A stretch of DNA of 64,000 nt. Origin: Escherichia coli. GTDB taxonomy: Bacteria > Pseudomonadota > Gammaproteobacteria > Enterobacterales > Enterobacteriaceae. Numbering within the stretch: the stretch's first letter is position 1; the number at the start of each line of letters is the position of its first letter. Shown here in pieces: positions 1 through 64,000 of this stretch. The notes beneath the pieces were generated by a model that ran no database searches, had not been told where the DNA came from, and was given only the letters and a program-made list of their open reading frames with translations. The position numbers and the translations under genes are program-made. The stretch lies in NCBI GenBank assembly GCA_023061495.1, contig GCA_023061495.1_3643.1; one strand, written 5' to 3'.

Positions 1-3000
1 GGCTTTTGGAAGATCCGGACCTTTATTATCACTGCGGCCTGTTTAAAGCGTTGAATAAGAACCGTTTTATGCTGTTCCTTCCTCTGAATGACCGCACACA
101 CTACTCCGAGGAGGATATAGAGAAGGCTAAGAACTTTATTCTGGCAAAGAAAACTCTTTATAAGGATTTTGAAGTTCGCATAGCAGATTTTTCAGAGTTG
201 GAAGGTTGGCTTACAGGAAATTCCGATTGGTCACCAACAGCTTTGAACTGCCATAACTGCTACAGTTATGACTTTATGCTGATGGAAAGATTATCCGGTA
301 TTCATTTTGATATGTTCCGTGATCCTAAATGCATGGGGACTATCAACAACCACCAGGTTAACCTGTTTGATACGTTGGCGATGAGCCGAATCTTGTGGCC
401 TGATCGCCCTTTACCAAAAGGTTGTCCGGACGCTGTATTCAACCCGGTTACTAAGAAAATGCAGCCTGTTGGTCCTCACGGCCTTATGGCATGGGGCTAC
501 GCCCTTGGTAACCAGAAAGTTCAAATTGATGACTGGCGCGATCTTCCGTTGTGGAAGTATGTGGATCGTGTATTCGAGGACGTTATCATCCAGGAGCTGC
601 TCTGGAAAGAGTTGGTAGCGGAATCAAAAGGTGTATTCTACGGCAAATCTGACATGCAGAACTTTATGTACGATCCTGCCAAAGAGAAGCCGAAAGGCTT
701 CAAGAAGATCACCTGGAAGAATGCATTGCGCCGGGGTATGCTGCAACACTTCCTGATGGAGCTGCAGGCCCGTCAGGGTGTGTATTTTGACATAGATGGG
801 GCTATTGCTTTACGTGACCGTTGCGATGCGTGGATGAAAGAAATCGCTGATCGTGTTGAACCACAACTACCTTTAAAAGAGCTGTCAATGTCTCAGCGGC
901 CCAAGTTCCCTGAAAAGCCGTTTAACCAAGATGGGACAATCTCCAATAATGGTTGGAAATGGTTAAAAGATAAGCTTGGCTATCCTGTGGACATGAGCGC
1001 TTTAGAGTTCAAAGCCCCACCTAAGCGAGCATTTACCTCCACAGGGGATGTCAGTAAGATGGGGATAAAATGGTGTGAAGAGATGGGCTGTAAAGACCCT
1101 GATAAGATGGCTGATTTCTTGAGGGGCTATATTAAGGGCACTTCCACACCACAACCTTTACCTAAAGAGCTAATGGATCAGGCAATAAGTGATCTACAGC
1201 AGAAGCGAATGCCTGACTGCAAGATACCTATGAAAATCAGCAATCAGGACGACATTAAGCGATACCTGATTAGTGCTGGTTGGCTTCCGACAATGTGGAG
1301 AACTAAGGATGTAACTAAAGACAGCAAGAAGAAAGCTCTACCTGATGCAGATGTTGATGCACGAGTATATGCATATATGGACGAGCTTTTAGAGTCAGAG
1401 TATTGTGACCTGATTATCAACTTCTGGAACAAAACTGATGCTAAGTTCCAGACAACCGTGCACAAGTTCCGAAGCTTTCCTAACTCCGAAAGGATTAAAA
1501 AGGAAGTATTCGGGAAAATACGTAGAAAAGCTAGGGCACTTATTACTTCTCCGCAACTGAAAGATACGTTTGGACACCTATGCCCTAATCTTGAAAAATT
1601 GAACGGAGAGATGGCTAAAGATATCGTCTTGTGGTTATCATTGCGAAACCGCAGATCGGTACTTGATCCAATCAAGGAGGATAAGGTTGATACTGGTCTT
1701 CTTAATCACCCACGTTTGAAGATTGACCATAAGCTTCCTGCTAAAAGTTCTGGGTTAACAAACACTTCCCGACAGAAACACAGTATTTGTGCGAACATGC
1801 CTAAACCATCTCCTAAAGTGGTTATGGGTAAAGAGATGCGTAGTCTGTGGGGTGTTCCTCCGGGATACTTTGAGATCGGTATTGACGGGTCCAACTTAGA
1901 GCAGCTTATCGGGGCTTGGGGTGCCTTTGAGTTCGACAACGGCCTGTATTATGATGTTGTAAGTAACGGCGATGCACACTGCTATTCAGGAGATACACAA
2001 ATTCTCACAGAGAAAGGGTGGATAAGGTTTGAAGATCTTGATCAGGAAACGCAAGTGTTCCAGTACGATCACAACACCTCGTCAATGAGCCTTGTTACTC
2101 CACTAAACTACGTTAAGCGGAGTTATTGCGGGGATATGTATCATTTCCACAACAGCAGCGTGGATTTTATGGTTACAGATCAACACAGAATGCTGACTGT
2201 TGACCACAGAAGCAATAAATTGTTTGAGGATTTGGCAAAAGATCTGAAAGCAGGTAAAGGGTCTAATTCAGGAAGAAGGTTTATCCATGCGGCAGAGTTT
2301 TATGGGAATACAACCTTATCCCCTGCTCAGATTAATTTACTTATTGCTATCCACGATGACGGAAACTTGCATACAAATAAAGATGGAAGCAGCGTATGCA
2401 GGGTCCAGGTTGGAAAGGGGAGAAAAGTTGCAATGCTTTTGGATACCTTTTCTGCTCTAAATCTTGATTATACAGAGCAGTGCGGGAAAACAACCAAAGG
2501 AGGTTTGCTGGCAAGAAGATTCCAATTCCACGTGCCGTCTTGGGTGTTTAAGTTTTTGGACAGCAACAAAGATTTCACCTATAGTTTGATGGATCTTGAT
2601 AAAGAATCTAAAAACCTGTTTATAGCTTCTTTATCTAACTGGGACGGGTGGGTATCTTCCGAAGGTGGAAAAGTTATTTACTACTCCCAGGCTGAGTGCA
2701 GGAAGAAATCTGTAGAAGTGGTGTCTGCCTTGGCTACTCAGTGTGGTTTACGGAACAACACGGTGACAATTCACAGAGAGGGTCGTGCCGTGCAGCACAG
2801 AATTACAATTGGTAGCAAACAGAAAGCAGGTTTACTAACACTGGATAAAGATCTTGTCGAGGTGAGTAATTCTTTGGTTTATTGCGTCACCGTTCCCTCC
2901 GGAGCGATTATTGTAAGGAGAGGTGGCAAGGTTGCAGTGTGCGGCAATTGCAATAACGCCAAAGCCTACTCTGCTGTAGCAGGTAAGGAAATTTCCCGTA

Positions 3001-3359
3001 ACGATGGTAAACCTGTCACGTATGGGGTTATGTACGGGGCACAAAAAGATAAAGTTGCAGATATGCTAGATATCTCTCCAGAACTGGGGCAGAGAGTAAT
3101 TGACGCTCTCTGGGATGCCAACCCAGGCCTTAAGGGGCGCAAAGAGGATCTGGAGAAATTCTGGGAAGCAACAGGTAAGAAATTTATCTATTCTTTTGAC
3201 GGCCATGCCATCTGGACCCGCTCTAAACACTCTTTGCTTAATGCATATCAGCAAAATGGCGGTGCCTCGTTGTGCGACTTGGTCGGAATCCTCATGCACC
3301 ACCAGATGGTGAAGCGTGGATGGTATGATGAGGGTGTTCGTCGTATTATTTATTACCAT
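1..3359 (+). CDS. DNA polymerase family A (3'-5' exonuclease + polymerase domains), exon 1; 5' end outside window; contains an intein
   Basis: Frame open from window edge; Exo II-like LNCHNCYSYDFMLM, motif A GIDGSNLEQL, motif B RNDGKPVTYGVMYGAQ; track ORF stops at ...IIYYHK* with HDE of motif C missing, so coding is taken to end at the H codon (3357-3359). Confidence 0.85.
1980..2948 (+). mobile_element. Intein (about 323 aa) with LAGLIDADG-type homing endonuclease domain, inserted after GDAH between pol motifs A and B
   Basis: Starts CYSGDTQILTEKG (block A), TDQH/TVDH (block B), LIAIHDDGN and LSNWDGW (LAGLIDADG-like), ends ...VAVCGN followed by Cys; removal restores GDAH-CNNAKAY junction. 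Confidence 0.75.
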
Positions 3360-4202
3360 AAATAACATTGTGGCTTCGTGCAGTGATGCACGTCGAAAAC
3401 CTCTTTAATTGACGGGAAGGCTAAGTTGACTTTTACACCTAAACATGGTAAAAGCTCAATATGCTAATCCGCAGCGAAGACTAAAGGGGTGTAGTTAAAA
3501 TGGCTAGATCAGCTGATTATCACGGGTATACCGTGTTTGATGATGGAACAATACCTTTATCGAAACGTGATCATACAACAATGTTTTGTTTTGATAATGG
3601 TCGAGGTTACCTTTGCGTGACCATGTTCATAGAGGGGAAGCAGTGCACAAAAGGTGTCCACCACTTAGTTGCTGAGTGCTTTGTATCAAACCCTGATCCT
3701 GAAAGGCTCACATGGGTGAACCATAAGGATGGAAATAAGTACAACAATGCATACTGGAACCTGGAGTGGACCACCCCCTGGTGGAAATATCAAACACGCC
3801 TACGATAATGACCTCAGAGTAAGGCCAGTCGGCGAGTATAATGCCAATGCTGTGCTGACCGAGGATGAGGTAATGGAGATTTGTGAACTGTTACAGAGCG
3901 GTCTACGACAATGTGAGATTAGGGATCTTGGGTATCCTTATGAAACGGTCAGAGCCATAAAGCAAAGAAGACAGTGGAAACATATCTCTAAAAACTACAC
4001 CTGGTAGTAACGTTCAGAGACTATCGAAAGCATAGCTCCAACATAGTTTGGTGTGAAGAAGCGAGTAGAGTAGGCCAGCAAGTGCGGTCGAAATGAGAGG
4101 TGCCTTGGTAACAAGGCAGTGAGATAGTCCGATCCATGCGGGAAACTGTATGGCTATGCACGTAATGGTGCGGGGTAGCTTAACGACCTACCTGAACTAT
4201 TG
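3360..4202 (+). mobile_element. Group I self-splicing intron in DNA polymerase gene, carrying an HNH endonuclease ORF
   Basis: 5' exon ends in U (3359), intron ends in G (4202); P-like AATTGACGGGAAGG (~3408), Q-like AATCCGCAGC (~3468), R-like GTTCAGAGACTA (~4010), S-like GAGATAGTCC (~4124); candidate P1 CCAU/GUGG; splicing joins ...IIYYH to DEYQLQV. Confidence 0.75.
3500..4007 (+). CDS. Intron-encoded HNH homing endonuclease, apparent frameshift near 3775-3790 (track ORFs 3500-3808 and 3729-4007)
   Basis: HNH core HHLVAECF...VNHKDGNKYNNAYWNLEWTT in one frame; continuation GNIKHAYDND...LTEDEVMEI...RQWKHI in the next frame; shift at the CCCCC run. Confidence 0.65.
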
Positions 4203-4556
4203 GATGAGTACCAACTTCAAGTACCTGACACACCGAAGTATAAGACTGTGTACACCTTCGACACAATAGAAGAACTGGAAGCATTTAAGGCAGAGCAGGA
4301 GGCCAAACTTCATGTGTTCGACGGTCATAAGTACAAAAAGGCACGCAAGGATGAGGACGGAAACGAAGTGGTTGACAAGGACGGAAATACGGTATACGAT
4401 CCTATCTTGAACGATGACGGAAAGCTTGAACTTATCTGGAGCCCTGTGGGCGAAATGGTGGTGCATTGCTTCTGGCAAGCTTCTAAAATGATGGGCGTTC
4501 CGTTCCAGATCACAGGTGAATACTTGTGTGGTCGTAACTGGGGTGATTGTCACTAA
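4203..4556 (+). CDS. DNA polymerase family A, exon 2 (C-terminal part incl. motif C)
   Basis: Begins GAT GAG (DE of HDE) right after intron omega-G; ends ...GRNWGDCH resembling the family A C-terminus (Klenow ...GENWDQAH). Confidence 0.75.
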   Translation, partial: DEYQLQVPDTPKYKTVYTFDTIEELEAFKAEQEAKLHVFDGHKYKKARKDEDGNEVVDKDGNTVYDPILNDDGKLELIWSPVGEMVVHCFWQASKMMGVPFQITGEYLCGRNWGDCH

Positions 4557-4605
4557 TGTAAACTATCAACACACGGAAGTGTTGTTAGACAGAGAGGAGA
4601 CTTTT

Positions 4606-4890
4606 ATGGTAGTAGAACCGACAAAAACATTTACCTCCATGACTATTCCTGTTATTATGCAGGTAGAGTGCGTTCAGGTTTCCCAAGTGTGGCCCGGTAC
4701 TAAAATTCCAACAGGGCCTGATTTCTTCCAGGTTGGAAAGGTGTACAATGTATGGAAGGCACCGGATTGTTACCCTTTCATTAAAGATGACCGTGGAATG
4801 TTATGGTATCTAGGAAATGATTTGACACTGCATCTTGGAAATGCTATTATTGCAGTGTTCCGGCTCAACAAGAAGGAGACAGATCAATGA
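4606..4890 (+). CDS. Hypothetical small protein (paralog family with KDD-G...W motif)
   Basis: ATG at 4606 preceded by GAGAGGAGA; motif FIKDDRGMLWYL shared with neighbours. Confidence 0.5.
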   Translation: MVVEPTKTFTSMTIPVIMQVECVQVSQVWPGTKIPTGPDFFQVGKVYNVWKAPDCYPFIKDDRGMLWYLGNDLTLHLGNAIIAVFRLNKKETDQ

Positions 4891-5114
4891 CAACTTTGGT
4901 TAAAGCTACGTTTGTAGAAGAAAAGATGACAGGCTTGTCATTCTTTAAAGAAGGAAAGACCTACAAGGTTTATTACGACAAGGATCGCGGAAACAATATG
5001 ATCGAAGACGAGGAAGGTATTTCCTGGTATATCTCTCACCTGGCAAATGGTGAGTATCATGTTTATGGAACCACCCTACTTGCCAAGTTTGTAGCTGTTG
5101 AAGAGGATCTATGA
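4887..5114 (+). CDS. Hypothetical small protein (same paralog family)
   Basis: ATGA start/stop overlap with upstream gene, RBS AAGGAGA; motif IEDEEGISWYI. Confidence 0.55.
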   Translation: MTTLVKATFVEEKMTGLSFFKEGKTYKVYYDKDRGNNMIEDEEGISWYISHLANGEYHVYGTTLLAKFVAVEEDL

Positions 5115-5305
5115 AAGTAAAGTATCTGGCTGAAGGTATGAGTAGGTATTTTACCCTTGGAGAAGAGTATTGGCCCTTTACGGAAAATGGAGATGTATAC
5201 GTGAAGGATGACCAAGGTGTGCCGTGGTTTCTGCACCATAATGGGTTGGGGTATTCCATCTACTGCGGTGCAGTGAACAACACAACCCTTGCAGAGTTCG
5301 TATAG
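5111..5305 (+). CDS. Hypothetical small protein (same paralog family)
   Basis: ATGA overlap coupling; motif VKDDQGVPWFL. Confidence 0.55.
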   Translation: MKVKYLAEGMSRYFTLGEEYWPFTENGDVYVKDDQGVPWFLHHNGLGYSIYCGAVNNTTLAEFV

Positions 5306-5315
5306 AGGAGGTAGA

Positions 5316-5687
5316 ATGTTAGTAAAAGGTACCCACACAGTCAAGCAACGTATTGAAGTTGAGATTGATGATTGTGAGCTGAAGCATATCTTACGGTCGT
5401 GCTCCAACGTTTTGCTCCTTAGTATTCTCCAGGAGCGAGCGGAGAACGAGTTCTTAAATGCACTGGCAGGCCGTCCTGGGGACTTCTGTGTGCGTAAGCG
5501 TGAAGATCGTAAGTCATGGTTGTGGGAAATCGATGCCGACTGGGATTACCACAAAAATGAGGGTATAGATGAGCCTATTCGTGAATTGACAGACAAAGAG
5601 ATTCAGATGTACAATGAAGTTTGTCATTGGGCAAAACGCCAACAAATTTACCTCGACCCTGTGTGGATGATTGAAAATAGCCATTGA
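5316..5687 (+). CDS. Hypothetical protein
   Basis: ATG at 5316 preceded by AGAGGAGG; track ORF 5289-5687 trimmed to this start. Confidence 0.5.
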   Translation: MLVKGTHTVKQRIEVEIDDCELKHILRSCSNVLLLSILQERAENEFLNALAGRPGDFCVRKREDRKSWLWEIDADWDYHKNEGIDEPIRELTDKEIQMYNEVCHWAKRQQIYLDPVWMIENSH

Positions 5688-5764
5688 CAAGAAGTAAGAT
5701 TGGATATAAGATGCTTCACACAAACAGAGAGTTGATTTTTTAAATAATTGAGGAGACTGCTAAG

Positions 5765-6019
5765 ATGCAAATCACTTTGAAGCCAGAATGCGTTGCAAAT
5801 GACCGAGCTTTTAAAGATTGCACAATCGGTGCAATTTATGAAGCAGAGTTTTGTGAGAATCCTCTGGTAAAAGCCCTTCTGGAAGAAGGGGCACCTTTAT
5901 CACAAGAAGAACTTGATGAGTTGGAAAACTCAGCCCAATGTCTTACCTTTAAAGATGATGAAGGAGACTCTGTCTGGTGCACTGTTAATGAAGTCGTTTT
6001 TGTAAAACCTGAACATTAA
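5765..6019 (+). CDS. Hypothetical small protein (paralog of 6083-6355)
   Basis: RBS GAGGAG upstream of ATG; RAFKDCT...KDDEGDSVWCT matches neighbour. Confidence 0.55.
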   Translation: MQITLKPECVANDRAFKDCTIGAIYEAEFCENPLVKALLEEGAPLSQEELDELENSAQCLTFKDDEGDSVWCTVNEVVFVKPEH

Positions 6020-6082
6020 TACTTGACAACAGCGATAGGACCTAATACAATGGTCCTATCAAAACGAAAGGGGACCACAACA

Positions 6083-6355
6083 ATGACCAAACAATACCAA
6101 CGAATTAAAGCCAAGGTTAAGCCAGACTATCTGGAGAAGGACTCTGCTTTTCGGGACTGCACAGCTGACAAAGTTTACACAGGGGCCGTCCTGTTGAACG
6201 ATGAACTTGAAGTAGATATTCTGGGTAAAGAGGCCACTATTAAGGACGACCAAGGCGATTATGTTTGCTGCACCACACGTGAGCTAGAAATCTTAGAATA
6301 CTTCGGTGAAATCTTCACCTCTCTTGATGATTACTTAGACGACGAGGAAGCTTAA
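6083..6355 (+). CDS. Hypothetical small protein (paralog of 5765-6019)
   Basis: ATG 6083 after AAAGGGGA; SAFRDCT...KDDQGDYVCCT. Confidence 0.5.
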   Translation: MTKQYQRIKAKVKPDYLEKDSAFRDCTADKVYTGAVLLNDELEVDILGKEATIKDDQGDYVCCTTRELEILEYFGEIFTSLDDYLDDEEA

Positions 6356-6744
6356 TGAAAAATATTTGGGATATTGATATCTTTGAAGCCTCCAAGCTTG
6401 ACGGTGCTGATGGAGTGATTATGGTGTCTGATGGCAAGGCAACACTAACTTCCGGAGATATCATCTATGCCTTGGACGAGCTGGCGCTTCTGAAGTCTAC
6501 CGGTAACACTCTAGAGGAGCGTCTTCAAGGCTTCGCCTTCAAAGAAGGCACAAATACCGCCATGATGTGCACCACACGGACAGTTCAGGTGGGTAACGGT
6601 GTCTATATGATTATTGCTGTGTGTCCTAAATTCAGCAACGTCAACAAAGATGATGCTGACGCGGTAAACGATGTGGTTGTTCTCTTCGTGGGTGACGCTA
6701 TGGCAGATCTGATGAATGCAGGAGAAGCAGCAAATGAAGACTGA
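6355..6744 (+). CDS. Hypothetical protein
   Basis: ATGA overlap with upstream stop; ORF track. Confidence 0.5.
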   Translation: MKNIWDIDIFEASKLDGADGVIMVSDGKATLTSGDIIYALDELALLKSTGNTLEERLQGFAFKEGTNTAMMCTTRTVQVGNGVYMIIAVCPKFSNVNKDDADAVNDVVVLFVGDAMADLMNAGEAANED

Positions 6745-7036
6745 AAACATCACCCCAGCAGGGTTCTTAAAAGTATACCGTGAACTGCTATATACTACAG
6801 AGGACAGTGTTCTGGAGTATCCAGAATATCTTTTGCTGTATAAGTATCTACAGGAGGCTGGTGAAAATCTGCCAGTTAGTGCAGAAGGCGGTCCGAACTG
6901 GGTATACAGCGCATGGAGAAAGGTTGACATTCTCCCAGATCCAGGTAAAGATATGGTAGTTTGGCAGCTTATCAACAACATCGGGATTCCAATCTTCGAT
7001 GAAGCTGTTAAAATCTATTTTGAACTTGACGATTAA
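6734..7036 (+). CDS. Hypothetical protein
   Basis: ATG 6734 after GGAGAAG; overlaps upstream gene end by 11 nt. Confidence 0.45.
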   Translation: MKTENITPAGFLKVYRELLYTTEDSVLEYPEYLLLYKYLQEAGENLPVSAEGGPNWVYSAWRKVDILPDPGKDMVVWQLINNIGIPIFDEAVKIYFELDD

Positions 7037-7053
7037 TATCAGGAGACCTTAAG

Positions 7054-7299
7054 ATGACTGAAGTAGTTGCTCGCGTAGGACAGAAAGTACGTTGTGTTGA
7101 AGTAGGTTTTGGTGGCAAAGGGTGTCAAAACTTGACTCAAGGTAAGGAATACGCTGTTATCTCTGGTGGTGGCGACGAAAGTATTGTGTTCGAGGGCCAC
7201 ATCCTGGATGCTGAAAACTTTGAAATCTTTGACGACGATGGGGATCCGATCACCTGCCTGCTGGACGGGAATTGGGGAACTTTCGAAGTGATTGGCTAA
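7054..7299 (+). CDS. Hypothetical small protein (IFDDDGDPITC motif, likely same family as 4606-6355 genes)
   Basis: RBS AGGAGA then ATG; ORF track. Confidence 0.55.
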   Translation: MTEVVARVGQKVRCVEVGFGGKGCQNLTQGKEYAVISGGGDESIVFEGHILDAENFEIFDDDGDPITCLLDGNWGTFEVIG

Positions 7300-7382
7300 C
7301 AAATACCTATTGTAATTTACAGAAGGGGATGCTAAAATAGTGTCTCCTTCTATGTTGTTCAAATAAAATCGGAGATTCCATA

Positions 7383-7748
7383 ATGGAACAAATGAACGAT
7401 CAAGAGTCGGTTGCGATGAACGAGCAAGAACAACCTCAAGAATTTTTCTTAGGGTTAAGTAAAGATCAAGTGTCTCTTTTGCTAGTGCTTTCTTCTTTCA
7501 TGGGAAGACTTCAGGAGCTCACACAACAACCGGAGGCTGAACAATTATTTCAGGCTCTGCGTGAAGAAGAAAAATATCGTCGTTTGGACTATGCCTTAGG
7601 TTGGGTAGCTCAACAACGAGATATGCTGATGGCCCTCTCTGGGACCACAAGTTTTGCAATGGGCCTGTTGGCTCAAGTTCAGGACAAATTAATTCAAGCA
7701 GGGTTTGCACACACGGCAAACACTAACGAAGAACAAGGAGACAAATAA
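7383..7748 (+). CDS. Hypothetical protein
   Basis: RBS-like GGAGA upstream of ATG; ORF track. Confidence 0.5.
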   Translation: MEQMNDQESVAMNEQEQPQEFFLGLSKDQVSLLLVLSSFMGRLQELTQQPEAEQLFQALREEEKYRRLDYALGWVAQQRDMLMALSGTTSFAMGLLAQVQDKLIQAGFAHTANTNEEQGDK

Positions 7749-8974
7749 TGAGCGTTATTCAACAATTCGCTAACCCGATGAATCCGCGTGAAACTGTTTT
7801 GCTGGCTCACGGCATGATCAAGCGTGTTAGCATTAAACCTATTAAAGGGGCTGATCCTGCAACAGGTATTAAAACCACCGTGTGGCAAGGTAAGAAAATT
7901 GAATCCAGCCACACTATCTCTTTACTGATTTCTGAACTGGATTCCTCTGATAACCTGCTTCAAGGCGGTGAAGAAGTCTGGATCAGCATGGGTGATAAGC
8001 TGCTTAAACCGGGGCATCAAGACTCTGTCTCTGTTAAGATTGATGACAAGTGGGAAACAGTAACGCCAGGATGGATCGTAAATATTCCTTTGAAGGCAAA
8101 CGAGCATAACGGTAAGACCTATTACAAAGGCTCACTGGCTAAGATGGTTAAGCTGGGTGTAGGAGAGGCTCCAGCAGCGACTCAGCAGCAAAAACAGCAA
8201 CAAGGTGCACAATCACAAGGCCAGAAGCAGAAACCTCAGCAGAATGCCAATCAGGACGTTTTACGCATCTATGGTGATGTGACTCAGATTGTTGGCAACG
8301 TGGTTACTGTCAATGACCACAAGATTGGCGAAGGTGCTATGGTTGTCACCGATGAGCAGCTTAAAGATCTGGTGGTAGGTGGTCGTGTTGCAGCCATTGT
8401 TGACAAAGACACAGGAAACATTATCAGTGGTTTCAAAGCCTATCCCCCTAAGGCAGAGAACGGCACTCAAGGCTCCGGTGGCAAGCGTAAATCCTCTTAC
8501 GACCCTATCGGTGTGGAAACGGGGCATAGCATCAATGCGTTGCAGATCATCCTGGATCGCGGGTTTAAGGTAGACGACCCACTGGGCGTGGCTAAAACAC
8601 TGCACGTAGTCACCATTGAGCTTAAGAAAGAGTATGCTCAGGCCACCAACCGAACTGAAGATGAAGTAGGTGCCAGTGTCGGTAATGCGGTGTTGAACGC
8701 TTGTCGCCGTATTGACAAGAAAACGAAAGTTGATGATTTTGCAGCGGCAATTACTGCAGAAGCAAAAGATGTCTTGACTAATCTGGCTGAGCCGTTGTAC
8801 GATTGGATCAAGAACGGTGCTGGGTCAACTGACCATCAAGAACCTCAGGCTACCAAACAGGAAGCAGCTCCACAGCAAAACACTGTAGACGCTCCTCCTG
8901 TAGATGATGGGGAAGACGACCCGATGGATCAGAATCCGGCACAGTATGATTTCGATGACTCGATCCCCTTCTGA
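7748..8974 (+). CDS. ssb: Single-stranded DNA-binding protein (long form, Q-rich linker, acidic C-terminal tail)
   Basis: C-terminus ...DDGEDDPMDQNPAQYDFDDSIPF matches the bacterial SSB tail (E. coli ...DFDDDIPF); Q/G-rich linker before it. Confidence 0.65.
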   Translation: MSVIQQFANPMNPRETVLLAHGMIKRVSIKPIKGADPATGIKTTVWQGKKIESSHTISLLISELDSSDNLLQGGEEVWISMGDKLLKPGHQDSVSVKIDDKWETVTPGWIVNIPLKANEHNGKTYYKGSLAKMVKLGVGEAPAATQQQKQQQGAQSQGQKQKPQQNANQDVLRIYGDVTQIVGNVVTVNDHKIGEGAMVVTDEQLKDLVVGGRVAAIVDKDTGNIISGFKAYPPKAENGTQGSGGKRKSSYDPIGVETGHSINALQIILDRGFKVDDPLGVAKTLHVVTIELKKEYAQATNRTEDEVGASVGNAVLNACRRIDKKTKVDDFAAAITAEAKDVLTNLAEPLYDWIKNGAGSTDHQEPQATKQEAAPQQNTVDAPPVDDGEDDPMDQNPAQYDFDDSIPF

Positions 8975-8982
8975 GTCCAATT

Positions 8983-9561
8983 ATGAAATGCAAACGTTGT
9001 GGGGAGGACAAGGAGGCCTCCGACTTCTATACCAGCAACAAATCAACGTGCAAAGAGTGTTGCAAGAAGGCCAGTAGAGAGTCTGACCAATTTGCTAGAG
9101 ACTCTTCCGAAAAAGGTGTAATACGCGTGTTGTACAAGGCTCAAAAGTGCAACAGCAAGCAAAGAGGTCACCCTCCTCCGACTTACACCAAGAAAGAGTT
9201 TAAGGATTGGCTATACCTAAACGGTTACAAAGAGTTGTATGACCAATGGGTAGCCAGCGGATACGACAAAAGGAAAAAGCCTTCTTGTGACAGGATAGAT
9301 GATTTCAAAGGATACTCTTTTGATAATATCCGTTTAACGACTTGGGGAGAAAATAAAGACAAACAGACAGATGATATTCTGTTGCATAGGAGCACCAGTG
9401 GTAGACGGTGTAAAAACGTAAGAAGACTGGATAGGAATGGTAACATTCTCAAAGAGTGGGTATCTCACAATTCTTGTAGAAGAGAAACCGGAATATGTGT
9501 TGATTACTACATTCATGAAAAAATTCCAGCTCCAGATGGATACTTCTATGAATACTTTTAA
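8983..9561 (+). CDS. Zinc-ribbon protein with degenerate HNH-like and NUMOD-like segments (homing-endonuclease-like)
   Basis: N-terminal CxxC...CxxC; DNIRLTTWGENKDK resembles HNH_3 C-terminal strand but catalytic His pattern absent. Confidence 0.45.
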   Translation: MKCKRCGEDKEASDFYTSNKSTCKECCKKASRESDQFARDSSEKGVIRVLYKAQKCNSKQRGHPPPTYTKKEFKDWLYLNGYKELYDQWVASGYDKRKKPSCDRIDDFKGYSFDNIRLTTWGENKDKQTDDILLHRSTSGRRCKNVRRLDRNGNILKEWVSHNSCRRETGICVDYYIHEKIPAPDGYFYEYF

Positions 9562-9623
9562 TACCTAGTTAACATAGCTCTGCCCGAAAGGGTGGGGCAT
9601 TTTTGTATAAAGAGGCCTGAAAA

Positions 9624-10040
9624 ATGACATTAGAAGATATCATTGTTAAACCTGAGAACTATGATCAATACAATCTATCAACTCAGTCTGTGGACCTTGG
9701 ATGCGCCACTGTCAGTGCGTGGCTGGTTAACGGAAAAGAGCTGGATAAATGCTTAGAAGCTCACATGACTGTGAACAAGTTCCTTGATGAAAATACTCAC
9801 TGGCTGGAAGGTGCAGGTGTATACGCTTCGTGGCTGGAGAGTATGGGATTTGACTACCAATCTGAAGAGGGGTGGTGGAGCTATTTAGCTATCTGTCCAG
9901 AGACGCTGAAATGCTTCATGAAATATTCTGAAGATTTGGAGTACCGGGCGGTGGTTGACAGTGCTATTGCCCGTTATAGCCGCAAACCTTTTTCCCACGA
10001 CATTAAAACTGTGGAAGAATTTGTTGAAGTTTTCTGTTGA
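9624..10040 (+). CDS. Hypothetical protein
   Basis: RBS AAAGAGG upstream of ATG; ORF track. Confidence 0.5.
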   Translation: MTLEDIIVKPENYDQYNLSTQSVDLGCATVSAWLVNGKELDKCLEAHMTVNKFLDENTHWLEGAGVYASWLESMGFDYQSEEGWWSYLAICPETLKCFMKYSEDLEYRAVVDSAIARYSRKPFSHDIKTVEEFVEVFC

Positions 10041-10136
10041 CACAGATTGAAAGGTGTGCAATTATAACTTCATAGAACGGGAGGACGCGATGAACGAAGA
10101 AAACTGGGATGTATAACTAACAGGAGGCCACTGCCC

Positions 10137-10334
10137 ATGATTTATCGAATCCGTGTAAGAGAAGATGCACCAGGCTGTTACTTTGACTGGCGTGGGTGGT
10201 GGTTTCTCCACCCAATGGATGGACTCGCAGATAGAATGCTGGATGCTGCCCTTTATACAGATACCGATATAGAATATAATCTCTATCTGAAGGACGGTAT
10301 AGATAACGGCCTGTTTGAAGCAATTCCTGTGTAA
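10137..10334 (+). CDS. Hypothetical small protein
   Basis: RBS AGGAGG upstream of ATG. Confidence 0.5.
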   Translation: MIYRIRVREDAPGCYFDWRGWWFLHPMDGLADRMLDAALYTDTDIEYNLYLKDGIDNGLFEAIPV

Positions 10335-10402
10335 GAGACTGTGATAGCTATGTTTTATGATCTTCCTGTAGCACCACCACCTGTTGAACCCGGAGAACTA
10401 AG

Positions 10403-10828
10403 ATGATCTATGAAATGCCAAAACTGATTCGCGACGATGCCCAAAACGCTCACACCATTATTATGGGCAAACGCATGGATATTATTTGTCATAGAGATTT
10501 CTGGGAAGGAAGTTACTTCACAGAGTATTTTGGTAAACTGGACAATGGTCTGCTGATCCAGTTCTACACCGATGCGGAAAACAACATTCACTGGGAGTTC
10601 GAAACTGAAGATATTCATAAACTTTTCACCTTCCTCGGTATTAAGGTTGAGGCCAAGTTTGAAGAAGGCGAGTGCGACGATTGTGGATTCTACGAGGTAA
10701 CAGATTTCTATCTCCCAAGTGGTGAGAACCTTTACTATGAAAGCCACTTCGGCAACTCAAATATGCCACAAGGTTGGGATGAGTTTTTTGAAATTGCGGA
10801 AGAGGAGCTGGCATACCGTGATTATTGA
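10403..10828 (+). CDS. Hypothetical protein
   Basis: RBS GGAGAA upstream of ATG; ORF track. Confidence 0.5.
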   Translation: MIYEMPKLIRDDAQNAHTIIMGKRMDIICHRDFWEGSYFTEYFGKLDNGLLIQFYTDAENNIHWEFETEDIHKLFTFLGIKVEAKFEEGECDDCGFYEVTDFYLPSGENLYYESHFGNSNMPQGWDEFFEIAEEELAYRDY

Positions 10829-11276
10829 TACTGTAGAGGGAGATTTAATCTCCCTTTTTAAGAGCGGTGCTGGTCACCTGATCCACGGTTGTAACTGCTT
10901 CCACACAATGGGCAAGGGGATAGCAAAACAGATTGCCCGTGAGTTCCCTCAAGCATTGGCAGCTGACAAAGAGACCAGACACGGTTGCCTAAGTAAACTG
11001 GGTGCGTTCTCCCGATGGGAGCACTTATCTCCGAGAGGTATTGTCTACGGAATCAATCTGTATACTCAGTTCTACCCAGGACCTAATGCTGAATATTTCT
11101 CAATCCTGAAAGGCTTTGAGCTAGTCAATGAGGTATTCAGTGGATCGACTTTACCATTCTACATCCCTAAGATCGGGTGCGGCATAGGCGGTTTGAAGTG
11201 GGAGCACGTAGAGGACGTTATTAACCTTGCCACTTTTGATATGAATATTATCGTGGTGGAGTACAAAAAGTGTTGA
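10818..11276 (+). CDS. Macro-domain protein (ADP-ribose binding/processing)
   Basis: GDLISLFKSGAGHLIHGCNCFHTMGKGIAKQI and IPKIGCGIGGL fit macro-domain signature blocks; GTG at 10818 overlaps upstream stop, start uncertain. Confidence 0.6.
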   Translation: MIIDTVEGDLISLFKSGAGHLIHGCNCFHTMGKGIAKQIAREFPQALAADKETRHGCLSKLGAFSRWEHLSPRGIVYGINLYTQFYPGPNAEYFSILKGFELVNEVFSGSTLPFYIPKIGCGIGGLKWEHVEDVINLATFDMNIIVVEYKKC

Positions 11277-11329
11277 CAGCGGGTTTTTGAGATGGTATAG
11301 TCACCACAACGATTGAGAGAGGGAGCACT

Positions 11330-11500
11330 ATGGAGACTAAAATCTTAATTCTGGCTGTGATAGATACAACCGAAGGGGCTGTGTTCGAATCTGCAGGAGG
11401 GTATTTCTACCTACCCTACGGAAAAAGAACTGCTGAACCAGGTAAAGATTCAATCATCAAAGTGTCCCCGTGTGCTTTCTGGCTGGAGATTTTGGTATAA
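11330..11500 (+). CDS. Hypothetical small protein (56 aa, below track cutoff)
   Basis: TTGACA-17-TATAGT promoter at about 11273-11301, then GAGAGAGGGAG RBS and ATG at 11330. Confidence 0.4.
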   Translation: METKILILAVIDTTEGAVFESAGGYFYLPYGKRTAEPGKDSIIKVSPCAFWLEILV

Positions 11501-11526
11501 GATTGCAGAGGATTTGGGAGAGAATT

Positions 11527-11721
11527 ATGAGAAACAAGAGAGAGCTTTACTCTGGCGCGTGGATAAACGATCAACAGGTTGGAGAGGTAACCTGCTTCCG
11601 GTGTTTTACTCGGTACAATCTTAAAACTGCACCAAAAAGTGTTCCAAAGACTGATGGTTATTACATAAAAGAGCCTCATTGCCCGAAATGTAAATGCCGA
11701 GTATACTGGAGTAACCTGTAA
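11527..11721 (+). CDS. Hypothetical zinc-ribbon protein (64 aa)
   Basis: ATG 11527 after GGGAGAG; CFRCF...CPKCKC. Confidence 0.45.
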   Translation: MRNKRELYSGAWINDQQVGEVTCFRCFTRYNLKTAPKSVPKTDGYYIKEPHCPKCKCRVYWSNL

Positions 11722-11725
11722 AAGA

Positions 11726-11753
11726 TTGACATCTGAAAACTACAGTGTATAAT
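11726..11753 (+). promoter_or_regulatory. Sigma70-like promoter (TTGACA-16-TATAAT)
   Basis: Near-consensus -35 and -10 hexamers about 30 nt upstream of the 11785 gene. Confidence 0.55.
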
Positions 11754-11784
11754 ATACGCACAGACTAACAGAGAGCGACGTATT

Positions 11785-11976
11785 ATGGTAATTTTTAACC
11801 GGGATGGCATCATAGTTAGACAGCACCCCTTCCTTGAATACTATCAAATTGAGCAATGGTGCTACGGAGATTGCAGTCACTCCTATGGGCAAAGTTGGGG
11901 ATATCGCACAGTTTTTGAATCAACAGACCTTGACAAAGTAAGACAGAAAGTTTTAGAACTTATTAACAACAAGTGA
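11785..11976 (+). CDS. Hypothetical small protein
   Basis: ORF track; downstream of strong promoter. Confidence 0.5.
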   Translation: MVIFNRDGIIVRQHPFLEYYQIEQWCYGDCSHSYGQSWGYRTVFESTDLDKVRQKVLELINNK

Positions 11977-11986
11977 GTATCGTGCC

Positions 11987-12319
11987 ATGGTAACATTGGA
12001 AAGACGTAAAGCTATCGCCGCCACACTGGCAGACATCTTTTGGGATTGCAACTTAAAAGATACCCGAAATTGTGGCGCATCTGTAGATGTATTATTCCCA
12101 CGGCCCACCATTGTTGCAATGGGAAACCTGTTAAACGTAGTGTACGGAGCATGGGACAAAGAAGGTGGATTCTATATCTGGCAACCTGACTACGGAGCCT
12201 GGAAAGAGGTAAGGGGTGCGGATGACTTTGGGCCTACAGTTGCTAAGATGGATGGCTGGGAAATTTATGTTGGAAACGACATGAAGCTGAAAGGCGAGAT
12301 TGTTTACTGGTTACCTTAA
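11987..12319 (+). CDS. Hypothetical protein
   Basis: ORF track; compact spacing. Confidence 0.5.
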   Translation: MVTLERRKAIAATLADIFWDCNLKDTRNCGASVDVLFPRPTIVAMGNLLNVVYGAWDKEGGFYIWQPDYGAWKEVRGADDFGPTVAKMDGWEIYVGNDMKLKGEIVYWLP

Positions 12320-12339
12320 GAAAGTGCAGGAGATAAAGT

Positions 12340-12585
12340 ATGAACAAAGGGTGGACATTCGTAGACGGCGTTGAAAACATGCCTCTCGGAAAGTATATCG
12401 TAGCCATGGCTGACAAGAATGGCAATGTAGATTTCGGAGCTTGCGAGGTTGTTCTTGCAGGATCTGGTGGCTATGTGCACAAAACTGGGGTAATTAATGG
12501 TCAGTTCTACTTTGATCACAACCCTGTTGTAGCGTATATGGCTATGCCAGAGTTCAAGCTACCAAAGGAGGGTGCTGATGTTTAA
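12340..12585 (+). CDS. Hypothetical protein
   Basis: RBS GCAGGAG upstream of ATG. Confidence 0.5.
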   Translation: MNKGWTFVDGVENMPLGKYIVAMADKNGNVDFGACEVVLAGSGGYVHKTGVINGQFYFDHNPVVAYMAMPEFKLPKEGADV

Positions 12586-12772
12586 GCTTAAATCTGCATG
12601 GAACATTGCTGTAGGCGATGAGATCCGCATTCCGGGTGGGAAGACCGTTATGAAGATATCCCGTATTGAATACGAAGGTGACCGTGTATTCCATATTTTT
12701 GCAGAAGATGGTCGAGAAATTTATATACAGGCAGGCTCACACATCTATATTCGTAAAGGGGATGACAAATGA
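12578..12772 (+). CDS. Hypothetical small protein
   Basis: ATG 12578 after AAAGGAGGG; overlaps upstream gene end. Confidence 0.5.
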   Translation: MFKLKSAWNIAVGDEIRIPGGKTVMKISRIEYEGDRVFHIFAEDGREIYIQAGSHIYIRKGDDK

Positions 12773-13110
12773 CAGAGATCATCATTTCAACTGCAGGGTA
12801 TGTATTCCTGACAATCATTGCGCTGATCATCTTGGTGGTGGTGTATGGATTTGTTATCCTGCCTATTCTTGAGACATTTAGTTTGTGTCGGTGTTGGAGA
12901 AAGGCTTACGGACCACAGCCGTGGAAAGACTGGCCTCATCTGTTACGCATAGCGTTCTCCTATGCCTATGATCACTCCAGCAGTGCATGCATAACTGGGT
13001 ATCACGCCCACAACTGGAACTGGGAAGGGTTGGGGAGATGGAATGTTATAAAAACTATACCTCTACGCATGTACAAAGGAAAAGGAGGGATTGATGGGAA
13101 TACCTGTTAA
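12769..13110 (+). CDS. Hypothetical membrane protein
   Basis: ATGA overlap with upstream stop; N-terminal hydrophobic segment IISTAGYVFLTIIALIILVVVYGFVILPIL. Confidence 0.5.
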   Translation: MTEIIISTAGYVFLTIIALIILVVVYGFVILPILETFSLCRCWRKAYGPQPWKDWPHLLRIAFSYAYDHSSSACITGYHAHNWNWEGLGRWNVIKTIPLRMYKGKGGIDGNTC

Positions 13111-13738
13111 AGACAGAAAAGTATGTGGTCGTGGAGTAAACGATTTAAAAGACAAAGTCCCAATGTACCAATCTGTTAATGGTAAGAGAGTACCAGAACC
13201 CCACTACGCTACATGGAAAGCATTATTCCAGAGGTGCTACGGCGATAACTCAAAGTACCATACAGGTTGTGAAGTTGTAGAAGATTGGTGGTTGTTCTCA
13301 GAATTCTGGAAATGGATGGATACACAAGAGTGGAAAAGAGACTCTAAGAAGTTCACTCTTGACAAAGATCTGAAAATCCCTGGAAACAGAATATACTCCC
13401 CAGAAACATGTATGTTTGTCCCACCACAAATAAACACCTTATTTGGCATAAGACAGGCAGCACGAGGGGATTTACCTTTGGGTGTGACACTTAGAAAAGA
13501 TGTAAACAAGTATCTCGTGCATTGTCATCGAGATGGAAAAATTGTTCATGGCGGTCATTTCGATGATCCACAGACAGCACACAAGGTGTGGCAAGAAATG
13601 AAACTTGAGGAGATGAAACTTCAGGCTATTAAAAACAAAGATGAGATTTGGCTGTTCGCCATTAAACGTGCAATAACTATCCTTGAGAATGATTTGAAAA
13701 ATAATAAGGAGACTATAACATTGGTGAAATTTATTTAA
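13094..13738 (+). CDS. AP2-domain protein with degenerate HNH-like N-terminal region (homing-endonuclease-derived)
   Basis: GVTLRKDVNKYLVHCHRDGKIVHGGHFDDPQTAHKVWQE fits AP2 DNA-binding domain; RBS AAAGGAGGG before ATG 13094. Confidence 0.55.
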   Translation: MGIPVKDRKVCGRGVNDLKDKVPMYQSVNGKRVPEPHYATWKALFQRCYGDNSKYHTGCEVVEDWWLFSEFWKWMDTQEWKRDSKKFTLDKDLKIPGNRIYSPETCMFVPPQINTLFGIRQAARGDLPLGVTLRKDVNKYLVHCHRDGKIVHGGHFDDPQTAHKVWQEMKLEEMKLQAIKNKDEIWLFAIKRAITILENDLKNNKETITLVKFI

Positions 13739-13839
13739 GATATTTATGGTAGTATTTATTTTAAAATTATAAAAATTTTAGGCGATGAGGGAAAATATGT
13801 AATGGATTTTCCCTTATTTATCAGATATTTGCAGATATT

Positions 13840-14250
13840 TGGAAATCCTTAGAAAATCAGAAAATGGATCGAAAACTAAAATGGATTTTTCAGAGTAGGC
13901 GCGACAAGCTGAATAACTCATCCTACCGTTTGCACCATATTCCAGGCCACCATTATAGATTTCCCACACATGCTCACATCCTTCTACTAGAACTTCCTCC
14001 ACTTACCCTTGACCTTTTATGGTAATAATCTAACCACTATCTTGAAGTTGCAGTGCAGCTTTCCAGGTACTCGATCTGTTTTTCGTTTCAAAGATTGAAT
14101 TTTCTGAAAATTTTTCTCGATAAATTTTTCGGTACTCGATCTGTTTTTCGTTTTCTGAATCAGATTTTCTGGGAATCGTTCCGGCGCTCGACCTGAAATT
14201 TTTGGGGACGAAATCGATTTTTCGTTTTCAGAAATGGATTTTTAAAATTT
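13840..14250. repeat. AT-rich non-coding region with iterons (23-bp perfect direct repeat at 14066-14088 and 14131-14153; several AAAATGGAT and TTTTTCGTTTTC units)
   Basis: Direct repeats visible in sequence; no convincing ORF. Confidence 0.55.
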
Positions 14251-14389
14251 CTATATGGGAATATTTTAGGAGTTATTATTTTATATAGAATTGTCACGGT
14301 AGGTAATTAGCATGCTAACTAAATTTATGAAATGCGAAAAGTTCTCATTTAGAATTTTGAGTGATAATCATTCTCGTTTGCAGAATAAC

Positions 14390-14566
14390 GGGCACCCCCG
14401 GTGATTGTCTCCCGGCCCCTACTGCCCCGGCTTGTTATTATAGTAACACACAGGACAAAGAAAGCAAGAAGTTTTTGCATAAATTTTTAGACGATAATGA
14501 TAATCGTTCTCATTTCATGCAGCGCCCATCCCCGGTGGTTGTCTCCCCCGTCACCGGTGCCTGCCG
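14390..14566 (+). repeat. Two copies of a GC-rich element (core CCGGTG(A/G)TTGTCTCCC) in an AT-rich intergenic region; third copy inverted at 22498-22540
   Basis: 14390-14431 and 14525-14566 share core and upstream GATAATC(A/G)TTCTC flank; potential stem CCGGTG/CACCGG. Confidence 0.45.
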
Positions 14567-14770
14567 TCCTTTCGATATGTATATTGTGCCACCTGGCGGG
14601 GCCGCTGTCAACACTTTTCAAAAAATTTTTCTAACCTGATGCGCTAACCGCTGCAACCTGGCGGGGCCAGCCTGGCAGGACCTAACTGACCAGGTAGGGG
14701 AGAATGAAGGCTTGCAAACCTGGTAGGCCTATGCTATAGGATAAGTAACAATTGAAGAGGAGGTACAAAA

Positions 14771-14947
14771 ATGAAAGGTAATATAATCCCCCTGGAAAAT
14801 GTAGCTATTAATGACGCTGAGGCTATCGCCCTGGTTGAAAAGGCTATGGCGGGAGCGTTGGAACATAAAGAAGAGTACGAAAAAATGATGGTTAACCTGG
14901 CAGGGGCGGCGGCTGGAGAGTTCTGCCCAAAAAATAATTTTAACTAA
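14771..14947 (+). CDS. Hypothetical small protein (58 aa, below track cutoff)
   Basis: RBS GAAGAGGAGG 8 nt before ATG 14771; stop TAA 14945-14947. Confidence 0.45.
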   Translation: MKGNIIPLENVAINDAEAIALVEKAMAGALEHKEEYEKMMVNLAGAAAGEFCPKNNFN

Positions 14948-14950
14948 TGG

Positions 14951-14979
14951 TTGACAGCTCGTACAGTTCTTGTTATTCT
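14951..14979 (+). promoter_or_regulatory. Sigma70-like promoter (TTGACA-17-TATTCT)
   Basis: Hexamers upstream of gene 15035. Confidence 0.45.
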
Positions 14980-15034
14980 TATCCTCGCAAGGTGAACAAC
15001 ACCACACCAATTAACAGAGAGAGGATAAAAAATC

Positions 15035-15232
15035 ATGAACGCCTACGGAATTAAAGTACGTCGCAACACTCACCAGGTGGTCACCGATCAAATGGTTTGC
15101 CGGGTGGATGTAACTATCAACAACGGGCAAGGCCTTTATAAATTCCGTCGTGGTCAGAGCTATACCCGGCAACAGCTTAATCGTTGCGCCCTGACAAAAG
15201 GCCAGATCAACCACTGGTTTAATAAAAAATAA
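15035..15232 (+). CDS. Hypothetical small basic protein
   Basis: RBS GAGAGGATAAAAAATC-ATG; ORF track. Confidence 0.55.
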   Translation: MNAYGIKVRRNTHQVVTDQMVCRVDVTINNGQGLYKFRRGQSYTRQQLNRCALTKGQINHWFNKK

Positions 15233-15234
15233 TA

Positions 15235-15263
15235 TTGACATACGGCCTGACACCAACTACACT
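15235..15263 (+). promoter_or_regulatory. Sigma70-like promoter (TTGACA-17-TACACT)
   Basis: Hexamers upstream of gene 15297. Confidence 0.5.
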
Positions 15264-15296
15264 AAAAACCACAAAAGACACTGAGAGGATAAAATC

Positions 15297-15695
15297 ATGA
15301 AAACCACTACCTTTAATTTTGATAATGCGGACTTTTCTTTTTCTGATGTCAAGAACTGCCGCCGTGATCGTGGATTTTACAAGGCTTATAATCTGGTTGG
15401 CCTGGACGATGACAATAATTTGCACGAAGTAGCTGAGATCCGGTATTATGCCGCCGCCAGCGGGAACACTCACTACTGCGTTTTTTGGATACACGACAAC
15501 AAGAACAATAAGTACGGCTATACTGGCGGCAAGGCGAGCGGTCACGGTTATGATAAAGCCAACGCAGCACTTGAGAGCGCATTAAATGCTATGGGGATCA
15601 CTGCCGACGGCTGGATCTACGAAGAAGAGTTTTTATCGGCACTTGCTGACCGCCTGGGCTATAAAAAGCACATTGTAACATGCGCCCACGAATAA
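15297..15695 (+). CDS. Hypothetical protein
   Basis: RBS GAGAGGATAAAATC-ATG; ORF track. Confidence 0.6.
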   Translation: MKTTTFNFDNADFSFSDVKNCRRDRGFYKAYNLVGLDDDNNLHEVAEIRYYAAASGNTHYCVFWIHDNKNNKYGYTGGKASGHGYDKANAALESALNAMGITADGWIYEEEFLSALADRLGYKKHIVTCAHE

Positions 15696-15701
15696 AAATT
15701 G

Positions 15702-15729
15702 TTGACACGCTGCAAAATTCAAGTAAACT
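15702..15729 (+). promoter_or_regulatory. Sigma70-like promoter (TTGACA-16-TAAACT) followed by leader hairpin GGCGGGAA-TGTT-TCCCGCC (15740-15758)
   Basis: Hexamers and hairpin read directly from sequence. Confidence 0.5.
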
Positions 15730-15778
15730 AGGCACAAAAGGCGGGAATGTTTCCCGCCAACACAAAGGAAAAAAGATC

Positions 15779-16174
15779 ATGAATAAGAACGTACGCCGCA
15801 TCATGAACGAACTGGCAAACGATGAAAAAATTATTGATATGCATTTGGTCAACATTTGCCGCCGTTGTGTAACATACAACAACCGCGCCGCGAAAGCGCG
15901 TGAGATGAACGCAAAAGGCACCTTAAAGCCCTTTCAGGTGGTTGTAAAATCTATAACTAGCGCAGCAGGCCAGGCGCATGACCACAACAACGAGAGCGCT
16001 AATATTGATCCGTCTTACGTAATGAAACGGATCCGGACTTGCAAGAATAAAGAGCAGGTGTATAACGTCATAGATTGGCTGGACTCCCTGGGCGATGTGG
16101 TTTACAATAGGTTTTCTGCAGCTATTGAGATTCAGTTAGACAGGTTGGACGGGAAAGTACTGAAAACTTACTGA
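15779..16174 (+). CDS. Hypothetical protein
   Basis: ATG 15779 in frame with track ORF 15680-16174, preceded by AAAGGAAAAAAGATC leader. Confidence 0.55.
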   Translation: MNKNVRRIMNELANDEKIIDMHLVNICRRCVTYNNRAAKAREMNAKGTLKPFQVVVKSITSAAGQAHDHNNESANIDPSYVMKRIRTCKNKEQVYNVIDWLDSLGDVVYNRFSAAIEIQLDRLDGKVLKTY

Positions 16175-16175
16175 G

Positions 16176-16221
16176 TTTATTTTTAGATGGCCTTGACTCC
16201 AGGGCCATCAATAAAGTAAAC
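16176..16221 (+). repeat. Conserved 46-bp intergenic palindromic element, copy 1 (TTTATTTTTAGATGGCCTTGACTCCAGGGCCATCAATAAAGTAAAC)
   Basis: Near-identical copies at 16796-16842 and 20515-20560; 7-bp stem GATGGCC/GGCCATC with loop containing TTGACT. Confidence 0.6.
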
Positions 16222-16254
16222 TAACCACAGTTGAGCGGAAAGGGGGGCTTAAAG

Positions 16255-16374
16255 ATGAGCACTGCACGCCAATACACAAAGGTAACTATTATCGTTTGCG
16301 TTGTCGGTTACATCCTGGCGCAAATGTTAATGAGTAGCGCCAACAGTTTTGCAAAATTTTTCTTAAATTTTTAA
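16255..16374 (+). CDS. Possible small hydrophobic peptide (39 aa)
   Basis: RBS AAAGGGGGG before ATG 16255; hydrophobic core VTIIVCVVGYILAQML. Confidence 0.3.
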   Translation: MSTARQYTKVTIIVCVVGYILAQMLMSSANSFAKFFLNF

Positions 16375-16402
16375 TTGACAAGCTAATCCAAATCGGTATA
16401 CT
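16375..16402 (+). promoter_or_regulatory. Sigma70-like promoter (TTGACA-16-TATACT) followed by leader hairpin GGGAA-AACT-TTCCC
   Basis: Hexamers upstream of gene 16454. Confidence 0.5.
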
Positions 16403-16453
16403 TAAACACGTAAACGGGAAAACTTCCCAGAACACACAAAAGGAGAAAACACC

Positions 16454-16795
16454 ATGACTACTATGACCGCCGCAGAAAAAGCTATGCAGATCGCCGCGCT
16501 GAAAAAACAGATTGCAGACCTTGAGAACAAGATCGATAACTTTGAAATCGACGAGGACAAGTACGACGAAAACTATGATGAATGGTTAGACGAGATCTAC
16601 GGCGAAATTATGATCGGAAACATTTCTTTTCTTCCGTCGCGTATCCTCAAGGAGCTAGATCCTATCGCTTACCGCTGCGGATTTAGCGACTACATCGACA
16701 GCCTGGATATTGAGGACGATGAAGAGTACCAAGAATTGCAGACAGAGCTCGAAGAAGTGAAAGAAGAGCTTTCAGAGCTGGAAGAAAACGAGTAA
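16454..16795 (+). CDS. Hypothetical acidic coiled-coil protein
   Basis: RBS AAAAGGAGAAAACACC-ATG; highly acidic E/D-rich sequence. Confidence 0.6.
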   Translation: MTTMTAAEKAMQIAALKKQIADLENKIDNFEIDEDKYDENYDEWLDEIYGEIMIGNISFLPSRILKELDPIAYRCGFSDYIDSLDIEDDEEYQELQTELEEVKEELSELEENE

Positions 16796-16842
16796 ATTTA
16801 TTTTTAGATGGCCTTGACTCCAGGGCCATCAATAAAGTAAAC
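16796..16842 (+). repeat. Conserved intergenic palindromic element, copy 2
   Basis: Identical core to 16176-16221. Confidence 0.6.
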
Positions 16843-16881
16843 TTTACACTGTTAACACTGAACTAATGAGGAGTTAAAACC

Positions 16882-17127
16882 ATGGCAGCACTAATCACCA
16901 AATATTATGCGCCCACCAACACCAAAAGCGCCCGTATCATGGTAAAAGGCTTCGGACGTAAAAAGGTTTACGCCTGGGATTATGCCTTAGATATGGAAGA
17001 CAACTACACCAACGCAATGACCGATTTTATTAATGAACTAAATAAACAGATCTTGACAAATTATAAAGTTACCGATATTGCTTACATAGGTGAAGGCGGG
17101 ATCTGTTTTGTAGGCATTGTGAAATAG
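16882..17127 (+). CDS. Hypothetical small protein
   Basis: RBS GAGGAG before ATG; ORF track. Confidence 0.6.
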   Translation: MAALITKYYAPTNTKSARIMVKGFGRKKVYAWDYALDMEDNYTNAMTDFINELNKQILTNYKVTDIAYIGEGGICFVGIVK

Positions 17128-17175
17128 TTATTTTTTCGGTGGTCCTGGTTGCAGGGCCATCTATAAAGATAATTT
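17128..17175 (+). repeat. Degenerate copy of the intergenic palindromic element (hairpin GGTCCTG-GTTG-CAGGGCC)
   Basis: Shares TTATTTTT...GGGCCATC...ATAAAG flanks with the other copies. Confidence 0.45.
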
Positions 17176-17203
17176 ATTAACACCATGAAAGGAGAAAGTA
17201 CAC

Positions 17204-17743
17204 ATGATTAGCGGGGCTAGTTTTATTATTGGCGCTATTGCTACGGCTTTAATTGTAAATAAGATCCAGGATAAAAAGGAAAGAGGAAGTACCGCCCTTG
17301 CAGAATATCCATTTTGGGCATTCAACGATAACGAAGATTATATTATAAAGTATAAAAATAAAGAAGGCGACCAAGTAACACCGCGACCGATCCCGGCTTA
17401 CAAAATGCAGGAAACACTATACCGCCTGGAAGCGGGTGGCGCAAAAATTGTAGACTTTTGGGGATACGACCACACAGATCAGGAAGTTATAAAGCGCCGC
17501 ATCCGGGCTATTCAGGCCAATATTGAAGTTAGCAAGGGGGAAGATATGAAAATTAATTTCGAGAAAATTGTAAAGCGCCCTCATGATTCCGAAGAGCTGC
17601 CAGAACGCCGCCAGCGTAACAATAAACTGAATAAGCCAAAAAGGTTTGGGAAGATCTGGCGCAATCATTATGATCGTAAATTGCCCGGCCTACTTTTGGA
17701 ACGTGAACGACAGGCAGAACGATACCGCCATAAAGACAAATAA
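17204..17743 (+). CDS. Hypothetical protein with N-terminal transmembrane segment and basic C-terminus
   Basis: RBS AAAGGAGAAAG before ATG; hydrophobic ASFIIGAIATALIV. Confidence 0.6.
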   Translation: MISGASFIIGAIATALIVNKIQDKKERGSTALAEYPFWAFNDNEDYIIKYKNKEGDQVTPRPIPAYKMQETLYRLEAGGAKIVDFWGYDHTDQEVIKRRIRAIQANIEVSKGEDMKINFEKIVKRPHDSEELPERRQRNNKLNKPKRFGKIWRNHYDRKLPGLLLERERQAERYRHKDK

Positions 17744-17751
17744 CAACCAAC

Positions 17752-17778
17752 GCCCCGCCATTGTGCGGGGCTTTTTAT
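17752..17778 (+). terminator. Rho-independent terminator
   Basis: CCCCGC-CATTGT-GCGGGG followed by CTTTTTATTT. Confidence 0.55.
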
Positions 17779-17902
17779 TTCTATCCTACTAATAGCGCCC
17801 CTGGTTGGCCCTGTAAGCGCCAAAAAGGCCCCCACCTATGCAATCGCCCCCCTTAACCTGAAAACATCGCCCAGGGCCGTTTTATGGCGTTAAAAATATC
17901 AT

Positions 17903-17930
17903 TGACATCGTCAACAGGTTAGCTATACTA
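17903..17930 (+). promoter_or_regulatory. Sigma70-like promoter (TTGACA ... TATACT)
   Basis: Hexamers upstream of gene 17962. Confidence 0.5.
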
Positions 17931-17961
17931 ACCACATCAAAGAGAGAAAGGAGTAAACGCC

Positions 17962-18222
17962 ATGCGTAAATTAAAAAATTTTGATAAAGTTGATGTTATC
18001 CTGAATAATTTTTACTACTGCAACAACAAGGCTATTTGGTGGCGTGATAGTTCCACCGATAAAGTCAAGGCGCGCTTTCTTCAGGGGCACTGGCAAGGCC
18101 GCCCAGTGATTAAAATCATGGGGCAATTGGTAGCGTTTAAAAATTGCCGCCGTGTTGATGACGTTGAGGAGATTTTAAACATTTTGCGCCACAATAATTT
18201 AAAAAATAGTGTTGACAAGTAA
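17962..18222 (+). CDS. Hypothetical small protein
   Basis: RBS AAAGGAG before ATG; ORF track. Confidence 0.55.
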   Translation: MRKLKNFDKVDVILNNFYYCNNKAIWWRDSSTDKVKARFLQGHWQGRPVIKIMGQLVAFKNCRRVDDVEEILNILRHNNLKNSVDK

Positions 18223-18239
18223 ATCTCAATAAGTATAAT
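18212..18239 (+). promoter_or_regulatory. Sigma70-like promoter (TTGACA-16-TATAAT) followed by leader hairpin GGCGGGAA-AACT-TTCCCGCC (18250-18268)
   Basis: Consensus hexamers; hairpin sits about 10 nt after the -10 box. Confidence 0.6.
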
Positions 18240-18296
18240 TAAACACACAGGCGGGAAAACTTCCCGCCACTAACAAAGAAAACAGGAGAAAATATC

Positions 18297-18920
18297 ATGA
18301 CCACCGTTAACATTACCACAGGTTACAATTTATCTTTCGACGTGCTGACCGACGAACAAAAAGAAAAAGCCATTGAAATGGTACGCGAAAGAGAAGAACG
18401 CAGCGGGGATGATTTTTTCGCAGAAAATGTAATTGAATACTATAAAGAATATATCTTTCCAGAGTACGGCCTTGAAGATACCGAAGTACATTGGTCCGGC
18501 TTTTGGTGCCAGGGTGACGGCGCGTCAATCAGTGCCGAAAACGTGGATTTAGAAAAATTTTTGCGTAAAGTAAAGGCCCTGACCAAGTTCCGATCAATTC
18601 GTCACTTGTTCGGCACAATGCACGATGGCGAACTATCCGCCAGTGTTGAACGCGACAAGTACAGCCATTACAGCCATGAAAACACTGTAAGCGGGTACAT
18701 TGATACCACCTGGCTAGATCTGACCGCCAAACAAGAAAACAAAGTGGAAGACCTGGAAGAACTGATCACCGAGACGGTACGGGAGCTATCCCGCAAGGTT
18801 TACGTAGACCTGGAACAGGCCTATCTGGAACAGTTCACCGCAGAAAACCTGATCGGCCTTATCGAGGCCAACGACTGGCGGTTTGATGTCGATGAATATG
18901 GTGAGATGACTTTTTCATAA
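18297..18920 (+). CDS. Hypothetical protein (207 aa)
   Basis: RBS ACAGGAGAAAATATC-ATG; ORF track. Confidence 0.6.
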   Translation: MTTVNITTGYNLSFDVLTDEQKEKAIEMVREREERSGDDFFAENVIEYYKEYIFPEYGLEDTEVHWSGFWCQGDGASISAENVDLEKFLRKVKALTKFRSIRHLFGTMHDGELSASVERDKYSHYSHENTVSGYIDTTWLDLTAKQENKVEDLEELITETVRELSRKVYVDLEQAYLEQFTAENLIGLIEANDWRFDVDEYGEMTFS

Positions 18921-19011
18921 ATAAAGTGTTGCAATAATCTAAAAACCTGCTATATTAAAAACTCAAGGGGCAAGACGTTTGCCCCACACACAAAACAAAG
19001 AGGATAACATC

Positions 19012-19392
19012 ATGAAAAACACTACCAAGGCTATTGACACCGTTATGTTTAACCTGGTCACATTCCGTGAAGATATGAAAGATCTTCCGCGTGAAACAGT
19101 GTGCGACCATATCGAAAACTATCGCAAACTAATCAAAGAGTTGCCTTTAAAACGTGATCAATATGCGGCTAACGCCATGCTTAATGCCATGATCAAAAAG
19201 ATGATCCAGTGTGATTTAACCCTGGCCTATGATTATGCGGGTGGTCGTTTTGCAGTATACAATCAGCCCGTGCCCGGTATGAGCACCACCGAAGAATTGC
19301 ACGCGCTCAATCTAAAACAAGACGTGTGGGATAGTATGCCTCGCGTGGTGGTATGGGTAGAAAGCGGAAAGATTTACGGCGATAATTTTTAA
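19012..19392 (+). CDS. Hypothetical protein
   Basis: ATG 19012 after AAAGAGGATAACATC; promoter TTGCAA...TATATT and leader hairpin GGGGCAA-GACG-TTTGCCCC upstream. Confidence 0.6.
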   Translation: MKNTTKAIDTVMFNLVTFREDMKDLPRETVCDHIENYRKLIKELPLKRDQYAANAMLNAMIKKMIQCDLTLAYDYAGGRFAVYNQPVPGMSTTEELHALNLKQDVWDSMPRVVVWVESGKIYGDNF

Positions 19393-19402
19393 TCAGGTAA
19401 CA

Positions 19403-19428
19403 GGCGGCATATTTGCCGCCTTATTGTT
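19403..19428 (+). terminator. Rho-independent terminator
   Basis: GGCGGCA-TATT-TGCCGCC followed by TTATTGTT. Confidence 0.55.
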
Positions 19429-19456
19429 GATCAGAACTGTAAAAGAGGTACATAGA

Positions 19457-19828
19457 ATGGAATTTATTATTTTGGCTATATTGGTTGCCTTGTTTAACGC
19501 CTGGATCGCTGGCAAGATGGGGAGATCCGCCTTTTTATGGTTTATTATATCTATTTTCCTGGGGGTGGTTGCAACTATTGTATTGGTTATCCTTGCAATT
19601 GTTGACAAGGGGAATAATAGAAAGGGTAAAGTATTTTCAGACCTGTACGACGCTCAAACGTTTGTCAACGCCTATTATAGCGATCTTCCAGTCTCCCTAC
19701 GTTGCAGCCTTGCACAACAGGTTTTCGATGAAGCTAAAACCAGAGATCACGCCCATGAGATTTGTTTAACTGAGGCGGATCGCTTATTTGAGAGGAATAG
19801 AAAATATGTGGGCCAACCGTTTAAATAA
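19457..19828 (+). CDS. Hypothetical membrane protein (two predicted TM helices)
   Basis: ATG 19457 after AAAAGAGG; MEFIILAILVALFNAWIAG and FLWFIISIFLGVVATIVLVILAIV. Confidence 0.55.
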   Translation: MEFIILAILVALFNAWIAGKMGRSAFLWFIISIFLGVVATIVLVILAIVDKGNNRKGKVFSDLYDAQTFVNAYYSDLPVSLRCSLAQQVFDEAKTRDHAHEICLTEADRLFERNRKYVGQPFK

Positions 19829-19938
19829 TGCCACGTTAATTAATCCATTTAGTGAAGATTTGAAGCCAGCCGCCTGGCGTGACGGATTCAATAACGAAAG
19901 ATTTACTTTTAGGCCTGATCTTGAGAGGTTTTATAGCA

Positions 19939-20064
19939 ATGGATCGAACAACGGGAGAGATAATTTTTCTTGCGATGTGTGTCGTGATCGGACTACTGGG
20001 GGCCATTGCAAACCACGTAACTGCTAACAGGAGGGAAGGGGGAGACGATGACAACCAAGGATAA
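19939..20064 (+). CDS. Possible small membrane peptide (41 aa)
   Basis: ATG 19939 after GAGAGG; hydrophobic IIFLAMCVVIGLLGAIA; competes with an alternative-frame ORF. Confidence 0.3.
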   Translation: MDRTTGEIIFLAMCVVIGLLGAIANHVTANRREGGDDDNQG

Positions 20065-20170
20065 GCCCCGCACCGATAAGGCGCGCCGTGTTATGGTATG
20101 GCTTGAGATCATCGCCCTTGAAATATTGTTAGGCGTAGGGATGTATTTTATCGCTGTAAGCAACTGATAA
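20048..20170 (+). CDS. Possible small membrane peptide (39 aa)
   Basis: RBS CAGGAGGGAAGGGGGAG before ATG 20048; hydrophobic VMVWLEIIALEILLGVGMYFIAV; terminator follows. Confidence 0.4.
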
Positions 20171-20171
20171 C

Positions 20172-20202
20172 GGCCCCCGATCCCTGGGGGCCTAACTTTT
20201 TT
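20172..20202 (+). terminator. Rho-independent terminator
   Basis: GGCCCCC-GATCCCT-GGGGGCC followed by TAACTTTTTT. Confidence 0.6.
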
Positions 20203-20312
20203 CAAAAAATTTTTCTTCCTGAGTGTTGCAATCCGGTCCAGAATATGGATAATAACAATCAACGGGGAGACACTCCCCACCACACAGACAAAGTTCCAAA
20301 AGGAGAAACAAA

Positions 20313-20513
20313 ATGAGCAACAATATCCGCGTTATTAACTTCAAAAAAGAAGAAAAAATTGCTGTGCTGGTTGATGGTCAAGAAATATTCAAAGGCGACT
20401 ACGAGGACCACCAAGCGGCGATCAGTATTACCCGCGTGATTGGTTATCATAATTTCTACCCTCAAGGCGCTGAGGCAGCAGTAAAACGAATTAAAGAGAT
20501 TGTAGATCTGTAA
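20313..20513 (+). CDS. Hypothetical small protein
   Basis: RBS AAAAGGAGAAACAAA-ATG; promoter and leader hairpin GGGGAG-ACAC-TCCCC upstream. Confidence 0.55.
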   Translation: MSNNIRVINFKKEEKIAVLVDGQEIFKGDYEDHQAAISITRVIGYHNFYPQGAEAAVKRIKEIVDL

Positions 20514-20514
20514 A

Positions 20515-20560
20515 ATTTATTTTTAGATGGCCTTGACTCCAGGGCCATCAATAAAGTAAA
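20515..20560 (+). repeat. Conserved intergenic palindromic element, copy 3
   Basis: Identical core to 16176-16221. Confidence 0.6.
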
Positions 20561-20604
20561 TTTAAACCCTGTTAAAATAATCAGTGCAAAAAGGAGCAAT
20601 GATC

Positions 20605-20904
20605 ATGTTTATACCCGCCAATAATCTCTATTTCTTTGATGGTCAGATCGTAGACGGCGTGGAAGTTGAGATCACTGGATGTCAAGGCGGTCAGGTAATG
20701 ATCTTCCGCAATAGTGCCTTTAACGATCAATTTATTACAATGACTGTGGAAGTTAAAAAACTGGACGATAAGAAAACACTCATTGACTATTCCGTGAAAG
20801 ATTATCCAGACTACCACATGATCTATGGTGATTTGTGCATTGTTGACCGTGACAAGGTAGGCGGCATTGTGATCGCTATTGTGAACGATGTTTTCTCTAA
20901 ATAA
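20605..20904 (+). CDS. Hypothetical protein
   Basis: ATG 20605 with AGGAG 7 nt upstream; track ORF 20584-20904. Confidence 0.55.
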   Translation: MFIPANNLYFFDGQIVDGVEVEITGCQGGQVMIFRNSAFNDQFITMTVEVKKLDDKKTLIDYSVKDYPDYHMIYGDLCIVDRDKVGGIVIAIVNDVFSK

Positions 20905-21125
20905 TTCCGGCAAATGATGCAAAATAAGGCCCCTGGCGGGGCCTGCAGCGATATAATCACATAAAGACTATGCGGTTGCATGGCCTTTATTATTTTGGCG
21001 CTACAGCGGCCCCCAAGGCGCTTAAAAAATTTTTAAAGAAGTACTTGCATCAAGTCCGACAATATGGATAATAGGACGTATCAGGGGGCAACAAGCCCCA
21101 CCAACCACAAAGAGGATAAAAAATC

Positions 21126-21305
21126 ATGGCTATTATTGCAAAGACTGAGATCGTAGGCTTGGATTCTATTCTCCTCGCATATGAGGAAGCTATAGAAATG
21201 TATGTAGTTTCCTATGGTGAATATATCCGTGAATATAAATCTATTGATCTGGCTTTTGAATGTTATATTCGCCAGGTTAATAAAGCGTACGATGATTATC
21301 GTTAA
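21126..21305 (+). CDS. Hypothetical small protein (59 aa, below track cutoff)
   Basis: RBS AAAGAGGATAAAAAATC-ATG; promoter TTGCAT...ATAATA and hairpin GGGGGC-AACAA-GCCCC upstream. Confidence 0.45.
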   Translation: MAIIAKTEIVGLDSILLAYEEAIEMYVVSYGEYIREYKSIDLAFECYIRQVNKAYDDYR

Positions 21306-21395
21306 AACAGTTTGACAACAAACAACCATTTAACAAAGCATAATACATAAGGCGGTGGAATGGTCCGCCACCTGGAACAAGAAGAGGAAAACAAG

Positions 21396-21500
21396 ATGAA
21401 ACAGAAATTAATTGATGCGGTGATCCTGGTTATTGCCCTGGGTATTGGCCTGATTGCAACCATGGCTAATATGATCTTGTCTTCCAACGGTATCGGGTAA
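21396..21500 (+). CDS. Possible small membrane peptide (34 aa)
   Basis: RBS AAGAAGAGGAAAACAAG-ATG; hydrophobic AVILVIALGIGLIATMANMIL; hairpin GGCGGTGG...CCGCCACC upstream. Confidence 0.35.
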   Translation: MKQKLIDAVILVIALGIGLIATMANMILSSNGIG

Positions 21501-21510
21501 GGTGAAACAA

Positions 21511-21726
21511 ATGATCACGAACAAAACAGGCAAAACGGAATTTTTACGCGGCTTGCAAATAGGTAAGCCCGAGATCTGGCATTGCACTAAAACACCACGC
21601 GACGAAATGAAAGACTTTACCGCCACGCTGAAGCGGGTAAAGATATCCATTACGCAGAAAAAAGCCTTGATAGTGGTGGAAGGTGAGATCCCTCAAGCCG
21701 TTGTTATAGTTGAGCGTACAGCATAG
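21511..21726 (+). CDS. Hypothetical small protein
   Basis: ATG 21511 after AAGGTG; ORF track 21502-21726. Confidence 0.45.
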   Translation: MITNKTGKTEFLRGLQIGKPEIWHCTKTPRDEMKDFTATLKRVKISITQKKALIVVEGEIPQAVVIVERTA

Positions 21727-21815
21727 TTTAATCTATACCGTACGCCCCATTAACTAACAAAGCATAAACAGGCGGCGGTAACCGCCTTAAACGCAGCAGA
21801 AAGAGGATAGACAAC

Positions 21816-22100
21816 ATGAAAAAGATGATCGCAGTGGTTGCCCTGGTTATTGGACTTAATGCGCCTGTAATGGCCAAAGAGTTGGCAAAAGAGGTAGATC
21901 TAACTGATATCCATGCCGTCAATCAAATCGGTGTTACTTATCGGTTATGCCTTGCCGCAAAAACTTTCCAGGACGGCACAACAGAGTACTACGGATTCGA
22001 GGGCGTCCGGTGCGGTGAGCTTGCTCGCGACCTTAAAGAAGATCCAGACCTGGAGGATCTGCCGATAACCGTAAACGGGAAAACTTACGTGAACCGTTAA
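21816..22100 (+). CDS. Hypothetical secreted protein (signal peptide)
   Basis: RBS AGAAAGAGGATAGACAAC-ATG; N-terminus MKKMIAVVALVIGLNAPVMA; hairpin GGCGG-CGGTAA-CCGCC in leader. Confidence 0.55.
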   Translation: MKKMIAVVALVIGLNAPVMAKELAKEVDLTDIHAVNQIGVTYRLCLAAKTFQDGTTEYYGFEGVRCGELARDLKEDPDLEDLPITVNGKTYVNR

Positions 22101-22102
22101 CC

Positions 22103-22237
22103 ATGAGAAAGATAATTATTACCATGGGGATCATGGCGGCAATGTTGGCGATCTTTCCCTTTATGGTTAGGTATGTGCTGATTAATGTTGTCCTGGTAGT
22201 AAGCGATCTGGTGTTATATATTAACTCATTGTTTTAG
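22103..22237 (+). CDS. Possible small membrane peptide (44 aa)
   Basis: ATG 22103 overlapping upstream stop region; strongly hydrophobic; no strong RBS. Confidence 0.3.
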   Translation: MRKIIITMGIMAAMLAIFPFMVRYVLINVVLVVSDLVLYINSLF

Positions 22238-22245
22238 GCGCGATA

Positions 22246-22437
22246 ATGACAGCGGAAGAAGTTAAAAAAGTACTGGCGGTACTGCGTTATCATAATCATT
22301 GCAAGGTGAAGAATGATCCTGATTATCTTGATTCATCCCTTGAAGAGGATACACTACAAGCCATAAGCAACATGCAAGAATTGCTTAAGCGTATGACAGA
22401 GAAAAACCGACCGGACTATATAGGCGAAAAAGTATAA
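22246..22437 (+). CDS. Hypothetical small protein
   Basis: ORF track; terminator follows. Confidence 0.45.
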   Translation: MTAEEVKKVLAVLRYHNHCKVKNDPDYLDSSLEEDTLQAISNMQELLKRMTEKNRPDYIGEKV

Positions 22438-22451
22438 TCTTTATAAACCAT

Positions 22452-22483
22452 AAAACAGGGCTTGTAATGGTCCTGTTTTTTGT
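22452..22483 (+). terminator. Rho-independent terminator
   Basis: AACAGG-GCTTGTAATGGT-CCTGTT followed by TTTTTG. Confidence 0.5.
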
Positions 22484-22497
22484 TATACTTGTTTCAC

Positions 22498-22540
22498 GGG
22501 TGGCACCTGGCGACGGGGGGAGACAATCACCGGTGGTGCC
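22498..22540 (-). repeat. Inverted copy of the GC-rich CCGGTGATTGTCTCCC element
   Basis: Reverse complement reads GGCACCACCGGTGATTGTCTCCCCCCGTCGCCAGGTGCC, close to the 14525-14566 copy. Confidence 0.45.
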
Positions 22541-22566
22541 TGTTATATAAAAAACTATAAAAACCG

Positions 22567-22595
22567 TTGACATCTGCCAGGTGGTGGGGTAACAT
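22567..22595 (+). promoter_or_regulatory. Sigma70-like promoter (TTGACA-17-TAACAT) followed by leader hairpin GGGCA-AAAG-TGCCC
   Basis: Hexamers upstream of gene 22650. Confidence 0.5.
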
Positions 22596-22649
22596 TTATC
22601 TTGAAGGGGCAAAAGTGCCCACACAACAACCAGAAGAGAGGAAAACGCC

Positions 22650-22922
22650 GTGTCAAGCTGGATTAACCAAGAAGTCGAATCACGTTTTAATGCTATTTGG
22701 GATCTCATCGAAAAAGAGGACGGAACATCAAGCCCCTACCTTAATAATCTTGAATTCCATTTTGTGGAAGCGATGAACGCAGAACATGATCACGAAGGCG
22801 GCGCGGATGAGTTCGCTAAAGGGTATGGCTTCAACAATGCCAACGAAATGATCGAGGCGGTTGTACTCCAGGCTGAGGAAGATTATCAATTAAAAACACT
22901 TGAATTTTGCCGCCGTAAGTAA
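22650..22922 (+). CDS. Hypothetical acidic protein (GTG start)
   Basis: RBS AGAGAGGAAAACGCC-GTG; ORF track. Confidence 0.5.
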   Translation: MSSWINQEVESRFNAIWDLIEKEDGTSSPYLNNLEFHFVEAMNAEHDHEGGADEFAKGYGFNNANEMIEAVVLQAEEDYQLKTLEFCRRK

Positions 22923-22983
22923 TAAGATAATGACACGGGCCAAAAGGCCAACCAAACCAGAACCCCATAAAGAGGTAAACATC

Positions 22984-23247
22984 ATGAAACGTCTTGATCA
23001 GCTCAAACTAGTTCAGTACATGGCCTACAAAGTTCTTGAAGTTCAAAAAGGTAGCAAAAAAGAGGTTTGCGAGAAAGCATATAAGATCTTTACCCGTAAA
23101 AAAGATGATTGGATGTTACGCCAGACCAAAAAGGCGGACATCTTGGGGTACCTGGAAGAAGAGATCCGGCTTGAAGAACAAGAAGAGATCCGCCGCAGTG
23201 AGGCAGATTATCAGGCAGCTTGGGAAAACTGGATGAGCAACAAATAA
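22984..23247 (+). CDS. Hypothetical small charged protein
   Basis: ATG 22984 after AAAGAGGTAAACATC; leader hairpin GGCC-AAAA-GGCC. Confidence 0.55.
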   Translation: MKRLDQLKLVQYMAYKVLEVQKGSKKEVCEKAYKIFTRKKDDWMLRQTKKADILGYLEEEIRLEEQEEIRRSEADYQAAWENWMSNK

Positions 23248-23314
23248 TACAACAAGTTACGGTCAGGGGGGGTAATAAAGCCCCTTGATCACATAAAAAT
23301 TATGCTATCCCTGG

Positions 23315-23343
23315 TTGACAGGGATCGGCAGTTTTGCTATATT
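23315..23343 (+). promoter_or_regulatory. Sigma70-like promoter (TTGACA-17-TATATT)
   Basis: Hexamers upstream of gene 23393. Confidence 0.55.
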
Positions 23344-23392
23344 CTTTTTTGAAGGGAAGTTGTAAGAAAATTAACTAAGAGGTAAAAACACC

Positions 23393-23812
23393 ATGAACAT
23401 TAAATCTAATAATCCGGCATATAGCTTTGATAACGCTTTTTGTCACGGTCCGGCGGCGAAAGGATTCGAAATCGATGGTAAACTAATTATTGTCAATGTT
23501 GACGGGGAAGAGGTTGCAGTATATCCGGTGGCAGACGTTAAAAGCCGTCTACAATGCCGCATCGATGTTACCGCCTATCAGCTTGATCCGGTCCGCATAG
23601 TTGCCCTGGTCCTGGAAGAAGAAATTAAAGCAATGCACCACAGCAACAAGTTTATTGGTGACGCTCAAGATAATATGAAGGTATGCCGCCATAAAGTTAA
23701 TGAAGTGCTTAAAGAGTACGGTTATAAAGATCTGATGATCAAACGTGAGGAAAAATTCCGCTACCGTAACGACCTAGCAAATCGGATTTTTGAAATATAC
23801 GAATCATTATAA
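23393..23812 (+). CDS. Hypothetical protein
   Basis: RBS AAGAGGTAAAAACACC-ATG; ORF track. Confidence 0.6.
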   Translation: MNIKSNNPAYSFDNAFCHGPAAKGFEIDGKLIIVNVDGEEVAVYPVADVKSRLQCRIDVTAYQLDPVRIVALVLEEEIKAMHHSNKFIGDAQDNMKVCRHKVNEVLKEYGYKDLMIKREEKFRYRNDLANRIFEIYESL

Positions 23813-26410
23813 TTTTTTAACTGAATTATCAAGGGGCTTAGGCCTGTCTGCTCTTCCCCCTACCATAAACGGCCCTACCTGGCAAGTGGAATAATTGACG
23901 GGCCATCAATCCAGCACACTGTACAAATATACATATAAAAATAACTATTGCATAATCTTTCATCTTGTGGTAGCAGGGCCATTTTTACACGTTTTTCCTT
24001 CCAAAAATGCACGTAATGCAACTATTGCACAAAATTTAACCTGATACACATCTTCAGTATACTGTCAACAATTAAAAACACTTATAAGTCATACACTTAC
24101 ACCACCACAAAAGCGTGTCCTACGTGAAAAATCGGGTGTAACTATAGCCGCCAGATCTCAGAATTCACGTACGCACATCATTCTATAGCCTGCAAAGTAT
24201 TTATTCCAACCACAGAATAACGGAATAGTCAATACCTGTACAAAATAATTATTCGTACAAACTGCATAACATAAACCTGCCCAGGTGTCAACATTTTTCG
24301 TAAACAGTCCTAAATTGTCACGATAGGTTACTATAATCAGAGAAATCTTTAGTCGTCTAATGTTTACTGCACATAACTATACTGATTGGAATCATTAGAT
24401 GACTAAGAGAAAGATAAGAAATAGTTAACAATGTAATTGTTTTACCTGTAACAATAAGGCAACTATGCAAACGAATGCCATGGCGCGACGGAGTCGCGAC
24501 ATAATATAAAAGCAGTAACAATCACCCCCGTGATAGTTTGTCTGCAATCTATTAGTCAGATCATAGTTGCCTTGTATTCAGTTAATCATGACATAATAAG
24601 CAAGGCAACTATAGATCTGCTAATAGTTGCCCTGCTTTTATATTATGTCATAGAAACGCCCGAAGGGGTGACCTAGCCACCTGGCATAGCCAGCGAAAGA
24701 TTATTAGCTTGCTAGTTGTAAGCTTGTTGGCTGTTAGCTTGTCAATTGTTAACTTGCTAATTGTTAAACTCGGGAGCATAGCCCTCGTCTCAAGGGTGTT
24801 TTCATGCAAACGAATGTCATGGCTTATCATCTCTGTGTAAACAGTTTGGGCGTAAACAGTCTATGCGTAAATAGTGAGATATGGAATAGTAACAGCCGTT
24901 ATTGTGTCATATTGTGTGACATTGTGTCAAAGGTAAAAGTGTCAAAAGTGACAAAAGTGTATAAGGTGTCAGACAAGTTTTTCTCCTCTTTGTCAAGTGC
25001 TGCATGGAAAATTTACAAACTGGTATGGTAGCATTTTTGCGGCCCTGTTTACATTCAGGAGTGTATGTATAATCCTTGTGGTGTGGGCGTTTAGACGTCT
25101 AGACGGTCAGAAGTCCGCAGGTTAATAACTAATCTATTGGTTGTTAACTATATCCCCCACAAATAATAAGAAATGCAATTGTTATATGCGTAAACAGTAA
25201 CTCATGTTATCAATCCATGTATGTATCGCCAGTGGTGCGCATAATGGGTATTATGTTAAATTGCCCGTAATGATAACGATTCTCACAATGATAAGTATTC
25301 TCATTCGCCCACACAAAATAGCTTGCAAATGTTGTGCCACTGTGTGAACGGCCTCGCCTATTAATTTGCCTCACTGCCCCGATATTTGAGAATTGTTATA
25401 AGAATGAGAAGTATTCCCATTTCGTCCGCCTGGCAGCGCTCCTGTAGGTCAGGTCAAAATCGTGGCAGAACTGGACCCCCCTTCAGATATTTCTGGCTGA
25501 CTCTTCAGGTCTGTGTGGGAAAAGCCAACCTCTCCGGCGGGGCAGGGGGTCTGCAGGAAAAAAATTGCAGGTCAATTAAAAAATTTACGTGGTGTATGAA
25601 GCGCTCTTCAGGTAAGGCAGGTATTATGGGATGAAACCCTCTTCAGGCAATGATATTTGTGGGTGTGATATTTGCTGGAAAGCCAGATATGACGGGACTC
25701 CCGGCGGGGCAGGGGTAGTACAGGCAGGGAAAATGTGGAGAATGTGGTGGGTAAATTGATCAGGCAGGTAGAGTATGGAATATGTTACAGGTATGTTAAA
25801 TATGGAGGTAAGATATTTGTAAGATTTGTGTGTAAAATCAAAGACTTAAGTGGTGTTGTGGTATTTTCTATAAATAATTCAAGTTTAATAGGTAATATTT
25901 GTCTCTATCCACTTTGTGTGGTAACCAGATTCAGATGAAATTGGTTTACAAGTGTATACATAATATACAAATTAAAGATACAAGAAACCCCCCTCCCCCT
26001 TCGGCTACCATTCACCTTTTCCTCTGACTGGTACTTAAACACTTATTCAGACTCTTCAGGTTATCACCCATATACCATATGGCAGTGACTGGTGTCCTCC
26101 GGCCCCTCTTTCGTCACCCGTCCGCTTCGCCATGCTAATGCCATAGCTAACTGTTCGGTTGTTCACCCTGTTCACTCAGGTGTATCTCCATACCCCTTCA
26201 AACCGAAGAGAACAGAAAACCCGAATTACTCGGTAAAAGAAAAGAGAAGAACTTAATTTTATCAGGATAGGCAAGAATGTCAAGGAATGACTGCTCACTA
26301 AACAAGCAAACAGTCATGTGTGGGAGGTAAGTGATTGTGGTGGTAGGAAATTTAGTTGAAAGATGTGTTATAGGTGCTTCCAGCACTTTAGCCGGGCAGC
26401 TAATTGTGTG
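23813..26410. other. 2.6-kb repeat-dense non-coding region at the convergence of + and - strand transcription units
   Basis: No convincing ORF with RBS; multiple families of 10-16 bp tandem or dispersed repeats and palindromes. Confidence 0.6.
24465..24823. repeat. Nested palindrome/iteron unit flanked by 20-bp direct repeats (ATGCAAACGAATG(C/T)CATGGC at 24465-24484 and 24804-24823)
   Basis: 18-bp perfect inverted repeat GACATAATATAAAAGCAG (24498-24515 / 24632-24649); 12-bp inverted repeat ATAGTTGCCTTG/CAAGGCAACTAT (24562-24573 / 24601-24612); three 15-bp AGCTTGT..ATTGTT-type units 24721-24766. Confidence 0.55.
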
Positions 26411-26626
26411 TCAGTCCAGCGGTTCATCCTCTACTTCACTGAAATCAATGTTCATGGTCTCTTCCCAGCCATCGATCTCAGCACAAGAGTGGAGTTCTTT
26501 AGGGTTTACTCCCAAAGCCTCAGCAACAGAGTCCATATTTAACACCTCTGGCAGATAAGATTCATCAAATTCAAGGTAAATCAGGCCACGAGTGTTGTTA
26601 GCTCCACCAAATATTTCTATTTTCAT
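26411..26626 (-). CDS. Hypothetical small acidic protein (MKIE... family)
   Basis: ORF track; N-terminus MKIEIF and acidic C-terminus like neighbouring paralogs. Confidence 0.5.
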   Translation of the reverse strand: MKIEIFGGANNTRGLIYLEFDESYLPEVLNMDSVAEALGVNPKELHSCAEIDGWEETMNIDFSEVEDEPLD

Positions 26627-26745
26627 GAAATCTCCTCTGGAAATGAGAGTGTGAACAGGGTTATACGTTCCAATGCGCAGGAATTATGCTCGTTTGCCTC
26701 TTCAGGCCATGCTTTAGCATGATAAACTTATGTGGGCTCGGTGCT

Positions 26746-27135
26746 TCATAGTCTCCCACCCCTGAACTCTTCGTGCTCAGGCATGATAGAGAACCAGATG
26801 TATACGATGTCCTCCCACGTCAGGTCATCAGCCTCAGGATCCACCTGAGACGAAGATAAAGAATCCTCAGAATTGAAGTTTTCCTCTGTAGTCACTTCTT
26901 CAGATGACTCTTTAGGTGCATGTGTGTTGGTCATGTTCCACCCGTTAGTATTCCGGCAACAGCTGCTATGGACGTAATGATCATCAGGATCACCACTAAA
27001 ACCTCGGATAATGTTTTCATTGCGTATTCCATATTCTCCAAACGATGTGAGGATACTATCACAGGAGCGGTAATGTGTCAACAGAAACGCCGCGAGGGTT
27101 TGGTTAAAATCCGAGCGTATGGTGATTTGGGTCAA
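26746..27135 (-). CDS. Hypothetical acidic protein
   Basis: ORF track; start uncertain. Confidence 0.4.
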   Translation of the reverse strand: MTQITIRSDFNQTLAAFLLTHYRSCDSILTSFGEYGIRNENIIRGFSGDPDDHYVHSSCCRNTNGWNMTNTHAPKESSEEVTTEENFNSEDSLSSSQVDPEADDLTWEDIVYIWFSIMPEHEEFRGGRL

Positions 27136-27294
27136 AACGGACGTGCGTTCTCGCTACGCTCGAAATAGAGAGTTGTTTGTAAGCGGCTCTTAAACGCTCT
27201 GTAGTGAGATTATTCATCTAAGGTATGCAATCGTGCACCAGATAAAGAAAAGGACGCCACAGAGCGTCCTAGGTGCCTTAAATTTGATATTTTG

Positions 27295-27606
27295 CTATAC
27301 CCATGAGGGCTTGTCCAGATTGGAGTAGCTGAAAGGGGTCAAAAGGTGATTGTCAAAATCTTTCAAACTATCCAAATCTTTTTCCTCGTCCTGACACCAT
27401 CTGTGCCTACATTTATTGTTGTAGTGCATAGAATGCATAGCGTTCTGCAACTTAACAGGCACAAGTGATTCAGGAGTAGATAGTATTGTCGGGTATGCCA
27501 GAACCACCTCAAACAGTGGAAACACATCGAAACTAAAGTCTACCTCTGCAGAGGTTGATGGCATATAGGAGTATTTAGCCGCCCTTGTAGACATAATCCA
27601 CCTCAC
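27295..27606 (-). CDS. Hypothetical protein
   Basis: ORF track; start uncertain. Confidence 0.4.
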   Translation of the reverse strand: MRWIMSTRAAKYSYMPSTSAEVDFSFDVFPLFEVVLAYPTILSTPESLVPVKLQNAMHSMHYNNKCRHRWCQDEEKDLDSLKDFDNHLLTPFSYSNLDKPSWV

Positions 27607-27929
27607 ACAGGTTTGATAATACCTTTACCGAATAACTCTTCGTATCTAATCTTATCCGGATCCCACTCCTGGATAATTTCGAAGACAATATCCAACCCTG
27701 GGATAATCACTTCTCCAGTGTCAAGTTTGGCAAGAACAAAACCAGAAGGCTGAATGGTTTCCCAGTTGCGACGATTGGAATAGAAGACCTCAAAAATATC
27801 ACCGACCCCGATCTGTTGATCAAGATGTTCAAGATTCTCTTTCATACGGACGCAGCGTATTTTTCGTGCAGGCCATAGACCGCCTGCATCACGTTCATTT
27901 AGCTCTTTTACAGTGATCGGTATACCCAT
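27603..27929 (-). CDS. Hypothetical protein
   Basis: ORF track; 4-nt overlap with downstream gene. Confidence 0.5.
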   Translation of the reverse strand: MGIPITVKELNERDAGGLWPARKIRCVRMKENLEHLDQQIGVGDIFEVFYSNRRNWETIQPSGFVLAKLDTGEVIIPGLDIVFEIIQEWDPDKIRYEELFGKGIIKPV

Positions 27930-27949
27930 CTCAAATCTCCTTCATAGAT

Positions 27950-27977
27950 AGTAAAAAGAGGGGCCCAAGCCCCCTCT
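27950..27977 (-). terminator. Rho-independent terminator (minus strand)
   Basis: AGAGGGG-loop-CCCCTCT hairpin followed on the minus strand by TTTTTAC. Confidence 0.5.
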
Positions 27978-27983
27978 TTGTCA

Positions 27984-28289
27984 TTATTCTACAGAGCGTT
28001 TGAACAGAATGTCTGCCTCGGACATGTGTTCAACCTCTTCTTCGATTTTAGCTCGACGTTTTTCAGCCTCATAGCGAATATCGAACTCGGTAGCCACCAG
28101 AGATTTGATGAATTTAGGAGAATACAGATGATCCTGCTTCTCAACAAGAATGATATCCTTGATGGCATCTTTCAGATCTTTAATCTGAAGCTGGAGTTCC
28201 ACCAGTTCTTCGATTGTTTTGCGAAGGCGATCACGTTCTGCAGTGTCAGAAGGAAGAGAGGTGAACAGTTCAACTTTAGATTTAGCCAT
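27984..28289 (-). CDS. Hypothetical coiled-coil protein
   Basis: ORF track; charged heptad-like sequence. Confidence 0.5.
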   Translation of the reverse strand: MAKSKVELFTSLPSDTAERDRLRKTIEELVELQLQIKDLKDAIKDIILVEKQDHLYSPKFIKSLVATEFDIRYEAEKRRAKIEEEVEHMSEADILFKRSVE

Positions 28290-28317
28290 AGTAAGAGTCT
28301 CCTTATGTTGTTTTAAA

Positions 28318-28569
28318 TTAACGTTCTACAAAAATACCGTTCAGTTCAATAACCAGAAATTTCTGGTCTTCACTATCGTCTCGTGCCAGCACCTCACAGA
28401 CGTATCGGTCATCCCCATCATCATCGCAGTCAAATACAAGACTGAGGACTTTATCATGGTAAACCTTCGCCACTACCGCCTCGTAAGTATTGCCGATTGT
28501 GAATCCAAGATAATCCCCGATGCATTTGACAACAACATGGTCGCCAGCATTTAAGTCAATCTTCGTCAT
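28318..28569 (-). CDS. Hypothetical small acidic protein
   Basis: ATG at 28569 (MTKIDLN...) preceded by AAGGAG; track ORF 28318-28635 trimmed. Confidence 0.5.
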   Translation of the reverse strand: MTKIDLNAGDHVVVKCIGDYLGFTIGNTYEAVVAKVYHDKVLSLVFDCDDDGDDRYVCEVLARDDSEDQKFLVIELNGIFVER

Positions 28570-28724
28570 TACTGTGCTCCTTGGGTGATAATATGGTATG
28601 TAAAACTTTAACCAGAGATGTGAATAACGCCCCAAAACACACCGACAGCGCTAAAACAGATAAGGCCATCATTAAAGCTTCAGTAAAATCAGTCATTCCT
28701 CACCTCTTGTTAGTAACTATACTA

Positions 28725-28988
28725 TCATTTATCTTCGCCGTCAAGAACTTTTTTAAATCTCTCAGGAATATCTCCTGTTCTTAGATAGCTCATGACCTCC
28801 CAAGGTTTCCACTTGAACTTCTTGCACAGTAAGGCAGCCGAGATCGTCTCGTTGCGAAAAGAAAGGATATTAATATCCCACTCTGAGAACCCCAATTTCC
28901 GAAGGGTAGCTACAGAAATCCTCACCGCAACCCAGCAGCAAAAACATGCAACAAACGCCACTGCTACAACCCACATCAGGATGTTCAT
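28725..28988 (-). CDS. Hypothetical membrane protein
   Basis: N-terminal hydrophobic MNILMWVVAVAFVACFCCWVAV. Confidence 0.5.
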   Translation of the reverse strand: MNILMWVVAVAFVACFCCWVAVRISVATLRKLGFSEWDINILSFRNETISAALLCKKFKWKPWEVMSYLRTGDIPERFKKVLDGEDK

Positions 28989-29077
28989 ACAGCCACCTTA
29001 ATGAAATACAAGGCATAGTGTTAAGGTTGCTACCCAGCAAATAATTAACAGTGCCGTTGCAACCTTGGCAAGATTTA

Positions 29078-29365
29078 TCATAGTGTCTCTAAAATTTCAT
29101 ACCCTTCGGGTCGGAAAACAAGCCACTCAGGTGCTCCATTTGGTCGATACGCTTTATACAGAACAACCTGATCTCGGCACATGCACATGGCTACATAGTT
29201 TTCATCAACACCTGCCTCCTGCATTGCATCTTCTTCTCCGGCAACAGCCTTGCTTACAACTTCCTTGGTAGGCAGGTGGGCGATCAGCTCGTCACCATCG
29301 TTAATTCCAAAATGACTGAGTTCTCCATTGGTATCTTTAATCTTGATCTTAACCAAATCTTTCAT
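29078..29365 (-). CDS. Hypothetical small acidic protein
   Basis: ORF track; ATGA-type overlap with upstream gene. Confidence 0.55.
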   Translation of the reverse strand: MKDLVKIKIKDTNGELSHFGINDGDELIAHLPTKEVVSKAVAGEEDAMQEAGVDENYVAMCMCRDQVVLYKAYRPNGAPEWLVFRPEGYEILETL

Positions 29366-29694
29366 TAGTCTTCCTCCAGGTTCAAAGGTCCTAAGATTTC
29401 ATATGCTAGATTAGAAGTTACCAGAGGGTCTTCTGCATCTTTAGTATTATACCATCCGTGAATAACCAGAGTCCCGCTGTGTTGCATGTCTAACTGGAAC
29501 TGCTCTGCCGTTTCCTCATCCATCTCCAAGATCTCCATGAGGTATTTGATGTTAGGGAGATATGCGGTTGTTACAGTCCCCTCTACCAGACCTTCAGGCC
29601 AACCTACATCCGGATGACAAGTAGGAACCAGAGAGGTCAGTTTAATAATGTATGCTTTTTCTGCACGAGCCTTCAGTAACGGATCAATTTTCAT
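29365..29694 (-). CDS. Hypothetical small acidic protein
   Basis: ORF track; overlapping start/stop with neighbours. Confidence 0.55.
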   Translation of the reverse strand: MKIDPLLKARAEKAYIIKLTSLVPTCHPDVGWPEGLVEGTVTTAYLPNIKYLMEILEMDEETAEQFQLDMQHSGTLVIHGWYNTKDAEDPLVTSNLAYEILGPLNLEED

Positions 29695-30044
29695 TATTCT
29701 TCCTCCTCTTCGGTGCCTGCTTCCAGTAGTAAGTTAAGAACATCTTCAGCAGAAGGTTCGTAGAACTCTTGGCCTTCGTTGTCGATGATGCGATAGTCAT
29801 CACCACGAATAATCAGAGGATCGTCATCAAAACCTTCAAGACCTTTAACAACGACAACACGATCGATTGCCATCATTGTAAGAACTTTATCGACATCTTC
29901 CTCTGCTACACCATACTGCAGCAGAATGTTTTTGGTAGGAGGAACAGCATCCACCACAACGCCGTTACCAAAACCTTCTGGAAGTTTAGCTAAAATATCT
30001 TCCGGAACCACATTCACATCAAAACCGGTAATTTCTACTTTCAT
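29694..30044 (-). CDS. Hypothetical small acidic protein (MKVEITG N-terminus, poly-E tail)
   Basis: ORF track; C-terminus ...EAGTEEEEE. Confidence 0.55.
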   Translation of the reverse strand: MKVEITGFDVNVVPEDILAKLPEGFGNGVVVDAVPPTKNILLQYGVAEEDVDKVLTMMAIDRVVVVKGLEGFDDDPLIIRGDDYRIIDNEGQEFYEPSAEDVLNLLLEAGTEEEEE

Positions 30045-30302
30045 TTACAGCACCTCTTCGTCAACTACTTCATAAAAATGGCCTGGGATTGCAATAGCGT
30101 TCTCACCTTCACCTACAAACACAGTTCCGTCAAGAATCAACATCATAAGAATTTCTTGAATATCCTCTTCCGGAACGTTGCCAAAACCTTTAATCAGCTC
30201 GTAGGTTGGAAGATTTACCTCTAAGATGTCACCATCTTTAGAGCGGAAATCAACACCATCCTGAATCTCTGCCGTTTCAAGGTTTTTCAATTTAATCTTC
30301 AT
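30045..30302 (-). CDS. Hypothetical small acidic protein (MKIKLKN...; paralog family)
   Basis: ATG at 30302; the track start at 30305 is a TTG codon. Confidence 0.55.
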   Translation of the reverse strand: MKIKLKNLETAEIQDGVDFRSKDGDILEVNLPTYELIKGFGNVPEEDIQEILMMLILDGTVFVGEGENAIAIPGHFYEVVDEEVL

Positions 30303-30381
30303 CAATCAGTCTCCTGTCTTGTTAAGATGAAGGTATTATTGCACACAGGGTTGGTGTTTTCAACACCTGTGTGGGATAAAA

Positions 30382-30777
30382 TTACTGGAACAGTGCAGAT
30401 AAATTACCTTCTGGTGGGAACTTATCCGCCAAGAATGGAGTCAGAACAGTGGCCTTCTGAAGATCTGGAGTCCACTCGTTGTTCAGAACATCCCAGTAGT
30501 ACGCAATGTTGCTGTGTGGGTGCCGCATTACGAACTTTTTCCCTTCGTAGTCAGTTGAAACCTCTACAGAAGAAATAACAACAGAATCTTCAAGAGTTTC
30601 TTCATAGAAAGATCCACCCTCGAATTTCCAACGAGATGCAAGAGCCCCTGCCTTAAACGCTGCAGATAACGGACTGTCGGCAAGAACATACATTTCTTGC
30701 ACTCTGTCGCTGCGATCTTTGCTTCTTACGTTGTATACAGTATCTGAGCTATACTCAACACGGTATAGACTTACCAT
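30382..30777 (-). CDS. Hypothetical protein (paralog of 32593-32991)
   Basis: Shared HP-S...YW...W-TP block (HPHSNIAYYWDVLNNEWTP vs HPDSRVKHYWNARTKTWTP). Confidence 0.5.
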   Translation of the reverse strand: MVSLYRVEYSSDTVYNVRSKDRSDRVQEMYVLADSPLSAAFKAGALASRWKFEGGSFYEETLEDSVVISSVEVSTDYEGKKFVMRHPHSNIAYYWDVLNNEWTPDLQKATVLTPFLADKFPPEGNLSALFQ

Positions 30778-31109
30778 TACCGCACCTCCTCAATAACTTC
30801 CACATCTGAACCTACCACAAATGCAAAAGGGCAGGTTTCATGAAAGACATCCGGATCGCCACCAAGCTTGCTAACTATTTCTCCACCACTAATAAACACA
30901 AGCTCACCGATATTCATCAGATTGCTGAAATAGTATCCATAATGATTAAAGAATGCAGCAGGGTCAGGCAGACTGGTAGCCTCAAGCTCTACATCGGTTG
31001 AGATTACTTTCTTATCATACCCTCTGGCCTTTTGAGATGCAAGATCTGCAGAATCCTCAGGCGACCGGAGATGCACAGGAATTGTTTCACCAATAAAGCG
31101 TACTTTCAT
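30777..31109 (-). CDS. Hypothetical small acidic protein (MKVRF...; ...DVEVIEEVR; paralog family)
   Basis: ATG at 31109 four nt after upstream stop; track start at 31136 is an in-gene TTG. Confidence 0.5.
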   Translation of the reverse strand: MKVRFIGETIPVHLRSPEDSADLASQKARGYDKKVISTDVELEATSLPDPAAFFNHYGYYFSNLMNIGELVFISGGEIVSKLGGDPDVFHETCPFAFVVGSDVEVIEEVR

Positions 31110-31113
31110 ATTC

Positions 31114-31377
31114 TCACCCAACAACCATAGCTTCAAAAGGAGTCATGAACGAATAAACGGCATCATCATCTGCTTCAGGGAATGCTCCCAAAGACTTCAT
31201 GTCTGAGCCCTTGACAAATACAAGGTTTTGATCAAAGGCTTCTTGGGGGTCAATCCGATACATATTTCGTAGAATATCACTTACCTCCTCATCAAGAGGT
31301 GAGTATGCTGTGCACGTTTTTCCGATCAAGCTTTGAGAATCAGGATATCCACCTGAAGTTTTAAAATAAACAATCAT
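31114..31377 (-). CDS. Hypothetical small acidic protein
   Basis: ORF track. Confidence 0.5.
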   Translation of the reverse strand: MIVYFKTSGGYPDSQSLIGKTCTAYSPLDEEVSDILRNMYRIDPQEAFDQNLVFVKGSDMKSLGAFPEADDDAVYSFMTPFEAMVVG

Positions 31378-31472
31378 ATAGTATCACCTCTAGTAAGAGA
31401 TTGGGATTCCTTTCCCACAAATAATTACAAACTTTTCTTTTTATTGAGAGAAGTATGCTAATCCAAGCAGGA

Positions 31473-31742
31473 TTACTCTTCTACAATCTCATACACATCA
31501 GGGGTTACAATCAACTCTTCTCCGTTACCTGGAGCAACAAACACTACCAAGCCTTCAGGTGTGTGCTTTTTAGCCATCTCGATAACATCTTCTCGCATAG
31601 CTGGCTCCATCAGATCAAAACCTTCACCCAGAGCATCACGAACCACCTTCATGTAGTCCACTGGTTGTGCTTCAACGATCATGCCTTCAACCAGTCCGCA
31701 GTTTTTGTCTGCCAGCTCAGTTTTGAATAATTTAATTTTCAT
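31473..31742 (-). CDS. Hypothetical small acidic protein (MKIKLFK...; ...DVYEIVEE; paralog family)
   Basis: ORF track; shared terminal motifs. Confidence 0.55.
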   Translation of the reverse strand: MKIKLFKTELADKNCGLVEGMIVEAQPVDYMKVVRDALGEGFDLMEPAMREDVIEMAKKHTPEGLVVFVAPGNGEELIVTPDVYEIVEE

Positions 31743-31879
31743 TTAGAGGTCTCCTCAATTATTTGATATTAATAGCCGTAACCTAACACATTAACTACAA
31801 CTGCGATTGCAAACATAATTTCAAAGCATGCAATCTCTACATTTGGGACTAATTTCTTAATCACACCCATTGTAGCACC

Positions 31880-32197
31880 TCATTCTCCAAAGTCAATCTT
31901 TACTTTGCCTTTCCCCTTACCTTTCTTTCCACCGCATTTAGCCAGCTGACGTGCTGCAACATCTACCATACGGTCAGTTGCCTCGTAAGCATCACTGCCT
32001 TTAGCCTTGGCAATAACTTCTTTTCCAGAATTGTCAAAAATGAACGCCATAACTTCCTGATGATCATTTTCAACTTTTACACTAACACGTGCATAGTTGG
32101 CAGATGGGTGCAAACGCTCCAGCTTAGACATTTTGTGGGAAATGAAAGACACCATACCTTCAGTGATTTCTACGTTGCCAGTGATTTCAATTTGCAT
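31880..32197 (-). CDS. Ribosome hibernation/translation inhibitor homolog (HPF/RaiA/YfiA family)
   Basis: MQIEITGNVEITEGM...KLERL...YARVSVKVEN...GKEVIAKAKGSDAYEATDRMVDVAARQLAK aligns along its length with E. coli HPF as recalled (MQLNITGNNVEITEAL...YVVLKVEK...GGEIHASAEGQDMYAAIDGLIDKLARQLTK). Confidence 0.7.
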   Translation of the reverse strand: MQIEITGNVEITEGMVSFISHKMSKLERLHPSANYARVSVKVENDHQEVMAFIFDNSGKEVIAKAKGSDAYEATDRMVDVAARQLAKCGGKKGKGKGKVKIDFGE

Positions 32198-32284
32198 AAC
32201 GTGCTCCTTTTAAGGAAGAGAGAATAACAACCATCTCTCTTTGAAAACAATAATACTATAGCTGAAGCGTTGTGTCAACAGTTT

Positions 32285-32575
32285 TTACAGCTTATTATCG
32301 ATAGTATCTAAAATATCTACAGCAAGATCTGCCATTTTTCTAACATACTCTGCAAACTCAACAGGATCCTTGATCAAAGAATTCACAGGGTCGTACCCTA
32401 GAGCGTTCAAAATGGCTGCAGCATCTACAACCTTCTCATCATTTGCGGAGATCTCACCGTCAAACTTGTGGGTCCATTTTGAGTCAATCTTGGCATGGCA
32501 GAATTGGTCCATGCTTATTACACCATCTTTTTTAAACGATTCGGTGTTATCAGTATCCAAAACTAAATCCATCAT
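32285..32575 (-). CDS. Hypothetical acidic protein
   Basis: ORF track; start may be second Met. Confidence 0.5.
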   Translation of the reverse strand: MMDLVLDTDNTESFKKDGVISMDQFCHAKIDSKWTHKFDGEISANDEKVVDAAAILNALGYDPVNSLIKDPVEFAEYVRKMADLAVDILDTIDNKL

Positions 32576-32592
32576 AGTGGCACCTCACTGTT

Positions 32593-32991
32593 TCAGTCTA
32601 GCTTTTCTTCAACAACCCCGTAGCTCGGGGCAGAGTCAAGAGCTTTTTGGTTTAAAAGTGGTGTAGCAGAATCTGCAAACGGTGTCCAAGTTTTTGTTCT
32701 GGCATTCCAGTAATGCTTCACTCTGGAATCTGGATGCACTATAACAAAAACTTTTTCACTTGTCAACACATTAATTTCTTCCACACCCTTGCTGACAATT
32801 TCTCCGTCATAGCCCCCAGTCTGGTACCCTTCGTACCAGGTTCTTGCATAGGCATAGCCAGCCTGCCAGCATGCAGCCTCCTCCGAGGTGGAGACTACGT
32901 AGAAGTCTTTCTCAAATTCTGGGATACGTCCTTGCTTTACGCTCCAAGCTCCGCGAATTTTCATTGTTACTTTGAAAAGCTTGTTCTTCAT
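32593..32991 (-). CDS. Hypothetical protein (paralog of 30382-30777)
   Basis: ATG start verified (MKNKLFK); shared block with 30382-30777. Confidence 0.5.
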   Translation of the reverse strand: MKNKLFKVTMKIRGAWSVKQGRIPEFEKDFYVVSTSEEAACWQAGYAYARTWYEGYQTGGYDGEIVSKGVEEINVLTSEKVFVIVHPDSRVKHYWNARTKTWTPFADSATPLLNQKALDSAPSYGVVEEKLD

Positions 32992-32992
32992 A

Positions 32993-33247
32993 CTACCGCT
33001 CTACAATCTCTACGTCTGTTCCTACACCGAAGGCATAGTAATGTTCTTCCCCAAAGTAATACTTGGGGACACCAGCTTTGATCAGGTCTAACCCGCGAAT
33101 AAATACCACACCGTGTGATACAGTGGAATGCTTCTGACGCACAGGATCGTTGTCAGGCAACCATTCAAAGTACACCGCAGGTACAACCTTCCCTTTAAGA
33201 AAGGATTGCCCCAAGTAGACGTTAGAATCAAGAATTTTGACCTTCAT
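32993..33247 (-). CDS. Hypothetical small protein (MKVKILDSN...; ...TDVEIVER; paralog family)
   Basis: ORF track; near-identical N-terminus to 33228-33461. Confidence 0.55.
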   Translation of the reverse strand: MKVKILDSNVYLGQSFLKGKVVPAVYFEWLPDNDPVRQKHSTVSHGVVFIRGLDLIKAGVPKYYFGEEHYYAFGVGTDVEIVER

Positions 33248-33461
33248 GATCGTCCTCCACTATCTCCACATCCTCCCCTAGGGCAAAGTTGTAGGCCCAC
33301 TGACTGTCAAAGCATTCCTGAGACGCGCCAGCGGCAATAAGATCTGCCCCTTTTATTTTTAAAAGGTCAGGATAATCTTCGTTAGGGATAGCGGTAAACA
33401 CTTTTCCAACTAAAGGCTCTTGACCAATATAGAAGTTTGAATCTAAAACTTTCACTTTCAT
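33228..33461 (-). CDS. Hypothetical small acidic protein (MKVKVLDSN...; ...EDVEIVEDD; paralog family)
   Basis: ORF track; 20-nt overlap with downstream paralog. Confidence 0.55.
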   Translation of the reverse strand: MKVKVLDSNFYIGQEPLVGKVFTAIPNEDYPDLLKIKGADLIAAGASQECFDSQWAYNFALGEDVEIVEDDHEGQNS

Positions 33462-33745
33462 CAGAGGTCTCCATCGGGCGGTTGTGGAACGTAAACACTG
33501 TTACGAATCTCGTCAGCAGTGTAGTAACAAGTTTTTCCCTCTCTGTCCCTGGCAGCAATGTATTCAGCTATACCAATAAGTGCCATAGCCTTGGTGGCGT
33601 ATCTCTTAAGCTCGTTAGCTCCCCAGCAAAATCTCTGCCAAAACGGTATGAAACCGAATAGGTACACCTTCTGTTTCACTATCCAATAAGTTCCTTTACA
33701 GATCACTTTAAACTCTGCAGCACTGTTACTGACACCATTGCTCAT
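33461..33745 (-). CDS. Hypothetical protein
   Basis: ORF track. Confidence 0.5.
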   Translation of the reverse strand: MSNGVSNSAAEFKVICKGTYWIVKQKVYLFGFIPFWQRFCWGANELKRYATKAMALIGIAEYIAARDREGKTCYYTADEIRNSVYVPQPPDGDL

Positions 33746-33757
33746 TATCTTCTCCTT

Positions 33758-34042
33758 TTATTTTTCTGGGTTTGGCAGATATTGCACATTGGCGGGAGGA
33801 ACACCGGATAGCTCCCAAACAACCATAGTGCTGTACCCTGGCACACTTCTAACATTTAAAAGAGTAGGAGCACCAACACATTTAAACTTCCTTTTCCCGA
33901 ATCCGTTCTCCATCATAACCCAGTATCCGGTATCCTGATCACCTGGAATTTGTGTTCCATCATCGTCCACCCAGCGGACGGTCCATTTCGATACAGCAAC
34001 GGCTCGGTATTTAAACTTTTTAAACCACTCAAACAGTTTCAT
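33758..34042 (-). CDS. Hypothetical protein
   Basis: ORF track. Confidence 0.5.
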   Translation of the reverse strand: MKLFEWFKKFKYRAVAVSKWTVRWVDDDGTQIPGDQDTGYWVMMENGFGKRKFKCVGAPTLLNVRSVPGYSTMVVWELSGVPPANVQYLPNPEK

Positions 34043-34137
34043 AATTCAGCCTCGCATAGCCATAATAACTATAAACAGACAAATAATGAATCCGAATGCC
34101 ACGCCACCCATAAACGTTAATATTGATGCGACCATAA

Positions 34138-34323
34138 TCAATCATCCTCGTTTGGCAGCTCTTCCATTTTGACATACCGGAAAGTGTTGCCGTAATAGTT
34201 GATCCATGACATCAACTCGTTTTCTTGCTCTTCCTCTGGGATTGACTCTCGGATGCTGACAAGTTTTAAGAAAATCCAATCACAATCTACACCCATCCTA
34301 CCGGACAGGCAATAGTGCTTCAT
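34138..34323 (-). CDS. Hypothetical small protein
   Basis: ORF track. Confidence 0.4.
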   Translation of the reverse strand: MKHYCLSGRMGVDCDWIFLKLVSIRESIPEEEQENELMSWINYYGNTFRYVKMEELPNEDD

Positions 34324-34341
34324 AGAACCCTCCCGACTGGT

Positions 34342-34536
34342 TTAAAATATTGCTTCTTCCATTGCACCTGAGAGCAACAAAGAGGTAATATGGCTAACAT
34401 TCATCTCAGACTCTACTTCCTCCCCTTTGAAAGGTTCGCGGCAGAATAGAACTGTTTCAGGACTTTTACTTCGAACAATATAATACAAATCATTCAAGGT
34501 GTTGTAGTAATAAGTGTTAAAACGTAAGTTTTTCAT
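34342..34536 (-). CDS. Hypothetical small protein
   Basis: ORF track. Confidence 0.4.
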   Translation of the reverse strand: MKNLRFNTYYYNTLNDLYYIVRSKSPETVLFCREPFKGEEVESEMNVSHITSLLLSGAMEEAIF

Positions 34537-34820
34537 TTTCTAGTCCCCTTCTTAGATTTTTGTGCAGAAACGCTTTCTGCAATACGAGACAGGCGTTCTT
34601 CTGAAGCTTTACCTACCCCAGGTTTCTTGAGCGGGTTATCTTTATGACCGCAATCCAATTGGATGCTAGATACCTCCCCAACCTTGTAAGTCAATTCTAA
34701 CAAAAGGTTGTCGTCCTTGTCAAATGTTTTTACGATAAATTTTTTATCGTCCTCCTGAACTTCATACCTAGTACCTGCAGTATACAGCATGGTGCCATCA
34801 GTGTAGGATATCCAAATCAT
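34533..34820 (-). CDS. Hypothetical protein
   Basis: ORF track; 4-nt overlaps with neighbours. Confidence 0.45.
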   Translation of the reverse strand: MIWISYTDGTMLYTAGTRYEVQEDDKKFIVKTFDKDDNLLLELTYKVGEVSSIQLDCGHKDNPLKKPGVGKASEERLSRIAESVSAQKSKKGTRK

Positions 34821-35164
34821 TGCACCTCCTTCTGCTGCAACAGCATTAACTCTTTGTTGGAAATCTTTACTGCTGTCTTTATTGTTCCATCTTCACGGAA
34901 CCACGACCAGAATTCTACAGTGTCGCCACTATCAAGCAAGGCATGACCGTGGTAAAAATCCTTGTCCTTAGACAGTTTCTCATCTATATCTGCATCGACA
35001 CATTCGTGATCCATAGCATTTTGCCTGAATGCATCGGTTATGCCAAGGCATGCCTTGCTCTCAAGACTGGTATATCCGATATCTTTTAATTCAGTTTCCC
35101 AAGTCCAGTAGCCTACAAAAGCCACAACAGCTGCCCACATCAATATCGACTTAATCTTTGGCAT
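34817..35164 (-). CDS. Hypothetical protein with N-terminal signal/TM segment
   Basis: MPKIKSILMWAAVVAFVGYW hydrophobic N-terminus. Confidence 0.5.
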   Translation of the reverse strand: MPKIKSILMWAAVVAFVGYWTWETELKDIGYTSLESKACLGITDAFRQNAMDHECVDADIDEKLSKDKDFYHGHALLDSGDTVEFWSWFREDGTIKTAVKISNKELMLLQQKEVQ

Positions 35165-35224
35165 TCTCTCTACCTCTTTCTTAGTTTATTTAATTATGGC
35201 ACATCCTTTGTGCCTTGTTGCACA

Positions 35225-35686
35225 CTACTTGAACAACAGTTCAAGATAGTGCAAAATTAACAGAAGTTGAATTACGCCTAGCACAACGGCGAGTATATTA
35301 ATCTTAGAATCAAAAAACTTCTTAACTTTTACCCAAAAAGGCTCCTTAATGTCCTTCACGATCCTATTTATAGATGATTTCATATCTCTGATTACCATCC
35401 TAAACATTAGAGACGGATCTTCCTTCTCTGTAACAGAATCGAAAACATACTCTCTTCGATCACAAGGACCTCCAGATCTGCGTATTAACCTCTCCACAGA
35501 GACCTCGTACGACACACCTGTAACGTAATCATCTATGACAAGTAGTGACGGGTCTTTATCATCCAAAGGTATCAGAGTTATCTTTCCAGATTTTGTTAAA
35601 ATTTCTCCTTTTTCAAGCAAGGTGTACCAATGCTCTCTACCAAGATTGTTGAGGCACGTTTTTACATATTTAACAAACATCGTCAC
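35225..35686 (-). CDS. Hypothetical protein with C-terminal TM segment
   Basis: C-terminal ILAVVLGVIQLLLILHYL. Confidence 0.5.
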   Translation of the reverse strand: MTMFVKYVKTCLNNLGREHWYTLLEKGEILTKSGKITLIPLDDKDPSLLVIDDYVTGVSYEVSVERLIRRSGGPCDRREYVFDSVTEKEDPSLMFRMVIRDMKSSINRIVKDIKEPFWVKVKKFFDSKINILAVVLGVIQLLLILHYLELLFK

Positions 35687-35886
35687 CCCTCATCGCACGT
35701 CTGATATAACCATTCTATAAAATCTTGATACCACTCTCCCTCTGAACGCTCCGTAGGCCAATAATCTTCCCCATCTCTTGCATTAAAATCCGAGTATTCA
35801 ACTTTCCACTCCTTTACCAGCTCGTGGAGAAGGTTTTCAGCCTGTTCTAAGGATTTATTTTTTGTCATCACTGTCCCCTTTTTCAA
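35683..35886 (-). CDS. Hypothetical small acidic protein
   Basis: ORF track; start uncertain. Confidence 0.45.
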   Translation of the reverse strand: MKKGTVMTKNKSLEQAENLLHELVKEWKVEYSDFNARDGEDYWPTERSEGEWYQDFIEWLYQTCDEG

Positions 35887-36088
35887 GATAATTATACATC
35901 AGTGCCGCGCCACCCAAAATGGCTACCAGCAGTAATACTCCAGAGAGCATTTCAATAAACATGGCTTGAAACATTAGAAGGCCCCCTCTAATTTCACGCA
36001 CCATTTTAAATACACACTCTTTTCCCATGAAGATGCTGAACTAAGTTCTGCATAGAATGCAATCTCCCTAAGAATAGTATAAACAGTT

Positions 36089-36325
36089 TCAGGCACTGTT
36101 ACCATTCTTATCTACCTCCTTCATTTTCCTGACGGTTTTACAGTGATCTACCAAGCACATAACAACAATGAAGAGAACGACAGGCCAAAAAGGTGCGGCA
36201 GTGATTATAGTTATAAAGTCGTCAAACTTAATTTTTCTACAAGATATGATGCAAAGAGTTGCTAAAACAACCATTGTCAGAAAGGTCAATGCGCAATACC
36301 AAACCAGCACAGTGTCTATAGTCAT
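36089..36325 (-). CDS. Hypothetical membrane protein
   Basis: Two hydrophobic segments. Confidence 0.45.
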   Translation of the reverse strand: MTIDTVLVWYCALTFLTMVVLATLCIISCRKIKFDDFITIITAAPFWPVVLFIVVMCLVDHCKTVRKMKEVDKNGNSA

Positions 36326-36326
36326 A

Positions 36327-36854
36327 CTACATCTCCTGGTTCAAACTGTTAAGAAAGGATACCCTGTCTTCGCTATTTTTCTCTGTGATATACCCTCCAA
36401 ACATGGAAAGAATCACATGCTTCAAGTAATCTTTTTCTGGATCGCTTAGATGATTGCGTGGCTTTATTTCCACATCATGATAGTCGTACAATCCACAATC
36501 ATGATACCCCCAGTATCGACACACCTCAATACTGATCGGGAGTTTTTTGTCACACGAAACTTTCCAACGGGTTACGTTGTTACCAGGGGATAAATCCTCG
36601 CCCACCTTCACGAATGACAGATCGTAACTCATAAACTTTTCGTACAGTTTAAGCACAAAACTCTCGACCTGTGGAGAAACACCAGCCACTAGCTGAGCGT
36701 ATCTATACTTACTTTCGATAATTTTTCGGCGCTTTGCTGTAAGGTTTATTGCAGCAATTTGACTTTCTGAGTATCTCCAAGGCTTATATATAAATGCTTT
36801 CGGGTCTTTGTCGCCATAAAAATCTTTCCAATCAACTAGCAGCATACCTGTCAC
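36327..36854 (-). CDS. Hypothetical protein
   Basis: ORF track. Confidence 0.5.
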   Translation of the reverse strand: MTGMLLVDWKDFYGDKDPKAFIYKPWRYSESQIAAINLTAKRRKIIESKYRYAQLVAGVSPQVESFVLKLYEKFMSYDLSFVKVGEDLSPGNNVTRWKVSCDKKLPISIEVCRYWGYHDCGLYDYHDVEIKPRNHLSDPEKDYLKHVILSMFGGYITEKNSEDRVSFLNSLNQEM

Positions 36855-37084
36855 TCCTCCACAACTTCAAGGCCTTTGCCGCCTCGTTCTGGTAGATTAC
36901 TTAAAGACAGGTAATACGTATAGTAAGGAGAGATCCTGCCAGACTCTGCACCTGCAGATAGTAAATCTTTTCCCTTAACCATGACAACATTATCGTTTGC
37001 AGATAGTCGTTTTGCTTCCACAATTTTACCAACGCAGTCAACCAAGGAAGGGTACCCTAAATCTGTAAGAAATTTAACTTTCAT
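36851..37084 (-). CDS. Hypothetical small protein (MKVKFLTD...; ...GLEVVEE; paralog family)
   Basis: ORF track; shared terminal motifs. Confidence 0.55.
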   Translation of the reverse strand: MKVKFLTDLGYPSLVDCVGKIVEAKRLSANDNVVMVKGKDLLSAGAESGRISPYYTYYLSLSNLPERGGKGLEVVEE

Positions 37085-37123
37085 GCTACCTCCTACTTCT
37101 ACCGTCCCTGGTAAGATAAATTA

Positions 37124-37522
37124 TTACTGAACAGAGCGCGGAGCTGGGAAGGATAACTCTTCTAAAGAGAAGATTTCATTTCCCACAATCCATGTTGCCG
37201 GATCATCTGGGTTGACCGGATAGATAATCATCACCTCGTCCGTGTTACATACCCGCTTTTTACCTGTGGAGTCATCAGCAACCAGCATACGCGGTTCTTC
37301 AGAAATGCACAGGTAGCCTCCTCGGCCCACTGTTCCTTCCACAGGGTCTTGTCCTTTGATCACGATGATTATCTTCTCCCCTGAGGCGATATTACCTTGC
37401 ACACTCACCGTTTGACCAACCTTGGATGTGCCAATCTTAGTGACTTCGAACATTACATCCCGAATTACCGTTGCATAATCGCCAGACACTTTCTTACCTT
37501 CTTTAGTGATCTCAATCTTCAT
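37124..37522 (-). CDS. Hypothetical protein (MKIEITKEG... N-terminus)
   Basis: ORF track. Confidence 0.55.
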   Translation of the reverse strand: MKIEITKEGKKVSGDYATVIRDVMFEVTKIGTSKVGQTVSVQGNIASGEKIIIVIKGQDPVEGTVGRGGYLCISEEPRMLVADDSTGKKRVCNTDEVMIIYPVNPDDPATWIVGNEIFSLEELSFPAPRSVQ

Positions 37523-37758
37523 ACACTGTGCTCCTTAAATGAATCTATGTAATCAATTAAATCCCAAGCATCCCTATGACCTGTCAGAGGGTATACTTCT
37601 CCAAGAGGGATCATAGCAGTAAGTCTATCAAAAACCCAATCCGGACGCAACATCTTATGGTGATATTCCCACTCACCTTCTACAGACTTTTTCTGAGTGA
37701 TCAGAATCTCTGTGTAGTGTTTTGCCTGTCTTGAGTAAATTGAAAATGACTTATACAT
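37519..37758 (-). CDS. Hypothetical small protein
   Basis: ORF track. Confidence 0.5.
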   Translation of the reverse strand: MYKSFSIYSRQAKHYTEILITQKKSVEGEWEYHHKMLRPDWVFDRLTAMIPLGEVYPLTGHRDAWDLIDYIDSFKEHSV

Positions 37759-37795
37759 AGATGACCCTCCCTCTTGTTGAAAACAAAATACACTA

Positions 37796-38080
37796 CTACC
37801 AAGTCACTGTCAAGTAGGCAACCGTGTTATTTTTCTCCGGAGAGATGCCAACAACATCCACCTGCAGACCTCCTGCCCTCAAATCTCCAACGATGTGTGG
37901 AAAGTAGTCTGAGAGGTGTGATGGGAGATTTATCGAAAATCCACATCCCAGAAAGCCTGCTAACGCTTTATTTTGTATCTCCCCTACAATCGCATCATAA
38001 ATAGAGTTAAGCTCGTCAGGAAGCGTTACAGGACGTTTTAGAGCTAACTGGTGCAACTTGTCCTTAGCACTCATTTTCAT
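37796..38080 (-). CDS. Hypothetical protein
   Basis: ATG at 38080 overlapping the methyltransferase stop (ATGA); track ORF 37796-38149 trimmed. Confidence 0.45.
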   Translation of the reverse strand: MKMSAKDKLHQLALKRPVTLPDELNSIYDAIVGEIQNKALAGFLGCGFSINLPSHLSDYFPHIVGDLRAGGLQVDVVGISPEKNNTVAYLTVTW

Positions 38081-38610
38081 TTCAAGTCTGCCTCTGGTGG
38101 TGCCAACCACATAAATGGCGGCAAGTCTAGACGGTTTTTCTTGTCCCATACAAAATATGCATATGCCTGCCCATCCGTTCTACCATTGGATTGGAATGAC
38201 GGACGCTTAGATATTGTGATCACGGTGGTAGGTGCATTATCAAGCCACCATTCAAATCTGGCCTTGCTTTCCAGAAAATTAAGACGCAAAAGCATAATAA
38301 CTACGTCAGCATCTTTCAACGCCTTGTCTACAAACTCACGAGCCAGGCTGTACGGTGGGTTGGTGATAATACAGTCAACATGGTTGTATTCTGTATTCAG
38401 ATAGTCAACACCTTCTTGGATTTCTCCCCATGCAGATCCTAACGGCATACGGGAGTAGAACACACCTGAGGCACTATTCCTGCAAGGCTCTAAGTAAGTC
38501 CAGTCTTCTGGGAACGGAATAAGGTCATACAGCCCTTCTGCACACCACTCCGGTGTCACATACTCATCGTAAGCGTTACGTTGTTCATCAGGTTTTCTAG
38601 CACAAGTCAT
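38077..38610 (-). CDS. DNA N6-adenine methyltransferase (NPPY motif)
   Basis: Motif IV DCIITNPPY; motif I-like LEPCRNSASGVF. Confidence 0.65.
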   Translation of the reverse strand: MTCARKPDEQRNAYDEYVTPEWCAEGLYDLIPFPEDWTYLEPCRNSASGVFYSRMPLGSAWGEIQEGVDYLNTEYNHVDCIITNPPYSLAREFVDKALKDADVVIMLLRLNFLESKARFEWWLDNAPTTVITISKRPSFQSNGRTDGQAYAYFVWDKKNRLDLPPFMWLAPPEADLK

Positions 38611-38620
38611 GCAAATCTCC

Positions 38621-38649
38621 AGATCATAAAAGCCCTCCGAAGAGGGCTT
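38621..38649 (-). terminator. Rho-independent terminator after ClpP-like gene
   Basis: AAAGCCCTC-TTCG-GAGGGCTTT followed by T-rich tract on minus strand. Confidence 0.55.
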
Positions 38650-38661
38650 TAGAATTAATGT

Positions 38662-39711
38662 TTAAGCTTCTTCGACAATTCCTGCGCCCAGGATTTTTTC
38701 ATTGAGCTCTTTTGCTGTTTTAATAATATTGTCCACCAGACGCTTACGGGTCTTATCTTTCACCTGAACTTCTTCGCCGCCGTTCAGGGTGGTTTTCAAT
38801 TGGGACAAAATGTCCTGAAGCTCTACCACAGAGAATCGCTGCAGATCTTCCGAGGTAATCTCCCCCAGTGCAATCTTAACGGTCTCACCACTCTCCATCT
38901 GCAGATTCAGGAACACAGTGTGAACATCACCTTTCATACCATTTTCTTTTGCAGACTCAACAGCATGAACCAGCTCGTCCAAAGATGTGCATTGGTGAAT
39001 CTCTGGCAGGCCTGCTTCGCCTAGCACACCTTCTTCATCACTTTTTGCCAAAAGCTTTTTCGGTTTCTGTCCATTCTGAATGCGCTGAATGTTTTCATCG
39101 TCCAGAATGATAGCACCAGTTCTAGATGCCAGCTCTTCTCCATCTAACCACACTTCACCGCCAGCTGTGATGGATGCGATCTCATCTTCTGTTAACACCC
39201 CACCGTAGTATTTTTCGATCAGGCGTTCAAAACGTTTCTTCCAGTAGTTGATCTGGGTATTCATGTTCACACCGTTACCATAGGTGCCACCTTGATAGTA
39301 GTGGAACATAAATTCTGTGTCCGGAGCCACAGTTCGTTCTTTGCAACCCAGCCATAAGATTGTTCCTGCCGAGCAGCACATCCCTTCAGCGTGTACAACA
39401 ACGCTTGCCTGAGACTCGCGGAATGCCTGCAAATACGCCATAGCAATGTGAACGCAACCACCAGGACTGTTAATGATTACACGGATACTTTCTTCTGGCT
39501 GAGCCATACGGATCGTCTGTAGACGAGACATGTGATCTTGTAGGTCGTCCAAATCGTCGATATAAAGAACGTGGTCAACAACAGGTGTTGGGTAGCTGTA
39601 TGTTTCCATAATACCACCAGGCATACCGAACATTTTGTTACTCATAGGTTCGAAACCGTTCTGTTTTTCTTTCATGCCGTGTACCATGGTGCTGCGAGGT
39701 GTTAAATTCAT
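38662..39711 (-). CDS. ClpP-family serine protease with C-terminal extension
   Basis: INSPGG, GMCCSAG (Ser) and FHYYQGG (His) match ClpP catalytic-region blocks; ATG start verified. Confidence 0.65.
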   Translation of the reverse strand: MNLTPRSTMVHGMKEKQNGFEPMSNKMFGMPGGIMETYSYPTPVVDHVLYIDDLDDLQDHMSRLQTIRMAQPEESIRVIINSPGGCVHIAMAYLQAFRESQASVVVHAEGMCCSAGTILWLGCKERTVAPDTEFMFHYYQGGTYGNGVNMNTQINYWKKRFERLIEKYYGGVLTEDEIASITAGGEVWLDGEELASRTGAIILDDENIQRIQNGQKPKKLLAKSDEEGVLGEAGLPEIHQCTSLDELVHAVESAKENGMKGDVHTVFLNLQMESGETVKIALGEITSEDLQRFSVVELQDILSQLKTTLNGGEEVQVKDKTRKRLVDNIIKTAKELNEKILGAGIVEEA

Positions 39712-39771
39712 GAGAAATCCTTAATATTGGAAGTTGAAAGCTATTTATTTAAACCTGATTCACATTTACCT

Positions 39772-40083
39772 TTATTTAGCAATCACTATAGAATACTTAC
39801 GATTGTCAGAAGCATCACAGCTCAACGATTGCCAGTCTACCACATACCACGTATCATTGTCAACAATTACTTTGTCGCCTGTTCTGTAGCAGGTGCTGCT
39901 TTCAATAATTCGAGACTCGATAAAGAATCTGTGTCTGCGCTCACGTAACAACGCTAAGTTGATTATATTACCACCGCTGTCCTTGGTCCACACATTCTTG
40001 GATCCCTTATTTGCCAAAATTGTCTCACCGTTATAGACAAATAGGCAGTATATTTTATTCAGTCTCTCTTGTATTGTAGCCAT
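39772..40083 (-). CDS. Hypothetical protein
   Basis: ORF track. Confidence 0.45.
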   Translation of the reverse strand: MATIQERLNKIYCLFVYNGETILANKGSKNVWTKDSGGNIINLALLRERRHRFFIESRIIESSTCYRTGDKVIVDNDTWYVVDWQSLSCDASDNRKYSIVIAK

Positions 40084-40186
40084 ACTGTGCCCTTCTCCTT
40101 GTTTTGTCCAATAATAATATCTAAAGCTTACCTGTTTGTCAACAACTGTTTTAGATATTTAAGGGTGGAATAACCACCCTTCTGTA

Positions 40187-40975
40187 TTACTCGGAAACAG
40201 GAGTCCAAATATGATTTGCACGATCCTCAATAAGATTAAGTGCAATCTGACGGCCCAACCCGGAACGAACAACATCGTCCGGGCTATCAAAGCTAATCAT
40301 TCCAACCTCAGGATCTGGATGACGCGTAAAGAAATCTGTCACCCATGCAAGGCCAGACTTACCGGGGATGTCACGTTGGCTGTTATCACCCATAATTACA
40401 AGGGTGGCCTGATCAGAGATCCTTGTGATAATTGACAACATTTCTTCAGGGTTAGTTTGCTGTGCCTCGTCAATCAGGACAAAGCATCGCTCATCGAAAC
40501 TACGACCACGAATGCTTTCAACTTCACAAATCTCTATACGGCTGTTCTGACCGTCTCCCAGCATTGCGGCAAAAGCACCTTTGCCAACACGACGACAAAT
40601 CGTGTCCATCATACTACGAAGGTAAGGCCAAAGCTTCTGCATTGACGTTCCCGGTTTGTATCCGCTTGATTTCCCGGTCTGTACATAAGGACGTGCAACA
40701 ATGATCTTATCAATCTCATTCTTACGCAGAAGATCACCTGCATATGCAGATGCCAGGAATGTCTTACCAGATCCAAACACACCGTTTACAATAATAATCT
40801 TACGTGACCCTAGATAATCAAGATACTTTTGCTGCTTTTTATTCATTGGTCGGAGAGCTGGAGCGGTGTGCTCTCGTTCGTCAGCAAATTTCTCAGCAGC
40901 CTTACGCAGGCGATCAGATTTGCGAGCCTCTCTAGCTTCATCACGCATGCGTTTTGTTTCTTTAGCTCGACCCAT
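40187..40975 (-). CDS. phoH: PhoH-like ATPase
   Basis: Walker A GVFGSGKTF, downstream LVIMGDNSQRDIP block; ATG start verified. Confidence 0.7.
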   Translation of the reverse strand: MGRAKETKRMRDEAREARKSDRLRKAAEKFADEREHTAPALRPMNKKQQKYLDYLGSRKIIIVNGVFGSGKTFLASAYAGDLLRKNEIDKIIVARPYVQTGKSSGYKPGTSMQKLWPYLRSMMDTICRRVGKGAFAAMLGDGQNSRIEICEVESIRGRSFDERCFVLIDEAQQTNPEEMLSIITRISDQATLVIMGDNSQRDIPGKSGLAWVTDFFTRHPDPEVGMISFDSPDDVVRSGLGRQIALNLIEDRANHIWTPVSE

Positions 40976-41013
40976 GTTGGGACTCCTTTCAGATTGAGAT
41001 GTGCCAAGTACTT

Positions 41014-41364
41014 TTACTGCAACAGTTTTTCAATAGCCGCTTCCATGCTGCTTGCAACAGCCTGAACTCGGATATTCATCTCTTCTTGGTGGATCAGCTC
41101 CTTAAGCTCTTTAATGGTAAATTCTTTAGAGAAACCTTCCACCATAATCTTGTGCAAGGCTTCTTGCGTGTCCACTTGCAAGAACTTTTCCAGTTTGTTG
41201 GCAGAGGCTTCTAAATCAGCCCGAATACGAGGGTCATCTGTGCGATTCAGCATCAGGCGTAAGCCATCAAGATTAGTAGAAATAGCGTCTGCATGTTGAG
41301 TAACTAACCGTGGCAAAATGAGATCTACAAACTTATTAGCCAAATCGATACGTTCTTGTGTCAC
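41014..41364 (-). CDS. Hypothetical protein (GTG start)
   Basis: ORF track. Confidence 0.5.
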   Translation of the reverse strand: MTQERIDLANKFVDLILPRLVTQHADAISTNLDGLRLMLNRTDDPRIRADLEASANKLEKFLQVDTQEALHKIMVEGFSKEFTIKELKELIHQEEMNIRVQAVASSMEAAIEKLLQ

Positions 41365-41474
41365 TGTTGCACCCCCTCTTCATCCTCATGATGTTTCTTT
41401 TCACGCTTGTGTTTTTTCTTAAGCTCAAGCGCAATCTCTTTTTTGTACGCCTTCTTCAAGGCCTTTTTAGCCAT
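41361..41474 (-). CDS. Possible small lysine-rich basic protein (37 aa)
   Basis: GAGGAGG RBS then ATG at 41474; MAKKALKKAYKKEIALELKKKHKREKK... Confidence 0.3.
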   Translation of the reverse strand: MAKKALKKAYKKEIALELKKKHKREKKHHEDEEGVQQ

Positions 41475-41503
41475 TTGGCACCTCCTCTGCTTTCATTACG
41501 CTA

Positions 41504-41533
41504 ATTATAACCAACTTAACAAGACTTTGTCAA
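41504..41533 (-). promoter_or_regulatory. Sigma70-like promoter on minus strand (TTGACA-17-TTATAAT)
   Basis: Reverse complement of 41504-41533 reads TTGACAAAGTCTTGTTAAGTTGGTTATAAT. Confidence 0.5.
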
Positions 41534-41536
41534 CAA

Positions 41537-42028
41537 TTAGTCAACCTGAACCCAACCTCCTGCTACCTTTTTAAACATTCTTTGGTTATCGCTGCCTCGG
41601 AATGGTTTCTTGGTTGGTAAATCTTTTACATACTTTCCATCAATGACGATATCAGCCAGTTTAAGAACATCACTAGAGATATGCTCAAATGTGAACCCAG
41701 TATACACAAGAATAGTTTTCTTGTCACCAAACTTTTCCTTAATTCTCCTCATAAGGTCAATAATACCTGGCTCATTATAAGTAGCCAAAGGCTCTCCACC
41801 TAGTAAAGAAATACCGCATACAGAGTCATTGTCTAAATCCGACAAAATTTTCTGCAAATCTTCTTCGGTGAACTCTCTTCCTTTATCTTTTGACCAAAAT
41901 GCTTGATTAAAGCAACCAGGACAAGCATGTGGGCACCCAGATACCCACAAAGCTATCCTAATACCTGGTCCCTCGGTGTAAGATATCTCTGTATACCCGG
42001 CAATATTCATACATACTCCGCGTCGCAT
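41537..42028 (-). CDS. nrdG: Anaerobic ribonucleotide reductase activating protein (radical SAM)
   Basis: GPGIRIALWVSGCPHACPGCFN cysteine motif; ATG start verified. Confidence 0.7.
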   Translation of the reverse strand: MRRGVCMNIAGYTEISYTEGPGIRIALWVSGCPHACPGCFNQAFWSKDKGREFTEEDLQKILSDLDNDSVCGISLLGGEPLATYNEPGIIDLMRRIKEKFGDKKTILVYTGFTFEHISSDVLKLADIVIDGKYVKDLPTKKPFRGSDNQRMFKKVAGGWVQVD

Positions 42029-42186
42029 TTAGGACAATGCCAAATAAAATCGTCCAGTGCCTTACACCAACGAAGATTGCAATGACAACCACACTTGCAA
42101 ATTTTATAAATACCTGATGACATACTGCACCTCCTAGCTCACTGTGTGTCAATAATATGCCACATCCTTGTGGCTTTTGTCAAGAA

Positions 42187-43446
42187 TCAGCAACCACAAC
42201 TTCCGTAGTGCTTAACTCGCTCGATAACTTCCGCTTGCTTACCTTTATTGTAAGGACGGGAGTTAGGGCTGGAAAGGTATCCAGACACACGTCGAATTAC
42301 ACTGATCGTTCCCTCTTCATGGTTTCCACACCCTGGGCATACAAAGCCTTTAGCTGTTGCACTGAACTCACCAGAGAAACCGCACTTGAGACATTTATCT
42401 ACAGGTTGGTTAATACCAAAATACATAATGTGTTTATATCCGAAATCAACAAGAGCTTCCAAAGCATCTAAGTTGTTTTTCAGATTTGGTGTCTCTATGT
42501 ACCCAATGTTGCCACCAGAGGAGATCATAGCAAAACCTTCCTCATACTTCCACTTATCAAAAGGCGAGCTATTGATCCATACTGGCTGATGGAAACTGTT
42601 GGTGAGGTATTCATGCTCGTGCTTCAACACTTCTGGGTATTCACGATCCAGACAGGTTGCAGCTTTATAGCATAAACTCTCAGAAGGTGTGCCGTACAAG
42701 CTAAATGCTAGTCCACTTTCCTTCTTGTATCGCTCACAAGCATCTTTCATGTGCTGAAGGATTCCAAGAGCTAAAGCCTTGTCACCCTCTCTGCCCAAAA
42801 TCTGACAGGTTTCATACACACCAATATACCCAATACTGATGGAAGCGTACCCGTCATAGAAGAGTTTATCGATACTCTCTTCAGGATCCAGGCGAGCAAG
42901 AGCTCCTTCACACCACATGATAGGGTTCTGCCCTGCCTTTGTTCCTTTTAGACGGTTAACCCTTACAAGGTGAGCCTCGTATGCAAGATCCAAGTATTCG
43001 TCAAGAACTGCAAAGAAATCAATACCTTCCGTCTTAGCTTTTGCCGCAATCATTGGTAGGTTAAGGCTAACAACACCCAAGTTGAATCTGCCAAGGTATT
43101 TTTCATCACCCTCCGGTGTAACATATTTGCCAAGGAACGACCTACATCCCATGCTTGTTACTTTGCCGTCTGTTGAACCTGTCACTTTACGATTTAGCGG
43201 AACAGAAACAAAGTCAGGATAAATCCGCTCTGCAGAGCATTCTAGGGCTAATCGTTTCAAATCGTAGTTAGGATCCCCAGGGTTCATGTTGACACCCTCC
43301 TCTAAGAAGAACAGCACTTTAGGGAACACAGGTGTGATCCGTTCTTCACCAAGACCCATTTTGTGAACTTTCAAGTAGTTTTTGGTAATCATTCTACCAA
43401 AGACCGAAGTATCCAGCCCTAAACTTAATGTGATGAATGGAGTCTG
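42187..43446 (-). CDS. nrdD: Anaerobic ribonucleotide reductase NrdD, exon 2 (C-terminal part)
   Basis: YLGRFNLGVVSLNLP core block and C-terminal RVSGYLSS glycine-radical-like region; predicted to begin QTPFITL after the intron. Confidence 0.65.
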   Translation of the reverse strand, partial: QTPFITLSLGLDTSVFGRMITKNYLKVHKMGLGEERITPVFPKVLFFLEEGVNMNPGDPNYDLKRLALECSAERIYPDFVSVPLNRKVTGSTDGKVTSMGCRSFLGKYVTPEGDEKYLGRFNLGVVSLNLPMIAAKAKTEGIDFFAVLDEYLDLAYEAHLVRVNRLKGTKAGQNPIMWCEGALARLDPEESIDKLFYDGYASISIGYIGVYETCQILGREGDKALALGILQHMKDACERYKKESGLAFSLYGTPSESLCYKAATCLDREYPEVLKHEHEYLTNSFHQPVWINSSPFDKWKYEEGFAMISSGGNIGYIETPNLKNNLDALEALVDFGYKHIMYFGINQPVDKCLKCGFSGEFSATAKGFVCPGCGNHEEGTISVIRRVSGYLSSPNSRPYNKGKQAEVIERVKHYGSCGC

Positions 43447-44244
43447 CTGTCTCCACCCCTGTGTTTCCACAGGGCCAGACTATCTCTTACTCTACTTCAA
43501 TAAGATAATAACCCTTTATTGTGAGATGCTTACCTTCGGCATTTCCTTCGATAGCCCTGTGGACGTTTCCTACGTTCAAATTTAAGGCTTTTGCACAGGC
43601 ATAGAGTGAAGGATATTCACCCACCAAGGTTTTCCCTTGGTATGCCTGCACTTTCCTGTAGCACTTGCCTGGACAAAGCCCTGTTCGGAAAGCATGTCTC
43701 TTATTATCTTCCGGCAAAACCCACTCTAGGTTAGACGGATGATCATTCAATGTATTGCCATCTTTATGATTCACTTCCCAGTTTTCAGGGTCTTCTGGGA
43801 CATCTGGCAAACAATACAAGGCAACAACCCTTGAAGTTTGGATTCGAATCTTTTTACCTTTGTGGTTGAAAGAATACATATAGCGGCGTTTAACATGCTT
43901 GTTACCTTTTCCATAACCTCCCCACAATATGGGGTGCAGCATTCCACGTTTTCCGTATACGTTTCCCACCTCATCAATCACATAGTTTGATTCTTCACCA
44001 TTAAGAATGATCTTTTTCATAGAGTCTCTCCCTTTCGAAGTTAGTATTTCAACTAACCCCTACACTACTCGGTTCAGAAATGTTTGTCAAGCATCTCTGC
44101 CTTTCGTTAGTCGTTACAACCGTTCCAACTCCTGTAAGAACTAGTCACGGGATTGGCATAGCTTTCGCCTTAGCGTTCCCCGTTAGCCGGATTCACCGAC
44201 CCCTCTTATGAGGTTAGGAGAGTTTTACAACGGCCAGTTTGTTA
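43447..44244 (-). mobile_element. Group I intron in nrdD carrying an HNH endonuclease ORF
   Basis: Minus strand: exon ends AACGGU, intron has GCCGUU for P1; P-like AACGGGGAAC, Q-like CAATCCCGTG, R-like GACTAG, S-like AAGAGATAGTCT; intron ends ...GACAG; boundaries inferred. Confidence 0.6.
43487..44020 (-). CDS. HNH homing endonuclease (intron-encoded)
   Basis: VNHKDGNTLNDHPSNLEWV core; sits inside the nrdD intron. Confidence 0.75.
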   Translation of the reverse strand: MKKIILNGEESNYVIDEVGNVYGKRGMLHPILWGGYGKGNKHVKRRYMYSFNHKGKKIRIQTSRVVALYCLPDVPEDPENWEVNHKDGNTLNDHPSNLEWVLPEDNKRHAFRTGLCPGKCYRKVQAYQGKTLVGEYPSLYACAKALNLNVGNVHRAIEGNAEGKHLTIKGYYLIEVE

Positions 44245-45105
44245 ACCGTTGACAGAAGTTAACGTATTGATTTGGTAGAGCAAAGTTTGCATACTATCAA
44301 ACACGTCTTTATCTGTCATTTGCATTGCAACAGTCTCAGCATCTGGCAACCAATGTTCCTGACAAAATTTAAGGTTCTTCTCATAGGTTGCTTCAGCATA
44401 CTGTGCCAGATAATGATCAATATGGCTCATGGTCTGACCACCATATTGAGCACTAGCTACTGCACTAGAGATTTGGCTAAGGATTGTTGTTGCAACCCCT
44501 ATTGACTTCGGCTTACTGACATGGGCGTTACCAATGTTGAATCCGTTTTCCAGCATATCAGGATAATTTACCAAACAACAGTTTGTTAACGGACTGATCA
44601 GGTAGTCAAGATCATGCACATGGATGAAGCCTTTGTTGTGCTCTTCGGAGACACGGTCTGGCAGGATCTGTGTTGATGCAAGATGTTTGCTAAGGATGCC
44701 TGCAAGCAGGTCACGATGAGTATGAACATGATTAGTAGGCTTATTTGCGTTTTCTTTTGTAAATTCATCACAAGTGCGATCCAAGAAGCCGCTAATATCT
44801 GCAAGCAGTTTTCCACCTGCCTCTCTGTTATTATCTCTTGTCTGTCTATACTGGATGTATTCTCTGGCTGCACATTTTAAACCCATATCCATAAGAGCAT
44901 CTTCAACAAGGATATGGATATTTTTTACAGAGATCGTGCACTGGTCGGTTGGCAGATTGTTGGCAACAACTTCATTAACCGCGCAGGCAATCCGGTAAGC
45001 TTCTTCTTCAGTATGTCCAGACTCAAGTAAGGCGGACTCTGCCGCCTTGATCACCTTAATTCCGTTATAAAACTCTTCTCTACCGTCCCGTTTTACAACT
45101 TTCAC
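44245..45105 (-). CDS. nrdD: Anaerobic ribonucleotide reductase NrdD, exon 1 (N-terminal part with ATP cone)
   Basis: VVKRDGREEFYNGIKVIKA (ATP-cone-like) and FIHVHDLDY; stop codon lies immediately after predicted 5' splice site. Confidence 0.7.
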
Positions 45106-45380
45106 TTTTTCTCTCCAAAACCATTCTTAACAAAAGAGATAAAATCGTCAGCACCACCTATGTGGATACTGTCAAGGTTGCTTTCCAAGAAGATCTGAGG
45201 CAACGTTCTGGGAACAAATGGGCTACACTTCTCGATAAGCTCTTCTTTTGTGTATCCTTCACCTAGCGTCTTGTATACGAAAGGTATGCCTTTGCTGACT
45301 GCAAATTCTTTTGCTCTTACACAATGTGGGCAGTTATCCTTACCGTAAATGATGATGAAAAAAGATTTTTCGCAGCTCAT
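45102..45380 (-). CDS. Glutaredoxin/thioredoxin-like redoxin
   Basis: Active-site-like CPHC in IIYGKDNCPHCVRAKEF; located beside nrd genes. Confidence 0.65.
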   Translation of the reverse strand: MSCEKSFFIIIYGKDNCPHCVRAKEFAVSKGIPFVYKTLGEGYTKEELIEKCSPFVPRTLPQIFLESNLDSIHIGGADDFISFVKNGFGEKK

Positions 45381-45383
45381 ATA

Positions 45384-46472
45384 TTAAAACTCCCAAATTT
45401 CTTCTTCAGCGTCGTTAACAGTTGTGTTGACGCGGTAGTCAGTGTTCGACATTTCTTGGTTCGCCGTCTGTTGCAATGAAGGTTTCATCCACACCTGCAT
45501 AAACGGTAGCGGGTCCTTTGTTGGCGGCACAAAGTCTTTGTCGATGTCGTAATAATCATAAATCGGTGAGCAGTTATAGTCAACCCATTCTTTAAGCAAC
45601 GGTGAATTAAGACCTATAATCGCTCTTCCTTCGCTGAAAATATAGTCACTCCAACCGTACTCCTTGGTCCGCACTTCGTCAAGAATTTCTTTTAACTCAC
45701 CCTTAATCTCAAGAAAGCTTTGCTCCCATGCAGGATCATCAAGCAGGATATCGATGATAGCAAAATCACCTTTCGAATGCAGCATTTCATCAAGCATAAT
45801 TTTTTGAACAAGTTGTGCCACTTGAACAAAAATACCTTGCTCAGCTACTGCGAACGTACATGCAAAACTTGCAATAAACTCAATACTTTCTAGGGCTAAA
45901 AGTGCAAAAAGTGCTCTAAGGATACATTTCCGTACAACATCTTCTTCAACACTGGAAGGATCCAGTCGGTATTTTGCACCAATAACCTCAAGCTCTTGCA
46001 TATATTTGACAATAACTCCAGATCTGCTCAGCACGTTCTGGTTTTCCTGAATCTCTTCTATAATCTCGCGAGCATTAGGAAGGCATTGTCTAACAATCTC
46101 TGAGTAAGTTAGTGCATGAAGAACCTCAATCTCAGACTGCTTCATCAACAAGGTGAAAAGTTCACTGTTGGTGATAAATGGTGAAAACAGACAAATGATA
46201 GACCTTGCTGCAACACTGTCTGCCTCCCATTGCCACATCAGTGTCTGCACCATCACATCGTAAGTTGACTTTGAGCATGTTACGAAATCAGAAATAGACT
46301 GTGACAAATCTACTTCGTCCTCTGCCCAATCTTGTTCTTTTTGTTTTTTGTATAGTTCAAACAGCTGTGGGTACTTTTTGTTAATAGAGTCGTACATCCC
46401 CATCTGCTGTCCTAAAAACAGCGGATAATCACCAGTTTTATGAGCAGTGTTCTCAGTATTAAATACAGCCAT
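45384..46472 (-). CDS. nrdB: Ribonucleotide reductase small subunit (class I)
   Basis: Iron-ligand-like E..H blocks (EIEVLHALTYSE; DEMLH); size and position next to nrdA. Confidence 0.75.
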   Translation of the reverse strand: MAVFNTENTAHKTGDYPLFLGQQMGMYDSINKKYPQLFELYKKQKEQDWAEDEVDLSQSISDFVTCSKSTYDVMVQTLMWQWEADSVAARSIICLFSPFITNSELFTLLMKQSEIEVLHALTYSEIVRQCLPNAREIIEEIQENQNVLSRSGVIVKYMQELEVIGAKYRLDPSSVEEDVVRKCILRALFALLALESIEFIASFACTFAVAEQGIFVQVAQLVQKIMLDEMLHSKGDFAIIDILLDDPAWEQSFLEIKGELKEILDEVRTKEYGWSDYIFSEGRAIIGLNSPLLKEWVDYNCSPIYDYYDIDKDFVPPTKDPLPFMQVWMKPSLQQTANQEMSNTDYRVNTTVNDAEEEIWEF

Positions 46473-46480
46473 TATTCTAC

Positions 46481-46506
46481 CTCTAAAATGGGGCCGAAGC
46501 CCCTTT
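46481..46506 (-). terminator. Hairpin plus U-tract between nrdA and nrdB (terminator or attenuator)
   Basis: GGGGC-TTCG-GCCCC followed by ATTTT on minus strand. Confidence 0.4.
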
Positions 46507-46510
46507 TAAA

Positions 46511-48826
46511 TTACAGTGCACAACTTTCGCAATACGGATCTTCAACTGAACTATCTGCAATCAAAGGATAGTTCTTTCTGGTTTCATCTTCAGCCTGTTT
46601 CTTCGCGTGAAGCTCCTCTGTCAAAGAGTCACCAGCACCAACCCGAGAGTTTAAGTAATACCATGTCTTCATCCCGAATTTAGTAGCACGGATAAGATAC
46701 CCAAGCTGCTCCTTCATTGAAATTTTACCATCTTTCAACTTGGTGTAATCAATATATAGGTCAGCACTGATTGCCTGTCCTGTGAATTTTTGAATCACAG
46801 CATACATATCAATCATGTCGTTAGTATCAACGTCCCAAGCCGAGGTATAATACTCTTTCAGTTCATCATATTCAGGAACGATAAACAGCACCTGCCCTTG
46901 TGGCGACTTTTTAAAGATAATGTGCTCACGGACAGGATAAACCCCGTTAGTTGTGTTTGTTGCCAACGAGGAGCTTTCATTAGGCATATATGCTTCAAGA
47001 ACGCTATTACGTAGTCCACCGTTTTCAATAATTTCTTTACGTAACCCTTCCCAATCCTGCTTAAGAGAAGGATCTTTCACCACACTATCGACCTCTTTGT
47101 TATAAGTGTCGATTGGTAACCAACCCTCTGGGTATTTTGTTTTATGCATCCACTCGCAGACACCACGCTCTTTTGCCAATCGTAAACTTGCCTTATGCAA
47201 GCTGTAGCTGTGAAGCTCTGCAAGATCGTGAACAAGCTGTTTACTTTCAGGAGACCCGTAAGCAACCTTGTGGCTGGCAATAAAATGTGCAATATTGGTA
47301 AGGCCAACCCCGATGGATCTGCGTTTTTTAACAGTGCTCTCCATATTTTCATACGGATATGTCATGATTTCCATAACATTGTCAATCATAAGCACAGTGT
47401 AGTATGCAACATCCTCATACTCCTCTGGGGTAACCCTTCCAGCTACAAGGGATGATAGGAAGCACAATGCAACCTCACCATCATCAGCATCGTACTTGAA
47501 GATATTACGCATATCTGAATAGCCTTTTGTCGGAAGGGCTATCTCTGCACACAGATTACTTGAATAGATTACATCTTTAAAAGGTGTATGCCTATTCATC
47601 TCATCTGTCCAGTACACATACAGCCTGCCTACCTCGGTACGCTGCGTGATCAGTTCAACAGCAAGGTCTCTAGCACGGATCCATGTTTTAGGAATGCTGT
47701 CATCTTTAGCGATACGATCAACCTCTGCATCAAACTCCTCCATAGACATGGTGAAGATACCCTCGTGCAGTTGAGGTGCGTGCTTATAAGAAACAAGCAT
47801 CCAATCTAAATTCTTAGCCACACGGTTGATAAATGATCTATTAATACCTATAGAGTAGTCCATAGTGTTGATTCTTTTTGAAGCAACAGTCATAGGGTTT
47901 CTCAAACGGATCAGTTCATCAATCTGTGGATCTAGCGCAAGGAATGATACCGTTGCCGAACCTCCGCGTGATTGTTGTCTATTCTCCTTAACCCCAGCAT
48001 CAATGCCTCGATAATATGGAAGCTTACCCATATGTTTAATAGTGTTACCACGAACACCATCACCTGCAGATCTTGATGATAGATAGTAGCCAATACCTGC
48101 TTGGTTAACCGTCATTGTGTACGCAACTTCACGTGCCACACCAATAGATTTTGCTGTATCGTCCGCTCTTATTACGCAACAAGATGCATACCCTGTCTTA
48201 CCTGTGCGTAGACCGTTTAAGTACGGTGTCGGGGCATTAATCTTCAAGTCCGACAGATAAGTGTATAATTTTACAACATCGTTGATACGACGTTCTTTCG
48301 GCATATTCTTCATGACAGCCATTGCTATCCCCATAAACATCATCTGGGGAGATTCAAACAGGGTGTCTTTAAGAGTATCCTTGATCCCGTATTTGTCGCG
48401 AAACTGTTTAAGGACTGCATAGCCATAACCGAGATCTTTACTGTGATCAATAACAGCGTCTAAAGTGTTTAACTCGGTAAAGCTATAACCCATATCCTCC
48501 CAATACCCTTTATCAACCATGGTATTGTAAAATGAGGGTAAGGAAGGGATCTTTGTAAATCCTCCAAAAGCCTCTTTATAAATCTGACCGATAAGAACAC
48601 GACCAGCCATACGAGAATGGGCTTCGTCTTTACGGCTAACACAGGAGTCTATGATAGCTTGGTTAACTTCTTTGGTTGTACACCCATCATACAGCCGTTT
48701 GTATGCATCAAGTGCAATATGTGACCAATTGCCGTTACCGTCGTCACCGAAAATAGCTGCCTTATTTAAACGTTCTGGATCGAATGCCGCTTCACATCCG
48801 TTGCTTTTAATTACCTTGGTGATCAA
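46511..48826 (-). CDS. nrdA: Ribonucleotide reductase large subunit (class I)
   Basis: ATP-cone-like N-terminus VIKSNGCEAAFDPERL; active-site block SSNLCAEIALP; TTG start preceded by GGAGG. Confidence 0.85.
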   Translation of the reverse strand: MITKVIKSNGCEAAFDPERLNKAAIFGDDGNGNWSHIALDAYKRLYDGCTTKEVNQAIIDSCVSRKDEAHSRMAGRVLIGQIYKEAFGGFTKIPSLPSFYNTMVDKGYWEDMGYSFTELNTLDAVIDHSKDLGYGYAVLKQFRDKYGIKDTLKDTLFESPQMMFMGIAMAVMKNMPKERRINDVVKLYTYLSDLKINAPTPYLNGLRTGKTGYASCCVIRADDTAKSIGVAREVAYTMTVNQAGIGYYLSSRSAGDGVRGNTIKHMGKLPYYRGIDAGVKENRQQSRGGSATVSFLALDPQIDELIRLRNPMTVASKRINTMDYSIGINRSFINRVAKNLDWMLVSYKHAPQLHEGIFTMSMEEFDAEVDRIAKDDSIPKTWIRARDLAVELITQRTEVGRLYVYWTDEMNRHTPFKDVIYSSNLCAEIALPTKGYSDMRNIFKYDADDGEVALCFLSSLVAGRVTPEEYEDVAYYTVLMIDNVMEIMTYPYENMESTVKKRRSIGVGLTNIAHFIASHKVAYGSPESKQLVHDLAELHSYSLHKASLRLAKERGVCEWMHKTKYPEGWLPIDTYNKEVDSVVKDPSLKQDWEGLRKEIIENGGLRNSVLEAYMPNESSSLATNTTNGVYPVREHIIFKKSPQGQVLFIVPEYDELKEYYTSAWDVDTNDMIDMYAVIQKFTGQAISADLYIDYTKLKDGKISMKEQLGYLIRATKFGMKTWYYLNSRVGAGDSLTEELHAKKQAEDETRKNYPLIADSSVEDPYCESCAL

Positions 48827-49131
48827 TTTGCTTCCTCCACTTCATCAACGTATTTATCAAGGCAGGTATCAGTGTCTTGTTGGATAAAAGTATCCTCTTC
48901 TACAGAGATATTTATAATTTTACCTGTATATTCATCATAATAAACATCATCATACATTTTAATATCGTTTGTCAGACCGTTGAACCAAAGCCAACCAACA
49001 TACTCTGCCCGACTTGCAAAACCAAGATCCTTCCACTTGGAGTTATGACTCATCTTCACCACCTTAGCTTTCAATACCGAATAATTTTTCCAGGCGATGC
49101 AGATCTTCAAAATTGAAAGGTTCATCAACAA
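48823..49131 (-). CDS. Hypothetical protein
   Basis: ORF track. Confidence 0.45.
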   Translation of the reverse strand: MLMNLSILKICIAWKNYSVLKAKVVKMSHNSKWKDLGFASRAEYVGWLWFNGLTNDIKMYDDVYYDEYTGKIINISVEEDTFIQQDTDTCLDKYVDEVEEAN

Positions 49132-49564
49132 TATGAATATCTTCAGCCTTTTCAGATTGTTTTGTATACTTTCTCACATTAACACGATCTTCTACGGGGA
49201 TATCATACGGAAGATCTTGAACAAGCATTGCCTCACCGGGTGCTTTATCTACATCTAAAATATCTACACCGTTATACATCTGCGGGTATCTAAAGTCTGC
49301 ACGCATGACACCAGCAAATACATCTGCCTTTCGATAATGGGTTGGCTTATTTTTGCATCGAACGTTTTTTCCACGAAGAACATCAATATTTTTTAAATCA
49401 AACCCTACAGCAAAGAGTGCAGCTCGGAGACCGTTTCGTGTGCGAACGTTAAATCCGGGAACAGTAGATAGGAAGTCTAAAGTAACTGAAATAAATGTCT
49501 TTTTAGGAATCATAACATTACTCATATCTGTCTCCATTTCTGGCTCACCAACAAAGTGAGCCAT
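49064..49564 (-). CDS. Hypothetical protein (weak dUTPase/dCTP-deaminase-like resemblance, unverified)
   Basis: ORF track; only weak motif similarity. Confidence 0.4.
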   Translation of the reverse strand: MAHFVGEPEMETDMSNVMIPKKTFISVTLDFLSTVPGFNVRTRNGLRAALFAVGFDLKNIDVLRGKNVRCKNKPTHYRKADVFAGVMRADFRYPQMYNGVDILDVDKAPGEAMLVQDLPYDIPVEDRVNVRKYTKQSEKAEDIHIVDEPFNFEDLHRLEKLFGIES

Positions 49565-49623
49565 TATTATAGACTATCTAATACTATTAGTCAACACAAA
49601 AGTTACCTATCGCTGTGATAGGA

Positions 49624-50607
49624 TTAACCTTTCATGAAGTGGTTATTAAGCAGCTGTCTGTGCTGAACCCACCCACAAAAGTTGGCAGACCAGAATTTAC
49701 CATCACGGTCTTGATGGGTTACACCTTCCTGCCAAACACAGCTGTCCTGTGTGATTTCACATGAAGACAGGTAGTAGTTTAAACGTTCCATCGCGTTATC
49801 GTGATCCATAGGTGTTGCCTGGTGCTCGTAAGGGCTTGCATGAATACGATCCCCACCAATCAATTTTTTAGCCACACTGTCTGCCTTTTCAAACGTGCTG
49901 TCAATATTTCGATAAGATACTTGTGCACAGCAACTAGCACTAATAGACAGAGCTTCTTTAGTATCGAGAATGCAGAGCTTTCCTTCTGTGTCACGTACAG
50001 CGTAGTTAAACTCTCCGTCCAAATAAACATGCTCTACATATGGGGTGTGCCATTGACCCGGTTTAAGGATTTCAGGAGTGCTATTCATAATAGCATCCTG
50101 CATGCAATTAGCCAACATCTGAATCGTAGGATCCGCATCGTGCCAGCAACGCAGGTGGAAAAAATTATTCCACTCGGTGCTTGTTACAACTGTTTTCATG
50201 CGCTGAAACGGCTCTACTAAGCGGTTACATACTTGCTTATGGTAACCAGCAAGGGCGAACTTCTCTGCATGCCAAGCGGCGTTTTTTGCAGCTTCTTTCC
50301 AAAACTCTTCAGGGGTCATCTCCATGTCAGTGTATTCTACACGGATCTTTTGATCGTGTTCCCCTCCATCTTCCATTCCTCGCTTATTTACACCGAAGCG
50401 AACTGGCATTGCCGGATTCTCCACAATTTGCTGCAGCATCTTGCTGACAGGTACTGCACGAGAAGACATAGCGTTTCGGCTGAACATTCGATGTGTCATA
50501 AGCTCTGAGTGAATAATTCGAGGATATTCTAGCTCAAAAGTAGTGATACGCTTACCTTTCTCGGAAATGCTGTCGGCAATAATCTTTGCAGTGCACAGTT
50601 TTAGCAT
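49624..50607 (-). CDS. thyX: Flavin-dependent thymidylate synthase
   Basis: ELMTHRMFSRNAMSSRA fits the ThyX RHR...S signature region; ATG start verified. Confidence 0.65.
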   Translation of the reverse strand: MLKLCTAKIIADSISEKGKRITTFELEYPRIIHSELMTHRMFSRNAMSSRAVPVSKMLQQIVENPAMPVRFGVNKRGMEDGGEHDQKIRVEYTDMEMTPEEFWKEAAKNAAWHAEKFALAGYHKQVCNRLVEPFQRMKTVVTSTEWNNFFHLRCWHDADPTIQMLANCMQDAIMNSTPEILKPGQWHTPYVEHVYLDGEFNYAVRDTEGKLCILDTKEALSISASCCAQVSYRNIDSTFEKADSVAKKLIGGDRIHASPYEHQATPMDHDNAMERLNYYLSSCEITQDSCVWQEGVTHQDRDGKFWSANFCGWVQHRQLLNNHFMKG

Positions 50608-50807
50608 TATTTAGCTCTCCTTGTTTTAATTTTGGAAATTTCGTCTGGGTTTATGTTGGCCTTAAATGCAAGGTATCTGTTAAACATATCGGAGCACATA
50701 TCTTGGGTGATCCTAGAGGCGTACACCAGCTTACCACCCAGATCATACACCTCTAGCCAGTCACCGTATCTGACTACAGGATCGCCACCTTTAGAACATC
50801 TGCCCAT
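50607..50807 (-). CDS. Hypothetical small protein
   Basis: ORF track. Confidence 0.45.
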   Translation of the reverse strand: MGRCSKGGDPVVRYGDWLEVYDLGGKLVYASRITQDMCSDMFNRYLAFKANINPDEISKIKTRRAK

Positions 50808-50808
50808 T

Positions 50809-51402
50809 TCAAATACCTTCTAAAAACTTCCCTATTTTATACCAGCTGTTAGCGGTATAGTCAACACTAACCTTCAACTCCTCGAATTGTTCATAAGGAG
50901 TGTCTTTTAAGATTTTAATAACTTCAGGGCGTGAAGCGAATTGGTTCAGGTATTCATGCCTGTCGTCAATTATAACATCTACAGCCACATTACCTTTGAA
51001 ATGTGTGGCGTAGAAGCCGTGACCCTGGGTGTGATCGTCAAGATCCATAAAATCGCTGGTCCAACGCTTTAAGAACCTTGATTTAGATGCAAGGTGACCT
51101 TTCTTGCATACAGAGATAAACGCAAGCTTGTGACCACGAGCCACCAAATCTTTCATAACCTCAATAGCCCCCTCTTCAGGCTTAAGAAAGTCGTAGAGGA
51201 ACGGGTCACTCCAGAAATCAAAAGGCCCTATGATGTTTTCTTTGGGGCGATCAGGCCAATACTTTGACAGATCGTAATACATCAGTCCGTTAGAAGGTTT
51301 AGCGACTGTCTTGCTGGCTGGACCATATAAACGCTCTAGCCACTCCCACCATGCTGTTCCTGAGTCTACCAGTGTTAAATCTACATCAATTCCGATCAGC
51401 AT
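50809..51402 (-). CDS. HAD-family phosphatase (deoxynucleotidase-like)
   Basis: N-terminal motif GIDVDLTLVD (DxDxT). Confidence 0.55.
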   Translation of the reverse strand: MLIGIDVDLTLVDSGTAWWEWLERLYGPASKTVAKPSNGLMYYDLSKYWPDRPKENIIGPFDFWSDPFLYDFLKPEEGAIEVMKDLVARGHKLAFISVCKKGHLASKSRFLKRWTSDFMDLDDHTQGHGFYATHFKGNVAVDVIIDDRHEYLNQFASRPEVIKILKDTPYEQFEELKVSVDYTANSWYKIGKFLEGI

Positions 51403-51407
51403 TGTTC

Positions 51408-52010
51408 TCAGCCCTCTTTAGCATCAATATACTTGCACACAATCTCAGATGCGCACTCCCAAGGAGCTCCCTCGGGGTTAACAACATCAAACTCAATACC
51501 TTTTATCCCGTTCTTCTCTAGGCTAAGGTAAGTTCTGGAATCATTTCCCCAATCATATCCTGCACGGTGGATACGGAACAGTAGAAGATCGCCACCTGTG
51601 ATGGATGCGTACTCGCCAAGGCATGCCAGCTCCTCTTTGAAGCCACCATCGGAGTAAACAACAACCCCTTTACCTTCAGGGAAATCTTTCTTCAAGGATG
51701 CGACTGCGGCCTTACCGAAAGCATCTTCACCAAAGATAGGTTTGATCAGATTTTCACTACAATGGATCATCCATTCTCGCGGAGAAACATGCTTGCCGTC
51801 TATCATTAAGAACGGGCACGGTTCTTCTTTGTAGCGGCGATCATAGAGTGCATTCCACAACTGTGGTGAAATACCAGCTGCCTTAATTGCCACACTGAAT
51901 AGCATTTCCTTTACCTCGCGGTGATGCGAGTTTGGAATGGCTTCCAACAAAAGATCTGCGATATGGTCTTTTCCAGAACTTGGTGGAGCATTAAGAACAA
52001 TAATATCCAT
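51408..52010 (-). CDS. Deoxynucleoside monophosphate kinase-like protein
   Basis: P-loop-like LNAPPSSGKDHIAD resembling the T4 gp1-type SGKD motif. Confidence 0.5.
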   Translation of the reverse strand: MDIIVLNAPPSSGKDHIADLLLEAIPNSHHREVKEMLFSVAIKAAGISPQLWNALYDRRYKEEPCPFLMIDGKHVSPREWMIHCSENLIKPIFGEDAFGKAAVASLKKDFPEGKGVVVYSDGGFKEELACLGEYASITGGDLLLFRIHRAGYDWGNDSRTYLSLEKNGIKGIEFDVVNPEGAPWECASEIVCKYIDAKEG

Positions 52011-52213
52011 TAAAAACCTCCGTGGTATTCTTCAACTGCATCAATAATACTTTTACACTTATCTACCAGTTCGTTAGCTACTACGGCATCGTCTTCCCAA
52101 ACAGCCTCCTCAATCTGATCAAGCAATGATCGCATCTTATTCATCATTTCTGGGATAAAGCTTTCTGAAAAGCTGTCTGGAATTGTTAACTCTGGTGTCA
52201 TTGCGGTCTCCAA
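52010..52213 (-). CDS. Hypothetical small acidic protein
   Basis: ORF track. Confidence 0.45.
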   Translation of the reverse strand: METAMTPELTIPDSFSESFIPEMMNKMRSLLDQIEEAVWEDDAVVANELVDKCKSIIDAVEEYHGGF

Positions 52214-52228
52214 TCATACTGCACGTTA

Positions 52229-52687
52229 TTAGAAGTTTGTTTTTACACGTCCCTTTTCATCTACTTCGTTGTTAGCTAAAAGCGTTACAAAGTCTGTAAA
52301 ACGAACATGAAGAACTCTTTTCTTATCCAGGTATCCCAAAGCCACGCCTGAGAAATTTAGCATCAAAGGGGCCAAAGAAGCTCTAGCACTGAGATGCTGC
52401 TGCTCCACTCTTCCAACACCCTTAGTATAAGAAGGGTTGAGATTGTAAGTTCTGAATCCAAGTTTTGTTGGAGCTTTAGAATTAAAAACAACTTTATAAC
52501 GTTTCTTACTCAGCTTATGTTCCAGAATAAGCATTCCCTTTTCGCCCCGGATAAGCTGAAAATCTGTAAAATGCTCTTTTAAGACAAAAGGTAGTGCCAG
52601 CCCCATAGCCTGCCCCCTTTGCACGGCTGTCTCACCAAAAGCTTTTGCATCAGTAAGCTCTTTAGTCAAGTCTATACTTTTGATCAT
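52229..52687 (-). CDS. Hypothetical protein
   Basis: ORF track. Confidence 0.5.
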   Translation of the reverse strand: MIKSIDLTKELTDAKAFGETAVQRGQAMGLALPFVLKEHFTDFQLIRGEKGMLILEHKLSKKRYKVVFNSKAPTKLGFRTYNLNPSYTKGVGRVEQQHLSARASLAPLMLNFSGVALGYLDKKRVLHVRFTDFVTLLANNEVDEKGRVKTNF

Positions 52688-53498
52688 ACCTAGTCTCCAA
52701 AATGTATTGTAGTTCTTTCTTGCCTATACTCTTCATTCCAGCAGTCTTACCTGCTTCTTCTTGAAAAGAAGAATAGCATTCAGCAAACACTCTGTCAACA
52801 CCATCAACTAAAGATTTTATGAAATATGTTGATTCTTCAGATTTTGGGTCATCATCTCCCAATACTTTTCCAGCATTATATCCAACACGTCTTATGCAGA
52901 AGTCGTAGTCATCCGGTGTGCTAAAAGAAAATAGCTTATTCTCTCCAATCTCTACAGGATCCCTATTGCACACCTTTTTCTCCCAAATTTGGAAAACACA
53001 TGGCACGTCATAAGGTTTGTCGTTAAGTAAAAACGAGTTCTTGGGGCACCTTTCGCTGTAGATAAGGTGCATTGACATGTCCAGCTTGTTTGCAAAAAAT
53101 ATTTTTTCAAATGTCCGTGGCAAGATGAAGGCTATAGCCCCGCCAGGCTCTAGCAATGATGCACAGTGGTTAAAGAACTTGCAAGCTAAAGACGAATTTT
53201 TGCCGAATGGAGGATTACCTATGAAGACATCAGCCTTAGGGTACACCTCTAAGAAGTTTGCCTTAATACACGGTGTTGGGCCTTCAAACTCAGGATCTGG
53301 TACCAAATCGTACGACAGTATCTCTGAAAATAGTTTTGAAAAAGAACCTTTTCCAGCAGAAGGCTCAACGTATGCACAATTCCCATACCTACCTTTTACT
53401 TTACCAACAAGATATTCTGCATACTCAGGGTCTGTGTAATATTTGTCGTTGGACTCTTTCTTGCTCAAAGTGCCTCCAAAATGAAAAGGGAGGCGCAA
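52662..53498 (-). CDS. DNA N6-adenine methyltransferase (NPPF motif)
   Basis: VEPSAGKGSF (motif I-like) and FIGNPPFG (motif IV); TTG start preceded by AGGGAGG. Confidence 0.6.
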   Translation of the reverse strand: MRLPFHFGGTLSKKESNDKYYTDPEYAEYLVGKVKGRYGNCAYVEPSAGKGSFSKLFSEILSYDLVPDPEFEGPTPCIKANFLEVYPKADVFIGNPPFGKNSSLACKFFNHCASLLEPGGAIAFILPRTFEKIFFANKLDMSMHLIYSERCPKNSFLLNDKPYDVPCVFQIWEKKVCNRDPVEIGENKLFSFSTPDDYDFCIRRVGYNAGKVLGDDDPKSEESTYFIKSLVDGVDRVFAECYSSFQEEAGKTAGMKSIGKKELQYILETRYDQKYRLD

Positions 53499-53513
53499 GC
53501 CTCCCTCTACTTG

Positions 53514-54497
53514 TCAGATTATCTGAATCAGGGTGTTTTTCATCTCTTCTCGGGTACGGATGTTGTTACGATCACGAACAACAGATCCACAACCTTCGCA
53601 GCGGTAGGTTTTAAATGCACTCAGCTGAGTATACGCCAAAGCCTCTTCCTCGTGAAGGTGTTCTCCACCACAACGTGGGCAACGAACTTTTGACTCCTCA
53701 TCTTGGTAGTACAACGACATGTTGGGGTGCTGCTTAGCAAACGGACGCGCCAGCAAATATAGGCCTTCCAGAGACAAGATGTCCCCAACATTATACTCCC
53801 GCATCTGTTTAAACGCCTCAAGATCACCATGAACACACTTGATCCACATTTCAAATGTGTGGTCAATTAGTTTCTGTCGGGCCAGTTGGAAGTATTTACA
53901 TGCATACTCTAACGTGTTTGCATTCAAACGGAATGCCTTTTTAATCATCTTGAGGGTGTCAACCTCTTTGTATGGGCTTGTTGGCGGCAAACCGTGAAAT
54001 GCAAATCGTTGGTTGGCCCACCCACAGTCAAAACCAGAGTTGTGTGCTACTGCTACATCACATTTATCCAGATAATACCACAAATCTTGAATCAGCTCAA
54101 GATCGTTGTGGATATCCTCGCCCCACATTTTGTAATCAGGAAGAGCACAGTCAACCACACTGGGGCTGTCTAACCATTTACCTGCGAAAGTTAGCATATA
54201 GGGCATAATTTCAATACCGCAGGTTTGAATGTTGGTCTTATAATGCCCAAAGAACCAGCCGTTTGTTGGGGATGTCTCTGTATCATACACCCAAACTTTA
54301 GCACCTTTGTGTTCTTCAAGGAAGCGCTCCGTTGCCTCTCCTACAATCTCTGACATATTCTCTTGTGCACGTTTAAGCTGTAGCCGGATCCAGCTCTCAC
54401 GTGACTCACGACCTAGAAATTCACGAGCAATTTGTCTATTGGTGTATCCCTGTTGCTTTAGTGTTAAAATTTGCTCAAGAGTTAACTTTGTCATCAT
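53514..54497 (-). CDS. DEDD-family 3'-5' exonuclease with C-terminal zinc ribbon
   Basis: Exo I-like VYDTETS, Exo II-like AHNSGFD, CPRCGG...CEGCG. Confidence 0.55.
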   Translation of the reverse strand: MMTKLTLEQILTLKQQGYTNRQIAREFLGRESRESWIRLQLKRAQENMSEIVGEATERFLEEHKGAKVWVYDTETSPTNGWFFGHYKTNIQTCGIEIMPYMLTFAGKWLDSPSVVDCALPDYKMWGEDIHNDLELIQDLWYYLDKCDVAVAHNSGFDCGWANQRFAFHGLPPTSPYKEVDTLKMIKKAFRLNANTLEYACKYFQLARQKLIDHTFEMWIKCVHGDLEAFKQMREYNVGDILSLEGLYLLARPFAKQHPNMSLYYQDEESKVRCPRCGGEHLHEEEALAYTQLSAFKTYRCEGCGSVVRDRNNIRTREEMKNTLIQII

Positions 54498-54509
54498 CGT
54501 TAAGATTCC

Positions 54510-54731
54510 TTAGTAAAACTGAAGAATGTCTTTTAAAGCGAAGTCACGATATTCGCCCTTGTCTACATCAAATGCATGCATCAACCACTGATCTTCTTTA
54601 TGATAATCTGTAGAGCCAAACCATAAACTAGGCTCAGTAACGCAGCGATCTGCAACAACACCTTTCCAGTTACGGTATTTCATCCTGATCAGAACTGAAT
54701 CACAAGGATTGAATACCTTTTTCGTCTCCAT
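54510..54731 (-). CDS. Hypothetical small protein
   Basis: ORF track. Confidence 0.45.
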   Translation of the reverse strand: METKKVFNPCDSVLIRMKYRNWKGVVADRCVTEPSLWFGSTDYHKEDQWLMHAFDVDKGEYRDFALKDILQFY

Positions 54732-55275
54732 AGAAATCTCTCTCCTCAGTTTTCTTTATAAACTCCTGCATGTAGGCCTCAATAGCCTCATGCTTGGTGT
54801 ACTCTGAATTAATGACAAGATCGAGATCCGATTCTGCCCGTGCAATAATCGTAGCTTTAGAGCATCTCCTCAAGAACTTTGTCATATCGTCCCTGTAGTT
54901 TTTGTGGAGCGGGAAGTCGCTGTAGTCTTTCTCCAGATAGTCAGCCATCCGGCGCAACGCCTCTGATAAACTGCAATCTGTGTACTCGTTACAGTATTTC
55001 ATCCAGTATTTAAGCACATACCCCTCGAAGGTATTAGTGCATTGGGACAAAACACCCCTGCAACGACCAGTTAGATGATCATGATCTAAACAAGGCTTAC
55101 GAAGTGGTTCACACAAGATCGGATCAAGACCATCCTGCTCTTCTGACAATTCTTTTCGAAAGTTGGCTATGTCCTTAGAATCTTTTAGCCACCCGCTATG
55201 AACGGGGGCCTTGACAGCTTTCTTTCTTATTTTACGCTTTGCGATAATCCCTCCAGATGCGCCCTGCCTATCCAA
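54700..55275 (-). CDS. Endonuclease VII-like recombination endonuclease (no in-frame ATG; TTG at track start)
   Basis: CLDHDHLTGRCRGVLSQCTNTFEG matches the endo VII zinc/HNH-like core. Confidence 0.6.
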   Translation of the reverse strand: MDRQGASGGIIAKRKIRKKAVKAPVHSGWLKDSKDIANFRKELSEEQDGLDPILCEPLRKPCLDHDHLTGRCRGVLSQCTNTFEGYVLKYWMKYCNEYTDCSLSEALRRMADYLEKDYSDFPLHKNYRDDMTKFLRRCSKATIIARAESDLDLVINSEYTKHEAIEAYMQEFIKKTEERDFYGDEKGIQSL

Positions 55276-55856
55276 TAAGCATCTGCGAGATCGGCCTTAC
55301 CTTGTACCAAATTGATCCCATCTAGGAACCCAGGTTCAGATACTTCGCAGGCCTTAACCATCAACTTTTTATCCATTGTAACAGGTTTCTTCACAGCATG
55401 CTCTTTACCTGTCTTTTTGTCAAGCTTTTTCTTCTCCTCGAAAGCAAGTTCCTCAGGAAGATGACTACGAGCAAACTTTTTGGCAGTTGTTGGTGTCACT
55501 GTGTGGACCTTAAACAGGCCGTCATTTTCACAATCAGCTAAGGCATCCCAAAGCATAACTTCAAGACCGTAAAACAACCCAGCCAGTTCACGTGTGGCAT
55601 CACCGCGTGATCCAAAGGAAAGCCCTTCCATAACTACGGTGTCAACGCCGTGCGTGTGGATATAATATCTGACCTGTTTGCAGATCCAGTCAATACGCTC
55701 AGCAGCTGTTGCAAAAGAAACCGTCCCTGGTTTCTTCTCTTTTGCAGATGAGCTTTGAGTTCGTAACACAACCTTATGAACAGGCTTTCCATCGTCCCAT
55801 ACAACGCAAGCTGTGTGTGTCAACGACTGGTCTATGGATAATAGACGCTCTCTCAT
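55227..55856 (-). CDS. RuvC-like Holliday junction resolvase
   Basis: N-terminal LSIDQSLTHTACVV and VVMEGLSFGSRGD blocks. Confidence 0.5.
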   Translation of the reverse strand: MRERLLSIDQSLTHTACVVWDDGKPVHKVVLRTQSSSAKEKKPGTVSFATAAERIDWICKQVRYYIHTHGVDTVVMEGLSFGSRGDATRELAGLFYGLEVMLWDALADCENDGLFKVHTVTPTTAKKFARSHLPEELAFEEKKKLDKKTGKEHAVKKPVTMDKKLMVKACEVSEPGFLDGINLVQGKADLADAYWIGRAHLEGLSQSVK

Positions 55857-56188
55857 GCTTCCTCATCCTCCTCTCCTTCATCAGGAGCATAAGCCTTATC
55901 TTTGAACAAGACGAGAGAGCAAAGCTTAACATCTGTTTCCACACTGGTGAACATGCATAACCGCTCGCCCTCAATCAGCTCACAATCCTCTTTTAAAACA
56001 GCAGACCATACACGGTCATCTGCGTAATCATCCGTGTACAGGATGTATGAAATGGTGTCATCTTCATACAACCGCCACATACCTGTGGCAACAACGAATG
56101 TGTTTTTTGTTTTAAGTGTCCCTGTTGTATGATCATCCTCAAAAACAGCTTCCATAATTGCGTTATCTACAGCATTTTTAGTCATCAA
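55853..56188 (-). CDS. Hypothetical acidic protein
   Basis: ORF track. Confidence 0.45.
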   Translation of the reverse strand: MMTKNAVDNAIMEAVFEDDHTTGTLKTKNTFVVATGMWRLYEDDTISYILYTDDYADDRVWSAVLKEDCELIEGERLCMFTSVETDVKLCSLVLFKDKAYAPDEGEEDEEA

Positions 56189-57324
56189 ATTGCTCCAACA
56201 TTTCTAAGAACGTTAACAAGTTTTGTTTGATCATTGAATGTTCGCTTCATATACAAACAGTCAAAAATTATACTCATCCATTGACCTACGGAAATTCTGC
56301 GATCAATACCATTGAAGTCAGTATACTTAACAACACCTTTCGGGAACCACTTCTTGTACTGATCAATAATAGCCACCCACATCTCCTTTGGAGTGCTGCA
56401 CTGAGACAGTAGGTAGAATGCTGAGGCATCCCCGAACTTACCCTTACCGATAAGTCCTTGATACGGCTTGATATTGTCAGCAGAGTCACCACACAGCATT
56501 TGGTATCCGAAGAACAGCATCCCGTAACCACCAACCTCTCCATTAGGCTTCATGAAGATGTTCCCCATACCGTTATCGATCAGCATAGGGGTTTCCCTTA
56601 CAAAATCTCCCTTATCGTTTCGCATGGGATCGAACACAAGCCCCGGTAGTGTTCTTTGGTCCTTATCAATAGAGATAATAAACTTGTTGAACTTACCTGT
56701 TTTTTGGTAGTGGTTCCAACCTTCAAATTGCTGGATAGCTAACCAGTCGTCAGCCTCGATACCGTTGATCACTTGAGCATTATACTGCTTTTGGAGATAC
56801 TGTCTTGCATCTCCAAGCAGCAGTGGTCGAAGAGTATTGTTACGGTTGGCTTTATATCTTTCCGGCATGGGAAGATCTAGTCTGAAATTACCTGTTCCTC
56901 CAAGCACTCCTACGCACCGATCTTCAGGAATACCAAGATAGTTAAGGACTGCATTAGCTTTACACTTAATTGTGTGCAAGCAGTTCTCTACAGGATCAGG
57001 GGTTTGGATATCCAAGACATCGAAATCTTCGCGTGTCCACGGAATAAACTCCTTGCCAGCTTTTTTACATGCAGCTTCACGGTTGGTGTTCTCAGCCTTT
57101 AACCAACCGCCAACTGCGTTCTTCTGCCTCCCCCAAAACTCTGTTCGTGTTTTGAACACCTTCTTACGTCCGGAGGCTTTATGTGTTACCTCAATTGTCC
57201 TTTTTTCACAACTTGCTGCAGCTTGATATGCAACCTGATCGAAGTCATAATAGACTATAGCGTCAGGTTCAAGAAGATCGGCAAGACAATCTATGGACTC
57301 AATAAGTGGATATTCTCTACTCAA
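56185..57324 (-). CDS. 5'-3' exonuclease / flap endonuclease (RNase H-like)
   Basis: GIEADDW and LCGDSADNIKPY blocks; TTG start preceded by AGGAGG. Confidence 0.65.
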   Translation of the reverse strand: MSREYPLIESIDCLADLLEPDAIVYYDFDQVAYQAAASCEKRTIEVTHKASGRKKVFKTRTEFWGRQKNAVGGWLKAENTNREAACKKAGKEFIPWTREDFDVLDIQTPDPVENCLHTIKCKANAVLNYLGIPEDRCVGVLGGTGNFRLDLPMPERYKANRNNTLRPLLLGDARQYLQKQYNAQVINGIEADDWLAIQQFEGWNHYQKTGKFNKFIISIDKDQRTLPGLVFDPMRNDKGDFVRETPMLIDNGMGNIFMKPNGEVGGYGMLFFGYQMLCGDSADNIKPYQGLIGKGKFGDASAFYLLSQCSTPKEMWVAIIDQYKKWFPKGVVKYTDFNGIDRRISVGQWMSIIFDCLYMKRTFNDQTKLVNVLRNVGAI

Positions 57325-57625
57325 AGACCCTCCTGTTAGTTATTCTGCAAGATGGTTGGATGCTGTAATGGAATGCATCCTCACTTTCTGCAATAAGTGA
57401 CTCAACATCCCAATACTTTTCAAAAAGGAACGGATTGGAACCCCAATGATGAGTTATTTTCATCAAGGAGTCTGGTATCAGATAACCAGAGATCTTAATT
57501 ACATCGCCAGGTTGAATTGTGTTTTCATGAAGGTTGCTTGCCTTCTTCAGGATCATACCTTTATGATTCTCGTTTGCATACAACTGGACAATATCTTTAT
57601 CTTCAACAATAAAAATTTTAAGCAT
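57317..57625 (-). CDS. Hypothetical protein
   Basis: ATG start verified; promoter upstream. Confidence 0.5.
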   Translation of the reverse strand: MLKIFIVEDKDIVQLYANENHKGMILKKASNLHENTIQPGDVIKISGYLIPDSLMKITHHWGSNPFLFEKYWDVESLIAESEDAFHYSIQPSCRITNRRVFE

Positions 57626-57658
57626 ATCTAGTTCTCCTAGTTTATAAATACCTGAACG

Positions 57659-57688
57659 ATAATATCAGATTAATAACACTTTTGTCAA
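57659..57688 (-). promoter_or_regulatory. Sigma70-like promoter on minus strand (TTGACA-18-TATTAT)
   Basis: Reverse complement read directly from sequence. Confidence 0.45.
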
Positions 57689-57978
57689 GACTTTTTAGTC
57701 TTCCTTGGGGAGCTTTTTGTTGATTTTTTCCTTTTGTGGTAGATTCCAAGTGCAGCGTTTTCTTGGGCGCACGTTTTAACAGTTCTCAGACAAGAACTTT
57801 CAGCTTTAGGCAGGTTTAACTCCCACCAACCAAGCCAGTAAAGTTCTGATTCAGACAACTGCTCAGATTCAGCCTTCCGATACAATGATTGCATACCCCT
57901 AATAATATCGTCCAGAGGTGTATCGAATACAAAAGCTGTCTTATCAAATTTCTCTTTTACAGGTTTCTTAGCCATCAA
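57685..57978 (-). CDS. Hypothetical basic protein
   Basis: ORF track. Confidence 0.45.
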   Translation of the reverse strand: MMAKKPVKEKFDKTAFVFDTPLDDIIRGMQSLYRKAESEQLSESELYWLGWWELNLPKAESSCLRTVKTCAQENAALGIYHKRKKSTKSSPRKTKKS

Positions 57979-58432
57979 GGTAACCCTCTATCCACGAAAA
58001 GTCGGTCTTCCATTCCGGAACTTTACTAAGCTCCCGCCACTCTGCAAAGCAGTCTCGGTAATAAGCTTCAGCCATGCCCTTAGTGATCTTATTTACCTTA
58101 GCCAACTGATTAACTGCCTGAGCATATTTCCCACGGATATTTGCTAACCCAGGATGCACCGATGTGTGACAATCTGGGCACAGGGCTATCAGTCCGACAA
58201 GCCGGATCACCCCCTCTTCGAAGGTGTAAAGTTCATGACACTCCACAGGGTGTTTGCTACCTTTGCCACCACACACCTCGCAAGTGTAGTTGGCTTCTCT
58301 GTAGCACTTCTTACGGATCTTATCCCACTCACTCTTCTTCACAGCGTTTCGGAGGTTATTATACCAAGCTGTTTCTGGGATCAGTTGCACAATAAGCCTG
58401 CGTTCAGACTTCATTAAACGTCCGTCTTCCAC
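57968..58432 (-). CDS. HNH-like zinc-finger nuclease-fold protein
   Basis: CEVCGG...ECHELY...LCPDCH. Confidence 0.5.
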   Translation of the reverse strand: MEDGRLMKSERRLIVQLIPETAWYNNLRNAVKKSEWDKIRKKCYREANYTCEVCGGKGSKHPVECHELYTFEEGVIRLVGLIALCPDCHTSVHPGLANIRGKYAQAVNQLAKVNKITKGMAEAYYRDCFAEWRELSKVPEWKTDFSWIEGYLDG

Positions 58433-58441
58433 GTATCCTCC

Positions 58442-58648
58442 TCATTCAAAGAAATGGGTGCGAGGGCAGGAACCTGCCTCACCTTGTTTCACAAGCTCAT
58501 ATAGCTCACCTTGGCTTGTCTCATAAAGGCAAATACGTTTACCATTGTCCCGATATACATCTACAAGGTACGCTGTCTCACCTGCAAACACGACACCACA
58601 GACAAGGCATGCTGCCATGAACAAAATTGCCAACAGAAAATCTTTCAT
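58442..58648 (-). CDS. Small secreted/lipoprotein-like protein next to endolysin (spanin-like candidate)
   Basis: Hydrophobic N-terminus MKDFLLAILFMAACLVCG; position downstream of endolysin. Confidence 0.4.
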   Translation of the reverse strand: MKDFLLAILFMAACLVCGVVFAGETAYLVDVYRDNGKRICLYETSQGELYELVKQGEAGSCPRTHFFE

Positions 58649-58711
58649 GGTTAAACCCTACCAAACATTTTATGAGGTGACAATACCACGTCCGTGTGGT
58701 TATGTCAACCA

Positions 58712-59191
58712 TTAATCCAGTACTGTGCCTCCGGCTTTTCGGAAGACGTCCAGCATCTTCTCTATGTTTTCTACACGCTGATCATACAGTTTACCAGCCC
58801 CCGGTGGTGGTGGGAAACTTGCCCAACGGCTACGGCATTTATAGATAGCTGAACGGATCCTTCCTTCATAAATGTCATCAAGGGCTTTACATTCGCGGAT
58901 CAACTGTTTTGCTATGGCATCCTGACTTGCCGGACCAAAATCTCTTAAGCCAAGCTGCTTCATGTAATGCTTAGCGTATTTCTCCAGAATTTGGTATCTG
59001 CCAAATGCTGAAGAGGTAAGGCCCGGTCTTAATTTGACATAAATACCGGGATGCCTGCTGAGATCCTCTATGTATTTTCCACCAACAAGGATGTGGTACG
59101 AAGCATCTTCGCCACCATACCTGTCAGTACCTTCTGAGTGTGAAATCATCGAAAAAAATGCTCTCAATTGTACATTTTTATCTAGCTTCAT
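58712..59191 (-). CDS. Endolysin, lambda R-type lytic transglycosylase
   Basis: SEGTD...GRYQ...KQLGL...DF.P.SQDA...WAS.PGAG...AGGTV blocks collinear with lambda R as recalled. Confidence 0.75.
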   Translation of the reverse strand: MKLDKNVQLRAFFSMISHSEGTDRYGGEDASYHILVGGKYIEDLSRHPGIYVKLRPGLTSSAFGRYQILEKYAKHYMKQLGLRDFGPASQDAIAKQLIRECKALDDIYEGRIRSAIYKCRSRWASFPPPPGAGKLYDQRVENIEKMLDVFRKAGGTVLD

Positions 59192-59904
59192 TTAAACCTC
59201 CGATTAAACCACTCTTCCAACGAATCATCATGTTTTGCATATTCTGCGGATTTTCTGACGCATACAGCATCCCACCACTCCGTGTATTGCCCCAAATGAT
59301 ACCTTTTGCTGTTTTCAGCAATCTGAACTTGCCACTTGTCAGTATCGTGTCTCCATTTAACACCTGTACACCCAGATGTGTTATTAAGTTTTAGTATTTT
59401 GCCTTTATAAGTACCTGAAACTAGCTGTTTTCTTGCCTCTACAGCCTCATCTTTGGTCTTAAAGTACCCAGCAAACCTATCTCCTTCGAGGGTGTTATAT
59501 ACTGCATACCATAAACCACATTTCTTATAAACTCCTAAGTTACCGTGCGGGTTATTTTTCGGGAGTAAATTATTTCTTATACGGTCCTTGTTGTTATCAC
59601 TGTAGGTGCCCATAGAAAGATTTTCTATATTATCCTGGCCTTTTATATCATTTAAATGCCTGACAAGAAAGTTTTTTGTTAAAGAGTTATAAAACATGTC
59701 GTAAATAATTCTATGACGCTTCTTATCACCACCTTTATGAGAGTTGATTATAACATACCCTTGTGCATCATTACAACCAGCTTTTGTGCCAGCTTTTATG
59801 AAGAGTTGATTTTTACCTCGGCCTCTATAATGATTCTTTGTCCAAACTAGCTCCCCATCTTTGTACCAAAATGCAAAATTATCATTGAAGAAGAAATTAA
59901 TCAT
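59188..59904 (-). CDS. Free-standing HNH homing endonuclease with AP2 domain
   Basis: HNH-like DNIENLSMGTYSDNNKDRI; AP2-like GDRFAGYFKTKDEAVEARKQ. Confidence 0.65.
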   Translation of the reverse strand: MINFFFNDNFAFWYKDGELVWTKNHYRGRGKNQLFIKAGTKAGCNDAQGYVIINSHKGGDKKRHRIIYDMFYNSLTKNFLVRHLNDIKGQDNIENLSMGTYSDNNKDRIRNNLLPKNNPHGNLGVYKKCGLWYAVYNTLEGDRFAGYFKTKDEAVEARKQLVSGTYKGKILKLNNTSGCTGVKWRHDTDKWQVQIAENSKRYHLGQYTEWWDAVCVRKSAEYAKHDDSLEEWFNRRFK

Positions 59905-59925
59905 TTTTTTTTTANNNNNNNNNNN

Positions 59926-60011
59926 NNNNNNNNNNNNNNNNNNNNNNNNNNNNNNNNNNNNNNNNNNNNNNNNNNNNNNNNNNNNNNNNNNNNNNNNNNN
60001 NNNNNNNNNNN
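59926..60011. other. Assembly gap (run of N)
   Basis: 86 consecutive n characters. Confidence 0.95.
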
Positions 60012-60167
60012 TATTTTTTTTTTACTCTCCAATCTACTTATAGCATATCCGATCAACAACACTGTACAGCATGGTTATATTGCACAGTGCGAATATCAGG
60101 GCATATGCAGGTGCCAATTGAAAACACTCATTCAATTGGCTACCGTTATCTACTAAACATACCTAAA

Positions 60168-61451
60168 TTATTCCAGCACCTCCCAAGTGTCTGGGTTAAC
60201 ATTTCGGACGCAGATACCGACAGGGAATTGGTAGTTGTTGTCTTCTGTCCTTGCTTGATATTTGAAGGTGACAAACTTGCCGATCATTTCCTGCATCCTG
60301 TCATAGCTACGCTCCTCGTGCGTACCTTTCATCTTCATTTTAACAACAATACCTTCCTTGTCAACACAGATAAGAACACCTTCATCATTCTTATCTTTCT
60401 CAACGTCAATAACTTTCACCTCAGCATCGTTGAACTTTTTCCATTTCAATGCTTCAGATGTTCGCTGACCGTATTCGTATTTACCACAGAAGTTACGCAT
60501 GATAGTACCTTCATACCCTTCGGACATGAATACACCGACAGATTCTTCGCAATGATCAACTGTGTACGCAAGCTCTGCGTCAACAACCTTGATATGGTCA
60601 AGCATCAGAGTGGTAATGGTATCTTCTACATCCATAAGATCCTTGCAGCGTCCAGATTCTGTTTCTGGATCCCACCACACCTTGTCACTAGGAATATCAA
60701 AAATGTGATACTCTAGATCGTAGCTACAGTACCCACCGTAACGCAAATCATCACGAACAGGCTCAACATCAACAGGAATATCTACCTTGTTGAAGTTTTT
60801 GTATGTTGATAAGCCTGCCTTAATTGCGGCATGACGTCGTTTTTTATCTGCCTCGTAGTCTTTATCGATCTCGGCCTGAATCTCTTCCTGTGTGCGCCAC
60901 CGTTTAGCAAGAGACACTATTTTCTGCAGAGGCAGACCATGAATATAGATCTCTCCGTCGAGCTGTTTAATCCCGGTGGTGAAGTGGAAAGAACGAAGTT
61001 GCTCCAGAAGCTTTCCTTGAATAGGGTAGGACTTATTACCACGGGAAATAAATTTAGGCTCACCATTTTGGAAAACAACAAGTAGACGAAGGCCATCTAA
61101 CTTACGCAAGATCCAGCAAGGTAATTTAAGTGCCTTTCCACGCTTCAGGTAGTCATGCACCAGCATGGGTAAAAGGTCAACACCCTGCTCGCAATCTTCC
61201 ATATTTTCAACATACCCCAGACGGACTTGTTTTTCCCACTTACTGATCGCTTCCAGCTCAGCCTGTTGCTCAGCTGTAGTTTCATTGGCACGACCCACAT
61301 TCTTAGGTGTGCAGATCGTCTCTTTGTATTGCAGTTTACCATCAAGCTTGCCAAACTCTACGATAACCTTATCACCATCCGTGAATACTTTCCACTGTTG
61401 GTAGCTGCCATCTTTGTTCAGTGCGTACAGTGTTGTTTTGATCTGATGCAT
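60168..61451 (-). CDS. ATP-dependent DNA ligase
   Basis: Motif I RKLDGLRL (KxDGxR), motif IV-like SEGYEGTIMR, motif V-like LKWKKF. Confidence 0.65.
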   Translation of the reverse strand: MHQIKTTLYALNKDGSYQQWKVFTDGDKVIVEFGKLDGKLQYKETICTPKNVGRANETTAEQQAELEAISKWEKQVRLGYVENMEDCEQGVDLLPMLVHDYLKRGKALKLPCWILRKLDGLRLLVVFQNGEPKFISRGNKSYPIQGKLLEQLRSFHFTTGIKQLDGEIYIHGLPLQKIVSLAKRWRTQEEIQAEIDKDYEADKKRRHAAIKAGLSTYKNFNKVDIPVDVEPVRDDLRYGGYCSYDLEYHIFDIPSDKVWWDPETESGRCKDLMDVEDTITTLMLDHIKVVDAELAYTVDHCEESVGVFMSEGYEGTIMRNFCGKYEYGQRTSEALKWKKFNDAEVKVIDVEKDKNDEGVLICVDKEGIVVKMKMKGTHEERSYDRMQEMIGKFVTFKYQARTEDNNYQFPVGICVRNVNPDTWEVLE

Positions 61452-61720
61452 TACTCAGCCTCTTCCTTAAAAATTTTAAACATCTCTTCTTTGCTCATTA
61501 CCAACCAGTCTCCCATAAAGTCAACTAACCAATCCCCTTGGTACAAGACCAGGTTACCAAACGGCTCGACAAGCTCACACATGCGAAGAATATCTCTGGT
61601 TCGAACAGGTGACGATGTAAACACACCTGTATCAATCCACCGTTGCAGATCAGATACTGATGAAGAGCTTCCGTCAAACTGGTGTGCTTCTACAGGTTTA
61701 GCAAGATTAAATAACGGCAT
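61451..61720 (-). CDS. Hypothetical protein
   Basis: ORF track. Confidence 0.45.
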   Translation of the reverse strand: MPLFNLAKPVEAHQFDGSSSSVSDLQRWIDTGVFTSSPVRTRDILRMCELVEPFGNLVLYQGDWLVDFMGDWLVMSKEEMFKIFKEEAE

Positions 61721-62015
61721 TGCAGTCCTCCTTCTCTAATAGGTCTTTTATCGGGTAAACAAGCAGGTGCGGATCGTAATAACTTATAGTCTTATTCTGC
61801 CACACTATGAACTTAATTACAACTAAATTTACCACATCTTTATCCCCATGTAGTCCAACACACAAATTTGTCCATATTTTGTGGTTGAATACTTTGCTGT
61901 CGATGTAGATCTTAGTGTCAAACTTATCCTCTATCCTACCTATAAGTTTAACCAATTCTTTCATCTGATCACCAAACACAGCATCGTTTTCAAGATCTCT
62001 GGAGTGCTTGTACAT
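61707..62015 (-). CDS. Hypothetical protein
   Basis: ORF track. Confidence 0.45.
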   Translation of the reverse strand: MYKHSRDLENDAVFGDQMKELVKLIGRIEDKFDTKIYIDSKVFNHKIWTNLCVGLHGDKDVVNLVVIKFIVWQNKTISYYDPHLLVYPIKDLLEKEDCNAVI

Positions 62016-62043
62016 AACTTTCTACCTCACTTGCATACTTTCC

Positions 62044-62072
62044 GAAACAAGTAAAGCCGGGATCGCCCCGGC
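62044..62072 (-). terminator. Rho-independent terminator (minus strand)
   Basis: GCCGGG-GATCGC-CCCGGC followed by T-rich tract. Confidence 0.45.
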
Positions 62073-62079
62073 TATGTTA

Positions 62080-62793
62080 TTAAATATATTCTGTTACATC
62101 CTTGAAGCTTGAAGGCTTCATAATCTTACCTTTACTGTCGAGGAATATGATAACTTTATTTCCGTTGTAGAATTCTTCTTTAGCAACAAAACCTTCATAG
62201 CGACCATCAAAGCGTCGCTCAAGATCTTTAATCTCCAACTCGATGAGTTGTTCAGCAGGCATATCTGCACTGGCACCGTGTGAATACCGCAGATGGTTGA
62301 CGCGTGCAAACTTGCTGTCATTAGATTTTAGAACTTTCCGCATCATCCCGCACACATCACCGCGAAGCTGGAACAGCAAAGCTGTTGACAACTCTGCTAA
62401 GCGGTAAGCAGACGCTCTTTGCTTAGAGGTATTTTTAGCAGCGATCAGTGTATCATAAAATTCACCGATCTTAAACTTAAGACCTCGCGGATTATCAAAC
62501 AGGTTTGACCACTTTTCATGGTTATCGTTAACAAGATAGGCGGCATAACTTGTGACAACGTGAAGATCGCAGGCCTCTTTTAGGAGATGATCCCCACCAT
62601 CACCTTTCTCCAACTCTTCCAAAACTTCATTGAACTCTTCCTCAATGAAACTAAGTTGGAGTTCGAATGGTGTGTATGATTTTTTCACTTTAGCTGCTAC
62701 ACGGTTCCAATTTTCCACCCAGTTGGCAGACCAAAGGTAGTTTTCAGGTTGAGACAGTTTTTCCAGGTTGTCGATCAGTTTAGTATTCAGCAT
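62080..62793 (-). CDS. Hypothetical protein (possible MazG-like all-alpha NTP pyrophosphohydrolase)
   Basis: E-rich block LSFIEEEFNEVLEELEKGD; assignment tentative. Confidence 0.45.
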   Translation of the reverse strand: MLNTKLIDNLEKLSQPENYLWSANWVENWNRVAAKVKKSYTPFELQLSFIEEEFNEVLEELEKGDGGDHLLKEACDLHVVTSYAAYLVNDNHEKWSNLFDNPRGLKFKIGEFYDTLIAAKNTSKQRASAYRLAELSTALLFQLRGDVCGMMRKVLKSNDSKFARVNHLRYSHGASADMPAEQLIELEIKDLERRFDGRYEGFVAKEEFYNGNKVIIFLDSKGKIMKPSSFKDVTEYI

Positions 62794-62807
62794 TAGAAGG
62801 CCTCCGC

Positions 62808-63569
62808 TTACAGTTCCATAAAGTTTTCTACGATGTCAATAAATGTTTTATCAGAGAAAGCATCAACCGCCCCGTTAAACCAAACTGGGATGCCGCGATC
62901 CTCGTACTGGTAAATGTCACTACGTGAAATGCCATTCTCCCATAAATGCTGTGAGTCGTATTTGTTAACGATCAGTAGTTTAGTCCCATTATTACAGGCA
63001 GGGAATAGCTCCCAGTTAAAATTGATAACTGTGTTGGAACACCCTACAAGGATAACCATATCATTGCTCGTCAGAGAAGTCAACAGGTCATACATGTCTG
63101 TATATTTTGGAGCTACTTCTCCGAAGAACACTACATTAGGCTTGACCCAAGTATACTCGCTTGCATCTACCTCAGAGTATCCAATGTCTTTAATGACGTC
63201 ACTCCCTTCATCATCCTCATAGACTATTTCTGGCAAATATCCGTGGACATGTAAAATATCTTCATGTTTTACACCAGCACGCTCCAGCAAATCATCTACA
63301 TTGGTGGTCAGGTTGATCACACGACCAGACCAGCGGGAATACCACTCAGCGATCCGGAGATGTGCAAGGTTAGGCTCAACACTCCCCAAAGCTACACGAC
63401 GTGCATTGTAAAAGTCATGCACCTTATAGTAGTTCTTGGTAAAGGTGTGGATGTTACACACCTCATCGATGCTGAAATTCTCCCACATTGCAGTGCCACC
63501 AGATCGGAAAGTGGGGATACCAGATTCAGCGCTCAAACCAGCACCGGAGATAATGATCAGTCGTCGCAT
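62808..63569 (-). CDS. Sir2-family NAD-dependent protein (deacylase/ADP-ribosyltransferase-like)
   Basis: IIISGAGLSAESGIPTFRSGG matches the sirtuin NAD-binding signature; ATG start with GAGGA RBS. Confidence 0.65.
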   Translation of the reverse strand: MRRLIIISGAGLSAESGIPTFRSGGTAMWENFSIDEVCNIHTFTKNYYKVHDFYNARRVALGSVEPNLAHLRIAEWYSRWSGRVINLTTNVDDLLERAGVKHEDILHVHGYLPEIVYEDDEGSDVIKDIGYSEVDASEYTWVKPNVVFFGEVAPKYTDMYDLLTSLTSNDMVILVGCSNTVINFNWELFPACNNGTKLLIVNKYDSQHLWENGISRSDIYQYEDRGIPVWFNGAVDAFSDKTFIDIVENFMEL

Positions 63570-63577
63570 AAGTGTCC

Positions 63578-63928
63578 TCAGTAGATGTTTTGTTTAATCT
63601 CTATTCCAAACTTTTTAAACGAGTCAGCAGCAAGCATGAATTTACGAGCCGCTGATGGGTTAGAAGTATGCACGAAAATCTTCACGTTGTCAACTACAGG
63701 AGGCTTACCAAATACAAATTTTTCCTCCAGCATGGATAGGCAATCGTACCCTTCAAATACCTCTCCGAGATCGTTGTCCATGTGCCACTCAGAAACGCGC
63801 CTGTAGAGCTTTCCCTTATCGTTAATAAAATCCATAAACTCGGAGGAATTCTTTAGCCAAAGAGCATCTGGGAGCCCATAATTTGACGGATCTCTCAAGT
63901 CATCCAGCCACACAATCAACTTCTTCAT
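63578..63928 (-). CDS. Hypothetical protein
   Basis: ATG start with GAGGA RBS; ORF track. Confidence 0.5.
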   Translation of the reverse strand: MKKLIVWLDDLRDPSNYGLPDALWLKNSSEFMDFINDKGKLYRRVSEWHMDNDLGEVFEGYDCLSMLEEKFVFGKPPVVDNVKIFVHTSNPSAARKFMLAADSFKKFGIEIKQNIY

Positions 63929-64000
63929 TGCATATAGTCCTCGTTGTAGAAATAGCAGTCAAGTATCTCACGGCGTTCCTGTTCCAGGAGGCAATTCCAC

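Follow-up and report, generated by a model that had tools for sequence, protein, structure and literature searches.

Gene organization around the phage HPF gene

The DNA analysed here, referred to as the window, is a stretch of 64,000 nt from an assembly deposited as Escherichia coli [GenBank:GCA_023061495.1]. On its minus strand, between positions 31880 and 32197 including the stop codon, the list of open reading frames contains a gene with an ATG start, which specifies a protein of 105 aa, MQIEITGNVEITEGMVSFISHKMSKLERLHPSANYARVSVKVENDHQEVMAFIFDNSGKEVIAKAKGSDAYEATDRMVDVAARQLAKCGGKKGKGKGKVKIDFGE, related to the ribosome hibernation factor HPF. The gene is part of a long run of small genes located on the same strand. 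A Shine-Dalgarno sequence, AAGGAG, could be read 6 nt 5' of the ATG (positions 32204 to 32209, minus strand), and a ribosome-binding site is annotated at the equivalent position in the Murica record. Further upstream, a consensus scan revealed a sigma-70-type promoter consisting of TTGACA and TATTAT separated by 17 nt, which matches the consensus at 11 out of 12 positions (32250 to 32278, minus strand). This promoter is equivalent to P144 of phage rV5, whose record carries the annotation 'Sigma70-type promoter; P144' ahead of ORF144 [GenBank:DQ832317], and it is kept in 10 related genomes. A promoter-like site, TTGACA-17-AATTAT, is also located 24 nt before the start of a diverged ortholog in L003, a member of a second phage lineage (P0004) described below.

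The 5' UTR was predicted to fold into a tentative 7-bp hairpin, AGAGAGA...UCUCUCU (32217 to 32240, minus strand), and a 4-bp helix covering the Shine-Dalgarno site. A regulatory RNA at this position was considered and is not supported; the minimum free energy is -11.3 kcal/mol, but the z-score is only -1.44. One compensatory pair was detected in the hairpin across 8 genomes, and the hairpin is absent from the P0004 lineage.

From the shared start of their products, two neighbouring genes had been regarded as paralogs of the HPF gene when the window was read from its sequence only. The product of one of them (positions 29694 to 30044) does begin with MKVEITG, but homology to HPF is absent. BLASTP aligned the two proteins only over an unrelated stretch of eight residues (E = 0.17), Pfam searches with this neighbour gave no match at E <= 1, and comparisons by hhalign yielded probabilities of 0.8% for this neighbour and 0.2% in a further comparison. 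Among ten neighbours, Pfam searches revealed nothing beyond weak, sub-threshold matches to unrelated families, and no HPF paralog was detected when all open reading frames of the window were compared with each other by BLASTP. Several other neighbours start with MK[IV]K[ILV]. True paralog pairs do exist in the array of small genes, and the HPF gene stands outside all of them.

Phage origin of the window and previous records

By sequence comparison, the window is DNA of an rV5-like coliphage (Vequintavirus). The 2.5 kb surrounding the HPF gene matched 121 phage records with 90 to 98% identity, nearly all of them from Vequintavirus (rV5-like) coliphages, and the closest DNA was that of phage YP-6 (97.7% identity over 2.5 kb). 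When the protein was used in a tblastn search, 119 records were obtained. While 118 are phage genomes encoding a product with 94 to 100% identity, the remaining one is a Salmonella chromosome with its own factor, which is 42% identical.

The product is 100% identical to ORF144 of rV5 (ABI79209; DQ832317), which was deposited as 'sigma 54 modulation factor' in an annotation dating from 2006. In later records the protein is named ribosome hibernation (promoting) factor, RaiA, or S30AE, and its RefSeq name is 'ribosome-associated translation inhibitor RaiA'. Mizuno et al. (Nat Commun 2019, 10:752; PMC6375957) list the protein as phage HPF among virus-encoded ribosomal proteins, and their tree places rV5 HPF among gammaproteobacterial sequences. 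An hpf gene was also noted in five rV5-type gut isolates by Mathieu et al. 2020 (PMC6969025), and in the genome paper on phage Sharanji an S30AE gene is listed without functional data. A literature search, with most subscription journals outside its coverage, found no functional work on phage HPF beyond that of Mizuno et al. Thus, the phage HPF gene, its family assignment, and a first test of ribosome association are already known from the public record. The estimates of dN/dS, the second phage lineage, the distance from bacterial HPFs, the map of contact residues, and the conserved own promoter of the gene are added here.

Family assignment and predicted structure

Homology to HPF had been proposed for the product in the sequence-only reading, and profile searches bore it out with significant matches above the curated cut-offs. 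The only Pfam family matched was PF02482 (Ribosomal_S30AE), with 48.3 bits compared to a cut-off of 23.7 (E = 1.8e-12), and the match spans residues 3 to 88, corresponding to profile positions 1 to 83 of 88. The NCBIfam model TIGR00741 for the HPF/YfiA family was matched with 45.9 bits (cut-off 40.9). The two equivalog models gave lower values relative to their cut-offs, 55.8 bits for the E. coli-type HPF (NF007780, cut-off 125 bits) and 17.6 bits for RaiA (NF007654, cut-off 158 bits). The phage protein therefore belongs to the HPF/YfiA (S30AE) family, as a diverged representative of the short type with a single domain. By these scores it is nearer to gammaproteobacterial HPF than to RaiA, and it is an equivalog of neither.

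The similarity had also been thought to extend along the length of the protein, and a phmmer search of PDB sequences confirmed this. Residues 1 to 89 aligned with residues 1 to 89 of E. coli HPF (2rql, 4v8h, 6h4n), with E values for the E. coli HPF chains of 5e-12 to 2.5e-11 and an identity of 40 to 42%. Both stretches from which the likeness had first been noticed are contained in this alignment, MQIEITG-NVEITEG opposite MQLNITGNNVEITEA and AARQLAK opposite LARQLTK.

The structure predicted by AlphaFold2 had a mean pLDDT of 85.1, with values of 90 to 96 for the blocks up to residue 80. It comprises beta1 (residues 2-7), alpha1 (13-29), beta2 (33-43), beta3 (46-55), beta4 (60-67), and alpha2 (70-89). 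When the model was compared to PDB entries by Foldseek, the first 37 matches, which are all those with E <= 0.001, were HPF, YfiA, pY, and other hibernation factors with an S30AE domain. The best match was 4hei, which is HPF of V. cholerae, with an rmsd of 1.0 A and a TMt of 0.93. The HPF chain of an E. coli 100S ribosome, 6h4n_x, was matched with an rmsd of 1.1 A and 41% identity. The phage protein is thus predicted to have the HPF fold, and the model together with the Foldseek matches delimits an S30AE/HPF core of residues 1 to 88, encoded by positions 31934 to 32197 (minus strand).

Residues contacting rRNA

For a closer look at the core, an alignment was built from the phage protein, E. 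coli HPF, and 18 relatives from bacteria, and contact positions were taken from a study in which HPF-ribosome complexes of Gram-negative bacteria were solved by cryo-EM (bioRxiv 10.1101/2025.10.07.680626). All invariant or near-invariant columns of the family are kept in the phage protein: T12, K22, G58, A63, D69, Y71, D75, and D79.

At the contact positions, the picture was mixed. E. coli K23, K26, R83, and K87 are kept as K22, K25, R83, and K87 both in the protein of the window and in that of the P0004 lineage, and Q29 is represented by a basic residue, R28, in both. K91 is kept in the window and replaced by S91 in P0004. Three basic contacts are lost, R17 (V16 in both proteins), K80 (V80 in the window, T80 in P0004), and K89 (G89 and S89, respectively). 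Two further positions are changed, T53 to F52 in the window and R52 in P0004, and H55 to F54 in both. The basic patch on helix alpha-1, formed by K22, K25, and R28, is therefore present in both phage lineages, while the basic track on helix alpha-2 (K80, R83, K87, K89, and K91 in E. coli) is only partly kept in the window, with R83, K87, and K91 retained and K80 and K89 replaced. Additional basic residues common to both lineages are found at R37, K59, K64, and K66. When mapped onto S. aureus HPF, the phage protein has equivalents of K27, R30, and R87, and a valine in place of K84.

In the bacterial complexes, the basic patch of helix alpha-1 contacts 16S rRNA near C1496/G1497 (10.1101/2025.10.07.680626). 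In S. aureus HPF, ribosome binding is lost in a K27A/R30A/K84A/R87A quadruple mutant, while a K84A/R87A mutant retains ribosome binding and loses dimerisation (PMC4889938).

The C-terminal tail

Beyond the core, the lysine/glycine-rich tail already noticed in the sequence-only reading is present as GGKKGKGKGKVKIDFGE. It comprises residues 89 to 105, is encoded together with the stop codon by positions 31880 to 31933 (minus strand), and has a net charge of +4. In the AlphaFold2 model, helix alpha-2 ends at Gly89-Gly90 and is followed by the Lys/Gly stretch. Disorder is predicted for the tail, with pLDDT values below 50 at residues 93-100. The tail is translated, since the C-terminal peptide VKIDFGE was detected by mass spectrometry upon expression in E. 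coli (PMC6375957).

The tail is encoded by A/G-rich runs, and its frame is shifted in some isolates, resulting in proteins of 101 aa for APCEc02 and for P0003, a Logan sequence, and of 99 aa for Murica. A further variant of the tail occurs in ECP32. In the P0004 lineage the tail is different and still basic, SKSKGIDKRTAKWDY. In the tail, positive charge is conserved and sequence is not. Beyond position 88, the phage protein has 17 residues compared to 7 in E. coli HPF. The tail of YfiA heads towards the RMF site, and that of short HPF not clearly so (10.1101/2025.10.07.680626).

Selection, a second phage lineage, and distance from cellular HPFs

Over the 88-codon core, comparisons with eight Vequintavirus orthologs revealed 5 to 25 synonymous and 0 to 5 non-synonymous differences, and synonymous divergence among the orthologs reached 0.67. 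For seven orthologs, dN/dS ranged from 0.035 to 0.058; the eighth, that of rV5, showed only synonymous changes relative to the HPF coding region of the window. With a dN/dS of about 0.04, the HPF core is under strong purifying selection, and on the same basis positions 31880 to 32197 constitute a real gene and not a chance reading frame.

A second phage lineage, P0004, harbors an ortholog of 103 aa with 64 to 65% identity, which likewise resides among arrayed small genes, here on contigs of 125 to 137 kb. Saturation of synonymous sites (pS 0.81) in the comparison with this lineage contrasts with a pN of 0.22. The lineage was absent from the phage genome collection searched by tblastn.

When 1.84 billion cluster representatives were searched exhaustively by phmmer, only 22 matches were obtained at E <= 1e-3. 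Apart from P0004, the best bacterial match was 45% identical, an HPF-like sequence of enterobacterial type that diverges at its end. A recent host donor of the gene was also considered and rejected, as a word-indexed search gave only phage-type sequences and no bacterial relative among the cluster representatives exceeded 45% identity.

In one isolate, YP-6, the HPF gene contains a stop at codon 4. Either the gene is dispensable for propagation in the laboratory, or the record is erroneous.

The published test of ribosome association

In the work of Mizuno et al. (PMC6375957), E. coli NM522 expressing rV5 HPF from pBAD24 was grown to an OD600 of 1 and harvested at the end of exponential phase, and ribosomes were purified by a sucrose cushion with 0.5 M NH4Cl followed by a gradient. 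Peptides of rV5 HPF were present in the crude extract and none were found in the 70S or 100S fractions. Expression had no discernible effect on 100S ribosomes, and a loss of 100S is not reported either. As reasons for the negative result, an inadequate growth phase, a true loss of binding, or stripping by salt are offered. The part of the paper available describes neither a positive control with host HPF nor a control of RMF levels in the 100S experiment.

Washes at high salt are a standard means of freeing ribosomes from associated factors (PMC4889938). Since high salt strips such factors, the cells were from the end of exponential phase, and a control with host HPF is not described in the available text, the negative co-sedimentation result is not decisive. 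Literature statements on stripping by high salt were found for associated factors in general and not for E. coli HPF specifically. Wada's laboratory has reportedly detected HPF, YfiA, and RMF in crude ribosomes and no longer after a high-salt wash, which is unconfirmed in the literature examined.

Possible function of the phage protein

Phage copies of factors silencing ribosomes are an intriguing possible route by which viruses could manage host translation. In the sequence-only reading, a role of the protein in controlling host translation had been suggested, which is plausible. From the data described above, the phage HPF probably acts on the decoding channel of the host ribosome. Judging by the type of promoter, the gene may be transcribed early in infection by host RNA polymerase. 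The protein would bind to the 30S decoding channel of idle host ribosomes, between head and body, as cellular HPF does. Binding would be weaker, more electrostatic, and more salt-sensitive than that of host HPF, because K80 and K89 are lost and the helical basic C-terminus is exchanged for a flexible poly-Lys/Gly tail, and salt-labile binding would be in keeping with the failure to find the protein on ribosomes washed with 0.5 M NH4Cl. The protein would likely serve to park and shield ribosomes that become free as the phage takes over the host, or else act as a competitor of host HPF, RaiA, and RMF. Either way, the pool of ribosomes would be preserved and soon available again for translating phage mRNA. 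Parking or protection of ribosomes and blocking of host 100S formation are inseparable by sequence tools. An action in the decoding channel has to be weighed against the negative co-sedimentation result, the contact positions changed in both phage lineages, K80, K89, T53, H55, and R17, the distance from any cellular HPF, and the stop at codon 4 in YP-6.

A sub-case of ribosome binding, which we consider unlikely, is an anti-dimerisation factor resembling RaiA. The protein would fill the HPF/RaiA site and direct its basic tail towards the RMF/anti-Shine-Dalgarno site; 70S monomers would be kept, host 100S formation would be blocked, and the phage could make use of ribosomes in starved cells. 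The 17 residues of the tail compared to 7 in E. coli HPF and the course of the YfiA tail to the RMF site (10.1101/2025.10.07.680626) are consistent with this possibility, but the composition of the phage tail is wholly unlike that of RaiA, only its basic character is kept between the phage lineages, and the sequence as a whole is nearer to HPF (55.8 versus 17.6 bits). The lysine lost from helix alpha-2 corresponds to K84 of S. aureus HPF, and a K84A/R87A protein binds ribosomes without dimerising (PMC4889938); dimerisation in S. aureus, however, proceeds via a C-terminal domain which the phage protein lacks, and the result with the mutant may therefore not carry over. In PMC6375957, 100S ribosomes were not raised by expression of the phage protein and competition of phage HPF with host factors was proposed by the authors, yet no loss of 100S is reported.

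That the fold, which is dsRBD-like, was kept while ribosome binding was lost, the protein now targeting another RNA or protein of host or phage, we regard as quite improbable. A changed function is possible given an identity of at most 45% to any cellular HPF, and the loss of the K80, K89, T53, and H55 contacts together with the new shared basic residues R37, K59, K64, and K66 would be compatible with it. The presence of the protein in the extract and its absence from purified ribosomes (PMC6375957) could be read in the same way, but as high salt strips factors a negative result is expected even from a true binder. Moreover, purifying selection keeps family-conserved residues, including K25, R28, R83, and K87 at rRNA contacts, and nothing in the data points to another partner.

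A host-derived passenger gene, acquired by chance and useless to the phage, could account for the nonsense codon at position 4 in YP-6 and the frameshifted tails in APCEc02 and Murica, but is hardly credible for a gene with a dN/dS of about 0.04 at a synonymous divergence of up to 0.67, which occurs in 118 phage genomes and, with 64% of the residues kept despite saturated synonymous sites, in a second lineage, has its own conserved promoter, and lacks a close cellular donor.

Action on the decoding channel, the preferred reading, can be extended to a more specific proposal, which is offered tentatively and is itself doubtful. The phage protein may be a deliberately weak, salt-labile 'placeholder' of the decoding channel and not a promoter of hibernation, in other words a viral device for anti-hibernation and ribosome protection. 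Lacking K80 and K89 of helix alpha-2 and equipped with its flexible poly-Lys/Gly tail, it might prevail over host HPF, RaiA, and RMF in the competition for idle ribosomes at an early stage of infection. Formation of 100S ribosomes would be blocked, 16S rRNA would be shielded from nucleases of defence or stress responses, and the protein would be easily displaced by phage mRNA and initiation factors. The contact map, the selection estimate, the second lineage, and the reading of the published negative result could help to design a decisive experiment.

Comparison with known systems

Long HPFs, as known from S. aureus, B. subtilis, and Thermus, have an N-terminal domain homologous to the phage protein, while the dimerisation domain that follows a linker at their C-terminus, some 60 residues in length, is absent from the 105-aa phage protein. 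S30AE proteins of large enterobacterial myoviruses are also known from jumbo coliphage and Cronobacter phage HPFs (GAP32, Sharanji; PHROG 8990). The protein of the window matched PHROG 8990 with E = 1.5e-6 compared to E = 7.5e-71 for its own family, PHROG 12469, and tblastn with this protein at E <= 1e-3 detected no phage of the GAP32/Sharanji type. In the tree published in PMC6375957, GAP32 HPF groups with Firmicutes sequences. The phage HPFs of PHROG 8990 form a family distinct from HPF of the rV5 type and were acquired independently.

E. coli RaiA (YfiA, protein Y; 4v8i, 1n3g) has the same fold and presumably the same binding pocket. As in RaiA, the C-terminal extension of the phage protein exceeds that of short HPF, but it is Lys/Gly-rich and unrelated in sequence to the RaiA tail. 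In the Foldseek alignments, identity was 21 to 24% to YfiA chains compared to 41 to 42% to E. coli HPF. With the short HPF of E. coli (YhbH), the phage protein has in common a single S30AE domain of about 90 residues and the same predicted fold (rmsd 1.1 to 1.6 A), and the two share the start MQxxITG-NVEITE, KxxKLE on helix alpha-1, and DxY-A-D...ARQLxK on helix alpha-2. The helical basic C-terminus of the E. coli protein, KHKDKLKQH, is replaced in the phage protein by Gly-Gly and the flexible K/G tail. The host hpf gene is under stationary-phase control. In contrast, the phage copy is preceded by a strong sigma-70 promoter, and no sign of stationary-phase control was seen. With ORF144 of rV5 (ABI79209), finally, the amino-acid sequence is shared completely, the coding DNA differs at synonymous sites only, and both genes occupy the same genomic place, after P144 within the block of small genes.

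Naming of the HPF gene and its neighbor in public records

The HPF gene is entered as 'ATP-dependent protease La type I' in several phage records (OR062525, OR062528, OR062530, MT884008, and MT884010), and PHROG 12469, the phage protein family containing its product, carries the label 'unknown function'. Both the protease name and the family label are annotation errors or gaps and do not reflect biology. The second gene downstream of HPF, an ORF of 89 aa (31473-31742, - strand), is named 'sigma 54 modulation factor' in the GenBank records of APCEc02, nomo, and ECP32. No S30AE signal was detected in this ORF, neither by Pfam (no hit at E <= 1) nor by hhalign (probability 0.2%), and in the APCEc02 record the true HPF gene is entered as 'hypothetical protein'. 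The name looks like an off-by-one annotation slip originating in APCEc02 and then copied into later genomes.

Unexpected filing was also noted for whole genomes. Eighteen rV5-like genomes with 92-93% nucleotide identity to the window are deposited as 'Campylobacter phage' (MG0656xx, e.g. MG065662 and MG065666), 16 of them with Campylobacter jejuni given as host. Such a filing is unexpected in a coliphage genus and points to mislabelling or carry-over.

An exhaustive search of the representative library yielded, at rank 2 (E = 2.9e-9), a protein of 1160 aa with eight S30AE-like stretches (P0006). It appears to consist of HPF domains repeated in tandem.

Sites at the ends of the HPF gene

The last HPF codons contain a sequence resembling a promoter, TTGACT-16-TACAAT preceded by TG (31869-31896, - strand), just ahead of an ORF for a hydrophobic protein of 33 aa corresponding to rV5 ORF145 (31769-31870, - strand). 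A promoter at the equivalent position is likewise predicted in the Gotham record. In the 5' UTR of HPF (32205-32240, - strand), a possible 7-bp hairpin and a 4-bp helix over the Shine-Dalgarno sequence were found, but this structure is weak: the z-score of the fold is only -1.44, a single compensatory change was detected among 8 genomes, and the structure is absent from the diverged lineage, whose HPF ortholog is 64-65% identical.

Paralogs among the small genes

Several of the small genes are related to each other. Paralogous pairs are formed by 30382-30777 and 32593-32991 and by 5765-6019 and 6050-6355, and a set of three comprises 32993-33247, 33228-33461, and 36851-37084. BLASTP E values for the true paralog pairs of the array were 4e-9, 5e-16, 1e-5, and 6e-8; no Pfam family was obtained for any of the array paralogs scanned. 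An acidic C-terminus resembling [DY]xE[IV][IV]E is common to many small array proteins. The window (1-64000) contains 123 non-overlapping ORFs that are 50 aa or longer, about 80 of them on the - strand, and ARAGORN predicted no tRNA or tmRNA genes across the same region.

HPF variants among isolates

Phage YP-6, whose genome is nearest to the window at 97.7% nucleotide identity, carries TAA in place of GAA at HPF codon 4 (L012 301-345, the YP-6 locus; window equivalent 32186-32188), and the CDS start is placed at Met15 in its record. This stop codon may be natural, knocking out or truncating the gene, or may stem from an error in sequencing. Single-base indels between isolates occur in the A/G runs encoding the tail (31880-31933 in the window; loci L007, L008, and L009 of related phages), resulting in HPF products of 101 aa in APCEc02, with an identical tail in a Logan sequence (P0003), and of 99 aa in Murica. 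Asn8 is single in the window and rV5 but double in Murica, nomo, and V18; E. coli HPF has the double Asn at this position, like the latter three phages and unlike the window and rV5.

Follow-up and report, generated by a model that had tools for sequence, protein, structure and literature searches.

The nrdD gene analysed here, which encodes an anaerobic ribonucleotide reductase, is interrupted by an insert that is very probably a mobile group I intron, self-splicing and of phage type IA2, with a layout like that of T4 sunY, placed between the codons for Gly287 and Gln288. We read the insert in this way because intron-less alleles are continuous at the junction, because ORF-less versions of the insert exist, and because helices P1 to P9 covary, with P7.1/P7.2 and a P3/P7 pseudoknot among them. 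The window—the whole 64,000-nt stretch of DNA that was analysed—comes from a Vequintavirus, an rV5-like E. coli phage with 97.8% identity to phage FV3. The nrdD intron is genuine but belongs to an ordinary class of phage elements, and it is already annotated in public phage genomes; in the BASEL records (MaxBurger, EmilHeitz, WalterGehring and HeinrichReichert) nrdD is entered as a CDS joined from two pieces, inside which a "putative homing endonuclease" is marked, and in HeinrichReichert the joined CDS surrounds the ORF-less form. The BASEL phages, FV3, and FFH2 carry the same intron, with DNA identities of 94–98%. In the literature searched, the ribozyme structure, subgroup, and endonuclease family of this intron are undescribed, and no splicing or cleavage experiment on it was found.

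The two coding pieces fit together as parts of one protein. The exon 1 ORF (44242..45105, minus strand) encodes 287 aa and ends in ...TSVNG before a TAA stop, while the exon 2 ORF (42187..43470, minus strand) includes QTPFITL, starting at 43446. In Pfam searches the first piece contains the ATP-cone and NRDD profile positions 1–154, and the second contains positions 155–562 followed by Gly_radical, so the two pieces abut in the profile. The original prediction had drawn the same exons (an ATP-cone part at 44245–45105 and a glycine-radical end at 42187–43446), separated by about 800 nt and spliced in frame from ...TSVNG to QTPFITL into a NrdD of roughly 706 aa; all of this is borne out, with an intron of 798 nt, a product of 706 aa when 44245 is joined to 43446, and intron-less sister phages that are gapless at exactly that point.

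Comparison with alleles and structures supports the predicted junction. The joined exons form an ungapped 400-nt alignment with the intron-less allele of phage HMD-6 (98.5% identity), and both read TSVNG/QTPFITL, with identical protein across the junction. The predicted ligated exons read ...AACGGT/CAGACTCC..., and the intron-less allele (HMD-6 or EduardKellenberger) reads ...AACGGGCAAAC... at the insertion site. Aligned with the sequence of the T4 NrdD crystal structure 1H78 (562 bits) and with the full-length 9D3X, the spliced protein is likewise ungapped at the junction, so that its N- and C-terminal parts are contiguous within the NrdD family; removal of the intron thus restores a continuous, conserved frame. 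Exon 1 ends in GGU and the intron in G in 15 of 15 intron-bearing alleles, the terminal G standing at 43447 in the window and before exon 2 (CAA/CAG) in all homologues.

The insert could in principle also belong to the inteins or the group II introns, or be a gap crossed by translational bypass. Inteins also occur in phage ribonucleotide reductase (RNR) genes (PMC3653736); however, this insert opens with an in-frame stop and holds further stops in the exon frame, neither a reverse transcriptase ORF nor a group II match was found, and 798 nt is far above known bypass gaps. These three candidates are already refuted by the sequence, and we give them a negligible probability. The features of the locus are collected in Table 1.

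Table 1. Coding pieces, predicted intron, and predicted RNA elements of the nrdD locus (window positions).
Feature	Position	Strand	Details
nrdD exon 1	44245..45105	minus	GTG start overlaps glutaredoxin stop; ATP-cone and N-terminal NRDD part; last codon GGT
Predicted group I intron, 798 nt	43447..44244	minus	First bases an in-frame UAA; last base G (omega-G at 43447)
P1	44229..44250	minus	Exon AACGGU (44250..44245), loop UAACAAACUG, guide GCCGUU (44234..44229); U·G at 5' splice site
P3 5' strand CUCUCC	44217..44222	minus	Directly 3' of P1; no P2, as in T4 sunY
P3.1 CCUC/GAGG and P3.2 GUCGG/CCGGC	44186..44213	minus	Extra hairpins between P3 and P4; compensatory changes in both
P4-P5-P6 domain	44122..44183	minus	P4 ACGGGG/UCCCGU; P5 GC..GGC GAAA GCU..GC; P6 GUUCU.AC/GU.GGAAC
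P7 5' strand GACUA	44108..44112	minus	Preceded by J6/7 GGUUGUAAC
P7.1 hairpin CAGAGAUG/CAUUUCUG	44075..44099	minus	Loop holds TTGACA (44090..44085)
P7.2 hairpin GGGGUUAGU/ACUAACUUC	44037..44060	minus	Covariation
P3 3' strand GGAGAG	44026..44031	minus	Doubles as HNH ORF Shine-Dalgarno, 7 nt before AUG
P8 5' strand ACUCUA	44020..44025	minus	Covarying helix
Predicted I-HmuI-like HNH homing endonuclease ORF, 177 aa	43487..44020	minus	Fills P8 loop exactly
P8 3' strand UAGAGU, J8/7 AAGAGA(U), P7 3' strand UAGUC	43478..43494	minus	
P9 hairpin CCCUGUG GAAA CACAGGG	43457..43474	minus	
3' splice-site hairpin	43439..43454	minus	Intron tail GGAG (43454..43451) pairs with exon 2 CUCC (43442..43439)
nrdD exon 2	42187..43446	minus	Remaining NRDD, glycine-radical domain, stop codon

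The insert has the fold of a group I ribozyme, and this fold is kept by compensatory change. P1, predicted from the outset as a pairing of exon AACGGU with intron GCCGUU, is present with six of six pairs, the U·G at the splice site included, and is invariant in 10 distinct sequences; the P/Q/R/S-like elements that had been proposed along with it can all be located (CUAACGGGGAAC, CCAAUCCCGUG, GUUGUAACGACUAA, and AAGAGAUAGUCU), within a conserved core from P3 to P9 that has the P3/P7 pseudoknot. P3 changes on both strands, to CUCUGC/GCAGAG, in an ORF-less Vequintavirus variant, and P8 occurs as ACUCUA/UAGAGU, AACUUA/UAAGUU, AAUCUA/UAGAUU, AAUUUA/UAAAUU, and GUCUGA/UCAGGC. The structure model comprises 78 pairs, and across 10 distinct related introns 92.8% of cells are paired, compared with 36–50% when the partners are slid; changes on both sides are seen at 28 pairs in the 10 distinct sequences, compared with 2–14 when slid, and none of 500 shuffles reached the observed pairing value. 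The MAFFT alignment (A1) misaligns the ORF-less Vequintavirus type from P7.1 to P8 and lineage L103 at P3.2, so these pair counts are conservative and the helices were checked segment by segment. The minimum free energy fold of a 257-nt ORF-less copy (z = -4.6) recovers P1, P3, P3.1, P3.2, P4–P6, P7.1, P7.2, P8, and P9.

Some helices allowed more than one assignment. An alternative P3 (UCGGU/ACCGA) was rejected, as it is broken in phita32 and L109 (ACCAAG) with no compensating change, and its partner strand already serves as the 5' arm of P3.2, which covaries. A reading of the pair of hairpins before P4 as P2/P2.1 was also considered; they are located 3' of the P3 5' strand and were named P3.1/P3.2 instead. 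Two hairpins between P3 and P4 are uncommon, P3.1 being a recognised optional element.

Subgroup IA2, as reportedly defined by Michel and Westhof in 1990, is marked by two additional hairpins, P7.1 and P7.2, placed after P7 and before P3's 3' strand, and by the lack of a P5abc extension. Phage-type examples are the introns of T4 td, nrdB, and sunY, together with those of Twort and SPO1. In the nrdD intron both P7.1 and P7.2 covary, and the order of elements is that of sunY.

Covariance models recover this fold only in part. With Rfam at the gathering threshold there was no match in the whole window; on RF00028 the window copy scores 26.7 bits against a threshold of 50 bits. The ORF-less homologues reach 29.2–41.8 bits with full-length alignments (E = 1.3e-5 to 1.4e-7), and the control, T4 sunY, reaches 105.3 bits—about 105 bits against 27–42 bits for this intron family. 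A relaxed RF00028 search of the window copy matches the P4-P6/P7 part and the J8/7-P7-P9 part separately. The 5' half of the 26.7-bit alignment falls inside the HNH ORF and is spurious; the real signal is the J8/7-P7-P9 part plus a separate 11.3-bit match to P4–P7. The check proposed at the outset, a group I covariance search of the minus strand, thus finds the core parts but stays below the RF00028 threshold.

A score below threshold is also what a decayed relic might give: a former group I intron that has lost splicing and left nrdD a pseudogene, class III RNR being perhaps dispensable in the laboratory. The weak P10, the many relatives that lack the intron, and another intron in the window with an apparently frameshifted HNH ORF are in keeping with such decay. 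However, both nrdD exons are intact, with 94–98% identity to relatives and mostly synonymous differences; the core helices are all kept by compensatory changes across lineages whose endonucleases are just 51–65% identical; and the HNH ORF of this intron is intact with a conserved catalytic motif. We consider decay extremely improbable.

A second alternative dispenses with splicing: the HNH gene and its flanks would break nrdD into two parts, each translated on its own, whose polypeptides later assemble. This is the case for nrdA of Aeromonas phage Aeh1, split by mobE into a gene in pieces that yields two polypeptides with no ribozyme (PMC3653736). Both are RNR genes interrupted by an HNH gene; here, in contrast to Aeh1, the ORF sits between parts of a conserved group I fold. 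Two nrdD ORFs are indeed annotated by gene callers and in several GenBank records, and a stop codon ends exon 1; yet the covarying fold is kept in every lineage, even in ORF-less copies of 257–279 nt whose sole effect would otherwise be to disrupt the gene. In the related lineages L101 and L103 the intron's final three bases form an in-frame AUG before exon 2, whereas in the window the junction offers exon 2 no AUG; its sole in-frame start there is a GUG in the stem of P9, and this GUG lacks a clear ribosome-binding site. One HNH-associated insert of Pectobacterium phage CB7 did not splice (PMC7344957), but separate translation offers no role for the invariant U·G at the 5' boundary or the invariant G at the 3' boundary. 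We regard two separate polypeptides as highly improbable and retain the spliced group I intron.

The ORF within the intron is a predicted I-HmuI-like HNH homing endonuclease, as judged from its domain match and motif. It is anchored in the ribozyme at both ends—the 5' strand of P8 closes with the A of the ORF's AUG, and the 3' strand of P8 closes with the U of its UAA. The HNH ORF foreseen at 43487–44020 is confirmed as an intact gene of 177 aa, with a match to HNH_3 of 29.4 bits (cut-off 24.8); the match to I-HmuI_NUMOD-like is weak, at 18.4 bits and under the cut-off of 27. A profile of the endonuclease family matches I-HmuI (1U3E) nearly full length (E = 5.7e-11, residues 8–161), taking in the NUMOD-like C-terminal part, at low sequence identity. 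Residues N84, H85, N97, and N106 are invariant in the family, forming an N-H...N...N motif. Just before the catalytic His this enzyme has Asn, in the place of an Asp in I-HmuI; that Asp is a metal ligand, and a metal-ligand change is therefore possible.

The closest known systems share parts of this arrangement. The I-HmuI intron within Bacillus phage SPO1's DNA polymerase gene is likewise a phage group I intron with an HNH endonuclease of ~175 aa, but it lies in another host gene and another phage group. The T4 nrdD intron (sunY) occupies the same gene and the same conserved block (...NTLxSxNGQTPF...), also opens with an in-frame UAA, and shares the IA2 layout: no P2, GUAAAA and then P3 right after P1, P7.1, P7.2, GAAAC before the 3' strand of P3, and P8. 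The two elements are nevertheless not the same, as site, ORF position, and enzyme type all differ: the T4 insertion point lies 32 nt upstream, within the Tyr codon of AYE-Y-EVNTLFSSNG/QTPF; the T4 ORF follows P9 and encodes the GIY-YIG enzyme I-TevII, whereas here an HNH enzyme is encoded in L8; and T4 sunY is without the P3.1/P3.2 hairpins. The original prediction was right to call this a different intron/endonuclease combination. Nearer in phage taxonomy, HNH introns in terL, pol, nrdA, and nrdB of CB7 splice by RT-PCR, and its nrdD is reported uninterrupted (PMC7344957); CB7 is a Certrevirus of the Vequintavirinae, and so offers the same kind of element in the same subfamily.

The distribution of the intron is that of a mobile element. 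Of ~119 records whose nrdD is 90% or more identical, ~28 have the ORF-bearing intron and 14 the ORF-less intron (an insert of 257–279 nt), and the remainder have an empty site; this coexistence in close relatives is as expected of a homing element. Within the phage collection searched, the same element is found at 95–99% identity in ~28 GenBank records, and other phage contigs carry endonuclease homologues with 51–65% identity at this same position in nrdD. The intron has a mosaic make-up, in which the P7.1-P8 module has been swapped independently of the 5' core and P9, and synonymous differences cluster around the insertion site. At least three intron sites are occupied in the nrdD genes of Vequintavirinae. 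A broad scan with a td-like core pattern returned 93 viral stretches, with L014 as the only close relative, and a family-specific 24-mer had no match in 185,579 bacterial and archaeal genomes.

These observations suggest the following course of events. The message, with gene order nrdA-nrdB-grx-nrdD-nrdG, would be transcribed through the intron, and ribosomes would stop at the UAA formed by intron bases 1–3. The RNA would fold into P1 and P3–P9, and free guanosine would attack after the U of the P1 U·G; the terminal G (43447) would then dock and the exons would be ligated. The outcome would be an mRNA for a continuous NrdD of 706 aa, a continuity that rests on sequence comparison. The I-HmuI-like enzyme from the P8 loop presumably nicks or cuts the intron-less nrdD of co-infecting relatives near the insertion site, and repair would copy in the intron together with adjoining exon bases—that is, homing.

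The practical consequence concerns annotation: many deposited rV5-like genomes give the gene as two or three fragments called "nrdD", alongside a "hypothetical protein", where one 706-aa NrdD is correct, and exact splice coordinates are now available for re-annotation. The intron leaves current understanding unchanged and adds one more case to a known pattern, in which phage RNR genes are hot spots for homing-endonuclease introns that target the most conserved codons. Since ORF-bearing introns, ORF-less introns, and empty sites all occur in near-identical phages, nrdD is a convenient natural system for selfish-element competition and the homing cycle.

The placement of the HNH ORF also touches on its expression. 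Its ribosome-binding site (GGAG) is within the 3' strand of P3 and its AUG is in P8; the folded ribozyme would block translation of the ORF, and translation would unfold the ribozyme. The TTGACA in the P7.1 loop is followed, 17 nt downstream, by TAGTGT (44067..44062), and TTGACA is found in four of four ORF-bearing lineages and in none of three ORF-less lineages. This TTGACA-N17-TAGTGT arrangement may be an internal promoter, from which a transcript would be without the 5' strand of P3 and would have its ribosome-binding site freed. The promoter scan tool did not call the site and no similar motif was seen upstream of three other HNH introns, so the internal promoter stays speculative. The candidate -10 hexamer matches at three of six positions, and the stretch AGUAG(U)GUAGGG is retained in ORF-less copies also.

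A broader proposal is that this intron family couples ribozyme folding to endonuclease expression, and defines its 3' splice site, in ways undescribed for phage introns; we hold this to be unlikely. Three features point in its direction: the P7.1-P8 cassette is exchangeable, with the promoter-like motif in ORF-bearing copies only; the P3/P8 overlap would leave only an internal-promoter transcript translatable; and the intron tail pairs with exon 2 positions +5 to +8, enclosing the 3' splice site. P10 is weak, the guide sequence making just 2–3 bp of the canonical pairing with exon 2, and the 3' splice-site hairpin may stand in for it. Across homologues this hairpin is found as GGAG/CUCC, GGGG/CCCC, GGCG/CGCC, and GGGCA/UGCCC, and its pairing changes together with a Thr codon's wobble base (A-U, G-C, C-G).

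On sequence grounds, the element interrupting the window's nrdD gene is a typical mobile group I intron of subgroup IA2 whose HNH gene is I-HmuI-like. The original prediction had proposed a group I intron splitting nrdD and carrying its own HNH endonuclease gene—the observation is confirmed, with every described feature found in its place, and the interpretation is supported. The minus-strand gene order is nrdA, nrdB, glutaredoxin, interrupted nrdD, a small ORF, and nrdG; the 3.1-kb region examined here shares 97.8% identity with Escherichia phage FV3 and 93–96% with dozens of further phages of the rV5-like group (Vequintavirus).

The nrdD halves are contiguous at the predicted junction: the NRDD profile is divided between the two ORFs (see table), so its pieces abut exactly in the Pfam model, and joining 44245 to 43446 gives the expected 706-aa protein. 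A 400-nt joined-exon probe matches insert-free relatives in one ungapped piece, which shows the junction to be correctly placed; in phage HMD-6 the identity is 98.5% and the sequence runs uninterrupted across the junction (...TSVNGQTPFITL...). The insert is missing at this site from roughly two thirds of related phages in the collection. Against the sequence of the T4 NrdD crystal structure (1H78, 562 bits) the spliced protein has no gap at the junction, and it also aligns with full-length 9D3X. The intron-less nrdD of phage V18 (NC_041937; contig L113, 101..498) matches the joined exons over 398/400 nt; no CDS is annotated there in the V18 record and the junction pattern was unmatched, and this gene may be frameshifted or a pseudogene. 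The window's nrdD begins with a GTG that shares bases with the stop codon of glutaredoxin (GTGA, 45102..45105, minus strand), an arrangement that suggests translational coupling. Records of the BASEL phage collection place the start 210 nt further downstream, which would remove the ATP-cone detected by Pfam at residues 1–91.

At threshold, the whole window had no match in Rfam; the window copy does not reach the 50-bit gathering score of RF00028, the group I intron model, and by that threshold is not a member, whereas the T4 nrdD intron (sunY), our positive control, scores 105 bits. A relaxed search aligned the window copy at 26.7 bits, genuine only in the J8/7-P7-P9 part; its 5' half was rejected, as it falls inside the HNH ORF. 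A second match (11.3 bits) spans P4-P6 and P7.

The comparative evidence for a group I intron, by contrast with these scores, is strong, and comes from ORF-less copies, covarying structure, and thermodynamic folding. A 257-nt version at the identical nrdD site, in phage HeinrichReichert and 13 other records, aligns to the full length of RF00028 (29.8 bits, E = 1.3e-5); folded alone, it recovers nearly every helix (z = -4.6). In metagenomic phage contigs, every homologue of the HNH protein at 51–65% identity occupies this same position in nrdD, and a family-specific 24-mer recovered additional ORF-less copies (277 and 279 nt), which score 32.9 and 41.8 bits on RF00028. With the ORF removed, ten distinct sequences back a 78-pair model: 92.8% of cells are paired, versus 36–50% with partners slid 1–3 columns, and 28 pairs change on both sides, versus 2–14 when slid; none of 500 shuffles matched the observed values. 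MAFFT misaligned two rows in the variable part, which makes these statistics conservative. A split nrdD that functions without splicing, of the Aeh1 nrdA type, does not explain the covarying fold, which persists even in ORF-less copies, and exon 2 in the window lacks a good start signal. Compensatory changes that maintain the helices, together with two intact exons, make a decayed, non-splicing relic unlikely, while an intein or a group II intron is ruled out by the sequence itself.

The predicted P1 pairing is present, and the remaining helices of the group I intron complete the fold (see table). Variation in P8, which differs in each lineage while always pairing (ACUCUA/UAGAGU, AACUUA/UAAGUU, AAUCUA/UAGAUU, AAUUUA/UAAAUU, GUCUGA/UCAGGC, AGCAUCU/AGAUGCU), is especially telling. 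According to Michel and Westhof in 1990, P7.1 and P7.2 between P7 and P3' mark subgroup IA2, the type usual in phages. Few group I introns have hairpins between P3 and P4, though P3.1 is a recognised optional element (PMC3873408).

Table. Features of the interrupted nrdD gene and of the polymerase intron
Feature	Window position	Strand	Description
nrdD exon 1 ORF	45105..44242	-	287 aa; ATP-cone and NRDD profile positions 1–154 (Pfam); C-terminus ...TSVNG, then TAA
nrdD exon 2 ORF	43470..42187	-	NRDD profile positions 155–562 and glycine-radical domain (Pfam)
HNH ORF between exons	44020..43487	-	177 aa; HNH_3 domain exceeds Pfam cut-off
P1	44250..44245 (exon), 44234..44229	-	AACGGU/GCCGUU; U·G at proposed splice site
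P2			absent
P3			CUCUCC/GGAGAG; compensatory change to CUCUGC/GCAGAG in ORF-less Vequintavirus type
P3.1, P3.2			two additional hairpins between P3 and P4
P4			ACGGGG/UCCCGU
P5, P6			present
J6/7			GGUUGUAAC
P7			GACUA/UAGUC
P7.1, P7.2			present between P7 and P3'
Candidate promoter	44062..44090	-	TTGACA-N17-TAGTGT
P8			ACUCUA/UAGAGU
J8/7			AAGAGAU
P9			GAAA tetraloop
Intron tail	final G at 43447	-	10 nt
Tail/exon 2 hairpin	43439..43454	-	exon 2 bases +5 to +8 pair; 3' splice site in loop
Other group I intron of the window, family-A DNA polymerase gene	3361..~4195	+	Rfam match 3350..3605

Canonical P10 comprises 2–3 bp only, and a hairpin of the intron tail with exon 2 may substitute for it. 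Its stem varies by lineage (GGAG/CUCC, GGGG/CCCC, GGCG/CGCC, GGGCA/UGCCC), an intron base covarying with the wobble base of a Thr codon (A-U, G-C, C-G); this hairpin may be a new point.

As predicted, the combination of intron and endonuclease differs from that of T4, although the ribozymes are of the same structural type. The sunY layout is closely parallel: P1, then directly GUAAAA and P3 (UCUGCC/GGCAGA), with GAAAC before P3'. However, the T4 intron is inserted 32 nt upstream of the window site, splitting the Tyr codon in AYE-Y-EVNTLFSSNG|QTPF; its ORF follows P9 rather than occupying the P8 loop; and it encodes the GIY-YIG enzyme I-TevII rather than an I-HmuI-like HNH enzyme. The family profile of the window enzyme, in which an N-H...N...N motif is invariant, matches residues 8–161 (E = 5.7e-11) of I-HmuI (PDB 1U3E), the HNH enzyme with nicking activity from the intron in the SPO1 DNA polymerase gene.

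The ORF fits precisely into the P8 loop: its AUG starts on the final base (A) of the P8 5' strand, and its UAA supplies the U that ends the P8 3' strand. Its ribosome-binding site (GGAG, 7 nt upstream) is the P3 3' strand; the correct ribozyme fold should therefore mask both this site and the start codon, an occlusion logic that Gibb and Edgell reportedly showed in 2010 for T4 I-TevI. The P7.1 loop holds TTGACA in 4/4 ORF-bearing and 0/3 ORF-less lineages, and the stem differs among the four that keep it. With TAGTGT 17 nt later, this may be an internal promoter for the endonuclease gene, possibly a new point; a consensus promoter scan did not call the site, and the -10 hexamer is poor.

Several signs of mobility were found. 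The nrdD exons occur at ≥90% identity in about 119 records—roughly 28 with intron and ORF, 14 ORF-less, and the rest empty—counts inflated by RefSeq/GenBank duplicates. The last exon 1 codon is GGU in all intron-bearing alleles and one intron-less Avunavirus allele; three intron-less Vequintavirus alleles have GGG, followed by CAA not CAG. Near the site, synonymous exon changes cluster between the window and alleles carrying the ORF-less intron, the pattern co-conversion would produce. Among related phage contigs, the 5' core and P9 match between L106 and L099 and between L107 and L101 (99–100%); in the P7.1-P8 modules L106 and L107 instead resemble each other (86% and 94%), so the middle module, with or without ORF, has been exchanged on its own. 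The 24-mer was found in none of 185,579 bacterial and archaeal genomes.

The nrdD intron is not new, being already recognised in database annotation. In the FV3 (2012) and FFH2 records, two nrdD fragments flank an 'HNH homing endonuclease'. BASEL records join nrdD from two pieces into one CDS, with a 'putative homing endonuclease' annotated inside, and their authors state that comparative genomics was used to set intron boundaries (PMC8594841). Our literature search found no paper on this intron's ribozyme or a splicing test; in the related phage CB7, HNH introns in terL, pol, nrdA, and nrdB were shown by RT-PCR to be spliced (PMC7344957), and the rV5 paper reported introns in terL only.

The window's polymerase intron scores 28.7 bits on RF00028, below threshold. 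The first exon closes with ...IIYYHK at about 3362, coding resumes near 4200, and R- and S-like elements lie around 4013-4027 and 4121-4133. The intron's HNH ORF falls into two overlapping frames (3500..3808 and 3729..4007), pointing to either a frameshifted endonuclease gene in decay or an error in sequencing. The polymerase ORF itself (6..3365, plus strand) has an apparent ~350-aa insert at roughly residues 640–990, starting CYSGDTQILTEKGW and ending ...VAVCGN|C; it looks like a putative intein, the sole support being a Hint_2 match to the N-terminal motif (E = 0.018, 15.9 bits, below cut-off).

Sister phages have a second nrdD intron site (HMD-6, L004 2009..2760; phita32, L003 2559..3310), empty in the window near 43140. 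It lies directly 5' of the Cys codon in ...KVTSMG|CRSF..., corresponding to the T4 NrdD PMGCRSF motif, whose Cys is the catalytic Cys290. This site holds a sunY/td-like intron (GCUCAUGUAAAAUCUAUCUAAACGGGG) with a different, 169-aa HNH ORF whose ribosome-binding site lies in a local hairpin. A few hundred bases downstream of the main intron, L106 and L107 carry another (75 bits on RF00028), which may occupy this KVTSMG|CRSF site. A third site, near residue 170, holds an insert with a 206-aa HNH ORF in L099 (1477..2470) and an ORF-less insert of about 340 nt in L101 (2073..2411); with the T4 site included, introns are thus found at four or more distinct positions in nrdD across phages.

Follow-up and report, generated by a model that had tools for sequence, protein, structure and literature searches.

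A sirtuin gene embedded in an RNA end-processing cluster of an rV5/FV3-like Escherichia coli phage

The sirtuin gene and its surroundings

The stretch of DNA analysed here, which we call the window in its full length of 64,000 nucleotides, shares 98 % nucleotide identity with the Escherichia phages HMD-6 and FV3 (Vequintavirus), and its origin from an rV5/FV3-like E. coli phage is confirmed. The original prediction had placed in it a phage-encoded Sir2-family protein; besides the identity to HMD-6/FV3, this is borne out by the Pfam model SIR2 (PF02146), which matches the open reading frame with 94.9 bits (cut-off 24; E=7.2e-27; model positions 1-178 of 180). The gene lies among the following features:

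63925..64000, minus strand: 3' end of a T4 Rnl1-type RNA ligase gene (position from a fixed offset to the HMD-6 annotation)
63578..63928, minus strand: cREC (cyclic-phosphate processing receiver) protein, 116 aa (Pfam PF20274 cREC_REC, 53.3 bits, cut-off 27; phrog_1479)
62808..63569, minus strand: sirtuin gene, 253 aa, class III (CobB/SIRT5-like) by open reading frame, profile matches, CobB alignment and AF2 model
62080..62793, minus strand: candidate MazG-like nucleotide pyrophosphohydrolase, 237 aa (phrog_671, E=5.4e-22)
62055..62073, minus strand: intrinsic-terminator-like hairpin (8 bp stem, 6 G-C pairs, T-rich tail)
61451..62015, minus strand: two small conserved genes (phrog_7684 and phrog_14585, PHROGs with no assigned function)
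60168..61451, minus strand: ATP-dependent DNA ligase, 427 aa (Pfam DNA_ligase_A_M and DNA_ligase_OB_2)
10818..11276, plus strand: macro-domain gene (Pfam Macro, 28.3 bits, cut-off 22)

The sirtuin reading frame is uninterrupted, begins with ATG and is preceded at 5 nt by a GAGGA Shine-Dalgarno sequence, which overlaps the stop codon of the adjoining cREC gene upstream. PHROG 2162 'Sir2' (E=2.7e-109) and E. coli CobB (1s5p, E=1e-21) match it as well, so that, together with PF02146, the sirtuin profile matches are far beyond chance. This is a real and apparently active gene, predicted to encode a catalytically competent NAD+-dependent enzyme of the CobB/SIRT5 (class III) lineage. The gene name Sir2 is already used in more than 100 records; in fact, the gene is already annotated and its context already published, and as a genome-scan finding it is ordinary.

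The sirtuin gene belongs to a co-directional run, Rnl1-cREC-Sir2-MazG-like, in which every gene is preceded by a Shine-Dalgarno sequence (GGAGG for the MazG-like gene) and Sir2 is separated from its neighbours by 8 bp on the cREC side and 14 bp on the MazG-like side. Rnl1, the first gene of the run, extends past the window edge and encodes 311 aa in the 98 %-identical HMD-6, where the cREC and RNA ligase genes occupy positions 13579-13929 and 13926-14861 of locus L001. The MazG-like assignment rests on a partial match to phrog_671 'nucleotide pyrophosphohydrolase', the same annotation being given in HMD-6 and FV3, and the protein has neither a Pfam match nor a PDB sequence match. The hairpin starts 7 nt past the MazG-like stop codon, is found with identical sequence at the same place in HMD-6 and is likely the end of the transcription unit; its call as a terminator rests on position and stem quality, and terminator-like sites in the region do not exceed shuffled expectation.

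Upstream of the run, and divergent from it, are the genes for a polynucleotide kinase (Pnk) and a phosphoesterase. In HMD-6 the genes for RNA ligase, cREC, nucleotide kinase, MazG-family pyrophosphatase and calcineurin-like phosphoesterase all fall within 1.7 kb, and the window shows the same up to its edge. The terminator is followed first by the two small genes, of 102 aa (61707-62015) and 89 aa (61451-61720), which accompany the cluster in related myoviruses, and then by the DNA ligase. The DNA ligase itself is on the same strand, 1.4 kb downstream of Sir2, and adjoins Sir2 directly in Mydo/SSE121-like phages. No KptA or 2H enzyme is annotated in the FV3 and HMD-6 regions examined, and the sirtuin has no HerA, TIR, pAgo or SLOG neighbours in the neighbourhoods examined.

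Conserved and remodelled residues of the sirtuin

The residues on which the comparison with other sirtuins is based are:

Within 62808..63569, minus strand: G9-A10-G11, S16, F21-R22, C38, Y54/R57, T89-N90-V91-D92, H109, F148-F149-G150-E151, G176-x-S178 and N202

The N-terminal GAGxSAESGIPTFR signature is intact as originally claimed, residues 9-22 reading GAGLSAESGIPTFR. G9-A10-G11, S16, F21-R22, N90, D92, H109, E151, G176 and S178 align with CobB and are invariant or nearly so in 38-150 homologues; the catalytic His109, in LHVHG, aligns with IHMHG of CobB and, like the Asn and Asp of the NxD motif (N90 and D92), is invariant across homologues. The profile search and catalytic-residue check proposed for the gene therefore came out in its favour, the profile being matched and H109, N90 and D92 retained. 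The AF2 model, a Rossmann domain with a small domain, is confident (pLDDT 90, pTM 0.88), and its best Foldseek matches are CobB, Af1-Sir2 and SIRT5, with E down to 4e-19 and TM of 0.73-0.85 (0.76/0.85 for CobB). Identity to CobB and human SIRT5 (1s5p, 6rxj, 3riy) is about 26 % in structure-based alignments, over the same TM range, and GAGxS, FR, NxD, the catalytic His, FGE, GxS and Y-x-x-R are common to all of them.

Several positions around the cleft set the phage protein apart from CobB. Between H109 and the FGE motif it has no zinc-ribbon Cys, against 4 in CobB. This former ribbon is still modelled as beta strands; 0-1 Cys are found there in close homologues, and 4 are regained in more distant representatives. 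The Gln of the QNxD motif is replaced by Thr89, which is invariant in our alignment A2 (34 sequences) and present in at least 90 % of alignment A1. Among 150 representatives this position is Q in 91 and T in 47, and Thr co-varies with the loss of the zinc Cys, 78 Q sequences having at least 3 Cys and 36 T sequences fewer than 3. Moreover, the VYP loop is remodelled to VINFNWELFP (VYP being replaced by INF and NWELFP), the C-terminal 50 residues are distinct, and position 38 is an invariant Cys where CobB has Ala76 and SIRT5 Ala86. Relative to zinc-containing relatives, the clade-conserved derived changes at the cleft (loss of the zinc Cys, Gln to Thr89 and the VYP loop) argue for an altered substrate.

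Other parts of the cleft are kept. The FYNARR segment aligns with FYNARR of CobB and contains the Y-x-x-R dyad, with Y54 invariant and R57 invariant in A2 and nearly so in A1; this dyad, which we take to correspond to Y102/R105 of SIRT5, binds anions, namely acidic acyl groups, in the class and could hold a phosphate. The predicted acyl-lysine tunnel residues V146, F148, F149, V181 and I182, whose roles are placed by homology, are invariant or nearly so. The protein is strongly acidic, with a pI of 4.68 (4.6-6.05 in the clade), and its former zinc-ribbon segment holds 10 acidic and 2 basic residues.

A literature search for a biochemical assay of any phage sirtuin found none, and among sirtuins the NARP3 paper mentions only the defence ones. 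The Sir2/CobB-like protein of KVP40-type vibriophages is about 45 % identical over residues 3-202 and also lacks the zinc ligands, but its I-N-P loop retains the Pro, its C-terminus differs and recognisable RNA-repair genes are absent from its neighbourhood. Skliros et al. 2016 (PMC5107563) noted this loss of zinc, proposed protein deacetylation and reported transcription during infection.

Neighbourhoods of sirtuin genes in other phages

Sirtuin homologues are found in 1,008 phage records. Mydo/SSE121-like myoviruses have the gene order Rnl1-cREC-Pnk-Sir2-DNA ligase and other myoviruses PEsterase-Rnl1-Pnk...Sir2-DNA ligase, so that the linkage of Sir2 with RNA repair survives gene rearrangement. 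T5-like phages pair Sir2 with HAD_SAK_2, a 'Swiss-army-knife RNA repair' phosphatase (Pfam 74.7 bits); in jumbo phages Sir2 is followed by a Nudt16-like Nudix gene and cREC (80.5 bits), with sirtuins only about 40 % identical. The T5-like and jumbo contexts were missed by single-sequence phmmer and recovered by Pfam scans and iterated HMMs.

When the sirtuins are grouped into lineages (clusters at 70 % identity), an RNA-end or nucleotide phosphoesterase-type neighbour is present within 3 kb in 12 of 27, and no RNA-repair neighbour was found in the other 15. The Sir2 neighbours in phapecocta-like and KVP40-like phages are nitroreductase, YkuD, SprT-like, NrdD, endonuclease VII and NAMPT genes, and the genes upstream of Sir2 in these phages match only PHROGs without known function; a Pfam batch scan of the neighbours in 14 unassigned lineages detected no RNA-repair domains near Sir2. 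In Salmonella phages 289 Sir2 records stand against only 18 of Rnl1, and the overlap at genome level is partial.

The neighbourhood found here was described for 'Escherichia phage V5' by Iyer, Burroughs, Anantharaman and Aravind 2022 (Viruses 14:1977, PMC9503650, section 3.7.3), who proposed a KptA/Tpt1-like removal of RNA 2'-phosphate. The window sirtuin is a member of their type 2, whose prototypes are Escherichia phage V5 and Proteus phage Mydo: the family and the phage group are the same, as are the T4-like RNA ligase, cREC, kinase, MazG and calcineurin-like phosphoesterase. Types 1 (Nudix and cREC, jumbo phages) and 3 (HAD 'Swiss-army-knife', T5-like phages) were also reproduced. What is added here is the limit of 12 in 27 lineages, the acidity of the clade, the Gln to Thr change, the remodelling of VYP and the partial overlap of Rnl1 and Sir2.

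RNA repair and its alternatives

We regard it as quite possible, at somewhat less than an even chance, that the sirtuin is functionally part of phage RNA repair, and this role is favoured only narrowly over that of a general protein deacylase. The sirtuin would supply the NAD+-consuming step of a module that repairs RNA (tRNA) breaks. A host anticodon or toxin nuclease would leave a 2',3'-cyclic phosphate, which cREC or the phosphoesterase would open; Pnk would phosphorylate the RNA 5' end, and Rnl1 would seal the break. The residual 2'-phosphate of the RNA would attack C1'' of NAD+ on the sirtuin, releasing nicotinamide, and the 2''-OH, activated by His109, would attack the phosphate, so that ADP-ribose-1'',2''-cyclic phosphate would be released as in the Tpt1/KptA reaction. 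Clearance of this by-product would fall to cREC, to the MazG-like protein or its Nudix or HAD counterparts in other phages, and perhaps to the Poa1p-like macro protein. That the sirtuin performs this specific 2'-phosphotransferase chemistry is a tentative proposal, and less probable than participation in RNA repair as such.

The Tpt1/KptA reaction shares a two-step logic with sirtuin deacylation, and Tpt1 enzymes use an Arg-His-Arg-Arg tetrad, in contrast to which the phage sirtuin is acidic. No sirtuin is known to have Tpt1-type 2'-phosphotransferase activity. Moreover, Tpt1/KptA has the ART fold and the phage protein that of the sirtuin Rossmann domain, the Pfam scan returning only SIR2; the likeness is a functional analogy only. 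Tpt1/KptA converts NAD+ and RNA 2'-phosphate to nicotinamide and ADP-ribose-1'',2''-cyclic phosphate, and is associated with RNA ligase, cyclic-phosphate esterase, Nudix and macro genes (PMC9503650).

A role in RNA repair is favoured by the tight run, with its 8 and 14 bp gaps, Shine-Dalgarno sequences and terminator directly after the MazG-like gene, by a Pfam-confirmed cREC, by independent associations in unrelated phage groups (HAD_SAK_2 in T5-like phages, Nudix and cREC in jumbo phages), by such neighbours in 12 of 27 lineages, by the three derived changes at the cleft and by the Y54/R57 dyad. Against it, we know of no sirtuin that acts on RNA; the strong acidity of this protein and its clade makes them a poor fit to RNA-backbone binding; V146, F148, F149, V181 and I182 are conserved as in a lysine deacylase; 15 of 27 lineages have no RNA-repair neighbour, and the distributions of Sir2 and Rnl1 overlap only in part. 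In addition, the classical T4 Pnkp/Rnl1 pathway leaves no 2'-phosphate, E. coli already has KptA, and for cREC, too, the function is a prediction. Adjacency is also weaker evidence than in bacteria, because phage early and middle genes of nucleic-acid metabolism cluster anyway.

The sirtuin may instead be a CobB-like NAD+-dependent protein lysine deacylase (deacetylase and/or desuccinylase/demalonylase) acting on host or phage proteins, for example acetyl-CoA synthetase, aminoacyl-tRNA synthetases, RNA polymerase or nucleic-acid enzymes, with its context explained by a general clustering of early and middle genes or by clearance of O-acyl-ADP-ribose by neighbouring Nudix, HAD and macro enzymes; we consider this a serious possibility, though on balance a doubtful one. 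Its nearest relatives in sequence and fold are E. coli CobB, Af1-Sir2 and SIRT5, the catalytic residues are all invariant, as are the Y54/R57 dyad and the tunnel residues of the FGE strand, and basic protein substrates would fit an acidic surface. RNA-repair neighbours are missing from over half of the lineages, NAMPT, an enzyme of nicotinamide salvage, adjoins Sir2 in one of these, and the Sir2-bearing T5-like phages appear to be without an Rnl1-type RNA ligase; moreover, transcription of the KVP40-type homologue falls in mid-infection, and its published model is that of a deacetylase (PMC5107563). However, the NCBIfam scores are far under every CobB equivalog cut-off, and a CobB orthologue was rejected for the same reason: the best score is 121.4 bits against 243 (subfamily), with 103 against 320 for prot_deacyl_CobB (NF040867, NF001755 and others). 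The four zinc ligands are gone, another residue stands in place of the QNxD Gln, and the VYP loop, which binds the peptide, has been remodelled. A deacylase role also leaves unexplained the tight embedding in an operon between cREC and the MazG-like gene and the independent Sir2-cREC pairing of jumbo phages. A far less probable variant is that the sirtuin strips the N-acetyl group from aminoacyl-tRNA acylated by GNAT-type toxins (TacT/AtaT/ItaT class), restoring translation in abortive infection. The chemical likeness of an N-acyl amide to acyl-lysine, the tRNA-repair neighbours and the remodelled cleft would be consistent with it; it is without precedent, an acidic protein is a poor match to tRNA binding, and no GNAT- or Pth-related genes occur in the neighbourhoods examined.

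The original prediction had pointed to Sir2 domains as NAD-consuming effectors of several bacterial defence systems and as deacylases, and had taken the phage copy, jointly with the macro-domain gene, as a sign that NAD/ADP-ribose metabolism is manipulated during infection; this functional framing is not supported. The macro-domain gene was correctly located, but it lies about 52 kb from the sirtuin gene, in a different transcription block; its homologues number 2,723 phage records, T4-like phages included, which are absent among the 1,008 of Sir2, and one occurs within 10 kb of Sir2 at only 1 of 85 loci. The idea of a specific Sir2-macro pair falls with this distance and these non-matching distributions, as does a macro-linked sirtuin of the SirTM type, which calls for adjacency or fusion; the context of the sirtuin is an RNA end-healing and sealing cluster. 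Defence SIR2 NADases (ThsA, DSR1/2, SIR2-HerA, SIR2-pAgo) are NAD+ consumers of the same superfamily, but the phage sirtuin has no sensor or partner domain. A NADase of this type was rejected, since there is no significant match to PADLOC models (best PDC-S65, E=0.0078 over 33 residues) or to SIR2_2 (PF13289, 12.6 bits; cut-off 24.5), and by sequence as well as by fold the protein is closest to the CobB/SIRT5 deacylases. It is accordingly improbable that the sirtuin, as a NADase or a protein or DNA ADP-ribosyltransferase, works with the macro protein to alter NAD+/ADP-ribose pools or to counter NAD-based defence, the more so as the destruction of NAD+ would presumably be self-defeating for a lytic phage. 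In its favour, both genes are present and look functional, and SirTM and SIRT4/6 ADP-ribosylate proteins while some defence SIR2 proteins are NADases (PMC9503650). The macro protein also resembles Poa1p-type ADP-ribose-1''-phosphate phosphatases and TARG1, and this likeness makes a link in trans with the sirtuin weakly possible. Such enzymes dispose of the by-products that Tpt1 or sirtuin reactions leave.

Sirtuins rank among the most intensively studied NAD+-dependent enzymes, and to our knowledge all those characterised either have protein substrates or do no more than break down NAD+. In the phage clade the zinc ribbon is lost and a conserved NAD-contact residue is altered, and its genes have repeatedly come to lie beside those of RNA-end-processing enzymes. 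A direct action of the zinc-less sirtuin on RNA, through either 2'-phosphate removal (as a non-orthologous replacement of Tpt1/KptA) or deacylation of N-acyl-aminoacyl-tRNA, seems to us unlikely on the whole, though well worth considering; the 2'-phosphate version is already published as a prediction. If true, a sirtuin would for the first time have a nucleic acid as its substrate, and phage counter-defence against RNA-targeting toxins would gain a new arm that depends on NAD+; 2'-phosphate removal in particular would add a new class of sirtuin substrate and complete a phage tRNA-repair pathway against host anticodon nucleases. A deacylase, in turn, would be a phage tool to rewrite the host acylome. 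The carriers of the clade amount to about 1,000 phage genomes, among T5-like, rV5-like, phapecocta-like, KVP40-like and jumbo phages.

The sirtuin and its substrate cleft

The gene under study encodes a real and intact phage sirtuin, as the original prediction had correctly recognised.

62808-63569, minus strand: Sir2 gene, 253 aa, ATG start

Its Shine-Dalgarno sequence (GAGGA, 5 nt upstream of the ATG) overlaps the TGA stop codon of the preceding gene. The product matches nearly the full Pfam SIR2 model (PF02146; 94.9 bits, cut-off 24, E=7e-27) and PHROG 2162, 'Sir2 (NAD-dependent deacetylase)' (E=2.7e-109), and the N-terminal signature, claimed to be intact, reads GAGLSAESGIPTFR at residues 9-22. 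Among solved structures, the sequence is nearest to E. coli CobB (1s5p, E=1e-21) and SIRT5. Alignment to CobB places the catalytic histidine at H109 (LHVHG opposite IHMHG) and the NxD motif at N90/D92; since both the catalytic residues and the profile match are present, the family assignment is confirmed. In fact, across alignments of 121, 38, 34 and 150 homologues the residues for NAD binding and catalysis vary little or not at all, and the class-III anion-binding dyad Y54/R57 is conserved within FYNARR, a motif identical in CobB. A confident AlphaFold2 model from an alignment of 34 homologues (pLDDT 90, pTM 0.88) matches CobB (TM 0.76/0.85), Af1-Sir2 and SIRT5 best when compared with the PDB by Foldseek.

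Among NCBIfam models the protein is nearest to CobB-type deacylases, but its scores (121 vs 243 bits, 103 vs 320) fall under every curated cut-off, and it is therefore no CobB orthologue. A PADLOC search gave nothing meaningful and the SIR2_2 profile was non-significant; a defence-type NADase is thus ruled out, and the suggested defence-like NAD consumption is unsupported.

Three features of the protein are derived, all of them around the substrate cleft: the zinc ligands, the Gln of QNxD and the VYP-type loop. The segment of about 36 residues from H109 to the FGE motif contains no Cys (0-1 in close homologues, 4 in CobB), the canonical Gln is Thr89, and the canonical G[TS]S..V[YF]P loop is GCSNxVINFNWELFP, which the core phage clade conserves strongly, whereas KVP40-type proteins keep I-N-P in the same loop. 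An exhaustive search over 1.84 billion representatives returned 72 proteins at E<=1e-30. Counted by these residues, 78 homologues combine Gln with at least three Cys, 36 Thr with fewer than three, and 24 are mixed (one canonical, one derived). Since the nearest homologues are mostly zinc-less with Thr and the more distant ones mostly carry four Cys and Gln, the sirtuin is, judged on sequence, a member of a derived subclade within a larger zinc-containing family. Zinc loss in KVP40-type phage Sir2 was reported earlier by Skliros et al. 2016, who also found the gene transcribed during infection and proposed that its product deacetylates acetyl-CoA synthetase (PMC5107563).

Gene neighbourhoods of phage sirtuins

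The minus-strand order is Rnl1 (T4-type RNA ligase, running off the window end), cREC (cyclic-phosphate processing receiver domain), Sir2 and a MazG-like gene.

63578-63928, minus strand: cREC (Pfam PF20274, 53 bits)
62080-62793, minus strand: MazG-like gene, partial match to phrog_671 'nucleotide pyrophosphohydrolase'
62073-62055, minus strand: strong hairpin, 8 bp stem, 6 GC pairs, T-rich tail

Gaps of 8 bp (cREC-Sir2) and 14 bp (Sir2-MazG-like) separate the genes, each preceded by a Shine-Dalgarno sequence. The MazG-like protein had no hit in Pfam or PDB sequence searches. The hairpin, 7 nt past the MazG-like stop, is identical in HMD-6; past it lie two small genes of unknown function and then an ATP-dependent DNA ligase. 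In HMD-6 a 136-aa polynucleotide kinase (Pnk) and a 184-aa phosphoesterase are encoded divergently upstream of the RNA ligase. The sirtuin sits in a gene cluster for the healing and sealing of RNA ends.

Escherichia phages HMD-6 and FV3, rV5-like myoviruses (Vequintavirus) with a genome of about 137 kb, share 98 % identity with the region, and 121 phage records match it at 80 % identity or more, most labelling the gene 'Sir2-like' or 'NAD-dependent deacetylase'. By tblastn, homologues of the sirtuin occur in 1,008 phage records.

Identity of tblastn homologues of the sirtuin by phage group
T5-like siphoviruses: 46-58 %
Mydo/SSE121-like and phapecocta-like myoviruses: about 50-57 %
KVP40-like vibriophages: about 45 %
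Jumbo phages: about 38-42 %

Over the Sir2-cREC-Rnl1 region, about 18-25 'Campylobacter phage' records (e.g. A140, MG065674) share at least 80-90 % identity with E. coli rV5-like phages, which suggests mislabelled hosts or submissions contaminated by coliphage.

ORFs of 80 viral loci with Sir2 relatives were searched by single sequences and then by iterated HMMs seeded with this phage's proteins and Pfam-verified neighbours; a lineage is a 70 % identity cluster of Sir2. In rV5-like phages and several 140-150 kb myovirus groups, Sir2 lies 0-3 kb from, and on the same strand as, Pnk, Rnl1, phosphoesterase, DNA ligase and MazG-like genes, mostly with cREC also near, and the linkage survives rearrangement (e.g. 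Rnl1-cREC-Pnk-Sir2-DNA ligase). In T5-like phages (about 31 loci) the downstream partner, 0-442 bp away, is HAD_SAK_2 (74.7 bits; 'HAD domain in Swiss Army Knife RNA repair proteins'), with two DUF7415 genes next. This tandem pair (116 and 109 bits) always follows Sir2 and HAD_SAK_2, at 6494-7324 in one T5-like locus (L002) and in about 31 others, and may belong to the same module. In jumbo phages (5 loci) Sir2 is followed by a Nudt16-like Nudix gene and then cREC (80.5 bits).

The remaining 31 loci (18 lineages) have no RNA-repair domain in the immediate Sir2 neighbours, among which are nitroreductase, YkuD, SprT-like, NrdD, endonuclease VII, a DNA ligase and one NAMPT. Overall, 12 of the 27 Sir2 lineages have an RNA-end-processing neighbour. 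The nicotinamide phosphoribosyltransferase (NAMPT_N and NAPRTase), near Sir2 in a single lineage of which the L065/L069-type viral loci are the likely carriers, would recycle nicotinamide freed by the sirtuin. Phapecoctaviruses encode cREC, but apart from Sir2. At the genome level Rnl1-type ligases (984 records) overlap with Sir2 only partially: Salmonella phages have 289 Sir2 records vs 18 with Rnl1, and many Rnl1-bearing Pseudomonas, Streptomyces and T4-like phages have few or no matches to the window sirtuin.

Candidate functions

The same three neighbourhood types were described by Iyer, Burroughs, Anantharaman and Aravind 2022 (section 3.7.3), with Escherichia phage V5 and Proteus phage Mydo as examples of the present type; the authors propose that the sirtuin acts like KptA/Tpt1, removing RNA 2'-phosphates, and that its neighbours open cyclic phosphates or process ADPr>P (PMC9503650). 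The gene, its zinc-less state and its RNA-repair context are thus already in databases and literature; a full-text search turned up no study that puts a phage sirtuin to a biochemical or genetic test, and the remaining interest of the protein is its biochemistry.

We tentatively favour a sirtuin that would be part of an RNA-repair module, most likely Tpt1-like, while the specific Tpt1-like chemistry, taken by itself, is somewhat less likely. Tight operonic embedding, linkage that outlasts rearrangements, independent pairing with cREC in unrelated jumbo phages and the derived cleft argue for RNA repair. Moreover, the two mechanisms are close formal parallels: in each, nicotinamide is lost when an O nucleophile attacks C1'' of NAD+, and attack by the 2''-OH then yields a 1'',2''-cyclic species. 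Against this, we know of no sirtuin with an RNA substrate; at a pI of 4.68 (4.6-6.05 across the clade) and a net charge near -17, the protein is very acidic, with 10 acidic and 2 basic residues in the former zinc-ribbon segment; more than half of the lineages have no RNA-repair neighbour, and most T5-like carriers appear to lack the Rnl1 ligase. RNA repair by the T4-type Pnkp/Rnl1 pathway works without 2'-phosphate removal, and E. coli has a KptA of its own. The residues assigned by homology to the hydrophobic acyl-lysine tunnel hardly vary or are invariant, which also counts against RNA repair and speaks for a general CobB-like protein deacylase, a possibility to be taken seriously: cREC, HAD, Nudix, MazG-like and macro proteins could equally clear the O-acyl-ADP-ribose it would make, and the one link peculiar to RNA repair is that to Rnl1 and Pnk. 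On this balance, deacylation ranks only a little behind RNA repair, and N-acyl-aminoacyl-tRNA deacylation is very improbable.

The original prediction, that the sirtuin and a macro-domain gene together manipulate NAD/ADP-ribose metabolism, ranks between these last two as improbable. The macro gene is real.

10818-11276, plus strand: macro-domain gene, 28.3 bits, cut-off 22

Its pairing with Sir2 is not supported: the two genes are about 52 kb apart, macro homologues occur in 2,723 phage records (T4-like phages included, there beside vs), and in only 1 of 85 loci does one come within 10 kb of the sirtuin gene. A SirTM-like system dedicated to the two proteins accordingly finds no support, and the lack of a defence-type profile match also weighs against the prediction. 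The macro protein most resembles Poa1p-type ADP-ribose-1''-phosphate phosphatases and TARG1/OARD1, and may possibly act in trans, clearing ADP-ribose by-products. Several records label its gene merely 'phosphatase'.

Homing endonucleases and interrupted genes

Two HNH/AP2-type homing-endonuclease-like ORFs, annotated as HNH endonucleases in HMD-6, flank the lysozyme gene just downstream of the DNA ligase.

57968-58432, minus strand: HNH/AP2-type ORF
58712-59191: lysozyme gene
59188-59904, minus strand: HNH endonuclease ORF
60168-61451, minus strand: DNA ligase ORF

A run of 96 N at 59916-60011, with poly-T tracts on either side, lies between the last two ORFs; it is a masked or unsequenced stretch and no biological feature, and it produces spurious 'X' ORFs in the ORF list.

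The anaerobic ribonucleotide reductase gene nrdD (42187-45105, minus strand) consists of two separate ORFs, in agreement with the FV3 annotation (FV3_00106-00108).

44242-45105, minus strand: NrdD part, 287 aa
43487-44020: HNH homing-endonuclease ORF between the NrdD parts
42187-43470, minus strand: NrdD part, 427 aa

An essential gene may here carry an insertion of the homing-endonuclease or intron type. Beyond the window, the terminase large subunit of HMD-6 (20786-22651) is annotated as two CDSs, about 350 bp apart, and may be another interrupted gene of this phage group.
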